From Adineta vaga (Eukaryota; Animalia; Rotifera): 64,000 bases of DNA. Location: assembly GCA_021613535.1 (NCBI GenBank), contig CP075493.1:248001-312000 (forward strand), written 5' to 3'. Both the position numbers and the translations under genes were made by a program. Shown piece by piece: positions 1 through 64,000 of this stretch; position 1 is the first letter of the stretch, and every line of letters starts with the position of its first letter. Below the pieces are notes generated by a model, which saw nothing but the letters and a program-made list of their open reading frames with translations, was not told where the DNA came from and did no database searches.

Positions 1-156
1 GAAACATAACAAATGTGCAAATCTGAAGAATATTTACTGTTGTCACTCGCGAACATATAGTTTCTCAACTTATTTAATAATATGTCAAACAAAGAACTAA
101 TTGCTTCTGATTACAATTCGAACCTTTCTTTTAATAAAAGATGCTGTAACTATTAC

Positions 157-2211
157 CTCTTTGATGATGAACGATTCGGCAGCATGTTTATCTTCAAGGG
201 TGAGCAGATCATATGTAAGAGGATCAAGTAATGCAGCTACTTTAATAAATTCCATTTGTTTGCCATCACGAATCATGTATTGATTGTATGAACTGAGAAG
301 CAGATCTTTGATTTCATTTTCGAGTGGATCGACTGATCGATCGTTCAAATAATATGCTAAACTAATTACGATTGCATAAGATAAAGATAATGTCGGGTAG
401 TTTTGACCCGATAAAACTTTCGTTGCTCCGTCGAATCTGTCTAGAACACAACTAAGAGCTTTAATTAAATCCCAATCATCTTGAGTTAACCTTGAATTGA
501 AAAGTTTTTTTTGTTGTCGATCAGTAACACCATCTAAGAATTGAAGTTGTTTATATAAATTTTCGAGAACAGGTTGATATAACAAAATTCGTTCCAGCAT
601 TTTGTATGTTGAGTTCCACCGAACTCGCATGTCAATGATAACACCGGCTTTGATTAACTGATCAGTGGCAAGAGTATGAACAAATTCGGAAAGAATACTT
701 GATTTTCGAATGGTGACAACAGTTGTTCTGCATTTTTCCATTACCGTAGTAATATCGTTCATCATACTGGATGATAAAGAATCGTCTATAGAATCGTCGT
801 CGTTCGTGGAAGATGATACTGAAGAATCATCATCCTGTTCAAGCTGATCGTCTTCGTCTTCCTCGCCACCTTCACTGGTTGATCCGCTTGATTCTTCATT
901 TCGATCAGTTGTCACGTCGTCGTCCGAAGTATCATCCTCCGACGACTCCTTTGATTCACTGTGAGAAAATAAAAAATATGACAAATTTTCTTTCAAAATT
1001 GACGAATAAAACTTACGTGCTCTTAATCAAATTACCACCTTCCTCTATGGATGATTTTTTCTTTGGCCAAAGATGTAAACCTTTATGAATTGATAAATTC
1101 AACGCATGTGCCATGCAGTGAAAACGAACACCAAATGAACGAAATTCATTTGCCGCTGCCTTCACATTTGATCCATTATCTGTTGTCGACGCGACGATTT
1201 TTTCCATGAGATTATAATCCGTTAGAATTCGTTTCATGTGCACGCGAAGACGATGTGATAGATGACGTCCTTTGAATTGACGAAAACTAAGGACTTTTCC
1301 TTTCAAATTGAAATTCGAATCGAGCCAATGACCTGTCATACAAAAGTAATGATGGCATCGTTTGCTTCGCCATAAATCAACCGTGATTGATAAATTAGAT
1401 ACTTCAGCTAATTCATTCTTGAAATCGTTTTGCTTTTCGAAGTATAATTTCGATAACTTTCGTTGAACTGTTCGGCTTGATGGACCGGTGTAACCAGGAA
1501 CAACAATCGACAAGAATTTCATCATACCAGGACGTTTGAAATCACCCCAAGATCGAGAATCAGAAATTATGCAATCGAAGGCAGCGTTATCAAACAAACG
1601 CTTCTTTTCTCCAGAAACTCTACAACGTTGTGTATGATGAGACTTCGAAGCTAAATGCATTTTACCATGGCGTAATGCAAGATGTCGTCGAATGTTACTG
1701 TTGGTATCCACTGCACAACGGACAATCTTAAAAAAATTGAAAAAAAGATTAACAGATTTTTTTTCTTCGATCATGCGTAATAAAAGTGATTTCTGTAGTG
1801 ATTATTTTGAATAGATCGATCTTTTTAATCTCATGTAATCTTCGTGCGAAGGCTATCTACCAAAATATAACGAACACTTACTTTACTGCATAGTTTACAT
1901 TGATACTCATTTGGTGATAATTTCGATGCATAATCATGGACTGCTGATACTTTACGAGGAGCCTTTTGTACATTTGTTCGACGCGTTGTTTGCTCATCAT
2001 CACTGATATCACTTGATGATCTGGTTAGATTAATTGTGTTTTCTTTTTCTTTTTCCGTCACAACCGATGCTCGGCGTTTGTTAGCAACACGTGAATTTTC
2101 TTTTTGACGAATTGAGCTTGAGGAAGACGGTTTAATGATTGCCGGGTTTGATTTATATTTGCTTTGGCTTTTCGTCAAGTTTTCGTTTGTTGAGTGTGGT
2201 AATTTCCCCAT
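157..2211 (-). CDS. hAT-family transposase, spliced; exons 2211-1882, 1726-1017, 958-157; 3' part continues beyond the window
   Basis: GT-AG splicing keeps frame and rebuilds a BED zinc finger (YQCKLCSK|IVRCAVDTNSNIRRHLALRH). hAT motifs TVDLWRS, TTDNGSN, CMAH and VRWNST are present. No stop seen in the joined exons. Confidence 0.9.
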
Positions 2212-3344
2212 GAATTAATTCAAACACAACGCGTATGGAATTTGAATCGAAGACGTCGTTAGCGAAAAGAAAACAGATTAAAAACCGTTTAATGGTGAAG
2301 AATGTACATTTTCTCAAATAAAAACGTGTATATATACATAAAGAAAGAAAGAAAGAAAGAAGAGAGAGAGAAATGGAGAGAGGCGAATAAGAGAGATATA
2401 GACATATATGAAATCAGATCGAGGGATAAGACAAATGAAGCAACACGCTTAGAAATCACATCAGAACGCATCTTTTATCTGGATTCGTAAATTTACTCGA
2501 GAATAACATCAATATCAGTACTTCTTAAACAAATACACGTGTTCCCTCGAATCAAATACTTCCTGAATACGAAAGTTAAATTTTTTTCGTAATGTCACCA
2601 TTTCAAATCTTCGTTTTTATAAGATTGTTGTTGCTATTAATCATAAGTCATAGTCCATGGAATCAATTCATTTATCTATTTCTCATTTTACATCATATTC
2701 GTCATATTAGTATAAAGAATTATCTAGCGATTCATTCGTCGCAGTGCAGTTTTCAGTGATAAATGTATCAACAGTGATTAAAAATAACTCTTTCACTAAG
2801 GAAAGAGATTGAATATAGTTGTATACTATTGTATCTATGTAAAAAAAACTAATTTCAAAATCGATCACAACTCTACTACAATCATACGATTTTAATTGGT
2901 AGTTTAACATGTAATAGCGATATTAAAATTAAACTTTGATCAATTATTCCAGTCATTTCGATGATGATCGATTAAGAAAATGTTAAAAATCCGTTATAAT
3001 TATAATAACTAAAATAATCGCGATTAATATCTACTTTTAATGTGTTTATTACTAGGTATATTCTTTGTTAAAACCGTATAATTTCAATCAATTTTTGAGC
3101 AGTTTCTTTCCTCTAGCTGAGTTTTTTTTGTATTTATTATTTATAGTATATTATAATAAAAGAACATCTACTTCTGCTATGTTTCATTTGAACGAATATC
3201 TGGTACTATGAAAAAAAATTCCTGAGGTCAGGACAGCAACACTTTCGCAAACCATGTAGATAGATGTAGCACTCGCATGAGCAAGAAACAGAACCAGTGA
3301 TTATCTTGCTTGTGTGTACTATTCAATTCCAATTCCAATTCGAA

Positions 3345-3560
3345 AGAACTGAACTGCTCGACAGTTCCAGTTCAGATGATACGAACTGGTCATCAGTTCA
3401 GTTCAGATGAAACGAACTGGTCAGCAGCTCAGTTCAGATGACACGAACTGTTCATCAGTTCAGTTCAGATGAAACGAACTGCTCAACAGTTCCGGTTCAC
3501 CTAAACCTGAACTGGAAACCCAGTTCACCAACTCAGTTCATGTGAACTAACGAACTTGAA
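3345..3560. repeat. Subterminal array of about 31-bp units (GAACTGNTCATCAGTTCAGTTCAGATGAAAC)
   Basis: About six copies, each with an internal GAACTG/CAGTTC inversion, next to the hAT terminus. Confidence 0.85.
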
Positions 3561-5090
3561 TTGTCACATGCCTAGTTGCAAAGAGATCTTCTCCTTCTGC
3601 TGAAAATCGGATTAATTTTTTCACAAGTCGTTTTCTTATTAATTATTGTATTTATATTAGAAAGACAAAGACACCAGAAGAAGAAGATATAGCGTGAAAA
3701 GCGCTACGATTTTTACATAGGACAATTAGAAACAAGTGGTTTGAGCAAGAACGAATAAAATAGTAACTAAAATATCACTTAGCGCAATCTCTGCGGTATT
3801 AAATTTGGAGAAAATGATGAAGCTTGTGATATTTATTATGAAGATCACTAATAATTATATATATACAGTACTGGACAGAATTATGAGAATAACTCTTTCC
3901 ATATAACTGTTCGCTTTCTTTCATATACTGAACATGTGTGCAATCCAAAACTTCTATGTACTTCCATACATCGAAATATGCCATATTCGAATATGAAATC
4001 AGAAGTTTTGCTTATGCTTGAAAAGCCTGAAGAAACAAATACTTTCTAAAAATTATTGCCTGTCCCCTGTGCAAAACTATAAGGACAAAATCATAACTTC
4101 GTATACTTGATCTAAAACGGAGACTTTTTCGAATGAAAAATAATATAAATAGACATCAGTGTGATTGCTAAACCTTTTCATAGGAAGATTTTTGAAAAAT
4201 AATCGGACATAACGTTTACAGTTAGGTCCCTTTTGTATGGTAAAATGGCTGGAAAATACCAGTAATATTCATTAATCTGGTCCTCAAGTTTAAGATACGG
4301 TTGGTATCAAAATTTAAACGATATATTCGGATAAAGCTTCATTTTCTCTGCAAAAATAAACAACAGTTAGCTTCATATCTCTTTCTGTTACTCAAATACA
4401 TCCATAAACAAATTAAGTTAAAGAAAAAAACACGTTTTTGTGATTATTTTTCATGCAAAATAGTGAAAGAAGTGGGTGCGGGTGAGGGTGTAAATATTGA
4501 TATCTATCCTTCCCTTACTCACACCCACAGCCCACCTCGCACCGTTTTTGCAAAATTCCTTCTATTTACTCGACGACTGAGACTATAACATAGGACGTTC
4601 GGTTATAAGTATACATAATTATATCAATTAACTAAATTGACTTATTTATACATGAGTCAGATATCTGTTTTAACGAAAATGTCTTTTAGAACTTATTTGA
4701 AATGAAACAAGAAGTACAGAAGAAGCATCGATGTGCTGGTTGATTCACTTACTTTTGCTCATTTTTCTTTGGTTTCCTCTGTTTCAGCAAACTTTAGAAA
4801 AATGTTTTATATATGGTTGAGTAGAGCATCAGTTACTCTGTCAAGACAAAACTCCCATTCTTTCCTCTTTGGTTCCAGTCCAAGAAATTAGATCAATCTC
4901 TTCGAAGCACTAACAATTTTTTTTTACAAAATAATATAATTTTGAGCGATTTCGCGATGCTCCGCGCGTATAATTTACAGTCAAAATTGATATTAATCTT
5001 GAGAGCATATCATGAATTTTATTAGTACTAAAAAGTGGGGTTATGCAAACTTTTTCAAAAGTTTGGTGCGCTTGTTAAGTTTACAAAGTT

Positions 5091-5555
5091 GAGGGTGTGG
5101 GTGTGGGTGTGGGTGTGGGTGTTGAGTTTGGGATTGGGTTTGGGTTTGGGTATTCAGTTTGGGTTTGAGTTTGAGTTTGGGTCAAATATCGGGATCTATC
5201 AAATCGCCTGGATTTTGGCATGATTTTTTTCTTTGAAGTCGCCTCTCTTCATTGCAAATACTTGTTTGTATATGTCAACAAGCCAAAATATATACTCTTC
5301 CTTAGCATTATCAAGGGGGAGATAGTATGAATTCAACACTTGAAAATATGAAGCATCGATGCACGTTTTGATTGTGAATATATACAAACAAGTATTTGCA
5401 ATGAAGAGAGGCGACTTCAAAGAAAAGAATCATACCAAAATCCAGGCGATTTGATAGATCCCGATATTTGACCCAAGCCCAAACCCAAACCCAAACTCAC
5501 CAACACAATACCCAAACTCACCAAACCCAAACAGTTTGGGTTTGGTGCATGTCTA
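5091..5555. mobile_element. Palindromic hAT-like MITE remnant preceded by a (GGGTGT)n tract
   Basis: Near-perfect inverted arms at about 5177-5273 and 5378-5476, flanked by (GGGTTT)n and (AAACCC)n. Right terminus ...GTGCATGTCTA resembles the MITE at 37612; no matching left terminus. Confidence 0.7.
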
Positions 5556-5651
5556 GGGATATGTGATGTAGCTTGTAAACATTTATAATATGAGCGACAG
5601 TGAGCTATTTATCGAGTTTGCCGTCACAGTCTGGATATAAAATACAAATAA

Positions 5652-6401
5652 TGAGTGTCCGAGAAGAATGGACCTCTGCGTATTTTGAAGATCCCTTCTT
5701 CATTATTCCTTTGATCATATAACGTTTTTATCAAAGAATAGTGCTTGAAATTCTCTACAAAACCGTGTGTGATTGAATCCTAAAATATTATTAAACATGT
5801 TCGAAAAGAGGTGAAATTAGAGGCATACAAAAAGTAAGAAAAGTAACTGATTCGGCATACTAAACAGTCGCTCTTTCTAGTCTACTGTTTCGCCACTTAT
5901 TTGGTCCAATTACAAAAAATTATACTACAAGATGCTCCGTGAAAAGTTCCACAAACTACACACTCTCAATTATTTTATAGCTCAGTTTTTGTTTTCGAAA
6001 TAAAACAAAACTTGAGCGATCAAGTTTAAACCGAACGAAATGGTATTTTTTTGTTATAAAATGAACTGATCTTTTTCTTGCAACTTTTGAAATTAATTTG
6101 TTTTTTGTAAACTGTAGAGCTTTTCACACCCTATCCTTTGGCATATTCTATTTGTTTAATAAGAGGATGCAAACGGCAGAAAAATGAGATGCAACTGCTT
6201 AGCCCATTGCTTTTTAGACCTTTTCATATATCTCTAATTTCATCTTTTTCGAATATGTTTAATAACGTCTGATGGTTCAATCATACACGGTTTTGTGGAG
6301 AATTCCGAGCGCTATCTTTTGATAAAAAAGTTCATTGAGCACATGAATGACAAATGAGGAATATTCAAAATACTCAGAAATACATTCGTTCCGGAACAGC
6401 C
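5652..6401. mobile_element. Diverged fold-back non-autonomous element, Tc1/mariner-like
   Basis: Degenerate inverted arms at about 5655-5835 and 6220-6400 (e.g. AAAACCGTGTGTGATTGAA vs TTCAATCATACACGGTTTT). Confidence 0.6.
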
Positions 6402-6505
6402 GTTATTTTCAGATTTGTAGAGTCTGAGTTTGAACTATGGCCACTACAGATATTTGGTGAGAAACATCCTATCGATTTCAAGTTGAAATGGGTTTGTGGT
6501 ATTTG

Positions 6506-6825
6506 CAAGGGGGAAAAATCTCATTCCGGCATTCCGGTAGTCTGGTGCATTCTCGTACCTTCTCAGGCACTCTCTTGCATTCTTGCACATTCCCAGCCAT
6601 TCTGGATTATTGGTATATACCCATTAACTATTTCTAACTGCCGTGTTGAAAATTAAAACCTGGAATTGCTCCTCTGCTGGCTATTTCATTATTCAATGGA
6701 TGTTAGGACAAATGGCAGAATTTTAAACCAACACACGGTATTCTGGCGCATTCTCTCGCGTTCCCAGCCATTTCCATGCATTCTCGGGCATTCGAAATGC
6801 CCCGCAATAAGATTTCCCTCCCTTG
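6506..6825. mobile_element. P-element-like MITE
   Basis: CAAGG...CCTTG termini; 8-bp flanks GGTATTTG/GGTATTTC; internal GCATTC repeats. Confidence 0.7.
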
Positions 6826-7749
6826 GGTATTTCTCAAAGCAGATATAAAATATCTCCGCTTTAGCATGCTATCATATACAAATATATCAAAACAAATAAC
6901 TTTACATTACGGGGAAAGCAATCTTTTCGGAATGAAAACTTCTGTAGAAATACAAATTCATATCTTTTTCTGACTTTGTAATACTCCATATCAAGTAAAG
7001 CCTGAAAAGATGGGTTAGAAATATGTTTTTGTCGAAGTTTTCAATTACTCTTTGTGGTTTTCTACATTAGAATCGTCGTTTCAGGTTAAGGAATGCCCGA
7101 ATAAAGTTTTTTCAGTTTTATGTTATCCGCACTTTACCCAGTTTAGTATTGTACAGAACATAAAATTTTTTATCGTCATGTATAAATGTATAGTGTGATA
7201 TGTATCGATAGAAATCAGAATACTATAGACGCTCTCACTGCTCTTCGATTACTTATTCACGCTTCGTCGATTTTTACCGTCGTTTTTTATGAAGAATCGA
7301 CGCATAGAATAAAATAGGGACCATTACATTTCATATACGGCTAGAGAGCAGTATACAGTAAAATAATACGACGCTGCATTATGATCAATATGAGAAGGCC
7401 TTTACAAATAAGAACGCAATTTTGATATTGGTAAGACATCAGAGAAAGAGTTTAAATCAACCATACTCTGTATTTTTTCTCAACTCTAGGTTGGTTAAGT
7501 GATACAAATGTTTAAAGCATATCACACTTATGGCAGAATAATATATCATATTCAGTTCGTCCTTGCTGTTAAAAAAACGTAAGTAATTTATTTATGCAGT
7601 TTTAAAGTATTGTGTACTATATACGGTATTATTTGATCAAATGTTGTGGAATGTTCTGATCGAATATTATAATATTCATATTAATCCTTTTCTGCTTTTA
7701 CGCGCTTTAACACCCACTTTCTACAAAATTTGGTTGTTTAGAAATAACG

Positions 7750-8332
7750 AGGGAGAGTCACTCACTGCCCAGTCGCTTTTCAGTTGACATTTTGGCCACA
7801 GGTAAAAGACTCTAAGCCTAGAATAATCCTATGAGGATATGAGCTTTCTACCGACTTTTTACCCCTTGTCAATATTGAGGAAAACATTAAATAACGGAAT
7901 TTTCAACTAAAATTTGGGCCATATATAAGTCTAGCAATCAATAAAGTATTTTGAAAGTTTCAGCCGAAAAAAGTGTTCCTCTATAGATATATTTGATTTT
8001 GAAGTAATCTGATAATTTGCATATAGTATGCTGCAAGTGATTGTCTTGTTATAAAAGCAATATCTTCATAAAAGAACATTTTTTGCAGCTGAAACTTTCG
8101 GAATAGTCTAATGATGATTAGACCTATCTATGGTCCTGTTTTCAGTTGAAAACTTCGTTATTTAGCTTTTGTTCAGTGTATAAAAAAAGGGCGAAAAGTG
8201 GGTAGGAAGCCCATAACTCGGCGCCAAAGCAGTATCGGTCCATATTCTAGTAGGATTGTTCTACTCTTAAAGCCCCCTACCTATGGGTAAAATATTAACG
8301 AAAAATAGTTGGACATTTAGTGACCATCTCTG
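7750..8332. mobile_element. Diverged fold-back MITE
   Basis: Imperfect inverted arms of about 240 bp (e.g. TAGAATAATCCTA vs TAGGATTGTTCTA; GAAAGTTTCAGC vs GCTGAAACTTTC). Confidence 0.6.
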
Positions 8333-8670
8333 CTAAGAAACATTTAAAGCTCAATTATGTACGCATATAAAGCCAATGAATTGTACTTTCGACAGACTCC
8401 AAGTTGATATGAAATCGGTCCTTAAATGTTTCTCACTTTCAAAAGAATCACATTTTTGTAAGATGGGCCTCATAGCGCTCAAAGGGTATGAAAGGATTAA
8501 TATTTGTATGCACCTGTTTATGGACGTTAATGTTCACGACTTAAAAAGCTGTTCATTTGTTATTGCGTTGGAGTTTTGAAGATTCGATACATTCTATTGA
8601 GACGCGAAAAACTTGGAACATAGAGTTGTCTCAAGCCTTCCTATTATAGTTATGAGCATTTTGCGAGGTG

Positions 8671-9110
8671 CAGTGGCCAACTATTTAGTCACTTTGGGTT
8701 GATATTGTAGTTATAGGCAAGAGCCTATAAGACTCGAATAGTTCTAGGAAAATATAGACCACTGCGCCTTTTCTATGGAGTCATGGGTTTTTAACCACTT
8801 TTCAGTATTTAGCAAAAACGATTTTTAGCGCAGTCTCTTTGGGGCTAAAATGTGTGGAAGTCACATAGCCTATTTGCTATTATAGCGTGTACGCGATGAG
8901 GCTTTACTTGAAACTGAGTTACACCTAAAATGGAGTTTTATCTCTTATAATTTTGCGCTTCTAATGGATTCTGTCTGTAATCGAGGATCGGGGAAAGGAG
9001 TGGGCCAAATTCATCAAACTAAAACTTACACTCGTGAATTTGTTTTTCAACTGAAACCATATGAGTTCCACAAAATATCAATCCAAAACCGACAGGATAG
9101 TTGGTGACCG
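8671..9110. mobile_element. Old Tc1-like MITE
   Basis: CAGTGGCCAACTAT ... ATAGTTGGTGACCG with further degenerate inverted similarity inward. Confidence 0.4.
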
Positions 9111-9374
9111 TTCTCTATCAGTCAACTTTTACGATAAAGCATCGTATCAACTTAAGATTGCATTACTTTCTTTTATAGATAAACTAATATCTGACCAATC
9201 TTCAACGAATAATAAATCTCAAAAGTTGATACGAAACTTTCCACTTAAGGAAGAAGGATTATCCATTTATATTTCCAACGAATGGGTGATTGCACAACTT
9301 CGAAAACCATTTCTGTTCCAATCAGTATTAGCTTAAATAAACTTGCTTTTAAAGTGGCAAGGTATAACCAAACC

Positions 9375-9566
9375 ACGGGTAGAACACTGTCGAGGCACTA
9401 GTGTTGGTGGAACTAAGGCTCCTGCACTAACATTAATCAAAAACGGGTAGAACACTGTCGAGGCACTAGTGTTGGTGGAACTAAGGCTCCTGCACTAACA
9501 TTAATCAAAAACGGGTAGAACACTGTCGAGGCACTAGTGTTGGTGGAACTAAGGCTCCTGCACTAA
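9375..9566. repeat. Perfect tandem repeat, 68-bp unit x 2.8
   Basis: Units start at 9375, 9443 and 9511 and are identical by eye. Confidence 0.95.
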
Positions 9567-12500
9567 TAGCGTCTAAACAATTGAACAGAACAGTTTGGTT
9601 TTCGATTTGTGCTTTCCATGGCTATCAGCGAACAAAAACATAGCAACTGATTAACATGGTTTGAAGATACAATTCAAACGGCAGTCAACTCCATTCCAAT
9701 ACCGACTAAAACAAGGTAAACCAGCATTTCAAGATATTCTAATATAATATTCAGAAGGAAAAACGTGGATGCTACTCTTAAATAGTCGACTAGAAATTGT
9801 GTATAATGCAGTAGAACGTTGTAGTTTATTGCATCTTGTTCTAATATACTCCACATTCATGAAATAACAAGAAGAATAAGAATGAATACGCTGTCTTTAC
9901 GAGATACGTTCTTTGGAGCAAGGAACGGACTTGCAGCAGGCCGTTTTGTAAAGTATTGATATTATGTCATATACGAGAATATGGTTAAAGGATGGCTCTC
10001 CATAAAGATATGTTCAACCATATCTGTTAGATTACGTTATAATATGGCAACAGTATTTATAATTAGAACTTGTACCTAAGAATTTTATTTGTCGCTTGGA
10101 ATCAGCTGGTGCCATATTTGTGTCCTTTTCTGTACGTTAGACCTATCAACATGGTTCTCTAGAGTAACCATACGATGAGGAGGATTTCTTATCACATGGA
10201 GTATGAAAAAGTTTAAATATCTAACTTTTTCATCTCTGTACTCATGTGCAGGTAAGTAAAAGTGCACCTTGGTATGGACACAGGCATACTTAACCTCTTA
10301 TTCTTTGAGATTTCGAGCTGATGAAATGCTCCAACATGTAATGCACAATTGTTCATTTGTCGATATTTCTATCCTTTCATAAGTTGAATCTCCACACTAA
10401 AGTGAATAATAAAAACTGCTGGAAAACATATACATGTATAAAAGGAACTGGAAAATTAACATCTCACTCTACACATAATCATGCATCTAATCACTCTGAC
10501 CTTTCTAGACTTTTACTATTCTTATTTGCAGTAGTAATCATAATATTTAAGCAACATCATAAAATTTGAAGTATTTTCTTCTATCTTGTTGCACGCGTAT
10601 TCTAGAAGAATCTTTCCATGTAACCACAATAAGAAGAAAAAGCACAAAAGTTTCCTTACACCAACCCGCGAATTTCGTGAAGGTTCTTCGGATTTCCTTT
10701 CGACAAAGCCAATAGTGATTCGTTTTGCATAAAAACGCTTTAAATTGTTGTACAGATCAGAATAATTTTATATAATCCGCAATATAAAGTCGAATCTTCG
10801 TTAGCCTTTTAATGACGATGTTGTCCACCAATGGCGCATACTCGATTTTCCGAACGTTAGTCAGCAATAAAAATAAAATGCTTTTGGAACATGTCTTCGC
10901 GTAACAGATTTTTCGCAGATATTTACACTCATCTTTTTCATGAAAGAGTAGGCATGAAAATGCGCTAATTAAAAATGATTAATGCAACGTATGAAATCCG
11001 TTTCGTAAATCTCTTTGCAAACTTTTCAAAATCACATCGCCTTGAAAGGGTTAAATAAACTGTGTGCTCTCAGTTACCTAGATTACCTTTTATTGGATAG
11101 TTCAGAAAACAATAAATTGTTTGGTCTGATTGTTTTATACTCTTGAAATTCCGATACTTCAACAGAAAGATGGATATAATATCCAACCTGAATTCTCTGT
11201 ATAAACAGAACGATTTCTAACCATATGACATTAGTCATACAATGTAGAGACAGAATTCTAATAAGTAAAGAATTTTGTTTGGGGGCCATATGCGTCCCAT
11301 TTCAATCCTAACAGAACAGTTTGGTGTGCCCATTTGGTATGAAAAAAGGTCCGTTTATCCACATCCTTACCCTAATTATATTTATTCACACAGATAATAG
11401 AATGAACTTTACCATAACATGTTTTCTAGGGTAGTTATAAAGCAATTCATCTGTGACTGCCATTGCTCAATGTACCGTATCAATCAAACCTGTTTCTGCA
11501 AATAAATTAGACTACTAGTCTGACATTATTTCAAATATTACGCACGCTGTCCGCATAGACTAATGAACGCAACATATTTAATGCTTCATACACTTGTCTC
11601 ATTACATCATCTGATAATACATATGGAAACATACCTATCGACAATCACGATATTTAAAAGAAATCAAAAGCATACACAACATCCATATGGAAAGGGCATA
11701 CATTCTACAGTTGATGCCATGAAGATTGCAAGAAACAAACATATAAACTCACATATAGAACATGTCTCTAGGTTTTTTTTTATGTATGTGTAATAGTAAA
11801 TTCGAATGAGTGCGATTGTGAGGAATAAAGATAAATAGACGTGTGGGTGTGGATGAATGTCAGAAAACAGATCGAGAATGAATATTTTAAGGTAAGTGCA
11901 AGGAGAGGAGCCGTCGGGATTTATTTTTTTAGGATTTATTCTCTACAGAGTGTTTATTTATTCCACAAGGATTTATTTGCACTTATTAGCTGCATCAGCA
12001 TTTCAGCGCACCCTCACCATTAATTCTACTCTTCGTCCTCACACGATACATGGGATTTAATAAAAAATTGCAATAAATTCCCAAAAAATAAGTCCCATTA
12101 ACTGTTCGAGAAAATATTGCTTTTCTTTTTTTCCCAAATCGGCCAGACATTGGACGCAAGTACTTAGAAGTACTTGCGTCCAATGTCTGAAATCGGTCAT
12201 GTCTATGGTATCTTTCAAAATTCATGACATCCAGGAATTCGCTCTTTTCTATCCGTTCCTATGTACCTACGAGTAACGCTCATCGTGCCGACTCACCTTA
12301 CCGTCGACTGTGGAAGACAGGTTCTTTTCTGCGTGTGCCAATAGTGAGAAAAACTGATCTAGCAACTTTATAAACGAAGAAACGATTCAAAAAATTTTCT
12401 CACCCACCCGAAGCTGTATCATTCACTTTCACACATTTACACCTACATCCATAACTTCGTCCAACACTCATCTCTCTACCACCACCCATGTTCATACTGC

Positions 12501-12580
12501 TACCAACGCTTTCACCCAACACCCATCTTTCTACCTCCACCCATGTTTATACCCCGACCCACACCCTCATACTCCATCGA

Positions 12581-13975
12581 CACTGTAGAGAGAAAGGAGT
12601 TTTACCGAACCAAAAGATGTTTCGGGTAAAACCTTACTAGAAAATTTCAGAACAGAGGTTTCATAGCAAAGGTTAAGTACGAAACTTTTTGTCTTCATTA
12701 GAAAGAACGTTCCGTACAATAGGTACCGTATAGAACCTTCGCAATCCATCTAAAAAATAGGTTTCGTATTAATCCATAGCTACGAATTCTTCTCTGCATT
12801 GATCTTCCTTTTGGTTAAGTGAAAGACCTCTTTTATAACGATCATAGTACCGGTTCCGTATACAGACACTTCAGAATACATCCGTCAAATGTTTTCGTTT
12901 AAGGGCACCTCGTATCTTCGCTAAAGCTGATAAGTTTTTGGCATCTGGGTAGATGTTGGTCATTCTAGTAACGCCATTGATATTATATTCTAAACAGTCT
13001 AGAATGCAGGATGTACTTTATAATATATCATCACTTACCTGATTGCCTGTCGGACTATTGAAAAGTGGACGTCTGCCGATATTAATACTCGTATCTTTCA
13101 CTGAGCTCTGCCCGTTTGTTAAGTGAATCAGTGGTAGCTGTGAGACGTTCGGTAGAAAGTTCACTGAACTCTAACAATCTTCACCACGTCAGTAATCGTT
13201 TCGTAGAACTTACACCGAACCCCTTACAAGTATAGGAATCGAGGGGGAAAAGAGAGACTTCCATATTTCAGTACTTCCACTGTGCTTCTGCATACTTCCA
13301 TCGTACTTCTATTATACTTTCGCGATACTTTGTCATATTTCTATGATACTTCCACGATACTTCGAAGTACGGAAGTCTCGCTTTTCCCCCCTTGATAGAA
13401 ATACATTCATATATTTCAATAAATTCTACGAAACCTTGAGCCACTATATGAAATCATTGATAGTTTCGTAAAAACTTTGCTAAGCCTCTAGCCATTGCAC
13501 GAAATTGATAATCGTTTCGCAATAGGTATACTGAACCAGTTACAAGTATGCGGAAATCACCATAGTTTAGGACAAGTGTTTTCAAACCTTCGGCTAATGT
13601 ACACAGTCAGTGACAGTTAGGCAAAAATTCTGCCAAACCTTGCGCGACGATATGAAACCATTGACAATTTTGTATAAACTTTACCGAACCATGAGTGAGT
13701 TTACGAAACCTTGAACTGTTTCGCAAGAAATTTGTCCAACCCTGCTCTACAATACGAAACCATTAATGGTTCCGCAGAAGCTATACCGAACCTTCAGAGA
13801 CACAATCTGGTGATAAAAAGTTTCGCATGAACTATACTGAACCTTTTGAAAGGGAAATGATCTATCATTGAATCCGTAGGAGATTACTGCACCATCACGA
13901 CTTTAGTAGTGAACATGCTGAACTTCTAGCGAATTTTCGAAACTTTTAAAGATTCGTATATGTTATACGAAGCAG
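12581..13975 (+). mobile_element. CACTG-terminated (EnSpm/CMC-like) non-autonomous element, copy A (left part)
   Basis: Starts CACTGTAG...TTTTACCGAAC, the inverse of the terminus at 63954. Colinear with 54530-55750 and 63272-63440. Many CGAAACC/TACCGAAC motifs. Confidence 0.7.
13240..13394. mobile_element. P-element-like MITE, 155 bp
   Basis: TIRs CGAGGGGGAAAAGAGAGACTTCC / GGAAGTCTCGCTTTTCCCCCCTTG; flanks ATAGGAAT/ATAGAAAT; absent from the paralogous site near 55145. Confidence 0.85.
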
Positions 13976-14364
13976 AGAGCCGACCCAGAGCTAGGACACA
14001 AGTATTTGTACTTGTACTTGAAATAGACCATAATTTTAATGGAATACGTTAGTTTCGTTAAGCTTAGACCGTTTTGTATTATTCTCCAGGAGTAATCTTA
14101 AGATTCAAGTCGTATCAATGCTCTCACCATAAATTGATATACATTTCTTGTCATGCAATCAAAGTCTAGTTAACTATTAAGAGAGGGTCCGCCAGATAAG
14201 ATCCCAACTGTGTGCATATCGTGCCGCGAAAATTTTTTTTTTCGGATTTTATCTTCTAAAACGAAAGGTCTCATAGAACTATAGAAACGTCCAAAATATT
14301 AGACTTCTAGGTCCTTCCTATAAAAAACTGTGGTTAACACAAGTTTTTGAGGCTGTTTCTAGCT

Positions 14365-16189
14365 GGGCTTGTCCACACAACGCGACACTTCGGCCATTAA
14401 GTATTTTATTCAGAGTTGAAACCGAACGCATACATCATTTTTTAGCGCATATCCGAAAGCGTCAGAAAATGTATTTTGTTTTTCAAAAAAGTGTGATTTT
14501 TGATCTTGCCAGATACAGATTAGAATTCTTAGTCATTAGGTCATTTATAACACATTTTTATGCTATACTTTCGAATCCATCGAACATATAGAGAATGAGT
14601 TCTAGAGTTGGTCTACCAAATATTTTCTAAACTATAAAGTGATGCCCTTCACATCCCAAAAGAACCAACTTCTGCTCTTTGTTTGAAGTCAAGAAATCAC
14701 TGAAACAATACTTGATCAATTTCACTGTCACAGTGTTACGAAAAGATCGGATTTTAAAATTTTAACCAACCATTTAGAAAATACCGGTAAACAAACTAGT
14801 GGACTATTGCTAACTTTTCACGGTGATTCTCATGGACTGCTTTTTTCTTTAAAATAATGCTTTTAAAGAGAGATATACGTAACGTTGTGACAAAAACTTA
14901 ATTTTTTAAGTCGTGATTGGGATGCTTTTTTGGACGATTTTTTCAATGTTATCAGCATCAAACATACACGAAACAGGATTTAAGCTGATTTTCAACCTTT
15001 ATTTTATGGATTAAATGACAAATTATCTTTGAACTCGTTTTTCGATTCTACTATTCGATATATCAATCTTTTATTTGTTTACAATATGATAACTTATATA
15101 GGCCCAGCATGAAATACTATATAAGATAATACTTAATATATTTTGTAACGACAACAACGTCGTCCGAAAGGAAAAGAAGACATATTGAATGATTGGATTG
15201 AGTGATATAGACGGCTAAAGAATTTTGAAAAATCAAATAGCTAACTGTTTTTTTCATTCCTGTCGCTATTTTGATTGGTCCATGAGAGATATATAAGTAG
15301 ACGAAGAGAATATATTCACTCAATTTCATCTTACACAAGACTAACTAATTAGAAAAATTCGAAGTATAATTATACGTTTTCATTTATCAAATCAATATTT
15401 TTCTTACTTTCTTATTTCTAACATGGCTATGACAAATGCTGAAAGAATGAAAAAGTATCGAGAAAAATTAAAACAAAATAAAGTTAGACTCGATGAAGTC
15501 AAAGCCAAAAATCGTCATCGATACCAATCAAGAAAAGCAAAATTAACTGGAGCTGGTTTAACTGGATTTCGCAACAACAACAAAACTCGTCAACTAAAAT
15601 GTCGTGAAAATAAAAAAAAGCGTTTACTCAACAATCCATCCTCATCGTCATTTAAAAGTCGTCAATCATTTGGTAAATCAATGAAAAAGTCAATTCATCA
15701 CTTCCAAAATGCGACAAGAAAAAGAAAATTATCGTTCAACATCTTGCTGAAAAGTTTGGTTTAGTTCCTAAACCAACACATCAACGAACCAGTCTTCAAC
15801 TCACTGATCAATTGAAAAATACCGTTCACAATTTTTATCTACGAGATGACATTTCATATCAACTTCCAGGTAAGAAAGATTCAATTGTTATTAAAGAGAG
15901 TGACGGAAGCAAAGTATCTTATCAAAAACGAATTTTGTTAAGTAGTTTACGTGAAAATTACGAATTATTTAAAGAGGAGAATCCTAATGTTGATTTGAGC
16001 CGTTCATCATTTGCTGACTTACGACCTCCTTTTGTTACTTTGAAAGTTGCTTTAGCACATCGAAATTGTTTGTGTTTATATCACGAAAATCTTTGTCTAC
16101 TTTTGAAATCGCTTGATAAATATGTTGATGGAAAATATTGTTCATCATTGAACAATTTCATTGATTGTTTAGTATGTAGTAGTAATAAT
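14365..16189 (+). mobile_element. Left part of a Sola2-like transposon inserted in the Sola3 left TIR
   Basis: TIR similarity stops abruptly at AGCT|GGGCTTGTCC (a GRG terminus) and a different transposase N-terminus follows. Confidence 0.6.
15423..16189 (+). pseudogene. Sola2-like transposase, N-terminal fragment
   Basis: MTNAERMKKYRE, DDISYQLPGKKD, QKRILL, SFADLRP and CLCLYHEN motifs; frameshift near 15690; cut off by the hAT end at 16190. Confidence 0.7.
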
Positions 16190-19100
16190 CAGTGACTGGA
16201 TACTAGGTACAGTACCTTGTACTTTTTGTACTTTTTACTCAAAAAGTTTGTGTACTTAGTACATTTTTCTAGTATATGGACTTATAACAAGTATTTATAC
16301 TTTGTACTAAATACTCATACTTAAGTACAATTACTTTAGTACAATGTACTTTAGTACTGGTACTACAGTACATGTGTACTGAGTACGGTACTTAGTACTT
16401 CGTAGAAGTACATTTCGTTAATCTTTTGATTTTTCATAATTTTTTAAAATCCATTCATGCGATAGAATTGCAAAATCTTTTAGAGCATTATATAAGAAGG
16501 AAAAGAAATATCAGAGAGAAGAACCAAATTTTTTATTAGTATGAGAAATCAACAGTCAACAAATATCCTCTTTATAAAACAAAAAATAACAACAATTAAC
16601 TAAAATAAAATATAAAACAATAGAAGAACAATTCATCAAAAGAACGAACAAAGCATAATTGCTTTATAATAAAATCTTATTGACGCGTAAAAAAACAAGA
16701 TCTCGAAATAGCTGTTCGTTCATGTTGGTTCTTCGTGGAGACAAAATAAATCCTGCACATGAAAATACACGTTCAATTGGTGCGGATGACGCTTGAACTG
16801 AAAAAATTTTCATTACTAAATTTTTGAGTACCTTCAGTTGTGAATAAGACCAATAGAGAGAAAATTTCGCTCGTAATGGATCATTAAGATAAGCATCTAA
16901 TTCAATAGCTGGATCAAGTGTTTTCAATTCATTTGAGTTATTAATACTATTTCCATAATCAAATAATTTTCGTCGTTTGACTTTTGGAGAAGAATCATCA
17001 AGTGCTGTTGCTGAAGCTTTAATTGTATTGAATTTCACTTTCGATTGAAGTATATCTTTATTAATCTCATTAATAATCAAACCAAGTATACTTTCTTTTA
17101 AACGAGTTTCGGCTTGTGCAGATAATCTTAGATCTTGTATCCAATAAAATCGAAACGACGGATCCAAAACTGCTGCAATAAAATATAATGGATTACCAAA
17201 ATTCTTATAATCATCAACATCAACTAAATTCAATCGATTAATAATACCAGAAAATCTTTTATTAAGTGAGTTTTCAAGTTCTTGAACTAATTTTTTACAA
17301 AATGATAAATGATTTTTAACATCTCGTAAATGAACAAGTAAATGCACAATTGATGGAACAACTAAACTAGCGGTAACCATTTCTTCTGCTTGACATTTCA
17401 ATGTAATTTCCAAAAATGGTTCAAGAATTTCAATAAATTCTTGTAACACAATAAAATCATTATTGGAGAAGCGAATAGGATTATCCATTGTGGATGCAAT
17501 TAATTCTAAATCATCTTTGCCAACAGATAATACTGATTTAATTAATAAAAATTCACTGTTCCAGCGCGTTGCATTCATTCGATTTAAACGTTTATCTAAA
17601 TCATCAAGTAAATCAGCAATTTTAGACGACTTATGGGACGCCTTGGAAAATGCTTGACATTTACTTAATAGTTTTGGAATATATGAGGAATTTCTTAAAC
17701 CATCACGAACAGATAATTGCAGTGTATGCAAAAAAACAAGATAAACGCATGTTTAATGAATTATCATCATCATCATAATTGTTGCCAAGTTGAACATCAA
17801 CAAATGATAAATCACTAAGCTCTACATCAGCTGAAAGAAAAGAAAAATGAATAAGTTTTTTGAGATTTGATAAGGAAAAGAAAAGTTTAAATGCTACCGA
17901 GCAAGTATTCGAAAACACCGCAGAATAACTTTCAAACCGTCATAGTAGATATCGATTTTTTCCCGCTTCTGTTTATATATGCATATTAATTTCTAATTCA
18001 AATAGTGTCTATATGATCAGCACATGAGCCTATTCATTTCTAAGAAATATTAAGTTTAAATTCACCTACTGCTAAAGCGTTTTTTAGAAACATAGCTTAA
18101 TTATATGTTAATGAAAACCAACTCCCTCATCTCACTACTTCAATCTTTTGTCATTAACTGTCACCAATAGTATTATAGACAGACTTTACGTACCATTAGC
18201 ATCAATCGATGTATAATTTGAGTCCGATTCAGATTCAAATTGGTCTGTTTCAGCATCTTCGCCCACCACCAATCCAAATTTATAAGCTTTAATCATCGTG
18301 GATGCATTATCGGTGACAATTTTGTATACCTTGTCTTTGATATTATAACGGTCAAGAATTTCTTCAGTAACTTAATAAATTTTGTCAGCTGTATGTGGAG
18401 ATTTAATTCGAACAAAATCAACTAAATAAGCTTGTGGTTCAGCTTTAGAATCAATAAAATGACAAGTAATGCCAATGTACGATCTGCATTTTCTATCACT
18501 CCATCCATCAACAGTTAATGTAACATAATCAACATTATTTAATGTTTCATGAAGAGTTTTATACACCTTTTCCTTGAAAAATTTAATATTTTCCGATTTC
18601 AATCTTTTCGAAGGAATTGGTTGCCATTTAATGTTACACTCATTCATAAAATCTCTAAAAGCATTATTTTCAACTATACCTAATGGTAAATTACAGTTGA
18701 TAATTAAATTTTTGGCAATAGACATGTTGATACGTTTTTGTTTCATTTTGTTTAGTGATGAATTTGTAGTAGAAAGATCAGTTGGTACATCAACATTTTC
18801 TTCAAATAAATCATTATCACCATTATTCATAGATGTTTTATATTCTTTTTTCATGTTTTCTCTTTAAATGTTTTAAAAAATTACTATAAACACCATTGTT
18901 GTCTTTGTAATCCCTTTCACACTTGAAGCAATAACCATTCAAACGACCATCAGACGTAGTTGAGAATTTAAAATATTTTTTCCAACTATCATTTTTGACC
19001 ATAATGTACCAATACAAAAGAAAGGAATCTAGTTCGATCTGAAATAAAAAGAGACTATTGTTAAAGTTCATGCGCATACATTGTTTTCTTAGTAAAGAGA

Positions 19101-19634
19101 ATACACAGATACGTCTGTTGATAATATAATTTTAAACAAACACGTTTTTATCCTGTATGTATTCTTCCTTCCATATTTTAGTTATGTATGTATGTATATA
19201 TTTATTTATTTATTTATTTCACTTATTTAATTATTATCACTTAAATTTAAATAACAATATTATTGCGCATAACAATTTATTCAAATGATTATTAAATTTT
19301 TATCTTTAATTTGTATTCCTCCTATAGATGTCACTAAGGAATGCATACAGTGAATAGCTAGAAGTAATTATTAAAGCTAAGAATGATATGTAATATAAGT
19401 ACATGTACTTAAATTGGTACTAATAGTAGTACAATGTACTGAAGTACATGTACTCAAGTACAATGTACTTTAGTACAGGTACTAAAGTACAAGGACTCTA
19501 GTACATCAGTATTTAGTACTGTACTACAGTAACTGTACTCATGTAAAATACTTGATATTCTAAGTACCGAGTATATTTGCGAAGTAAAAAGTAACTGTAC
19601 TCTAGTACCTGTACTTGTACTCGGCCGATCTCTG
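16190..19634 (-). mobile_element. Decayed hAT transposon
   Basis: CAGTGA.../...TCTCTG ends, dense AGTAC/GTACT subterminal arrays at 16200-16415 and 19395-19622, transposase inside; no TSD found. Confidence 0.85.
16664..19002 (-). pseudogene. hAT transposase pseudogene (BED finger, DDE core, dimerisation domain)
   Basis: YCFKC...LKHLKRKH, TVDGWS, TDNAS, TRWNS and SSAPIERVFS motifs; frameshifts near 18850, 18375 and 17733; intron about 18190-17832. Confidence 0.9.
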
Positions 19635-20039
19635 ATGTTCTGTAAATATTGTCTAATTTCTTTCAGTACACGTAAATATTTCTATATAATAAAGACTTCT
19701 TGTTAACACGTTTTCTTATTCACATACAATCAACAGAGAAATAATGAATGTGTATGAGTAAATGTATAATGTCGTCAGTAACTAACGATATTCATATATA
19801 TACGAATGACCACTTTCCTTACGTGGAAGTCTTCGAAAATTTAAGAAATAATGGAAATGGAAACGTCTCAGTGATAAACAAAAAAAATTTAGGAAATGGG
19901 AATTAGAAAAGTTATTCCTGCAGGACACTAGTTCGATTTTCGAAAATAAATAGACTAATTAGTCATTATTACTACGTATTGCCATATATAATTCAAATTT
20001 TATTGAAACAATATCTATAACTACAGACTTTTAATAGAT

Positions 20040-23000
20040 TGGATCTACGGCGGAAACATCGTATATCTTCCCACACCATCTGAGCCAGGATCACAGCATA
20101 GCAATTATGTACCACAGCTCGAGCATTTTACCAGTTCGCAACATCAAAATAATTTCGAAACATTTCAACAATGTCTAATTGAAACTGGATTTGCAGGTCG
20201 AATACAAAAAACTTCGTCTTTAACTACACTTACTGAACATAGCCGAAGCAACATTCAAAATCAAACATTCAAAATTATTCAACACATAATGAAGATACTT
20301 GTTGAAGATGATGCTGAAGAATTATGGAATGATATTATGGACGACTATCAATCAAATCCTAATAAAGATCAAAGGTAAAAATTGCGGCAATATTTATCCT
20401 ACTCAGAGCTGTACTTATTCATACATGAACACTTCTTTATGGAAAAATTTTAGAATAGTATTATGAGCAAAAGACTAAATGATGCTATAGAAAACTGCGT
20501 CTCTTCGAATTTTCAATATATAGGATCTAATCCAACGATATTCAAGATGGCAGCGTGTGATCTGAAGTATGCAGTCTCACACGTAAAAGCGATTATAGTT
20601 TATCTCCTTTCCTCTTTAAGAAATACATTAGATACGGGGTATAAACAGTTAGTATTTTATTTGAATTGCATTAAAGCATTTGACATTTGATTCTAGACTT
20701 ATCATCATCTAAAAGAAATATCTAGTTTACTAAAAATTATTTTTACAGTCAGTGGTGTATAAACTTTATATATGTATATTTTTTAGTGAAGTGAACAACG
20801 CTATGATATCACTTTCAAATGCTTATTTAAATACTGATTATTTCGGGACAAAACGACAAATTCTTGGGATCGTTGCGACAGATTTTTCAAGATCAACACT
20901 CAAAGCTTTTTTTCCGGGAGTCACTGATGACTTGATCAAAGAAGCTCGAAAACAAGCTTATAACAAGGGTAAATATGAAAGCGTTTTAATCATCAGAAAG
21001 TACAGTCGATCTTGTTTTAGGTCGAGGAGCACCAATTCAAAATAAAACAAAATCAATCGAACGTTATGATGAATCGAAACTTCTTCATTTTCTTGAATTT
21101 GTTCTCTCACCATCAATTACAGTAGATCTGCCGTTCGGCATTAAACATCTGAAACTTATAACTGGTGAAATTTGCAAGCCATTAGGCGATACTACTCTAT
21201 TTGAAATACTCAAAAATTGCTCTGCATCAATTAGGAAGAGTCTTGCAGGTCTTGATTCTTATTCCACGAATGGATCTAATGCATTTGACATTTTGACAAC
21301 AGTCTGTGAAGAATTAACAGCATTTCGTAAGTATTTCAACTTTTGTTTGCACGCCGTTTATTTGTCTTCTTTGTTCAAGGAGTATCTGTCGATAAAATTA
21401 GTCAATTGAAAAAGGTCTTACGTCAATGTCGAAATTATTTGAAACTAGAATATAAACTGCATACTGTCAAAAGTTCTTCAGTTGTCGATCATTGCTCAAA
21501 CTACGCGTTGTCTGATCCAAATGAAAATGACTGGTGCAGTATGTGTGACGATCACCACCACAATGATCGGTAAGCTATAATTGTATATTCTGTCTCTTGG
21601 TTAAAGTAAAAAAACGTTTTTCAAATGCATCTGATATCCTTTCAATATAGAATACAAAGGAAAACAAAAAGTAACAACTGTATATTTTGAGTGGATTCAA
21701 GCGAAAGAATGTACTCCTAAAATCACTATTGATCAAATCGAATGGATATTTTGCCACTTTGCGAGTTCATTATGTTAGTATATTTTCTCATAAGAATGCT
21801 TTGCTTCTTCTAACATTCATTTTCTTTTTCTAAATGAAAAAATCCCTTTAGATATTTGTCTTTTCGCAAAATAATGTTCAATTGTTTGTTAAATTACTCT
21901 ATCCTAAAGTATATATTTTCTCAATATTTTTCATCACCTCAGATTTAAATATTGATACAGATAGCGACCGATGATAAGTTTCCTTAGATCATCGTCATTC
22001 AATACTATATATTACTTATTTGATTGTTTAGAAAATGCGATCCCTATGTAGTTTTTGTTGAAAAAAAATCTTTTAAGCAATACACAAAACTGTTCTTCAT
22101 GATTTTAGTTGCGAAGATTGTGTACTATTAGATACAACTCTCAGCCATATTAAGTCATTGATTGATAATAATACTTATCTGTCTGATGTTCAACGTATTC
22201 GTTATCAAGCAATATACAAACGTCAATATGAATTGATACAAGAATGGAAGAATTATGAACTACGAACAGTACATCAAGAAGCTGCCAAAGACTAGGTACT
22301 CGAACAACTGGATTCAACAAGCGTAAGTAATATCTCTCTGAAGTTTATCGGATAAGTTTTTAGAAAAGTGAATCGGTGTTAACATTTGAAAGATGTTTGC
22401 CAATGTAAGTAAAACAAAATGTCCTATTGTGGTAGTAAAATATAACAAAAAATAGTCTGTATGTGGGTAGCATTGTGCGACACAACGGATGAGTATTCTA
22501 TGATATAATAATATCTAACAAATATTCTAACGAAAGCTCATTCCCTTTTAGCTACAGAAAAATAATAATTCTCACTCTCGTGTTTCATTGTGGTACAAAT
22601 ATCTTGATTCAGTCTGATTCTTTTGAAATTTCACCTGGTCAAGTCTATTTGTATCATCAATGTTACTCAAGGGAAGAAAAGTTTCGTCGAATAAAATTGC
22701 TGCCATAAAATAAATATTACTTGTTCGTCCAATCTAACATTTGTTTTCATATCACAGGCATTTTTGCAAATCGATTGGGCAATGAAATGGTTACAACTGA
22801 AGTATCGAGAATCACAAAGTGAATGGTTTGGAAAAAAAGGACTACCATGGCATTTAACACATATTATTCGTATCAAAGAAGCTACCACGACTTCCTTCTG
22901 CTAAATCATTTGAACATCGAACAATGTGCCATGTATTTAATTATTGTGGACAAAGAGGAAAAACTGTTGTCAGCATTTTGATTGACGTTCTCAAGCGCCT

Positions 23001-26000
23001 TCGGGCGGAAAATCCAAAGCTTGAGAAAGTTTATCTTAGAGGTGATAATGCAGGTTGCTACCACGGTTCTGAATTCTTATTAGCAATCAAAAAAATATAT
23101 CTTGAAACAGGTGTTTTAATACGACGTATTGATTTTTCAGAAGCACAGTCAGGTATGAAAAGATATTCAATTGCAGTGGTAAAAATAAAACAAACTGAGC
23201 ACTAATCTAATTGTTCCTAATGAAAATTAAAAAAGTGCGTGCTTGAGAACGAACCTGAATACCATTAATGAATATCATAATGACATTGAGTATACCTGCT
23301 TTCTATGAAAGAACTTCAACTAGATTTATGTTACATGCATGATGAGTCGAGTGTTCTATTGCAATATTTGACTGATAACTATTGAAATTTTGAGGATAAG
23401 TTCTCGCTAAATATGTTTTCGCTGTTATATAGTATTCATTACAGTTTCGCTAATTTCTTCTTCAGATACTTATTAGTCAGGAAAACTAAAAAAATAGTCA
23501 TATCTTTAGATTTTCTTTAAACTTGTCAAAATTCTTAGAATTAAAGTAGGAACACTTAGATTTTTGCAAGAAACTAATTTGATGCTCAATGATGAATGTT
23601 TTCTGTACTCAAGATTCTTTTTATTTTATAGGAAAAGGTCCGTGCGACCGTAAAGCTGCAGTAACCAAGGGAGAAGTACGACGACATGTAAACGAAAAAA
23701 ACGATTGCTGCAATAGTAGTCAATTTGTTACTGCAGCCAAGTCTACTCAACATCTTTCATTATTTGCCTGTCATGTCACTGATGTAAATAAGAAAAAAGT
23801 TACTCTGCCAAATATCACTAAATACAATAATATTGAATTTCAAGTTTCACCTGTTACTCATACAAAAAGTTCAACATCAATTAACAATCAAAGTCAATTA
23901 GAAATTTCAATGACAGCTTGGAGAGCATTTCAAGTTGGTGTTGGAAAAAAAGTTAAATATTCTAATCTAAAATCAACAGTCAATAGTATTGAAAAACTTG
24001 AAATTTTATCAGAACATTCAAGCAACAGTTGGAAACTGCAAAAAAAGAGCAAAGTTAGTATTCTATCATTGGAACACATACTTTTTTTAAAGAAAATTTC
24101 TATTTGAATATTTTTTCTCTACTCAATCGATCCACATTTTTTCGCTCACAAAGAGATCACATCCGCGTTAGATAAGTCAAGCTAACAAATTAAATATGGT
24201 TATCTTCAGCACTTTGAAATGTCAGAGGTAGTGCGAGTTCTATTATGTCTGACAACTTTGAATTGATCAAACATGTATGAAGAAAACTGATACATTATTA
24301 TAAGATTAGTAAAACGTTTACTTACAAATTTATCAGATCAAAGATATTACGACTAGCTTTTCCATTTGAAGATAGTTTATCAGTAGCTAATAGAATATTC
24401 ATTTATTGATATTCATTTGCTATTGATTTGATATTTTTAGGTGATGTCAATGATGATGAAGAAGAAAATGTTAACAACAGCACATCATTGGAGGAGAATG
24501 AGATGGAAGTTGGTGAACTTTCTTTGCAACCTCGTTTGTTACCTTCTGGTTTTTATCTATTTGACTGTACTCATCCAAAATGTGTAAAACAATTTCGACG
24601 ATATTATAATCTTGAAAAAGATCTGTCAATTGGAAAACACGTTTTTATGCCAACAACAGTTCCATTACTTGATCGAGCTAAGTTACTTTACAAGGAACTT
24701 ATTGACAACGACAATAATCGTGTATCAGTTTCTCTGAATCAATTCAATAATATTATATCAACAACTATATCATCACTCGAAACCATACGTTCACAAGGAT
24801 GGGCATTACCACACAAAAAACCACCTACACACTATAATAGTGATGTAGTTAATTTCTTAGAGAGTGCATTTAATGAAGGTGTGATCACCGGTAATAAATG
24901 GGATCCTGCTACATTATCCCAGGTAGGTTATGGACAAATCAGATCAGAATGAACAATAAGAATCTCCACATCTGAGATATAGATACTAAACCTGTAAGAT
25001 CACTTATTTTATTCCAACTTTTCATTAAAATTTATTTGAGTGTATATAACGAAAGCAACTTTAGATAACTTCATATTGATGAAAAACAAATGCAGACTTT
25101 CTTAATGATAATTAAGCGACGCATATTTCTAATTTTTGAATACGGAAACGATATTGTATTATTAGAACAGGGATTGATCGAAACTTTATATCGAAGAATC
25201 CTTGTAATTGTCTAAGATAAAATATGTGATAAACAAACTTTTTCAAGCAGCATACTGCTCAATTTATCTGATAAATAATGATCTTTACTTGCACAGATTT
25301 CTTTTTGGCATATCATTCAAATAATAGCTTCCTTCGTCTTGATCGTTTAATTTTGAACGAAAAACAAGCAATTGCAGCATTTTCAGATCATAATAAATAT
25401 TAATGTTTAATTCTGTTAATAAAGATTCTATTATCTAAAGAATATATTCTGAGAAAAATTCTATTTTATCGGATGCTTTGCTTGGTTATATGCTTCAAAA
25501 GTGCTTTACTTCCTATATAATCGACAAAAGAAGTAGATTCAAAGTTTCTCGATAGGTGCAATTGATATTATTTGTCATCATCACACTTTATAAAAAAAAC
25601 TATAGACTATTAGAAGTGAATGCTGTTTAAGGAAAAACTAAAGAATGCTTCTAACAAGCATATACCTACACCCCATACAAATTCTATGTCTATTATGTGA
25701 ATAATTTTTTACTTATTTTAGGAAATGATATTTGCTGAATTAAATGGACAACCACGTTCCAATGAAAATGATTTCTTATCTCCTGAACAAATCAAAACAT
25801 ATTTTTCCAAACTAAAAGCAAAACGAAGTAAAGAAGGTAGTCAATCACAATCATCAACACAAATTCCAAGTAGCTCCAACAATAGTGTAATTGATAAAAA
25901 TACAAAGAACAACGAAATGATAGTCGACGATGACGATTTAGATAAACAAGAAATTTCAGATGAACAAATCAATGATTTTGATTCCGCAATGGAAGTCATA

Positions 26001-26060
26001 CAATATGAATATCTGCGTTCGATGGCCGAAAACATTTTTCAATCTGAAAGTAATCTGTAA
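20040..26060 (+). pseudogene. Multi-exon Sola3-like DDD transposase, inactivated
   Basis: Exon blocks near 20789-20968, 21021-21325, 21380-21569, 22110-22323, 22758-23152, 23632-24053, 24441-24922 and 25722-26060. Motifs IDWAMKW...YRESQSEWFGKKG, GDNAGCYH, DFSEAQSG|KGPCDR and a C-terminal CxxxxC. In-frame TAG near 22294 and frameshifts. Confidence 0.75.
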
Positions 26061-27639
26061 TACAAAAAAAACGTTGTTTTTTTTCGTTTGGTGTAAAAAT
26101 AAATATTCCTCTGCTACGAAAAACTATACTAGTCACAGAGATTTACACTGAAATATCTATCCTTTAGAATTCGCAAAACTTCTAATATTATTTTAATACA
26201 TATACAGATCAAAGATTATTATTTTTAGATCAAGAATGCATAGATATAGACATTTCAATATATCAATAATACATTATTTCTCGACAGATATATGCGCTTA
26301 GAATGTTTTTAAGGCAAGTTTTCTGAACAGTTATTGTATATTATTCATTTCACAATTTCGGTTTCATATTTAGGTCTGTCATTCTATTTGAAGAATATAA
26401 ACTATTCCCAATTCTTTTTTTACAAAAATAAAATTCAGATTCATATTCATATTCTTCTTTGCCTTCACAATAGTCGTTTCTCTTTTGATGTCTTATACCG
26501 ACTGCACAAATAATAAGAATATGTATCCCTAAGAAGAGTGTTGGTTATAATTCAGGTTATTATTTTTGTGACCTCGGCAGGTTCTCTAAAGCCTATGATG
26601 TCTGCAAATATTGGAGTATTATGTGTCATAGATTAACAACTACTGAATGTTGAAAACCCGATCTCGATATCTGGTACCATTCCTTAGTTATAATTAAAAC
26701 AGTAAGTCTGTACATCACATATGTAAGAATGATAGGTTCTTGAGGGTGATAACATCAAATTCTAATGAAAAATCATTAAATAACAACTTTTTTGATCGAG
26801 TTTTATATTTTAAACATGAATTTAAATCTATTTGTAAAATATATTGAAAGAGATTCTGCCATTTTTATCAATAAAATTAATTGTTGACATGTATACTTGA
26901 ATTCAGTATGGTCTACGTTCCGATGCCTTCCTATTGTTTAAGACTCATACTATCTTATACCAAAATGTTCGTTAGAACAAGCTCCATCTGTGGGGGAAAA
27001 ATCAGAATGCGATCACCTACCCAGCGGGAGAAAAATCCAAAATAGTGCTAAAAATGAAGGTAATTTTTGTCACATTTCCGTCACTTTTGGACTTATAGCG
27101 CCTTTAAAATTATGAACTATTATTATTCAAATAGCATCAATTTGTCGCTTAACATGCATTCAATCGAATGCAACGTCCCCGAGCTCAAACGGTCAACCGG
27201 TTTTTGAAATAATCCAAAAATACTGAAATACTCTCAAAATAGCAATTTTCAATAGCTAGAAATAGCCTCAAAAACTTGTGTTAACCACAGTTTTTTATAG
27301 GAAGGACCTAGAAGTCTAATATTTTGAACGTTTCTATAGTCCTATGAGACCTTTCGTTTTAGAAGATAAAATCGGGAAAAAAAATTTCCGCGGCGACGTT
27401 GGGGCCCCTTATGGCGGACTCTCTCTTAAGTGATAAAAAGATGAATTAAGAAAAATGAGATTTTACATTCTTGTAGAAAAAATGATCATTTCACAACTTC
27501 GAAAACTAGTCACATAGAGTTTTACTTTCTTCGAAAACAAAATATATACAATTAAAATAAGATTTGTTGTCAAACTTGTAGAGCTTTACAAGGTGCATCT
27601 TGTGGTATATCCTGTTTTTTAGTAAAACACATTTGGAGA

Positions 27640-27695
27640 TTAAAATATGAAATGCAAAGTATGAGCCACCGGTGGCTCACATCGCAATGAAAGGG
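27640..27695. mobile_element. piggyBac-like terminus
   Basis: ...GAGCCACCGGTGGCTCACATCGCAATGAAAGGG|TTAA, with a subterminal palindrome; partner end not found. Confidence 0.6.
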
Positions 27696-27699
27696 TTAA

Positions 27700-28105
27700 C
27701 ATAACCGTTCTCTCTAATAAATGCAATGAAAACTTTCATTCAGAAATTTCACATCATAGGAATTGGTATCAAAGGTTTTCAAGTGACATCAATATTTGTT
27801 CCCAATAACTCAATAGCAACATTGTTGATGATCACATCTAATTGACTACCGTGTTTTTCTTTTATTTGTTTAGTAATCTGAGCAATACTGTCTGCTGCTG
27901 ATGCATCCAATTCAAGAAGGTGCATGTTGGATGGGGATCCCAATTGAACAAGAGTATCTTGTCCTCGCTTTAAATCTCGACAGCCTAAAAGAATCGTATT
28001 TATTGTTTGTTCTGGTTGTTTCATAAGTTTCTTGACAACTTTGAAACCAATGCCTCTATTAGCGCCAGTGACTAGAATAACAAGTTCTTGTTTGACTACC
28101 ATCAT
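27700..28105 (-). pseudogene. Short-chain dehydrogenase/carbonyl reductase-like pseudogene
   Basis: VTGANRGIG Rossmann motif, LGCRD..RG and LDVIINN. Similarity continues past the TGA at 27779 (KTFDTN...IRENG) up to the TTAA/piggyBac junction. The catalytic YxxxK half is missing. Confidence 0.8.
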
Positions 28106-28795
28106 AATCAGCGAAGATGACTAGGAAGTAAATAAAAACGCTGTCATTATAACGATTGTTCCAGTAGAAATGTTCTTCTCAGTATTTTAACCGTAACTTT
28201 TTCACTTTTTATGATAGTATGCTAAATTTTTTTAAAGATGCTACATGAAATTCTCTACAAATCCACCTAGTCAGTTTTTCCATTTCCATGTCCAGTGAAT
28301 TTTTAGGACATGAAAAGTATAGCCTTCCAAAAAGTCGTACTTTCTAAAGTAACTTTACTGAATAATCACTAAAACCCTGTACTACACTCCAAAACCAGAT
28401 TTTGACTCCGACGCCGACGGATTTGCACTGGGCATTGAAAATAAAAATTTCGGAGTAAAAATCAGATTTCGGAATGACAAAATTTGAGTTCGCAGGGCCC
28501 TACAACTGCAGAATCAGGAATCGTCAATTTCCTGCCATGCACGACGGGATATTTATCGACGGCAGATGTGACACTTTCAAGCTTATTCCGATATAGATGT
28601 GCTATCGTTTTCTCACACATGAAATTTTCTATTTGAATATTTTCTAATCAGCATCGGGTACCCGCGCTAGTACGAAATAAAAAAAAGAAAGAAAGAGAGT
28701 CATTGAAGTAAAACGAAAGAGAAAAAAAAGAATCTGCTTTTGTCGATTCATTTCATTATTATTGTTAGCATTACATACGCTGTTTTTCTCATTTC

Positions 28796-29329
28796 ATGGA
28801 TCGAAATTTATCCGCTGATTTATTTTCTACAGATGATGACTTAAAGCCTCTTCTTGGCAAACATTGGATTCATCAATGTCTTGATGATGAACTATATGAA
28901 GTCTATGTGAAAAATAGAAATACTATTGACTTTCGTACTCTTACAGGAGTAGTAGCTGGAAGATGGTTCAAAGGACAACATGCGAACATAGTACGACTTT
29001 CATCAAAGGCTAATTTATTTAACATTTCATGGTACGAAGCCACCGGCGCATGTGCTAGCTTAATCATAAATTTAGACGAACGTATCATTAAGTTAAATGT
29101 GTTTTTTCCTCGATGGATAATGAACGATCCCGACAAAACAATAGGCTTCGAAAATGAACATGTCGATGAGATACTTCGACAGCGCGATGCAGGACCAACT
29201 TATCCCTTAGGAAGTCTTCACGAATTCGCAAAACTGAAATTTATAGAAGATTGTGGTGAAAACAACGAAACTGTCATTGCATGTCATCCAAAGGATTTAC
29301 CTGATGGTTATTTAGATCGTTCTAATTAA
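28796..29329 (+). CDS. padC: Phenolic acid decarboxylase (PadC/PAD family) homologue, intronless
   Basis: Full-length match by eye: YEVYVKN..TIDFR, VAGRW, SWYEATG, FFPRWI, RDAGPTYP, EFA....DCGENNETVIAC. AATAAA at 29386. Confidence 0.92.
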   Translation: MDRNLSADLFSTDDDLKPLLGKHWIHQCLDDELYEVYVKNRNTIDFRTLTGVVAGRWFKGQHANIVRLSSKANLFNISWYEATGACASLIINLDERIIKLNVFFPRWIMNDPDKTIGFENEHVDEILRQRDAGPTYPLGSLHEFAKLKFIEDCGENNETVIACHPKDLPDGYLDRSN

Positions 29330-30399
29330 TTATTTACAAAACTGTTTTTATTGTCTGCGTCTCACTCTTTTTTTCTTTTATTTCCAATAAAACTCAATAC
29401 TGAGTAAGATGTAAGTTTGTGTGAGAATGTGGATATTTTCATTTGATAAAACCCCCATGCACACCCACATCTACAACCACACTCAAACTCTCAAACTGGC
29501 TCAGCGTAACTGATGGAAAGGATTGATAAGCACAAAATCCGATGATTTTAGAGTCCGATCACCTCAATGACTTCCAACAAGCTCCTATGAATTCTAATTG
29601 ATTTTCATGAATTTTGTGAGAATTTTTACAAAAGCTTATGAATGTCTTTGGATTCTATCTTATTCCATAGCTTCGTTGGATCTGTACACTCACATTGAAT
29701 GGAGGATGAAAGAGTTAGAATGTTCCGGTACTCTCGTTAGAAAAGAACTATCTGTCTATGTCTGTACTTAGAAATTGTTACTGACTACTTATTTCAATCA
29801 TGCTTCGTGACAAACAACATTGACTATTCGGCACTTAGGGTCTCTTGCCCAAGTATTATGAGAAAAAAGTGTGACTTTTTATGAACGAAGACAGAGCATA
29901 TTTGGAGAGGCTAGGTGTGGGTGAAGAGTAAAGTATAACCCACATCCACACCCACACACTCCATATCGAGTTCTCTGTGATCAGTCATTTTTGTCCTGGA
30001 AAAATATAACCCGAGAAAAACGTGATGAATTCCGGATCGAAAATGGTCCTTTGTCGGATGTATAGATCTTCGCACACAAACTTCGTTATGAAGAAAACCT
30101 TGTCATAACTTGAAATGCTGATTATAACCATCTCTTGTTCAACTCTTTTCACTGTTCACATTAGATGTAGGTGAGAGTATCACATAAAGGGTGTTCTGTA
30201 GTAACTGAGGATAAATTGTTAATGAAGTTTTTCGTACTTTCTCTTGATTTAGAGAGGTGAGAGTTTTATCGCTTATATATGGAATGAAAACCTAAATCCT
30301 CAGACAGTTTCAGCTCGCTAGCTAAAATTAGCCGTGAAATAAATCGACAAGATGGGAATACAGATATTACGGTCAAAACATCAATTTTTATTCTGTATT

Positions 30400-30945
30400 G
30401 CAAGGGTAGTTCCATAGATACTCTACCAAAAAAATTAAAAAGTATACAGGAACGTTTCTTTCATATTACACTTTGTGGAGCTTTTTCTCGTAATCATTTT
30501 GGTAGTAAAACTTTTCCAATTTAATTGAGAATTGACTATCTCTTAGTGAAGATATTTATTGTAAAAACTGAATATGTCAAATTGTTTCTTGATAGAAATA
30601 TAATGTATAATGTCGACTCGAAATTTATTTATCGTATTTGATCGTAATTGAGAAGCTATCTATTGGGTTTCATTGAGCAAACTTCACTCTACAAAATCCA
30701 CTGTGTAATATTTCTTCAGAACTTAGCCATTTTGAGATATATGGATCGACTTCTAACTACACGTTAGGTCATTTTATAGTGTTTAGTACTTTATCCAAAA
30801 TCTCGTCATTGCTCGATGAAAGCTGGAAAAATGTTTTTACCAAAATAATCACGAGAAAAGCGCTACAAAGCCTAATATGTAAGAAGATTTTTCTAGAGTT
30901 TGTTGGACTTTTTTGGCTGAATATGCTTGGAATTGTCCCGCAGAA
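30400..30945. mobile_element. Diverged fold-back MITE
   Basis: CATATTACACTTTGTGGAGCTTTTTCTCGTAATCATTTTGGTA vs TACCAAAATAATCACGAGAAAAGCGCTACAAAGCCTAATATG. Confidence 0.55.
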
Positions 30946-32859
30946 TTTTGACTAAAAAGATATTCAAAAATCGTTTAGGAAAATTGAAAAGTTGTTATAT
31001 ATGATTTACAATTTTTAAATTTCAAATTTTACAGGGATTCTCAAAGATTGCTGATGATTTCTGAGGAATCTGGCGGGTTCCAGAATTCCGTTCTTTACTC
31101 CTTCCTCTTGAAAGATTAAGGACAGCTACAAATATAGTGTATGTGTTCACAATACTGCTCATTTTATTAAAGTTTTGTCTTGTGAAAATAAATTATGGAT
31201 TTATCCTTTATGTATAGAATTGAATCCGAATTCAGACCTATCGAAATCATCACTTGAGTTTTGTTCTATCTCCTATCATTGCAATGAAATAGATTTTACT
31301 ATAAAAACCAAAAATTTTTAAATGGTGGTCGAAAAATGAGATTTTGCTCAAAGCTTTCCTATCGGAAAATAGATCAAAACCGTAACAGTTTTATGCTAAA
31401 GTGTTCGTCTTAACATGCGTATTTTACTAGTATATCGCTCATATATGAGTAGTAGGAAAAATATGAATGGGGTGATTCTGAGTTTTATTCACCCCTGTCT
31501 TTTGTGACGACTCAGTTTGCAAGTTTTATCCAACCAAAACTGAACTTACTTGAGAGGGACATAATAGAACGGAGGTTTCAATTATTCGTTATGATTAATG
31601 TGTAGATATTTCGAGCAAAAGAGAGAAAGACGGTGTAGGTGTTCGGAATCCGTTCAACGTGTCTAGTTTTTATGTCTATAAACTTTTTTTTAGATTTTGC
31701 ATAGTTTATAAGACTCGCTCTCCCTATTATTATAGCTAGTTAGATTGTTTTCGCGTCGAAATCATTCTCCACCAGCTGGTTATCGCAACGTTGTGATCAT
31801 ATAGTTTCGTCTGATCTATATTTTTCAAGGCTATCCAACTTTTTATCAAATGCAGAGAGATTCATTCTCTTTAACTTACTATTACGATTATCTGAGACTA
31901 GCAAAGATGCCCAATGTTGTTTTAGAACCTTTCAGATCGAAAATGTCATATGTTGTAAAACGACTGAAACTAGCGGGGGATGTGTTTGGAAGTTTTTATA
32001 TATTATCTCACCATATCTTGCCCTGTATATGGGAGACAGGACAACGAACACCATGTAGCCCTTTAAATTCAACTATTCTCGTATATATCTTAATGCAACA
32101 ATCTTTCCTTCTCTTACAGCTCTCGCTGCAAAACCTATCCCTTCTCTTACAAATTTCAATTTAACTTTATCTGCACTTCAATTCGAACGTCAGAAACCGT
32201 AAATTCCGAGGAAAGTAACTCATTTCTCGCCAGTACACTCACGTTCGCAATAAAGTGTAATAGTCTAGCAGACATGTTGTGAGAATGAGTGTCTCGCTTC
32301 TCACTCACTCTAATTTCCGTGTCAGCCTTGCACATATGCGCAGAAACATGGTATTAGATGAACACTGTAAAAGTCGATAGTAATTAGTTAACCGAAATCA
32401 GATGGAATTTTATCAAGGGGAAAAAAAGCGAAAAGTCGATACTCCGGTGTACTCCTTGTACTCCCGGGGTGGGTGTGGGTGTGTTTGAGGGTGTGAGTAT
32501 GGGTGTTGGTAAAACTCCTCTCTCAACCCACACTCTCACCCACCCACACTCTCAAGACACTTCATCGACAGGATACTTCGACGACTAAACGCTCTAACAC
32601 CAAAGTCGAGAAAATTCAACAAACGATCAAAAATATTAAATTCGTTTTTGTAGAAACTTTTCTTTAAAGAACATAAATATCAAACAATAGGTTTTAAACC
32701 CCCCCCCCCGCTTATAATAGAAGCTCCCTGGGGCTTCTAATATGAGGGGGGGGGTTACTCCAACTTGGAATAAATCTATCATTGAAGGTGTGGATGTGAG
32801 TATGAAATTGAACACTGATATCAACATATACACTCTCCCTCGCCCAGATGTTTTGTGGA

Positions 32860-33035
32860 TGACCTGTATTGTTGACTACATTCACAGTCGACGAAATGAA
32901 TTGTAGACAAAATGAACTGTAGAGAAAGTATTCTGTTTACAAAGGATTCTGTCGACGAAGTGCTTTTAGACAAAAGTTTGTAGACCAAATAATTCGACGA
33001 AGTACCCGTCGACGAAAGTGTCTGTCGACCAGAAG
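32860..33035. repeat. Array of about 15-bp units (TGT[C/A]GAC[G/A]AA), probably TE subterminal repeats
   Basis: About ten degenerate copies, with inverted copies near 32560-32585. Confidence 0.65.
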
Positions 33036-33316
33036 CATAGCATTCGCCATAGAAAGTTTAGTGGTTTTAGCTATTACAGGAACTGAATGTATAGCGACTA
33101 AGCAAACAAGAAAACATTCTTTTTTACACTTCGGCGTAAGGGGACGACGTTTTTTCTGCACTATATCTTTTTATCTCGATAGGTAAAGGACTTTGCAGTT
33201 TTGATTTCTTACAGGCAGATACGTCTCTCATTACTCTCTTGAATTTCATAAGTTTCACTGGATCTTACTACATAATTCAGTAGCTGTATTAGAAATATTT
33301 GATCAAACACGATAAC

Positions 33317-34081
33317 GGCTCGGCGAGCCATCGATCCCCTTCGCTGGGGTAGGTTTAAAACTAGTATTTTATAGGAAAAAAGTTTGTTATAGCCAGTATG
33401 ATCTATAAATATTATCAAGTTTGTTCAGCATTCTGAGTTACTTAACTGACACAGAAAATCTATATCATTTTTCTTTCTGACGAGTTTAAAAACACGAAAA
33501 AGTACGAGATTTCCCAGTTTTTTCATTTTTGAACCTTTGATTTTTGTCAAAAAGATGAATGAAATTTTCCATGACATTTTGAAAATAAAATGAAAATGAA
33601 TTAATTGATTAGTAGATAAAAATATTCTTAATCGCTACAAATAAAAATAAGTTCAATTTCATAGTTAAAATTATCATAGAAATGGTCCTAAACTATCCTA
33701 CATGGAAAACGACAAAATTGGTGAAATTCCGTAACGATCAACTTCTAGGCTGCCTTATTTGAAGGGATTGTCTTATAGCAAAAGCGACGTGATATTCTAA
33801 GAGCTTGTGGAAAACTGAATAACTTTTATGCAGAATGTTCATTTATGAGAAGCTTAATTTCGAAGAAAAATGTTAAAAACTGAGATACTCCAAAAATTTT
33901 GTCCATTTTGCGAAATTCCGTAACGAACGATATTTTTAAAATAACTTCACTATAGTTTATGATAACTCAGTGCAATTTTCAGCGTTGGTGAACCTAGTTA
34001 GTCTTTATATATACCCAAAATATCAGAAAGATATGTCTCTCACAAGTTGAAAAATGAAATTCCGTAACGCTTGGCCGAGTC
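33317..34081. mobile_element. Unclassified non-autonomous TIR element
   Basis: Ends GGCTCGGCGAG / CTTGGCCGAGTC; flanking direct repeat GATAAC (or CGATAACG); GAAATTCCGTAACG three times internally. Confidence 0.65.
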
Positions 34082-34989
34082 GATAACGAGAAAAAGACAG
34101 AAATTTGAGGGTGTTTCACTTTTTGCTTGTTGTTCTCAGCTGTATACTACTGTGATGTAACTACTCTTACGGTAGATAATAGAAGACACTTAGGTCTACT
34201 CAACGAAACAAAAAATTCTTTAATAATCTTTTTATACAGCTTACTATTTGTGTCACATTAACGTAACGCCTCGACGACTTCATAACACGGCGTCTTTCTG
34301 CATAGAAATCTTTTGAAACCTCGTTTATGTGGATCATGTTTCTCAACTTCCGACCATTTGACACCATACTATACAAGACTCGAGTAATGATATTTAGATC
34401 GAAAATTTCAAAACTGATTCCAGTGGGATGACACTTTACGCCTTTAAGTCGATATATAGATGCTATTGACATTTCGGTATATCCCTAGAATACTATTATC
34501 AATTATTCATTTATACTAACTTTTTGTGTAGATCTAACCTGAAACATTCGCTTAAGTTACGTAACTATGAACGAGCATATTGATAGAAATAGAATATTTT
34601 TCGGAGTATTGCACTGAATTATACATGAATTTTGACTCAGTTTGACTTTCAGTAGGACATGATCATTCAATCAACAGCTTATCATTCTGTTTGTAATTAC
34701 AGGGTTCTTATGTCGAAGTGGAGTTAAGCTTTACTGAGGCAGAGCGACTTAATCTATCTGGTCGTGTTCTGGCAGTCTCGTGAAATCTATTTTTCTAAAT
34801 AGTTTAAAGGAAATAAATATAAAGTATGCATGATGCTTAGACTCTTTCTCGAGTTTTATTTCAGAATGAAACTAGGCACAAAAGATGTACTGTAATAACT
34901 GACGATAAGTTGATCGTAATATATTTTACACTTTCTATCGACGCTAACAAGTAGAATTTTTAGTAAATAAAATTTTGATTAGGTAGACG

Positions 34990-36223
34990 TAACGGCGTAA
35001 CCAGAAATTTAAGGGTGTTGGGGCTCAGCTCCATGCTATATATTATGACCTTAAATATTCATGAATTCATATATTAACACTAACATTACCAAATCTTATA
35101 GCATTGCAATAAAGTACACTTAGTAGGATATTAATAAGGTGTTTGATTTCTAAAATTGCTTAACTCGTTCGTATATAATATGCAGACAAAATATTCGAAG
35201 ACAAAAAGAAAAGATAAATTTGGTCGGTCAATGTATGATTGGCATCAGTAGGTAATGCAAATGATGTTGGCAAAACCAATAAACTATGAGAATATATACA
35301 TATGTAGATGTTAAAGACGGTGATGTTGCTGATGTAAAATCAACTGTTGGTGAATGAGTGTCGATTAATAATAAACATGGTGATATTAACTGTATGTGTT
35401 GTTGATGATGACGATGAAGGTAACAAGCTAATATCTAATGTGGGTGTTGGTATAGATTGGTTATATGTGGTTATTAAATCAACGTGTTTATTAGGATTTG
35501 GATCAGTTGTAGAACTTAAATTAAGTGCTTCACAAGAAGTAACTTCTTCATATTCCGAAGAGATAATCGAAAAATTTTATTGTTCAGCAGATATTTTTGT
35601 CTCTTTGCTGCAGATGATGAAAAGAGGGAAGTAATTGTGTTTTCCTTTGAGCTTGATTTCATTTCGACAACACCAATTCGTTTGAAGTTTCAGATTCGAA
35701 CAAGAACGTGAAAGAGAACTTATATATAGATCAGTACGTTTAATATGCAATAGAATTTTTATTAAAAAGATGTTACTATCATCTATCGTTGAGACTAAAA
35801 TATAACATTATATTAGTCTCAGTTTTCGTATGAAAAGGACTGCGCTCGAAAGCATGTCATTTTGTCAAATTTCATCAATCTTAAGTTCCTATTTAAAAAC
35901 CTTAAAATTCGGGTGGTGGAGCTGAGCTCCCGCTGGTCACCCCCTAGTTACACCACTACACTGTAAAAAAAAGGGCAGAATAATAAACCCTTTTTAGGGG
36001 TTTATTAATCCTATAATTTACAAGAAGGGTATGTTATACGTTGCACTTTCATATACCCTTAAAGGGTTTGTGAAAGTGCAACGCATAAGAATCCCTTGCC
36101 AAGTTTATAAAAAATAGGGTTTATGAGAGGATACATGACGTTCATAAACCTAAAAAAGGTTCATGTCGCGACCATCAATCCTTTTCGAGGGTTTATAATT
36201 CTACGCTTTTTTTTTACAGTGTA
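34990..36223. mobile_element. Non-autonomous hAT-like element
   Basis: TAACGGCGTAACC ... GTTACACCACTA; 8-bp flanks GGTAGACG/GGTAGATG once the nested MITE is removed. Confidence 0.75.
35959..36221. mobile_element. CACTG (EnSpm/CMC-like) MITE
   Basis: TA|CACTGTAAAAAAAA ... TTTTTTTTACAGTG|TA. Confidence 0.85.
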
Positions 36224-36876
36224 GGTAGATGTATATTCAAAATACCAGCTTACCACATGAGTAATAAGCATGAAAAATAACCATTAATAATTTACTATTA
36301 GTCATTATAAGATACTCTTTAAGTCTGGATACTTCTGAATCAGTGTGTATATAAATTGGTTCGAATGTCACCAAGAAAATACACGGTAATATTCCCCTCT
36401 GAACAGCAATTCATTCTCTGAATCTGCTGATGGATCAACCGAGATGATATTCATAGGTTAAAGTCATTTGGAACTCATAGTGGAACAATGAATTAGATGA
36501 TATAACGAAAAAAATAGCTATCATCGTATTCGCCTATAAAGCATTACTTGCTGTCAAAAACAAATTTTCTCCTACATCAACGGCACTTAAAATGTTGCAT
36601 GCCTTCTTTTTATACAAGTTATCACTATTCGAGATTTTTAGTCTTCTAAATTTCCACTGATATTTTGCAAAGGTAAATTCTTATTTTCTTCCAATAGTAT
36701 TGTTCAGATAGGAAACGTAGCTCAAAGACTCTGAATGAGTTTGAGCTTAAAGATCAACTTTTTTCGAAGGTGTATACATATTTCAGTAGATTGCTACAAC
36801 TAGGGTGTATTTTATCACAACTCAATGTTCTAATAAAACTTTAGATTCAATCATCTATAGTTTGCATATTAGCAAG

Positions 36877-39800
36877 ATGACGACGGATTTTAACAAGATA
36901 CCAATCATCGATTTTGGGAGATTTTTGAATGGCAGCCAAGAGGAAAAAAGTGAAGTTGCAAAACAAATTGGCGAAGCTTGCCGTAATGTTGGATTTTTCT
37001 ATTTGAAAAACCACGGGATATCTGCAAAACTAACTGAAGATACCTTAGTACAGGTGGAAAGATATTTCGCACTGCCTTTGGATATGAAAATGAAAGATGC
37101 TGTGACAGGACGATCTAAAGACGATGGTCGCGGATATCAACCATTTCTAGCAGAACAATTTTCAAGTGGAAAGGGAGATCGCAAAGAATCATATTACTTT
37201 GCACTGGAATTGGACGAGGATGATCCAGATGTCAAACGGGGAGGTGCACTCTATGGACCCAATCATTGGCCCGATCTGCCAGGTAAGTACCTATACAGCT
37301 ATACTGAAATTAAAAAACGATTCGTACTATTCTAGGTTTCCGAGAAGTACTTTACGATGACTACTATTTGGCTATGAAAGATTTAGCACAGCAACTTTTG
37401 AAGGCATTTGCATTGGCATTGAACCTATCCGAAAACTATTTTGATTCATTGACAGATAAACCATTAGCTAATATGTCTCTTATGCATTATCCATCACAAT
37501 CATTAGATGGAACACTCGAGCCACATAGTATAGGTAAATATATAATTTATTTTGTCTATTACATAAATGTTCTCGTAGCAGGGAAATTAAAAACTTTTGT
37601 TAGAGCCGATGTAGGGGTGCAACAAACCCAAAGCTTTGGATTTGGTTTGTCGGATTTGGGTTTGGGTTTTATTTGGTTGTCATACGTCTAAAAATCATGT
37701 GACTTTGATATTAGACAAGTTTAAATTCAAAATCCAAATCCAAACCCAAATCCAGATCTACACTAGGATTTGTTGCATCCCTAAGCCGATGAATAGTTTT
37801 CGAGCTTTTAGCTATTAGAGTGATAAGGTTACCATTGTTTATCTTTACAGATGCACTCAGTGTCAGTCAGACCGGGTGCAAAATGAAGTAACTCATAATC
37901 TATTTGCTATCGAGTAATCCTAGGAACTTGCGTTACATTAATGTACTATAATTGTTTTATTTCTGAATATATATATATCCGTTAATAAGAGCAGAGATTT
38001 GACAGGATATTACTTTTTCAGCAGATAATTAGTTCAATAGATAAATATACAGAAGTCACATAATTGTCATGTATAGATAGAGCACAACTTATCAGTAAGT
38101 TAATAGAGTTTGAATTAACTAAATCTATATTCAATGCGACTGTATTGGCACATGTCTACCTACCTTTAACATTGCTTTTTGATCGATATTACCCTCATTC
38201 TTGTGTGTAAGTGATACTGAATATTATACCTCTGAGCACTAGAATTTTCCAAATTCAACTAGTGTTTAACTTTAAACGCTAGGATAGGAGATCAGAAGTC
38301 TTTCCAACTGTATTTAGCTCAATATTTTCGAGAATCATTTAATAAATCCGAATATTTATGTAAATGCTGTGTTCGTGATGTGAAAATTCAAGTGTGAAAA
38401 AGATGTTTTCATTAATTAATGATGCCTATGCTCTAGACAGAGCTAAGAGGAAATTATTTGTACTTGGGTTTTTCAGACTTCTTAAGTATTAAGTACAAGT
38501 ACAAAGTATTCATCAAATTTACTGGTACTTGTGTTCAAGCACAAAACCGGTACTTTTGTACTTTGTACTTGATGTTAGGAAATAGCAATATTATTTTATT
38601 ACTCAAATGCTTTCGGTTTTTCAGAACTTTCGCAGTTTTCCGTGACGTCGTTGTGATCACGTTGAAATTGATTTGTTAACGATTCTCTTATCGGAAATCA
38701 AAACATTATTATAACCATAATTAAAGCTAAATCTTATGCTTTAGAGCTAGAGGGACGGTGGTTGCATAGGTAAGAAAGAGATCGCATTCACATACAACTT
38801 CACAAACGTTTTGAGTCAAACTATATAAGACATCTGAATAATAATCGTTGTTAAAATTTCCTATCCTCGCTGTATATTTTCATTGTTTCTCGAGTACCAA
38901 GTATAAAAGTACAAGTTTTGTACTCAGGTATAAGTACGGAAGTATCTGTTGAAAGTAAAAGTATAAGTACGAGTTCATATTCTCCAATTACAAGTGTGGT
39001 ACTTTTACTCGTCCAAGCTCTGATTCCACTTTTTGTTCTTTTATTGTATTCTAAAATTTGCTAAGCCTGACGTAAGTCAAAATACCTCCTGCTTGTAGTA
39101 CTTGCGGTAATAAACCCAAATGACTCTTCTTGTGAAACATTTCTTACTGGTTTTTAATGAGAAGCTAACAAAACAACGGGATCTATCGAATGAAAATCTA
39201 AAAGAGACGGTGTCTACCCATCCGAGTAATTTACTAAATCAATAACGAATCGATGGTGAACAGTCTGTAAAAGAATTTATTGAATATCATCATGAGAGGT
39301 TCAGTGTCAAAAGAAGGGAAAAAACACGCAGTTCTATTCATTAAAGGTCTACATAGCGGAACATTCTTACAACTCATAATGTGTTTTTCAAGACCCACCG
39401 CTCACTCCATAGTCGATTGTTGACTTATAAATATTTAAATGAACTGACTGTGTGCATATGTTGAAGTCTTGATGGAAAAGCTACGATAAAATTTGCAGCT
39501 CGATATATTGGTATTTGACAGAGATCATCACCAACCAAAAGTCAAATATAACCATTTTCGCACCTATAGTTGTCGATCTCGAATGGTTTCATCTATGAAT
39601 TTTTTTATTGGAGAGAGCATATAAAGATCCAGGAAATTACGTTGTTCTTTTTTTTGCTAACCTCTTTGTTTTAACGTGGATAATTTCATTAGCAAGTTGA
39701 AGCTCTAAAAAACACTCTAAAAAATTGAATAAGTGCTTGCATTTGTGTTTATAAGAAAAACAGACTTACATTTTAAAGTAAATGTGGAAACTTCGGATTT

Positions 39801-42032
39801 TGTCTGACGTGAGAGTTATGTGTACTGCAAAAAGTGTATGATATAGATGCATCATTCTCGAACATCTGAACACTAAAAATATCATAAATTTATTTTTATC
39901 GAAACGATCTCTGTTGACTGTTGCTAATCTGAAAAGATGTAGAAACGAATACAGCTCATTTTTCATCTCTCCGCTTTTATTTACCTTATGACTACCAACT
40001 TTCTTATACGTTAATTCCGATTGGTCACTACTCAACCGATGTAGTTTCGAGGAACACGAACGACAAATTCGAGTTCTCCGACTCAGAAAACTTCGAAGTA
40101 AGATATCTGTCATCGGAAGATAGAGCTTTAATTTTGAATTAACGAGTGCTGCTAATATTAGATTCATTTCTTGTATAGTTATGTTTGCATTTAAGAGACG
40201 TTCCATGGTTCGATCGAGCATTTGTGTCCCACGAAAAAATTTTAACCTACCGTTTTGATTATGCCAAACGAAAGAGCATGTAAAAAGCATCTAAATCCAA
40301 AGTTCCAGCATTTTTTAAGTGACTTACGGCCGATTTCGCAAGTACTTTCTTCAACATGCTCAAATTATAGTTTTACATATTTTCGATTTATTGGGTACTC
40401 AATATTTCATTATTATCTCCTCTAAAAAACATTCAAATTAAACTTAAAAATATGTCAAATGGTAGAGCAGATTGAGTTCTACAAAACTACATATTTAGAA
40501 TTTATTGAAAAAAGTTTCTCACAAACCTAAAAGCCTTAAACTGCCTATAATGATTTAAAAGAACTTGAAATTTTGAGGAGATTTTTAGTATTTTCATGAA
40601 AAAACAGACAGAAAAAACATCAGGTCGACAAAAGTTACAAGTGGACTTGATAGAGCGGAAGAAACTGCACAAGATGCAATGAAAAAAAATTACCTATAAA
40701 ATGCACAAAGTACCCTAACTTACTACAAAAATCCGGAAATATCATGTTTTCTATAGTAGTTTTCCATAGAATTGTCAAAATTTTTCTCTTACACGCAACA
40801 TAATTATGACTTATTCACTCTAAAGCAGATAGAACTTCTAAAGGTTCGTTATTGCAGTACCCCTGGGCGAATATCACTGTGGGTGAGGTAGGATCTGGGT
40901 GAAAACCAGGGTGAGTGGTTTTGGAGATGGGTGAATGTCAATGTGGGTGAAGTGTGGTTGAGCGGTGGGGAGGTGTCAGATAGGTGTAATACTAACACCC
41001 ACACCCATCCTCTATGTCCCTGTGTATTCGGCTAGGGATGTTACATGTATTTGTTAAAGGATTAAGTTAGCATGAACTTTCGCAAAGTCTGCCGCTAAAT
41101 ACCAGTTCCATATATTTTCTCTTTACCCCTGTTGACACTTTACTCTGGTAGAGAATTTCAAGCGCTATCAGAATCTGCCATTGCTTCCTGCTAAAAGTGT
41201 TCTGTTGACCGCAATATCCTCGAAATACATAATCCGGCTTTTGCTTTCCACAGGTATATATGTAGAAATCATTTCATATTCATAAGTATAATGGCATTAT
41301 TTCACTGTTTCTTTATCAAAATGTTCGAAGCATCATCGAATCTAAATAATAATAGATCAATACAATAAAAGGATACACGTATTCTGATAATTATATCTGA
41401 TGAGAAATCGTAACGATTCAGCTAAGATATTGTCACTCAAGATACTTATAGACTTCTGTAAAAGATAATATTTTTTAACCTATTTGCGAGAAGATCAACA
41501 TAAACACTTCCTCGTCAGATTACATTAATTAACGAATAAATCCCAATTATAATATAATTGCTATTCTGCTGTTTTGTTAAACGTAGGATGTCGTGCACAT
41601 ACAGATATTGGGGCGTTCACACTTCTACAACAGTCGAGAGATGTTATAGCGTTACAGGTAAAAAATCATGAAGGACAATGGATCGACGCGGAGCCAATTG
41701 AAGGAACTTTAGTTATTAATATTGGTGATGCAATGCAGCGATGGACAAATGATCAGTTCGTTTCTACAGTGCATCGTGTGATCAATATTGGCGGTGAAGA
41801 TAGATACTCAGTTGCAATGTTTTATGGACCGAACTTTTTTGCAAACATTGATTGTATTCCAACGTGCTACAATGCTGAAACAAATCCAAAAAAGTATGAA
41901 CCAATCCTTGCCGGTGAATTCGTGATGAGTAGAATTGCCGATATGTATACGCCAAAGTTTGAAGATATCGATATTGGAAGACTACCCAATACATCAAAGA
42001 GTGATACCATCAAAAACAAACATACATCATAA
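36877..42032 (+). CDS. 2-oxoglutarate/Fe(II) oxygenase, isopenicillin N synthase-like; exons 36877-37282, 37336-37533, 41587-42032 (349 aa)
   Basis: IPIIDF...ACRNVGFFYLKNHGI N-domain, HTD...H iron triad and RYS 2OG-binding motif. Both introns are GT-AG, phase 1, and the frame stays open. Confidence 0.92.
37612..37783. mobile_element. hAT MITE, 172 bp, in intron 2 of the oxygenase
   Basis: TAGGGGTGCAACAAA / TTTGTTGCATCCCTA with a perfect 8-bp TSD AGCCGATG. Confidence 0.92.
38438..39022. mobile_element. Non-autonomous hAT remnant
   Basis: CAGAGCT ... AGCTCTG ends with AAGTAC repeats; a similar terminus occurs at 13986; no TSD. Confidence 0.6.
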
Positions 42033-42429
42033 TAGGAACGGACTCTTAATCTTCAGTTGACTATTTGCATACCGCATCCCGAACTTTATATCCCTATTAC
42101 ATTTGCGGTAGACATATATTCCCTTTATATTTATTATTTCTTTTAAACGCTAACAAAAGAGCGTGCACAATAATCACAAAACTATTGTTTTTCACTTTCA
42201 TCGATAAATAGATTATTTTGTGAGTATGGATATGAAAGTGTGTAGTTAACGTGATCATGATTTTGTTCTAGCTAAAAGACTTTTTAGACGACTTAAATAG
42301 CAGCACGTATTCGAATGATTCAAAAATCATAAGCAAAGTACATAACCTATATCTCGATCCAAACAATTGACAAGGAATCATGAAACTCCTATGCTAGGAG
42401 TAGCGGTGTAACCAGAAATGTGAGGGTTG

Positions 42430-42653
42430 CACTCTGTAAAAAAAAGTGTCATAGTGAAACTTTTTTCGGCACCATTTTCAGAAGCTTTTCAGGTTGTAGT
42501 AAAAAAATCTAGCACTTAAAATGGATTTAGCAAGATATGTGGAGCCATAAAAGGTTTTGCACTTTTCTGCTAGAACCGAAAAAAGGTTTCTTGAAATGTT
42601 ACTCAAATCTAGAACCTTGTATGGTTCACTATTACCGTTTTTTTTAGAGAGTA
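42430..42653. mobile_element. CACTC-type MITE
   Basis: CACTCTGTAAAAAAA / TTTTTTTAGAGAGTA; interrupts sequence that is contiguous in the 34990 copy. Confidence 0.7.
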
Positions 42654-42873
42654 GTGCTCAGCCGCCACACTATATCTACGGTATGATGTAAAAATCTCGA
42701 AAGAAAAAATCTCGAAAATTTCGAGAAAAAGACGTTAAAAGTGGCGCTATTTTTCGAGATTTTTACATCAAATCATATCTACTCTCGATGAAACTGTACG
42801 ACACACCTAGTTTTGGGATTATTCTGTCGAAAGAATTCGATTCAAACCTTATTTCTATGACAAAGGGACATCT

Positions 42874-44013
42874 CAATGGGGAAACGACGGATTTTTAGAC
42901 TTTAAGGTACTTTTAAGTACTTGAGATATACTTTGAGCTACTTGAAGTTACTGAAGTTACTTAAAGCTACTTAGACCTATTTGAAGCTACTTCAGGTCAC
43001 TTTAATTTTCCGTAATATATGGATCTGATCTTTATGCCGAATTTTTAGGACTCAAGTTCGTCATAAATTCTGCATAGTACGACATTACGTTAAAATTTTC
43101 TTTAAAATAAAAAAATATTATGTAAAAACTGTTTAGCACGTGTCTTAAGACAGTATATTGAAAACAATGAGATAAAATACAAACATGAATGCTTTGCTAC
43201 GTCTATATGAAGAAAACAAAAAAGAAAGTGTTCATCTGCGGCTTCGTTTTGTTGAAGGACATTACTGTGATTCCGGTGCTATACAACGTTTTGTTTGCTG
43301 GTTAATTGGGATCTTGAAATTGAAATTTTCTTAGGTATTGATTGTGTATCTGTAGTTTCATCAGTGCATACTTGTACAGGTGGCAAACATGCTCGAGATA
43401 TTGGAACATGTAATGATGAGAATATTGATTGCAACTGTTGCTGCTATATCGGTGCTTTTTTGTTGTTTCTTTTGATTTCTGTCATATGAATACATCCAGT
43501 GGAATGCAAGTGTTTAGAATAATTGGACGTTTGTATTTTCGAACGATTACACCATAATGTAATCTTTTCCCTACATTTGCACTGAATAGTAGCTTGCACA
43601 GTACAGTTTTGATCGAATCGAATATTTAATGTAAAATCAATATCTTCTTCTAATTGAAAATTTTCTAAATTAAAATTGCCTCTGTTGTCCTTACATCAGT
43701 TTTTTTTATTAATTGAAGAATATATGGTTTAGGTTCATTCTTAATAATTCTTCATAGAAATTGCATTTTATTTGATAAACCGATAACTTTTCAAGACCAT
43801 CACTCGACGTTTATGATACTTGTCTGAACTTTATGAGACTTTGAAGATACCTGAAATCACTTTAGAGATAGTTAGTTATACTTCGAAGATACCTGAAAAT
43901 ACTTGATGCTAGTTTTAATCTACATGGAGTTACATCTAACAAATTGTTTGTACTTCAAGTTACTTTTAAACTTTCATATACTTTTGTACTTGAAGTCCGC
44001 CGTTTTCCCCTTG
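42874..44013. mobile_element. P-element-like deletion derivative with a coding remnant
   Basis: CAATGGGGAAACGACGGA / TCCGCCGTTTTCCCCTTG; flanks GGACATCT/GTACATCT; TACTT/GAAG subterminal repeats. Confidence 0.75.
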
Positions 44014-44721
44014 GTACATCTGCTATTGCTCAGCACACTCTGTGAATTGTGGGTGTGTAGCATGAGAACAGATAGGAGAAAGTGCAAAGATGCCTCATGT
44101 ACTTATATAACTTTTGGAGAAAATATGATGTTTTCTGCATTAACTCCGTTTGGATAACGTTAATGTTTAACAAACAAACGTGTTCCTATAAATCTCTCAG
44201 GAATATGTGCGCAGAAATATCTCAAAGAAAAAACACATAAAGTTGGAGACAAAACGAGAAAAAACATAATCAATGCTTTAAAGACTACATAACTGATAAC
44301 AAAATTCATCAAAAAACACCAATATCACTAAATTTTTGAGTACTGTATTAAAGTACATTTAGAACTATTTGTTAGGTGTTTGGTCTCTGTAAATGACCAA
44401 CTCATGTGTACATACAAACAGAATATTCCAAAGACAGTGGAAACGCATAACTTTTTATTCCAACGTAATCTGATAACTGTTATGAACATCTTTCTTCGAA
44501 ATTTAGTTCAATGTCACGTTCAAAGGAAATAATACTCAGTCGATCATCAGTCATTCTGTTTCTAGTTGTCGTTCTGATCATTTTCATTTCTGAGAACGTT
44601 CCTTTCACGTGTCTTCGATGATACTGGTATAGAATGCTCTTTTTATCAATTTAACAAGTGTTGATACAGCTCATATGTAGGTCAATGCTGTAGATATGCA
44701 ATGGTTTCATTATTGCAAGAC

Positions 44722-45203
44722 GATATTAATAATATCGATAACATAATATAAAGACTAGAACGAATTTTGTTTGTTGAATACATGAAAACTTTTATGTAGC
44801 AGGATTTTTCGAGCTTTATCGATCATTTTCATCGATACGACTAACAAAATTCAATGAAAGAAAACAGATGTTGCCATTAGAAAATTAAGAACAAATATGA
44901 AATTAAATGTTGAGAATTTAATTTTGAACTAATTTTGTTGGGTTTCAATGACTAACCTTAACTTGACATCAATAACTAATCATGGCAATGGATACAAAGT
45001 GCTTCATTTGTCAGCAATAATGAATATATTTGGTGTTGATAACAGATTATTTTTCTAGTTATAACATCTGTTTTCTTTTATTGAATTTCGTTCGTGATAT
45101 AGTTGAAGATGATCAATACAGGCCGAAAATTCCTGCTAAAATAAGTTTTTATATTTTCAACAAAAAAATCGTTCTAGTCTTTACATTATGGTACTGATAT
45201 TAA
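44722..45203. mobile_element. Diverged fold-back MITE
   Basis: Inverted arms of about 160 bp (AAAGACTAGAACGA / TCGTTCTAGTCTTT; AGAAAACAGATGTT / AACATCTGTTTTCT). Confidence 0.7.
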
Positions 45204-46081
45204 AATCTCATGTATTATTACGTCATAATTATAGAGATAGTTCAGCTTGAAAAATAAATTCAATTGTGACGATTTCCGATCCAAGAGATGAGAATAAGTA
45301 TGTGTATTCTTTTATTTCATCCAAAGAAATCGTATCTATACTGTATTTCCCTCGTCCTTATATAGTTCTCGGTACATACAGTGTCACACTACAGAAAAAT
45401 ATCAAACTCCATAGATAATATGTAAAACCTGTTGCTATCATTAAGTGAGGTTATGGATCAAAGAAGCATGCGATCAAAGTTCGCTCTAGAGGAAGATAAT
45501 CTATGTCAAGCATGAGGGAAAGTCCAAACACATCATGCATAAGAGTGGAACTATCATATGGATATCATATGAATGTCACATCATAAAAATATATAAGGAA
45601 AGAAAACATATGAGTATATCGATAGCTCTCCGTTGAGTACATAAGATAAGAGGTTAATATCTAAGTGTAAACAGAAAGAAGGAAAATAGAGGATGATCGT
45701 TTAGCTCGCCGACACAAGAGAAGAAGAGAAAAGGAAAAGGAAAAGGAAAGAGAAAGTATGGAGAAAAGGGAAGAAGGGAGAAATAAGCTCCAAGGACAAA
45801 TATTGTAATGTATGAGAAGCAGAAAGATAGTGTACAATCATTGAGATTGTCACATCAGTCTCAGTTGAAAAAAGATTATATAAGAACGGACGTCTTTTCA
45901 TGAAATTTCACTCGTCTTAAGTTTAAATTTATAAACGCTAAAACGTGGGTGGCAGGACTGAGCCCCTGTTGGTCCCACCTTAGTTACACCGCTACAGAGC
46001 ACAGATAAATAACCTTATAGTTGGTATGATTGAGTGTAGAGTGGGGTGTAAGAAGATTCGCCATGAACAGGTTCGTTCTTT

Positions 46082-46493
46082 TACAAGGGACTTCCCAGAT
46101 TAAAAAAATTGATGCTTTACTGAGCCTCCAAAAAAAGTTCCGTCGCTACGAAAAAGTCTCCAGACATGTTCACAGTAGCAAAATGCAAGACCTACACAAT
46201 TTCACATGAAAATCGAATGGTTCGGCATTAAACTCTAATATTCTTGTAGAGTTTAATGCAAAACTTTTAGAGTTTCGCATTTAGCTACGAAACGTATTTT
46301 TGATGCACTGAACTTAAAAAATGTTTCGCGGTAGAAGGACCCTTCTGCCGATACATGGCACAATCCTTTAATGATTTTGTAAGATTTTTTATCTTGTTTT
46401 TGGTACCGTGGACATGTATGAAGACTTTTTCGTAGCGACGGATCCTTTTTTGGAGGCTCAGTAAAGCATTCATTTTTAGGGCGTTCCTCCGTA
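46082..46493. mobile_element. Mariner-like MITE
   Basis: About 100-bp inverted arms (ATGCTTTACTGAGCCTCCAAAAAA / TTTTTTGGAGGCTCAGTAAAGCAT), TA-flanked. Confidence 0.7.
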
Positions 46494-46709
46494 CAGCATA
46501 AAAATGACTCAAATATTCATGAAATTCTGACAAAGAACTAAAATCAATTCAAACTAATATTATAATATCTCAACACAACTTATAGCAATAAATTGATTCA
46601 TCAGAGAGTCAGGTTAGGAAACCAATAGAATAGATTGTCAGCTTCATATATGAGCCATGAAAGGGTCATCAGCGAAAGAGAACGAAAGAAAGATAGAATG
46701 GAGAAAAAG

Positions 46710-46782
46710 TGACCTTCGTAGGACTCGAACCCACACCTTCTGCTATCTGGGCAGATGTCCTAGCCAGTTAGACTTGAAGGAC
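46710..46782 (-). pseudogene. tRNA-like sequence (pseudo-tRNA or SINE head)
   Basis: 73-nt cloverleaf: acceptor GTCCTTC/GAAGGTC, anticodon stem TCTGC/GCAGA, T arm GTGGG-TTCGAGT-CCTAC, followed by T5. The loop CCAGATA lacks U33 and purine 37. Confidence 0.75.
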
Positions 46783-46902
46783 CAACTTAATCTCCAGTTT
46801 AGGGTTGTGTGATTCATCGCAAACGCTAACATAGATATCAATTGCTTATTAGATTGACGAAAAGCGTATGAGCTTGCTTTTGCTTTTGGCTTCTCATATA
46901 TA

Positions 46903-48557
46903 TAGGGTATAGCAAAATTATAGACCCCCTCTCACACATGCATACAAAAACCTTTCTTTTATCTCTAAAACAAACGATAATGAACAAATAATTGCATGAT
47001 GGTGTATGACTGCATGCGTACTATCTACCAGCCTAGTATTCTATTTGCGTTTCCCTAATAGTTAGAGAAAAAAATACAAACTCATGAAAATTTGCTGTTC
47101 CATAATTATAGACCCCCCTATGCTAAACATGTATTTGTCGATTTTCTCGAGTCAATCAACGGTTGATTTCTGGGATTTTTCTCAGATATAAACTACATTC
47201 TATCTACTCTCTTTACTTTGAGCTACTATTTGCCAAGGTTCTCTCTTGAATTTTCATCATTATGAGAGTTTTCCTGATGTCTTATCACTCATTATATTAT
47301 CTTGATTGAACAATTCTTTTTTTCACAATTTTTATCTGGTCAGAACTATTCTGCTAGATGTGTCCTCGTGAAAGAGGATGGTTCCAGTTAAGATTATGAT
47401 GATTAAAATATCTTCTGATAGAGTTTAACGTGGTACCTACCGTGTTATTTCACTATTATGTAGTGTCTTCGTGAGAAAGTCATAGAATTACACGGCCACT
47501 TGAGACGGTTAACTGAATCCAATGGCGTGGTTAGAAAGAGCTCGTCAAGTTGTACTAGAAGATCTACAAACAGAATACAGGAAACATATCTCTTAGACCA
47601 AAGATGCATACCATTGAACATTGACGAAACACTAAACTTATGAAAAATTTGACTGTCATCGTCGGATCGCATTATTGTGACGGGTGACGAAGGAAGCTGA
47701 AGTTTTTCCGCTTTATCTACTTTCGCGATCAGAGAAGACTTTGAAAAAGGTAGATAGAATTCATCACAAACTGCGCATAAAAAATGTATAAATATATTTT
47801 TCTTTACCTGTATATATAGCTATTTGTCAACATTAACCAATCTTGGTGTTATGGACCTTTGATCTGAGCAATATGTTTCCTGTATTCTGTTTGTAGATCT
47901 TCTAGTACAACTTGACGAGCTCTTTCTAACCACGCCATTGGATTCAGTTAACCGTCTCAAGTGGCCGTGTAATTCTATGACTTTCTCACGAAGACACTAC
48001 ATAATAGTGAAGTAACACGGTAGGTACCACGTTAAACTCTATCAGAAGATATTTTAATCATCATAATCTTAACTGGAACCATCCTCTTTCACGAGGACAC
48101 ATCTAGCAGAATAGTTCTGACCAGATAAAAATTGTGAAAAAAAGAATTGTTCAATCAAGATAATATAATGAGTGATAAGACATCAGGAAAACTCTCATAA
48201 TGATGAAAATTCAAGAGAGAACCTTGGCAAATAGTAGCTCAAAGTAAAGAGAGTAGATAGAATGTAGTTTATATCTGAGAAAAATCCCAGAAATCAACCG
48301 TTGATTGACTCGAGAAAATCGACAAATACATGTTTAGCATAGGGGGGTCTATAATTATGGAACAGCAAATTTTCATGAGTTTGTATTTTTTTCTCTAACT
48401 ATTAGGGAAACGCAAATAGAATACTAGGCTGGTAGATAGTACGCATGCAGTCATACACCATCATGCAATTATTTGTTCATTATCGTTTGTTTTAGAGATA
48501 AAAGAAAGGTTTTTGTATGCATGTGTGAGAGGGGGTCTATAATTTTGCTATACCCTG
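46903..48557. mobile_element. 1.65-kb fold-back element with about 690-bp near-identical TIRs (Tc1/mariner-type ends)
   Basis: TA|TAGGGTATAGC ... GCTATACCCTG|TA; arms 46903-47589 and 47871-48557. Confidence 0.92.
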
Positions 48558-49321
48558 TACATAAAAGTAGTCATATTTTATGTCATTTTATTTCTTAAAG
48601 AGGTATCATCACTTTTATCTATATGTCTCTTCCTGGCTCTCTGTCTTCTCTGGGAGAGGAAACATTCCTTTATCAGATGTCTCTCGTCTTTTTTTAATTA
48701 GTTTGATCTTTTCATTTCTCTGATCGTATTTCATTCTCCATTTCTTAAAAAATTATGCATATCAGCCATCATACCAAGCGGGATCGAAAAGAAATTTCAT
48801 TTTTCAACTCAAAATTATTCAACCAACTCTTGTGTACAAGAACATTGGATTGGTAAAAAAATAATCGTCGAACAGTTTTTGATAATTTTCACGAACAAAA
48901 ACCTGAAATAGAAGGTAGGGAGATTTTCTTTGATGTTAAACCAAATATAATAATCAGTAGTAAAAAAGTTATAAATAGCTATCTTCATCTTTCATTATGC
49001 AAAAATCAATCTGATGCGCCGGGTATTGTTTAAGGAAATTCGTGTTGGAGAATGAGATCCGTCTTCTATCACGCTTGTTGCTATGATTGACATCACATAA
49101 CTACGTCATCATTTCGATATTCATCATTTTTTAAGAAATGGAGAATGAAATACGATCAGAGAAATGAAAAGATCAAACTAATTAAAAAAAGACGAGAGAC
49201 ATCTGATAAAGGAATGTTTCCTCTCCTAGAGAAGACAGAGAGCCAGGAAGAGACATATAGATAAAAGTGATGATACCTCTTTAAGAAATAAAATGTCACA
49301 AAATATGACCATTTTTATGTA
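48558..49321. mobile_element. Fold-back element with about 200-bp arms
   Basis: 48558-48760 is the near-perfect reverse complement of 49120-49321. Confidence 0.85.
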
Positions 49322-49610
49322 TGTGCGTGGCCAACAGTGGTCGATGAATAAGGCTCATTGCATAGCTATTTAATGAACTACACGACTATTTCATTCATTC
49401 AATCGATTGTCACAGTTAACAACAAATTTATATATATACTTATCATAACTGCTTTATATCTTTACATGTTAACACAAAGCAGTTATGAATATTGTCATTT
49501 ATCTACCTATTTTATTGTTAATCTCACAATCAGTTGTTCATAGTAGATATATACATTATTTACTAATTTGTTTTCGATCAGAAGTTTGAGGGATTTGCGC
49601 GCATCATGGG

Positions 49611-50213
49611 TATTGGTAAAACACGCGATGGACTGCGAAGACCTCCAAATCATCAGCCGATATTACAGGTAGACAGAGCTCGCCGAGCTGATTTCACGAT
49701 GATGAACGATGTTCCAACTGCCCGTAATGTACGAGAGATTTTCAAGAAACATTAATTGTTCAACCTACGATGACCCTCAATGACCCGAAAAATATAGCAA
49801 ATACTCTTACGAAGAGCGATTGCAGCTCGCGATGACCCAAATAAACCAGAAAATCTTATCTCAGCACTACTTCCATTATCAAAATCTGCAGACCTTCGAA
49901 TGTCCTGATCCGTTATTCAGCAGGAGTGTGACCGATTATGCACGTTTATTTTTACTAGAGAAGATAGTCATATAATCATGTTTTCTGGTTTATTCGAGTC
50001 ATCGTGAACTGCGATCGCTCTTCGTGGGGGTATGTGCTATATTTTTCGGGTCATCGTAGGTTGAACAATTAATGTTTCTTGAAAATCTCTCGTACATTAC
50101 AGGCAGTTGGAACATCGTTGATTTTCGTGAAATCAGCTCGGTGAGCTCTGTCTACCTGTAATATCAGCTGATGATTTGGAGGTCTTCGCGGCCCATCGCG
50201 TGTTTTACAAATA
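49611..50213. mobile_element. Fold-back element with about 240-bp arms
   Basis: GTAAAACACGCGATGG ... CCATCGCGTGTTTTAC; arms about 49611-49853 and 49980-50213. Confidence 0.85.
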
Positions 50214-51298
50214 GCTATACAACATTGACAGAATCCAGTTTAAAAATACAATTAAATAATTTATTCTTTCTTTTCAATGACTACATAAATTTACAGGTAT
50301 CAATAAAAGTTTTTTCCAGAAAACAAAGATCATATTAGATGTGAAAAAGAAACCCATAGCATGATTAGAAATAATTTCTTATGAATGACACAAAGAATTG
50401 AATAAATGAAGTTTCATTTCATTAAATCTAATCGAAATTTTTATTTTAACTAATTACATTAGATTGAATAAATTAAAAAAATAAAATATCTGGTGAACTA
50501 TACAGACCCTCAAATTCTTTTCATACTTTTCTAATGCATATGATTAAGTAGAAGAAAGATTAACGAAAATCTATAAATAGCCGCACATTATTTAATTAGC
50601 GAGGTCTCATTAAAAAGTACCTTTTCTGAGATATTTAAATAAGCAATTCTTTCCCTAAATCGCGAATGATTTAATTAAAAAGTATCTCTCTTGAGAAACT
50701 ACAGTATTAAACAAGTAGGTGCATTTCATTTCAACTCTGCGAGAAAAGTTGGTACGTTATTCTCCATAGAATCTCAAATGGAACCTGCTGAAAGAGAACT
50801 ATTTTTTAAATTGATATGAATTACATAGCTTTATTGTCTCCCAGATGCCTTTGTCTACGTGAATATTACTATACAAACAATGTCTGTGAAAGATAAATGG
50901 CTAGAGGTCAACTAGCCACTTCCTCTTGAACATCTGCTTAGATTTAATTAGGATTCTTGACATCCACTAATCAACATATAACGATCGTCGAAAAACTCGC
51001 TCAGCTCTTTCTCATACAAGTCAAATTTTAAGCTGCTATCGTGCCTTTTATTCATACAATTTGCCAAGACTAATGCCAGATTCGGATTCCTCGACCCCGA
51101 TCACTTTCGATTCAAATATTTCATAATTTGAGACGAGTTTCAAGTGGCTTATATCCTGCTGTTTCCTGATTGGTTCAGGGTGACAAACTTTTTGCATTTA
51201 AAACCAAGATTACAACGCTCTATAATCCTTTCTTTCAGAAAAAGGAATAAAATGTACGCTTTGGAATTACAAGCAGTTCGGTTCATTTTCGACAGATA

Positions 51299-52568
51299 CA
51301 GTAGAGTGCAAAAATAATTGCCGATGGACTTCTCAAAGTTCTTCTCAGAGAAACATCATATACTATGACTTTTGAATGTTGTTATGTTACTATGATAGTA
51401 TGCTATACAAATCAAATTATCATTACAAACTTCACATTCTCTATGAATTTAAAGACGGTAATAAACTACGTTCATCGAAGGAGTAAAACAAATTACAAAT
51501 TACGCACAACTTTTAATACAGTTTTCGCGTTAGAATCTTTTTGATTTAACGATATTTCGAAGTTTTTCATTCATATCAATTGAATAAATGGTGTTAAAGA
51601 ATAATTGAACTAGATTCAGACTTGTGCAATTAGGTAGCCAAACGGCAATTTTTTTTGCACTCCATTGTACATGTATATCAATCTGCCATCAAAAGCATTA
51701 AGAATTATTGTACTTTTATCTCATACACGCTCATGGTTGTGGGAAACCATCTTACTCCTTAATGTTGATTATTATAGGAGTTAATTTCACCCAGGAAACA
51801 ATTCAGTTAAATTTCGAAGACTTGTACGAGTAAATACATACAGTGGAGTGCAAAAAAAATTGCCGTTCAGTATATCGATTTTCTTTAAGACTGTTTCGTA
51901 CGTTCTTCAAGCGATTATTCTCGCATTATGTGGAAATGTTAGGTACTACCTTGATGTATTTAGTGAGACCAGAATTGCTCGATAACTGTTATGTATTTGC
52001 GCAAAAATAAGTTATAATTCGAGTGTCATATGCATCTGATCTTACCAATAAATCATATTACACGTTTGAAGTAATGATCACCGGGAAGAAGTTTGAAACT
52101 ATTGTACGACGATGGTCCTTACTCACAATAGTTATGATAAAATTTTCAGGGTCAAAGAGTGTAGCACTCTGTTACAATATGACTAACAATATCATTCAGC
52201 AGCCGTAAATAGGCAAAATTACCGTTTGGCTACCTAATTGCACAAGTCTGAATCTAGTTCAATTATTCTTTAACACCATTTATTCAATTGATATGAATGA
52301 AAAACTTCGAAATATCGTTAAATCAAAAAGATTCTAACGCGAAAACTGTATTAAAAGTTGTGCGTAATTTGTAATTTGTTTTACTCCTTCGATGAACGTA
52401 GTTTATTACCGTCTTTAAATTCATAGAGAATGTGAAGTTTGTAATGATAATTTGATTTGTATAGCATACTATCATAGTAACATAACAACATTCAAAAGTC
52501 ATAGTATATGATGTTTCTCTGAGAAGAACTTTGAGAAGTCCATCGGCAATTATTTTTGCACTCTACTG
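51299..52568. mobile_element. Tc1-like composite fold-back element
   Basis: TA|CAGTAGAGTGCAAAAATAATTGCC at both ends; about 345-bp identical arms; two extra internal terminus copies ending at 51667 and starting at 51841. Confidence 0.9.
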
Positions 52569-53051
52569 TAACTAAAACAATGCTTATCTGGTTGCAAAAA
52601 TTCCTCTCAATTTCGGGGTCGTCAAACAGAATTACATATTGTCCTACGGCCTCATGTGTTGAGCTATGTTGGAAAGCTGTTTCTTCTGAAAACGATATAG
52701 TTCTGTCACTGATTTCCTAGGATACCTGAAACTATGGAAATCGACATAGCTGGATCAGTTGAAAGCGAGCTGTTATTTTAGTCCATTGATCGAATTTAAT
52801 AAACTCAACAGAACTGGTCCCTTAGTGTTCAATGTCGCAGAGTAAGACGAGTGCTCCCAGTTTACTAATGTGATGGAGAAAATAGCATGGAGTTAGTATG
52901 TACGATTCATGTACATTATTTTTTTATTACAGACTTCTCATAGTATACGACAGATTATAAGAAAATGCATAAATTTTCCTTTCGCTATCATAAGTCTTTA
53001 TAGGTGTTCACTTATAATATAGGTGGATACAAACTGGCTTGTGAAAATACA

Positions 53052-53474
53052 TCATTTGCTTTGTGTCTCAGCCAGTTCTTTTGTTTTTTGTATAGATGTG
53101 ACTATTACTGATTTTGCTACCATCCAGGGTAACCGATGACCAGTCTTAAGTTCCAACCATTGTTCTAATACTTGTGTATCACGATTGTATCGATGCACAA
53201 TTGCTACTTTCATTGGAGCCGAAAATTTAATTTCACCTTTTTCTTTGTCACAATAGATCCTCTCCGTAGTTTGATGTGGATCACCTTGCCACGATACCCG
53301 AACAATATGATCTCCATGGTCCTCAATCGATAACATTTTCATAAAAGATAAGTATTTCTCGGGATGATAAACGCTATCCATCATCGCGTCCCAAACAGCA
53401 TCATATGGCGCATTAATTCGCTGACTTTTCACGCCAAAACCAACTAATTCTTCGCCTTCCTTGAAAACTGGCAT
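53052..53474 (-). CDS. SRPBCC/START-fold protein (polyketide cyclase/AtaL-like), intronless, 140 aa from the first ATG
   Basis: S..INAPYDAVWDAMMD...HPEKY pattern, beta-rich core and C-terminal helix; TATAAAA about 100 bp upstream on the minus strand. Confidence 0.7.
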   Translation of the reverse strand: MPVFKEGEELVGFGVKSQRINAPYDAVWDAMMDSVYHPEKYLSFMKMLSIEDHGDHIVRVSWQGDPHQTTERIYCDKEKGEIKFSAPMKVAIVHRYNRDTQVLEQWLELKTGHRLPWMVAKSVIVTSIQKTKELAETQSK

Positions 53475-54134
53475 GAGTGACAAGCAATCTAAAAGCGTAT
53501 GATCTAATTATTAAAAGTTGATTAGATATTCTCTTTGACGAAAGGATTCAGTCCAATGTATTTTTCAGCTATCTTTTATAAGTCTCCAAACTATCGATGG
53601 AATTTCTGAGCGAATAAAATTAGCTGACTTTCGTCCTGATGTGATTTTTAACGGTTAACAATGGAGAAGCGACAAAATTATTCGGTTAACATCTTGATTA
53701 CTGTAGGCTGTTATAACAATACGCTTTACTTCATGACATAAGATTTCATATTCGCTTTTAAATCAACGAAAAATTAGTTTGCACTAACGTAAGTTTGTAT
53801 ATTAGAAAACTACTAAGTAATCTGCGTGCACACAGATATGCTTATATAATTCAAAACGAATAGCGAAAAAACGAGAAAAAGCGATTCGACAGCGTCTATT
53901 TATATTTAAGGACGTGATACTCACGCTTGGTTGGCGATTAGCGTGTATATCTTCAGTGGTTATTTACAAGACTGTAGAGACTGTCCTCTTTGGATTTCCT
54001 ATTGTCAGTCCTTTTCTTTAATTCGTGCTTGGAGTTGGATTCCATGTACGTTACTATAGCCATATCAAGTGGCAGATTCAGAGATTCTGACGGATCACTT
54101 CCTGAACCTGCGTACCTTATTCAATTTAAATTAT

Positions 54135-54213
54135 ACCCACAACCACACCCACACCCAAACCCAAACCCACATCCACACCCTCACCCACCCACACCCACAC
54201 CCTCACCCTCACC
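54135..54213. repeat. Telomere-like hexamer tract (CCCACA/CCCTCA/CCCAAA)
   Basis: About 13 mixed hexamers. Confidence 0.8.
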
Positions 54214-56269
54214 ATAAAAAGTATTCTATATTTTCTGGAAACATTGAATGATATTATTTATTAGTGTTTAGAAGTAGTTCATAGTACTTTTCATAGTAAT
54301 AACTAGTAAAAAGTTTACTTTTTCACTTTTTATTATCTTTGTTAGTCACTTTTAGTATTTTTTTAAACTTTTTACCACAACTTAATAGTACTTATGGCGA
54401 AAAAAGTGAAAAAGTTTAATAAAAGTTACTGAAAAAGATTCACTTTTAAGTACTTCCGCCTGCTAAATTCTACTTTTTAATGTGAAAAATAGTAAACTTC
54501 TTTGCACTTTATTTTTACATGGGTAGCAAAGGTACGAAACCTTCTGAATTTATCAGAAAAGAGGTTTTATAATAATCCATAGCTACGAAATCTTCTCTGC
54601 ATTGATTCTCCATTTCGTGTAGTGATACGCTGTTTTTAATGATCATATTAAAGGCTCCGTATTCAGCGACTTCAGAACATATCATTCAAACGTTTCTTTC
54701 AGAGGCCCCTCACACCATCAGAAAACTGTCAAGAGTGTAGGTGCTACTGGATGTTGGCCATTCCAGCAAATCAAGTGGCATTTGTTCTAAACAGTCAAAG
54801 ATAGAATGTAGTTTATAGCATATTATCATTTACCTAGTTGCCAGCCCGACTCTTGAAAAGTGAACGTCGACCGATATGAATAGACATAAGTGACGGACTA
54901 GTAAAAATTTCAAGAAATGAATAAAAAATGAAAAATGCATGGATATGTATAGGGTCTTATCTGACGGGCTGTTGGAAAGTGGACGTCTGCCGATATGAGT
55001 ACTCGTATTTTTTAGTGGGCTGCTGCCACTCGTCCAGTCAACCAGCAGCAGCTGTCGGTGGTTTCGCAGAAAGGTCACTGAACTCTAACAATACTCACTA
55101 TGACATTGATAGTTTCGTAGAACTTTCACCGAACCACTTACATGTATCCGGACATATTCATATATTTAAATAAATTCTACAAAACCTTGAGCCACTATAT
55201 GATACCATTGATAATTTCGTAAAACTTCTGTCAAGCCTCCAGCCATTGTACAAAATTGATAGTCGTGTCGCAAAAGCTATACTGAACAAGTTAGAAGTAT
55301 ACGGAACTCACCATAGTATAGGATAAATGTTTTCAAACCTTTTGGTCAATGTAAAAACCCAGTAACAGTATAGCAAAAATTCTGGCGCACCTTGCGCGAT
55401 AATAAGAAACTATTGATAGTTTCATATGAATTTTACCAAACCATGAGTGCATAATCGGTACCACTGAGAGTTTTAAATAAATCCCACCAAACCTCAGGCT
55501 ATTGTACGAGACCATTGGTATTTTCGCAGAAGCTACACTAAATCATTTACAAGTATATGAAACTATTCATAGTTTAGCGTAAACTTTGCTAAACCTTGAA
55601 CCACTGTAAGGAATCATCGATAGTTTTTTATAAATTTTACTAAATCATGAATAAGTTTTCGAAACCTTGGGCTGTTTCGCAAGAAATCTACTCAACCCTA
55701 AGACATAATACGAGTCCATTGATGGCTCCGCAGAAGCTATACCGAATTACTTCCAAGTATGCGAAACTAAATAGTGTTCTGTGTGATTAAAGCGAAACCT
55801 TCTCAGGAGTTACTGAATTCTAGATAGTTTTGTGTTAAAAATACGAAACTGCTTCGAAACTGATAGAACCACATTTTGTTGACTATAAAACGCACAAAAC
55901 CAATACTAGCTTCGCGAAGCCAAAGAGTGTTCGGTATTATGTGTGCGAAACCTTGCTTGTTTTTTTTGGCAGCATAGCTCTATTGTATAAAACAACACTA
56001 CAACATAAGTCAACGGATAGTATCGTTATTATACACAAGCTGGAAGAAAGATAGAAAGGACACGTGACGTATGTCTTTTGTCCATAGAGAAAGAAGAAGA
56101 ACGATAAAAGTCATATGTAAGAATAGTGAATGTACATGGAGTGACGCCTGTAAGGTCTTAGTTGTGAGGTGAGAAAAGAAGAAAGGAAAAAGAAAATATA
56201 GTGGTACTATATGGATAGAATGGAGTGGAAAAGAAAACTAAAGCTGGATTATATGTAACATGTTTAAAT

Positions 56270-56600
56270 CAGTAAATACATTGACTCGATATCATATTGC
56301 ATATAAGAACGAGCAAAGAATTTACTGGATATTGTAAGGATCAGCAAACACGTTGACTCGAAATCGTATTGTATATAAGAACGAGTAAAAGATTTGACTG
56401 GTTAACTTGAATCGGTATATTCATCGACTCGACTTAATATTATACGTAAGAACGTGTAAAAGAATTTGCTGGTTGATGTGTTAGTCAGCAGATGCATTGA
56501 CTCGTTATTATATTGTATATCAGAACGAGTAAAAGAATTTGCTGGATACATGAATCAGTTTAAAGATTGACTCGATATTATATTATATATAAGAATACGA
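56270..56600. repeat. About 72-bp degenerate tandem repeats in the LINE 3' UTR
   Basis: TTGACTCG...TATAAGAACGAG units at 56281, 56353, 56424, 56497 and 56567, with another near 57472. Confidence 0.8.
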
Positions 56601-56643
56601 TCAATAAACAAATGGATAGAACGAAAGAACGATACAGCATATA

Positions 56644-57467
56644 CAGTAAAACCTCTCTAATCTGAACACTCACGGGACTTTTGTAACTCGTTCAGATTAA
56701 CAGGGTGATCACATAGGAGGGGTTAAGCAAAACAATCTTTTTTAAACTTTAATTATATAGTTTCTTCTTTTACTATTGATCAACAGATTTTTATTCATTA
56801 AATTTGTAAAGCTCATATCCAAGAAGACATAAAGGTTTAAGTACCAAACTTTTAAGCACGTAGATCAGATCCATATTTGAAATATGTTAAGGTAGATCTT
56901 TATTTTGGTGAATTGGAATCGAGAAAGATATCGATGAGTTTTATTTTTGTTTTGATTTATAAACATTTGACTATTCGAATTTTCTTTTTAAAATATTTCA
57001 AAACAATTCAATTAAAACATAAAATTTTTCACTTAATATTTGACGACAGAACTCCATTTTCTTTCTCTTCCAAACAAAGTTCATGACGATTTGTCATATT
57101 TAATGATTTTATATTAAATCAGAAACATACACCATGTAATTCAATTATGTATAGGCGAGATTTAAATTTTCTTTTTTTCCTCTATCTTTGTTTCTGTCTC
57201 TCTCTCTCTCTAAGAAAATCATATAATTAGTCAATGAAATGTATCGTGTTAATAAGAAGTATAACGACGCCCTCTATAATGTTCATATTACAGAGGATTG
57301 ATTTACATGGTGGGGACTGAAAAAAAGCGTTCACATTCAGAATCGTGAGGGTTTCACTTAGGAGGGGGTCAAAACTAGCAAAAAACGCTCGGGGGGGGGG
57401 ACCTGTGAGTGTTTGGATTAACAGGGTTTTCACATAGGAGGGGTGTTCAGTATCAGAGGTTTTACTG
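56644..57467. mobile_element. pogo/Tigger-like non-autonomous element in the LINE 3' UTR
   Basis: TA|CAGTAAAACCTCT ... AGAGGTTTTACTG|TA. Confidence 0.85.
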
Positions 57468-57567
57468 TAGATTGAATCGACTTCTTATTTTGTATAAGAA
57501 CGAGTTAAACGAAGTGAATGAATAACTTATATGTGATTCGATATATCGATTTTTGTATAGATTCGGC

Positions 57568-58757
57568 CAGGCTTGCCAAATGAAAATTTTAGAAATCAGA
57601 GATTTTTGTAAAAAAATTAGGAGTTTATCAGGAGAAGTTTTCTTAGAAATCAGGAGAAAAACCAGGAGGTTTTCTTTAGATGTTCAAGAACGTTTATATA
57701 ATTTTTACTGTACAAGTTACACTCATCTAAAAACTTGCTTAGGTGTTTCTGGTAGAATCTATGTTCTTCACTGTTACTGAACTTTTTATTCACCCAGTTT
57801 GCAAAAATTTGACCTTATATTCGAGCTTCACGACTCCAACTATTCGTCAGTGAATCCTTACCAAAAATTATTATTTTTTCGTAGAAGCAAAGATGTTTTT
57901 TCCATCAAAAACAATAGGACCTATTCTTTTCAAACTATTGTCCTTTAGTCAAGTATTAGGTTAAATGGTCTCTCTTGTTTTTACTTATCTTCCGATCAAT
58001 CAGTGAAATGCGACCACTAAACAAGTAAATAATTTATTCTTGCAAAAATCCTTTTCTATCAGAATCAGAATAGTATTTAAATTTTGCCTTAGTGTATGCC
58101 TATACCTTTACAGACGTGTCAACTCTTTCACTACAAACTAACTATAAAAGAATTCCATATAACTAAAGGAAACTGAAAGAAATACTCATTTCACAAAATT
58201 TATATCTATATTTATTCTATGAATAATTATTAGCGAATAAATATTAACTTCTCGATTAATATAGAACAAAAAATAAAGCAGAAAGTATGTAATTAAGTAA
58301 TTACTATTAAATTGGTGGGTTTTTTTCAATGAGACTATATTTCTCTGAAGATCGCATTTCTCTGAGTATATTCGATTTAGTAAACACATAAACATAAAAC
58401 TGTAGATGTTAAATGGGTGTTCATATAGTTTAGAATTCTACTCCAGCTAAATCATGTGTCATCTTGTTTCTGATTGCTGCCAAAAAAACATCATGTATCT
58501 AAAAACTGATTTAGAAAAGTATTCGACACAGAAATAGATGATAAGAATCTATTGAATTCTGATTATTTTCTCGTTTTCTCCACCAAATTTTTATAAACGA
58601 GAAGGTGTCTGTAAATTTCGACTAAGGGAAAGCAAAAATTAGGAGAAATCAGGAGAAAATGATGAAAATCAGCTTCTGATTTCAGGAGATTTTCAATCAG
58701 GAGAAAAGGTGAAAAACCAGGAGAATCTTGATCAAATCAGGAGGTTTGGCAGCCCTG
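57568..58757. mobile_element. Non-autonomous hAT element in the LINE 3' UTR
   Basis: CAGGCTTGCCAAA / TTTGGCAGCCCTG; perfect 8-bp TSD GATTCGGC; AATCAGGAG subterminal repeats. Confidence 0.92.
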
Positions 58758-58825
58758 GATTCGGCTGACACAAGAATGGTATTGTTTCTCGATGTTAATA
58801 TTCTATATAGGCGTGGTGATTTCTT

Positions 58826-61489
58826 TTAAATTTTGTCTAAGATGCATTGTAGATGATTCTTCAGTGTAATGTCGTTGTTTGTTGTTGCGGTTTGTAGTGT
58901 ATGTTTAAGTAGTCCTTTTGCATAATCTTTGATTTTTGAAATGTTGCTGATCTTGTGGATATATTTGACAGATGTATATATGGGCAGTCCGAGTGCAGCT
59001 CTAATTGCTTTATTCTGCATGATTTGTAAACGGTCCCATACTTTTTGATCAGCATTAAGGAGAATAGGATGTCCATAAATGATAACTGTGCGCACAATTG
59101 ATTTGAAAATATTTATCATCGTCTTGTTGTTGGGTTCGAATGCTGTTCTCGAACGATATCGAAGAAGACCGATCCTAGGAGCAATCTTGCTTTCGATATG
59201 TTCGAGATGTGTTCGCCATTTTAATCTTTTATCTATAATTACATCCAAGTAACGTGTGGAGTCCAGTGGTTTGATGATGGTGTCTTCAACTTTAACTTTC
59301 ACTGGATTCTTGTAGTGTTTTCTTGGATGTATGCTGAAGTGTATCAGCTCTGTCTTAGTTGGTTGAAGTTTTAATTTCCATGACTTGCACCAACTTTCGA
59401 ATGCATCTATAGATTGTTGTAATCTGGTGTTAAGATTTGTTAAGGTGTTGCCAGATGTCCATAATGCAGTGTCGTCGGCGAACAACCCATGTTCTGTATG
59501 AGTTGGTATTCCATTCATCGAATCTGGCGTATACATAATATAAAGTAATGGTGATAACGGAGATCCTTGTGGTGTACCGCTCTTCAGATAAAACGGACGT
59601 GATAATATATTTTCGATTTCAATTGCAGCCGTTCTATTGCTTAAGAATGAGATCAGATAGTTGATGATGAAACAGGGAAGACGTAGATCATTAAGCTTGT
59701 ATATTAAACCATCGTGCCATACAGAATCGAATGCTGCTTTGATATCGAAAAGAATGGCAGCTGAGTGACGTCGTCGACGTGGTCGTCTGAGTTGTCCTGC
59801 AGCGTATCTTTCTAATCGCACGATGTTGTATATAGTGCTTTTACCTGGTCTAAATCCGGCTTGATGTTTTGGTAAGATGTTACGTCGTTCAAGTTCGAGC
59901 ATTAAACGTTGTTTGATTATTTTCTCCAATAGTTTGCCTAAGCAACTAAGGAGACTAATCGGTCGATAACTAGACGGTTGTTGTTTGTCCTTCTTTGGCT
60001 TTAATAGAAGAATAATATTAGCCTTTTTCCACATTGCATTAAACAGATTTGTTAGATGCTGTACAAGTAATTTTGAATGATTCTTCAAACATCGGTTATG
60101 AATGTTGTCTGGACCAGTGGACCTATTTCTAAGTTGTCTTATATGGTTTTTGACTTCTTCTACTTTAATTAGTTTCCACTTTGGTGTGTTTGATGAGGCT
60201 ATATGTTTGCTTTTGATGTTGTTTGCTTGGCATGTTACTTGATCATGAAATCGCAGTGCATCAGCAGTTTGAGAGTGTACTTCATTTTCGAAGTAATCTG
60301 AAAATAAGTCTGCTTTCTCCTTGTCTGATGTTGCTGTTATATTGTTGTATTTCATGACGTTAGAGTAGGTTTGCTTGATCCTTTTATTGTGGAACTTGCG
60401 TACCGTCAGCCAAACTTTGTCCGAGTACATTTTCTTGTGACATAAGGATGACATTAACTTGTGAAAGTTGCTTCTTCTGTCATTTCGAAGTGAATTGGTA
60501 AGTAAGACTTTGGAATTGTAATAAAGATGTTTATCTAAGTTGTTTTCAGTCTTCTTCCATTTTCGATATGCTTGATGTTTTTGTTTTATCAGGCTTATCG
60601 ATACTTCACTTGGTGTATACGTTCGGATCATCTGCTTTGTTTGTGGAACGGCTTCTTTTGTTGCTTCTAGTATACTAGTGGTAATGAATGATGTATATTC
60701 TTCTATGTCTGCTGTTGAATCTAAATGATGATCATTTTTCCACAGCATCAGTTGTTGATCTAACTTGCATCTAAATTTTGACCATTTTGCTGCTTTGAAA
60801 TTAAATGAAATTCTTGACGAAGCCGGTTTGGGTTCAGCTCCGCAAGGAATATCAAATGTTAATGGTTTATGGCCATTTAATGCACCGATTGTTGGATGAG
60901 TCTCAACGTTTGATATGAATGAAAGAAGTGGTTGACTTGCTAGAATCCAATCTAGTTTAACTTCATAATCATTTTTTTCGAAAGTTGGACTATCATCGTC
61001 GACACAATCAATAAGACCATCTTTAAATAATTCTTGCAGCTGTCTTCCTCTAGCATTAGCTTGTTGTGATCCCATATTATATAATGTTGCATTAAGATCA
61101 CCCATGATAATGCAGTTGTTGTTAATGTTATAAAGTTCGTGGAATAAGTTGATATCGATCTTTGCTTTTGGCGGTACGTAAATGGAGGATATTAGTATTG
61201 ATTTGAATGATTTTGTTCGAATCTCTACTGCTATCGCTTCATTCTTGCAGGTTGTTTCGTTTAGTACTTCTTGACACTTGATATGTTGTTTCACTGCTAA
61301 TAATACTCCACCACCAGCTTGTCCTATTCGATCATTTCTGAAAATGTTATAACCAAGAAGAGTGAATGGTCGTTCGCTCTTCAGATTAGTTTCATTAACA
61401 GAAATAATATCGTATTTGGAGAATCTGGCTAGAAGTTCATCTTTGTGTTTCGTGATTGAGTTAATGTTAATATGGCATAAATTAATCAT
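58826..61489 (-). CDS. LINE ORF2: AP endonuclease plus reverse transcriptase (887 aa from MINLCH)
   Basis: NET, GGGV, GDLNA and LDWI endonuclease motifs; YRPISLLS, QAGFR, GTPQGSPLSP and LFADD RT motifs; no RNase H domain seen. Confidence 0.95.
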   Translation of the reverse strand: MINLCHININSITKHKDELLARFSKYDIISVNETNLKSERPFTLLGYNIFRNDRIGQAGGGVLLAVKQHIKCQEVLNETTCKNEAIAVEIRTKSFKSILISSIYVPPKAKIDINLFHELYNINNNCIIMGDLNATLYNMGSQQANARGRQLQELFKDGLIDCVDDDSPTFEKNDYEVKLDWILASQPLLSFISNVETHPTIGALNGHKPLTFDIPCGAEPKPASSRISFNFKAAKWSKFRCKLDQQLMLWKNDHHLDSTADIEEYTSFITTSILEATKEAVPQTKQMIRTYTPSEVSISLIKQKHQAYRKWKKTENNLDKHLYYNSKVLLTNSLRNDRRSNFHKLMSSLCHKKMYSDKVWLTVRKFHNKRIKQTYSNVMKYNNITATSDKEKADLFSDYFENEVHSQTADALRFHDQVTCQANNIKSKHIASSNTPKWKLIKVEEVKNHIRQLRNRSTGPDNIHNRCLKNHSKLLVQHLTNLFNAMWKKANIILLLKPKKDKQQPSSYRPISLLSCLGKLLEKIIKQRLMLELERRNILPKHQAGFRPGKSTIYNIVRLERYAAGQLRRPRRRRHSAAILFDIKAAFDSVWHDGLIYKLNDLRLPCFIINYLISFLSNRTAAIEIENILSRPFYLKSGTPQGSPLSPLLYIMYTPDSMNGIPTHTEHGLFADDTALWTSGNTLTNLNTRLQQSIDAFESWCKSWKLKLQPTKTELIHFSIHPRKHYKNPVKVKVEDTIIKPLDSTRYLDVIIDKRLKWRTHLEHIESKIAPRIGLLRYRSRTAFEPNNKTMINIFKSIVRTVIIYGHPILLNADQKVWDRLQIMQNKAIRAALGLPIYTSVKYIHKISNISKIKDYAKGLLKHTLQTATTNNDITLKNHLQCILDKI

Positions 61490-62936
61490 CGTTGTTGCTT
61501 GTTTTAAGATCTTTGCTTGCATGTATAGATGTGTCAAGAGAACTGTTGGGAGAGAAGATTCTCTTGGTTGCTTTGGATCCTTCTTTTTGTTTTTCTTCGT
61601 CTTTTGATGTAGTAGAAGTTGAAATTGTAGTAGGTTTATTTGAAGTGACAGTCGATGTTGTGGACGATTTGTCAGCTTCATTCTGTTGTTTAGGTTTAGA
61701 TTTGATAATTTTAACTGCTTGGCTTTCTTCGTTGGAATCAGAGTCTGAATCAGTTAAGATATTTTTTTCTTCATCATAACGATCGAGGAGTCCAATTGAT
61801 TTTTCGATCTTCTTGATCTTCTGATGTAGTGCTTTGAATAATCGATTGGCAGTTGTTTTGATGATTTTTTCCATCTTGCTAGTGAGAGCGTTAAGAATAT
61901 CATCGAATAGACTGTCTGTTAATTGTTGCTTTTGTGGTTGGTCAAATTGTGATAAATGTGGATAATCACTTGTGCTGTATATAGATGGTGCATTTGCTAC
62001 TTGTTTGCTTGTTGTTGAATATTGGTTAATCATATTCAGCATTTTCTTTTCATGCTCTCTATAATGTGAACAGTCGTTGGAAGTAGCAATATGATTACCT
62101 TTACAGTTGTATCACTTGACTGCATCATCTTTAACATTACATATGTCCATGCTGTGATTTTCACCGCATCGAATACATACTTGTTGTTTGGTTTTGCAGT
62201 ACTTGGCTACATAATTGTATTTTAAGCAAACATAACATTGCACCGGTTTTGAATTTTTTGTTGCTGGTTCAGCTGTGAAGTGCATGCAATCCACTTGTAA
62301 ACCAGTTTGCACAAACGTGTTTCGATTTGTTGCATCACTAAATGATATTTTTACTGTACGTGTTGCAGTCTTACCATCTTTGCTTGTTAATCGTATAACT
62401 TCTGTTACTTCAAGACCAATGTTCTTTAGTGCTTTAGTTATTCGATCGTTTGGTATTTCCAAATCGACTCTTTTTACGAAGGCGATCTTTTCTGTGTCCT
62501 TGATTCTTTGTATAGATCTTGGAACGTATACCTTAGCTGATGGTTGACTGTTTGACGATAATATTGATGAAAAGTCGTTTAATATGTTGTTGGACGATTT
62601 AACATCACTTGCATATAATGTAAATATTCCATTTCGTCCAAGTTGGATGTCATGGATATTGACTTCAGCAAGATGTTTCTTCAAAATATCATTTAGCTGC
62701 AACTTGTTTAAGTTAACACCCTCTAGAATAAGAGGGGCGATGCTAAATGTTGGTTGGCTTGATTTTAAAGCATATGGTGCTGCTTTGCCAACTTGTGTTG
62801 TTTGTTGTGGGCTTTGTATGCTTTGTGAGCTTTGTGGCCCTTGTTTTCGTTGTGTGGTGGTTGCTCTTTGTTGGTTGTCCACGTTGTGATAGCGTCTTTA
62901 TTGGCCACTGCCACCCCTGCCTCTCTTAACAGGCAT
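61482..62936 (-). pseudogene. LINE ORF1 (gag-like, three zinc knuckles) with two in-frame stops
   Basis: ATG at 62936, TAA at codon 13, and a TGA at 62112-62114 in place of the first Cys of knuckle 3. Knuckles CYVC..., CIRCGENH...C and *YNCKGNH...C. Overlaps the ORF2 start by 8 nt. Confidence 0.85.
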
Positions 62937-64000
62937 TAAAATCAGCACCAGTTGCTGATAATTTGGTGTAGATTGTTTTTGTTTTCTTGTTTTGGTTGAT
63001 GAGGTACAGCGGATCTCGATGAAAAACCAGTTTTTTTAAGTCCTAAGACTTTTGTAGCTGGTGAAAAGAGAAAAAATTAGATAGACGAGAGAGAAAATAT
63101 ATATGTGTATAACTTGGACGTATGCGACTGATCGCGACCAAGTCAACTAGACGAATGTTGCTTGTTCTTACTGAACTGTTAATCCTTCTATATAAGTTGT
63201 ACGTTACCTTTATGAATTTATACGAAACTATGAACTGTTCTTTGTACATAAACCGAACTTTCACAGGCATAATTCGGTGATAAAAAGTTTCGCATGAATT
63301 GTTTGAATCTTTTGAAACGTGAATGATCTGTCATTGGTTGAGTAGGTGATATACAGAACCGTCATGAGTTTATTAGTGAACATGCGGAACTTTTGGTGAA
63401 TTTTTGAAACTTTTAAAGATTCATGTTTGCTATACGAAACTAAGGGTCGATCAGTATGGAATATTCTGAATTTTCATTTGACATACGAAACCCTGCAGGA
63501 TTTTGCATTAAACGCACTAAGCTTTTAAGGTTTTGTGAACTCATTATTGATTTCGGACAACCCACGCAAAACCATGATCGGTTTAGTTTAAAATATTCTG
63601 AACTTTTTCAAAACTGACGAACCATCGATGGTTCGGTGTAAAATATCCTGAACCAGCAGCTGGCCTACGAAAGTAGGGAAAGGTTGGTGGAAAATAGACG
63701 AAACCTATCGTCAGACTGCGAAACCACTGATGGTTTTGTGGAAATGTTACACAACTATCAATAGTTTCGCGAACCGCGTAGAAAACATTCAGATCGTTTT
63801 GCTTGTCAACTGCCAAACCTTCTCGATCTTACTGAACTTAAAATAGTTCGGGAGACCAAGCACGAAACGTTTTTCATTTTTCTGAACTTAACATCGTTCG
63901 GGAGAAGCATAGAAAACCATATTAGTTCGGTAAAACAACATTTTTTTTACAGTGTATGAATATTTCCTTATATGAGTATAGCCACTCACTATACTTTCTC

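Follow-up and report, generated by a model that had tools for sequence, protein, structure and literature searches.

The phenolic acid decarboxylase (PAD) homologue encoded at 28796..29329 on the forward strand of the window, by which we mean the whole stretch of 64,000 nucleotides of Adineta vaga chromosome 1 analysed here (C1:248001-312000), may well be a neofunctionalised paralogue of a PAD gene of non-animal origin in bdelloid rotifers, with a changed substrate or a changed chemistry. Its protein carries His26-Gln27-Cys28 at the place of the family Tyr-x-Tyr, and we refer to this form as HQC and to the gene in the window as HQC copy a. PADs are cofactor-free enzymes, much used as biocatalysts, whose tyrosine pair is regarded as invariant, and the HQC clade is a previously undescribed form within this known family. 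Among animals, bdelloid rotifers are the classic example of genes acquired on a large scale, and horizontal transfer into them is already well established; to our knowledge, few of the acquired genes have been followed beyond their foreign origin and expression. We found no paper linking PADs with rotifers in the literature searched. A canonical and a remodelled PAD in one genome would make a natural before-and-after pair for the re-tooling of an imported enzyme in an animal.

The HQC protein, its fold and its active site

The coding sequence of HQC copy a runs from ATG to TAA without introns and encodes 177 amino acids, as the original prediction of an intact PAD-family reading frame had it. 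In a Pfam profile search the protein matched positions 2-156 of the 158 in PF05870 (PA_decarbox), with an E value of 3.9e-50 and a score of 170 bits, the cut-off being 24.6; an NCBIfam scan returned no family at E<=1. Using HMMER, all solved PADs were matched in sequence, the best being the ancestral PADs 8a85/8adx/8b30 and the Enterobacter FDC 4uu3/3nx1 (E 1e-45 to 1e-49). The original prediction had also proposed that the structure be predicted, and an AlphaFold2 model built from a 21-sequence alignment proved confident (mean pLDDT 92.1, pTM 0.87). It superposed on the solved PAD 8c66 (AncPAD55) with a TM score of 0.91 and an rmsd of 0.8 A in Foldseek, and all of the top 24 matches in the PDB were PADs. 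Profile and model together showed that HQC copy a is a member of the PAD family, with a predicted lipocalin-like beta-barrel PAD fold. PADs are homodimers, and as their reference structures we take 2P8G/4ALB for B. subtilis PadC/BsPAD, 2W2A for L. plantarum PDC, 3NX1/4UU3 for Enterobacter FDC and 8A85/8ADX/8B30 for the ancestral enzymes. Like these cofactor-free enzymes (43-48% identity to Enterobacter FDC and the ancestral PADs; fold alike at TM 0.88-0.91), HQC copy a has a single-domain architecture of equal length and keeps the equivalents of Arg41, Glu64, Thr66, Tyr19, Phe87 and Glu126. Unlike them, it lacks both anchoring tyrosines, the Asn-Gly-Trp of the lid, Tyr31, Ile33, Pro65, Gly83 and Gln102, carries an acidic N-terminal extension of 11 residues, and comes from a gene that lies on an animal chromosome and has a eukaryotic poly(A) signal.

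Tyr11 and Tyr13 of PADs form hydrogen bonds to the para-hydroxyl of the substrate and support a quinone-methide intermediate, with Glu64 as general acid (PMC10176493), while the substrate carboxylate contacts Arg41 and is processed with Glu64, Thr66, Thr68 and Tyr31 (PMC10915792). The original prediction, in which the two tyrosines hold the carboxylate, had followed the older of two models; current accounts put Tyr11/Tyr13 on the para-hydroxyl and Arg41/Glu64 on the carboxylate/vinyl end (PMC10176493, PMC10915792). The beta1-beta2 loop is the lid by whose movement the active site is opened and closed (PMC10915792). In docking, the p-OH is bonded by Asn15 as well (PMC12817654), and a passage of the same paper citing Frank et al. 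describes the Y11F/Y13F double mutant of BsPAD as fully inactive.

Residues were mapped through a MAFFT alignment of ~100 PAD family sequences and through a HMMER alignment. BsPAD numbering was taken, by HMMER to solved structures, from P0015, a close relative of L. plantarum PDC (LpPDC is P0015 minus 1 and BsPAD is P0015 minus 8). Both alignments reproduced every detail of the active-site alignment made earlier by eye, and in neither was a tyrosine equivalent found that would have displaced His26-Gln27-Cys28 (codons 28871..28879, forward strand) from the position of Tyr-x-Tyr, so that Tyr11 corresponds to His26 and Tyr13 to Cys28. The site is covered by 72 aligned sequences, 69 of other family members and three of the HQC type; 57 of the 72 read Y-x-Y, and H-x-C is limited to the three HQC sequences. 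Cys at position 13 belongs to the HQC sequences only within the family alignment; His at position 11, with Tyr13 kept, is seen in four other family sequences, which are otherwise canonical. Immediately downstream, Leu29-Asp30-Asp31-Glu32 (codons 28880..28891, forward strand) of the beta1-beta2 lid loop stands in place of x-Asn-Gly-Trp, Asn15-Gly16-Trp17 having become Asp30-Asp31-Glu32. The lid tryptophan is present in 74 of 81 family sequences, and the NGW position reads DDE in A. vaga HQC and Gln-Gly-Glu in the metagenomic orthologue described below. DFRTLT (residues 45-50, codons 28928..28945, forward strand) takes the place of DYRIHS, with Tyr31 replaced by Phe46 and Ile33 by Thr48 in all HQC members; further replacements in copy a are Gly83 by Leu100 and Gln102 by Glu119. 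Kept are Arg56 (codon 28961..28963, forward strand), the equivalent of BsPAD Arg41, and, within Glu81-Ala82-Thr83 (codons 29036..29044, forward strand), the equivalents of the general acid Glu64 and of Thr66, Pro65 between them having become Ala. Glu81, Arg56 and Thr83 are present in all three HQC sequences; copy a also keeps Tyr19 (Tyr34), Phe87 (Phe104) and Glu126 (Glu143), and Thr68 is replaced by Ala in A. vaga HQC only.

Furthermore, an unbiased scan for columns with a family conservation of 70% or more yielded 50. In nine of these the three HQC sequences, which come from two lineages and define what is here called fixed, all carry a replacement: Y11H, Y13C, N15D/Q, W17E, Y31F, I33T, P65A, G83L and Q102E. 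Replacement affected five of 11 pocket columns versus four of 39 others, a modest enrichment (Fisher one-sided p=0.017) for a pocket list which we compiled ourselves from three papers. Across the aligned sequences, the HQC changes were thus shown to cluster at the presumptive phenol-anchoring end of the pocket and in the lid loop, with the acid/base end kept. Two defining features of PAD enzymes, the tyrosine pair and the lid NGW, are absent, and the HQC protein, as aligned, is without the phenolate anchor and the lid tryptophan and retains most of the putative proton-transfer/carboxylate end, the change of Tyr31 to Phe excepted.

Genomic setting, paralogues and origin

The A. vaga assembly consists of six contigs and 100.8 Mb, and the contig holding the window measures 18.1 Mb, with HQC copy a ~0.28 Mb from the end of chromosome 1. 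The window has ~33% GC, the GC3 of copy a is 0.25 and host-like, and the window also contains a hAT transposase remnant, a LINE endonuclease/reverse transcriptase ORF and exons of a 2OG-Fe(II) oxygenase. Bdelloid subtelomeres are rich in transposons and foreign genes (PMC3499245, PMC4632278). HQC copy a resembles the foreign metabolic genes described from them (PMC3499245, PMC4632278, PMC11258130) in belonging to an apparently non-metazoan enzyme family, in being intronless, in its ameliorated composition and in its apparent expression; its setting is alike as well, among transposons and other foreign-looking genes near a chromosome end. It differs from other bdelloid foreign genes in that its point is a catalytic site apparently rebuilt after duplication and not the transfer itself. 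An animal-like genome had been predicted from the sequence, and the locus indeed lies in an A. vaga chromosome, its 97%-identical paralogue being annotated as hypothetical protein I4U23_000066 of Adineta vaga. A non-animal or chimeric contig, which had been considered as a source of error, is at odds with this 18-Mb chromosome and with an independent DNA run (X10) that covers the locus continuously.

A six-frame search of the whole genome located PAD sequences at four places, all on chromosome 1. HQC copy b (I4U23_000066) lies at C1:432673-433203, 156 kb from copy a, and the two proteins are 97% identical with five amino-acid differences; per site, their coding sequences are 96.4% identical (19 differences in 534 nt). 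In blastn the segment 28674..31891 of the window, which begins 122 bp 5' of the ATG, is co-linear with the paralogous locus C1:432550-436484, and further scattered collinear blocks lie outside it, in keeping with an old co-linear duplication. The BLAST blocks are 92-95% identical where they span the coding sequence and near flanks versus 84-86% in the farther flank. The third place, C1:1243519-1244007, holds a canonical PAD of 165 amino acids (I4U23_000300, locus L003), 47% identical to HQC copy a, and the fourth, C1:1251565-1251783, a decayed fragment of the canonical type with stop codons. In the canonical protein YKYANGW, DYRIHS and WTEPTG are intact and every catalytic and pocket residue is kept; it is therefore likely to be a true decarboxylase. 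It is encoded ~1 Mb from HQC copy a on the same chromosome arm, and the two genes have in common that they are intronless and carry, ahead of beta-strand 5, an insertion of two residues (the 'LSS' motif); on the other hand, they are only 47% identical and the branch of HQC copy a is much longer.

The family was further explored by an exhaustive phmmer search of 1.84 billion representatives, which gave 131 family clusters including the HQC clade, the next best match being 47% identical. No H-x-C was found outside the HQC clade among these 131 matches, nor in two word-index searches. An HQC protein (P0002), 64% identical to A. vaga HQC, is encoded on a JGI metagenome contig (L018); it carries His-Gln-Cys, Glu at the position of Trp17, DFRT, E-A-T, Leu100 and Glu119. 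Searching metagenome contigs with HQC-specific peptide patterns gave 598 pattern matches and no relative, in a collection which evidently did not contain P0002's own contig. The word-index search seeded with P0002 recovered P0149-P0153, which form a canonical clade with 72% identity to the canonical PAD of A. vaga; their contigs have 31-33% GC and ubiquitin-domain genes adjoining the PAD, and these sequences are for both reasons taken to be eukaryotic. Neither the window nor the surroundings of the canonical PAD of A. vaga showed a counterpart of the ubiquitin-domain neighbours (on L027 and L028), and the orthology of these two contigs to A. vaga is read from the tree alone. The members of this clade have the two-residue insertion in common with the HQC clade and with the canonical PAD of A. 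vaga.

In two maximum likelihood trees (LG+C20+F+G4, unrooted, with weak deep nodes) the HQC clade was supported at 100/100. In the best trees its sister was the group of canonical rotifer-type/eukaryotic sequences, a position weakly supported (63/67 and 72/57), and its stem, at 0.46-0.51 versus 0.11-0.23 for the sister, was four to five times longer. Named PAD relatives come from Amycolatopsis, Streptomyces and Marchantia, and the nearest relatives are metagenomic sequences. PADs had been described in the original prediction as bacterial and fungal, which is too narrow, as a liverwort, Marchantia paleacea, has annotated tandem double PADs. The claim that the enzyme was horizontally acquired held in part: a non-animal origin fits the family distribution and the trees, and the gene is physically integrated with host-like composition, but the searches and unrooted trees identified no donor lineage. 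Since H-x-C occurs nowhere else, the trees give a sister position and the two-residue insertion is shared, the remodelling most likely took place after duplication inside rotifers and was not imported. The simplest reading of these sequences would be one acquisition, a duplication in a rotifer ancestor, a burst of substitution in one copy and subsequent constraint.

Selection and transcription

Selection was estimated as dN/dS by the Nei-Gojobori method. Copies a and b gave 0.087, with 14 synonymous versus five non-synonymous differences (binomial p=1.2e-6 for the synonymous excess), and A. vaga HQC against P0002 gave 0.20-0.23 at dS ~1. The contig of P0002 has 36% GC and a GC3 of 0.26, its upstream 517 nt are free of ORFs in any frame, and its nucleotide similarity to the window passes the limits of the coding sequence by ~40 nt on the 5' side and ~30 nt on the 3' side; this composition, ORF-free flank and extended similarity fit an orthologue in another bdelloid-like eukaryote. 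A dN/dS near 1 had been named beforehand as the mark of decay, and the range obtained was 0.09-0.23. Codon comparison thus showed purifying selection on the HQC gene, whether the two A. vaga copies are set against each other or against the 64%-identical orthologue.

Contigs from four public runs were compared with positions 25801-31600 of the window in 30 bins. The DNA-type run X10 covered 30 of the 30 bins. In three RNA-type runs from three studies (X1, X4 and X6) contigs lay only over 28769-29401 within this interval and had no joints. The RNA label of these runs is a guess, the contigs carrying neither expression level nor strand, and we take them as probable RNA because their coverage is confined to the gene. 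The minimum unspliced transcript on the forward strand thus extends over 28769..29401, with a 5' UTR of at least 27 nt and a 3' UTR of ~72 nt, though its exact ends may differ. An AATAAA polyadenylation signal at 29386..29391 lies ~10 nt before the last transcribed base seen, the X4 contig ending at 29401. The original prediction of an intronless gene with a eukaryotic poly(A) signal agrees with these contigs, as does the RNA-seq check that it had suggested, within the same guess as to their label. Each base at which the contigs depart from copy a is the base of copy b, and the contig pieces 28769-28915 and 29260-29357 show no differences across the sites diagnostic for the two copies, of which 10 lie in 28803-28885 and 2 in 29290-29314. 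From both observations, copies a and b appear to be transcribed as unspliced mRNAs.

Possible function and alternative readings

If the HQC protein is indeed a changed enzyme, one PAD copy would have undergone a burst of change after the duplication in a rotifer ancestor and then come under constraint. Its barrel would still bind a vinyl aromatic or an acrylic acid of aromatic or heteroaromatic type, and protonation chemistry mediated by Glu81, with Arg56, would have been retained; both are most likely, given that the barrel is preserved along with the Glu and Arg that serve proton transfer. The head group would be recognised by His26, Cys28 and Asp30 instead of the tyrosine pair, in a pocket presumably deepened by the exchanges of Tyr for Cys and Trp for Glu and narrowed elsewhere by that of Gly for Leu. 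Recognition of this kind would mean that the substrate has changed, and perhaps the reaction with it: the protein could decarboxylate a compound without a 4-hydroxyphenyl head group, for instance, or hydrate or isomerise a vinyl or acrylate group. As His at position 11 occurs in a few otherwise canonical members, part of the HQC change may suit ordinary PAD activity. A scaffold that keeps Glu and Arg with a His/Cys anchor could reveal new substrate scope or chemistry.

The main rival to a changed enzyme is a non-catalytic protein, whose lipocalin-like barrel would bind or carry phenolics or other hydrophobic ligands, or which would regulate the canonical PAD as a heterodimer partner. We regard this as possible, though on the unlikely side. 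The loss of both catalytic tyrosines, which in the passage of PMC12817654 quoted above was enough to inactivate BsPAD, and of the lid tryptophan speaks for it, as does the full conservation of the fold and the long dimer-forming scaffold, and purifying selection is equally expected of a binding protein. A pure binder would, however, have no obvious need of Glu81, Arg56 and Thr83, which are kept across 64%-identical orthologues, and the residues brought in (His, Cys, Asp/Glu) are polar and could take part in catalysis, unlike mere hydrophobic filler. Should a binder nevertheless be found, it would be a clean case of the birth of a pseudoenzyme after horizontal transfer. We find it less likely still that HQC is a divergent isozyme with ordinary PAD activity, in which the hydrogen bonds to the phenolate would be donated by His26 and Cys28 in place of the tyrosines. 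Both residues can donate hydrogen bonds, His is found at position 11 beside Tyr13 in the four family sequences mentioned, and Glu, Arg and Thr are intact in an unchanged fold; but seven more conserved positions (N15, W17, Y31, I33, P65, G83 and Q102) changed in concert at the same pocket end and lid, no other family member has Cys13, the HQC stem is several times longer than its sister's, and with a canonical copy already in the genome there is no need for a crippled isozyme.

A separate import of HQC from an unsampled donor with the site already remodelled, requiring two transfers, or an artefact of assembly or contamination, seems to us very improbable. This reading would accord with the weak support for the monophyly of HQC and canonical rotifer PADs and with the lack of a donor lineage, yet H-x-C was absent outside rotifer-like sequences among the 1.84e9 representatives and the two-residue insertion is common to the HQC and eukaryotic canonical clades. 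Against it also stand the GC3 of 0.25, which matches the host, the orthologous contig L018 with its ORF-free flank of 517 nt and UTR-level similarity, the position among hAT and LINE elements on a chromosome of 18 Mb, and the continuous coverage in the independent DNA run. Least probable of all, to the point of being hardly credible, is a decaying, functionless duplicate. Key catalytic residues are gone, the subtelomere is gene-poor and transposon-rich, and a canonical-type pseudogene exists elsewhere in the genome; yet the frame is intact in three sequences of two lineages, dN/dS is low, the coding sequence is more conserved than the flanks between the copies, transcript-like contigs occur in three studies and the model is confident and well packed. 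Given dN/dS, the contigs of three studies, run X10 and the chromosome context, we rejected decay, contamination and chimerism as readings of the HQC locus.

Beyond the changed enzyme that we prefer, a bolder version would see, once a decarboxylase of bacterial type had come into an animal and been duplicated, a new catalytic centre in one copy on the PAD barrel, with His26/Cys28 facing Glu81/Arg56 and a chemistry not known for the family, maybe acting downstream of three PAL-like genes. Examples would be thiol-assisted addition or isomerisation, or decarboxylation of substrates lacking a 4-hydroxyphenyl head group, such as cinnamate, urocanate or aminocinnamate. We hold this to be quite doubtful; if true, the new centre and the PAL-like genes would amount to a home-built phenylpropanoid-like pathway in rotifers.

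The PAL-like genes in question are three aromatic ammonia-lyase loci (PF00221) in the first 0.5 Mb of chromosome 1, at 52-56 kb, 234.7-245.9 kb and 467.2-474.8 kb, the second of them 31 kb from HQC copy a and the third 34 kb from copy b. PAL-like ammonia-lyases make cinnamate or p-coumarate. We considered a co-duplicated PAL-PAD module and rejected it, as the PAL-like gene lies upstream of copy a and downstream of copy b on the same strands, which is not a simple duplicated module. A bidirectional module with a head-to-head SDR-like ORF was likewise discarded, since this ORF looks truncated and no RNA contigs lie over it. Because the gene order differs and the distances are large, a functional link between PAL and HQC is only a hypothesis. 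No PAD or ammonia-lyase terms were present in the supplements of PMC11258130 that we examined; in that work, bdelloid foreign genes induced by pathogen match phenylpropanoid/shikimate pathways and dioxygenases (PMC11258130). The pairing of PAL-like and HQC genes may reflect only the clustering of foreign genes in the subtelomere.

Copy a and copy b letters in the sequenced cultures

We compared the two HQC PAD copies, the phenolic acid decarboxylase homologues in which His-Gln-Cys replaces Tyr-x-Tyr, in the contigs of four public sequencing runs. At seven sites within window 29008-29251 the copy a letters of the reference were absent from all four runs, and every contig covering these sites carried the letters of copy b. 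In the DNA-type run, a 404-nt contig at window 28886-29289 was about twice as deep as its flanks. The exclusive presence of copy b letters, combined with this doubled depth, suggests that the sequenced cultures have the same central CDS at the two loci, owing to either gene conversion between the HQC paralogues or a difference of the reference.

Genes and transposons around the HQC PAD copies

Downstream of copy a by 7.5-13 kb lie two forward-strand ORFs, matching DIOX_N (window 36805-37335, E 4e-32) and 2OG-FeII_Oxy (41574-42032, E 9e-21), which by sequence are plant/fungal-type 2-oxoglutarate dioxygenase exons; a block weakly similar to them is also close to copy b. Upstream, head-to-head with copy a and 690 bp from its ATG, a 108-aa ORF (27779-28105, minus strand) with TGxxxGxG and NNxA motifs corresponds to the N-terminal half of short-chain dehydrogenases. 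We looked for a downstream exon with the catalytic YxxxK and found none, nor did any RNA-type contig (a guessed label) cover this ORF, which is therefore probably a truncated remnant.

Furthermore, chromosome 1 (C1) has three PAL-like loci for aromatic ammonia-lyases within its first 0.5 Mb (L019-L026), at 52325-56442 (+), 234719-245902 (-) and 467202-474759 (-). They consist of multiple exons and match PF00221 with up to 248 bits, and two of them are 31-34 kb away from the two HQC PAD copies. The separate, many-exon matches on C3 are probably the native histidase-type genes. The window also holds a minus-strand hAT-family transposase remnant with the dimerisation domain (16667-17731) and a minus-strand 951-aa LINE ORF encoding both an endonuclease and a reverse-transcriptase domain (58829-61681), consistent with a transposon-rich subtelomeric region.

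Decayed, two-domain and tandemly repeated PADs

At a distance of 8 kb, the intact canonical A. vaga gene is accompanied by a canonical-type PAD fragment with stops and frame breaks (L004/L016; C1:1251565-1251783, minus strand), which shares 63% identity with it across 73 residues; in a Logan assembly, P0042 resembles a copy that has decayed in a similar way. Tandem double-PAD-domain proteins of 342-360 aa were found in Logan assemblies (P0006, P0136-P0139) and in the liverwort Marchantia paleacea (P0007, P0140-P0143), where several such paralogues are annotated, and the second domain of both P0006 and P0007 carries Phe-x-Tyr instead of Tyr-x-Tyr. On the eukaryotic metagenome contig L027, a unit of canonical PAD, 227-aa unknown protein and ubiquitin-domain genes is repeated four times in tandem (953-13151; 3470-bp period, 96% identical), and on metagenome contig L028 ubiquitin-domain genes similarly stand on either side of a canonical PAD.
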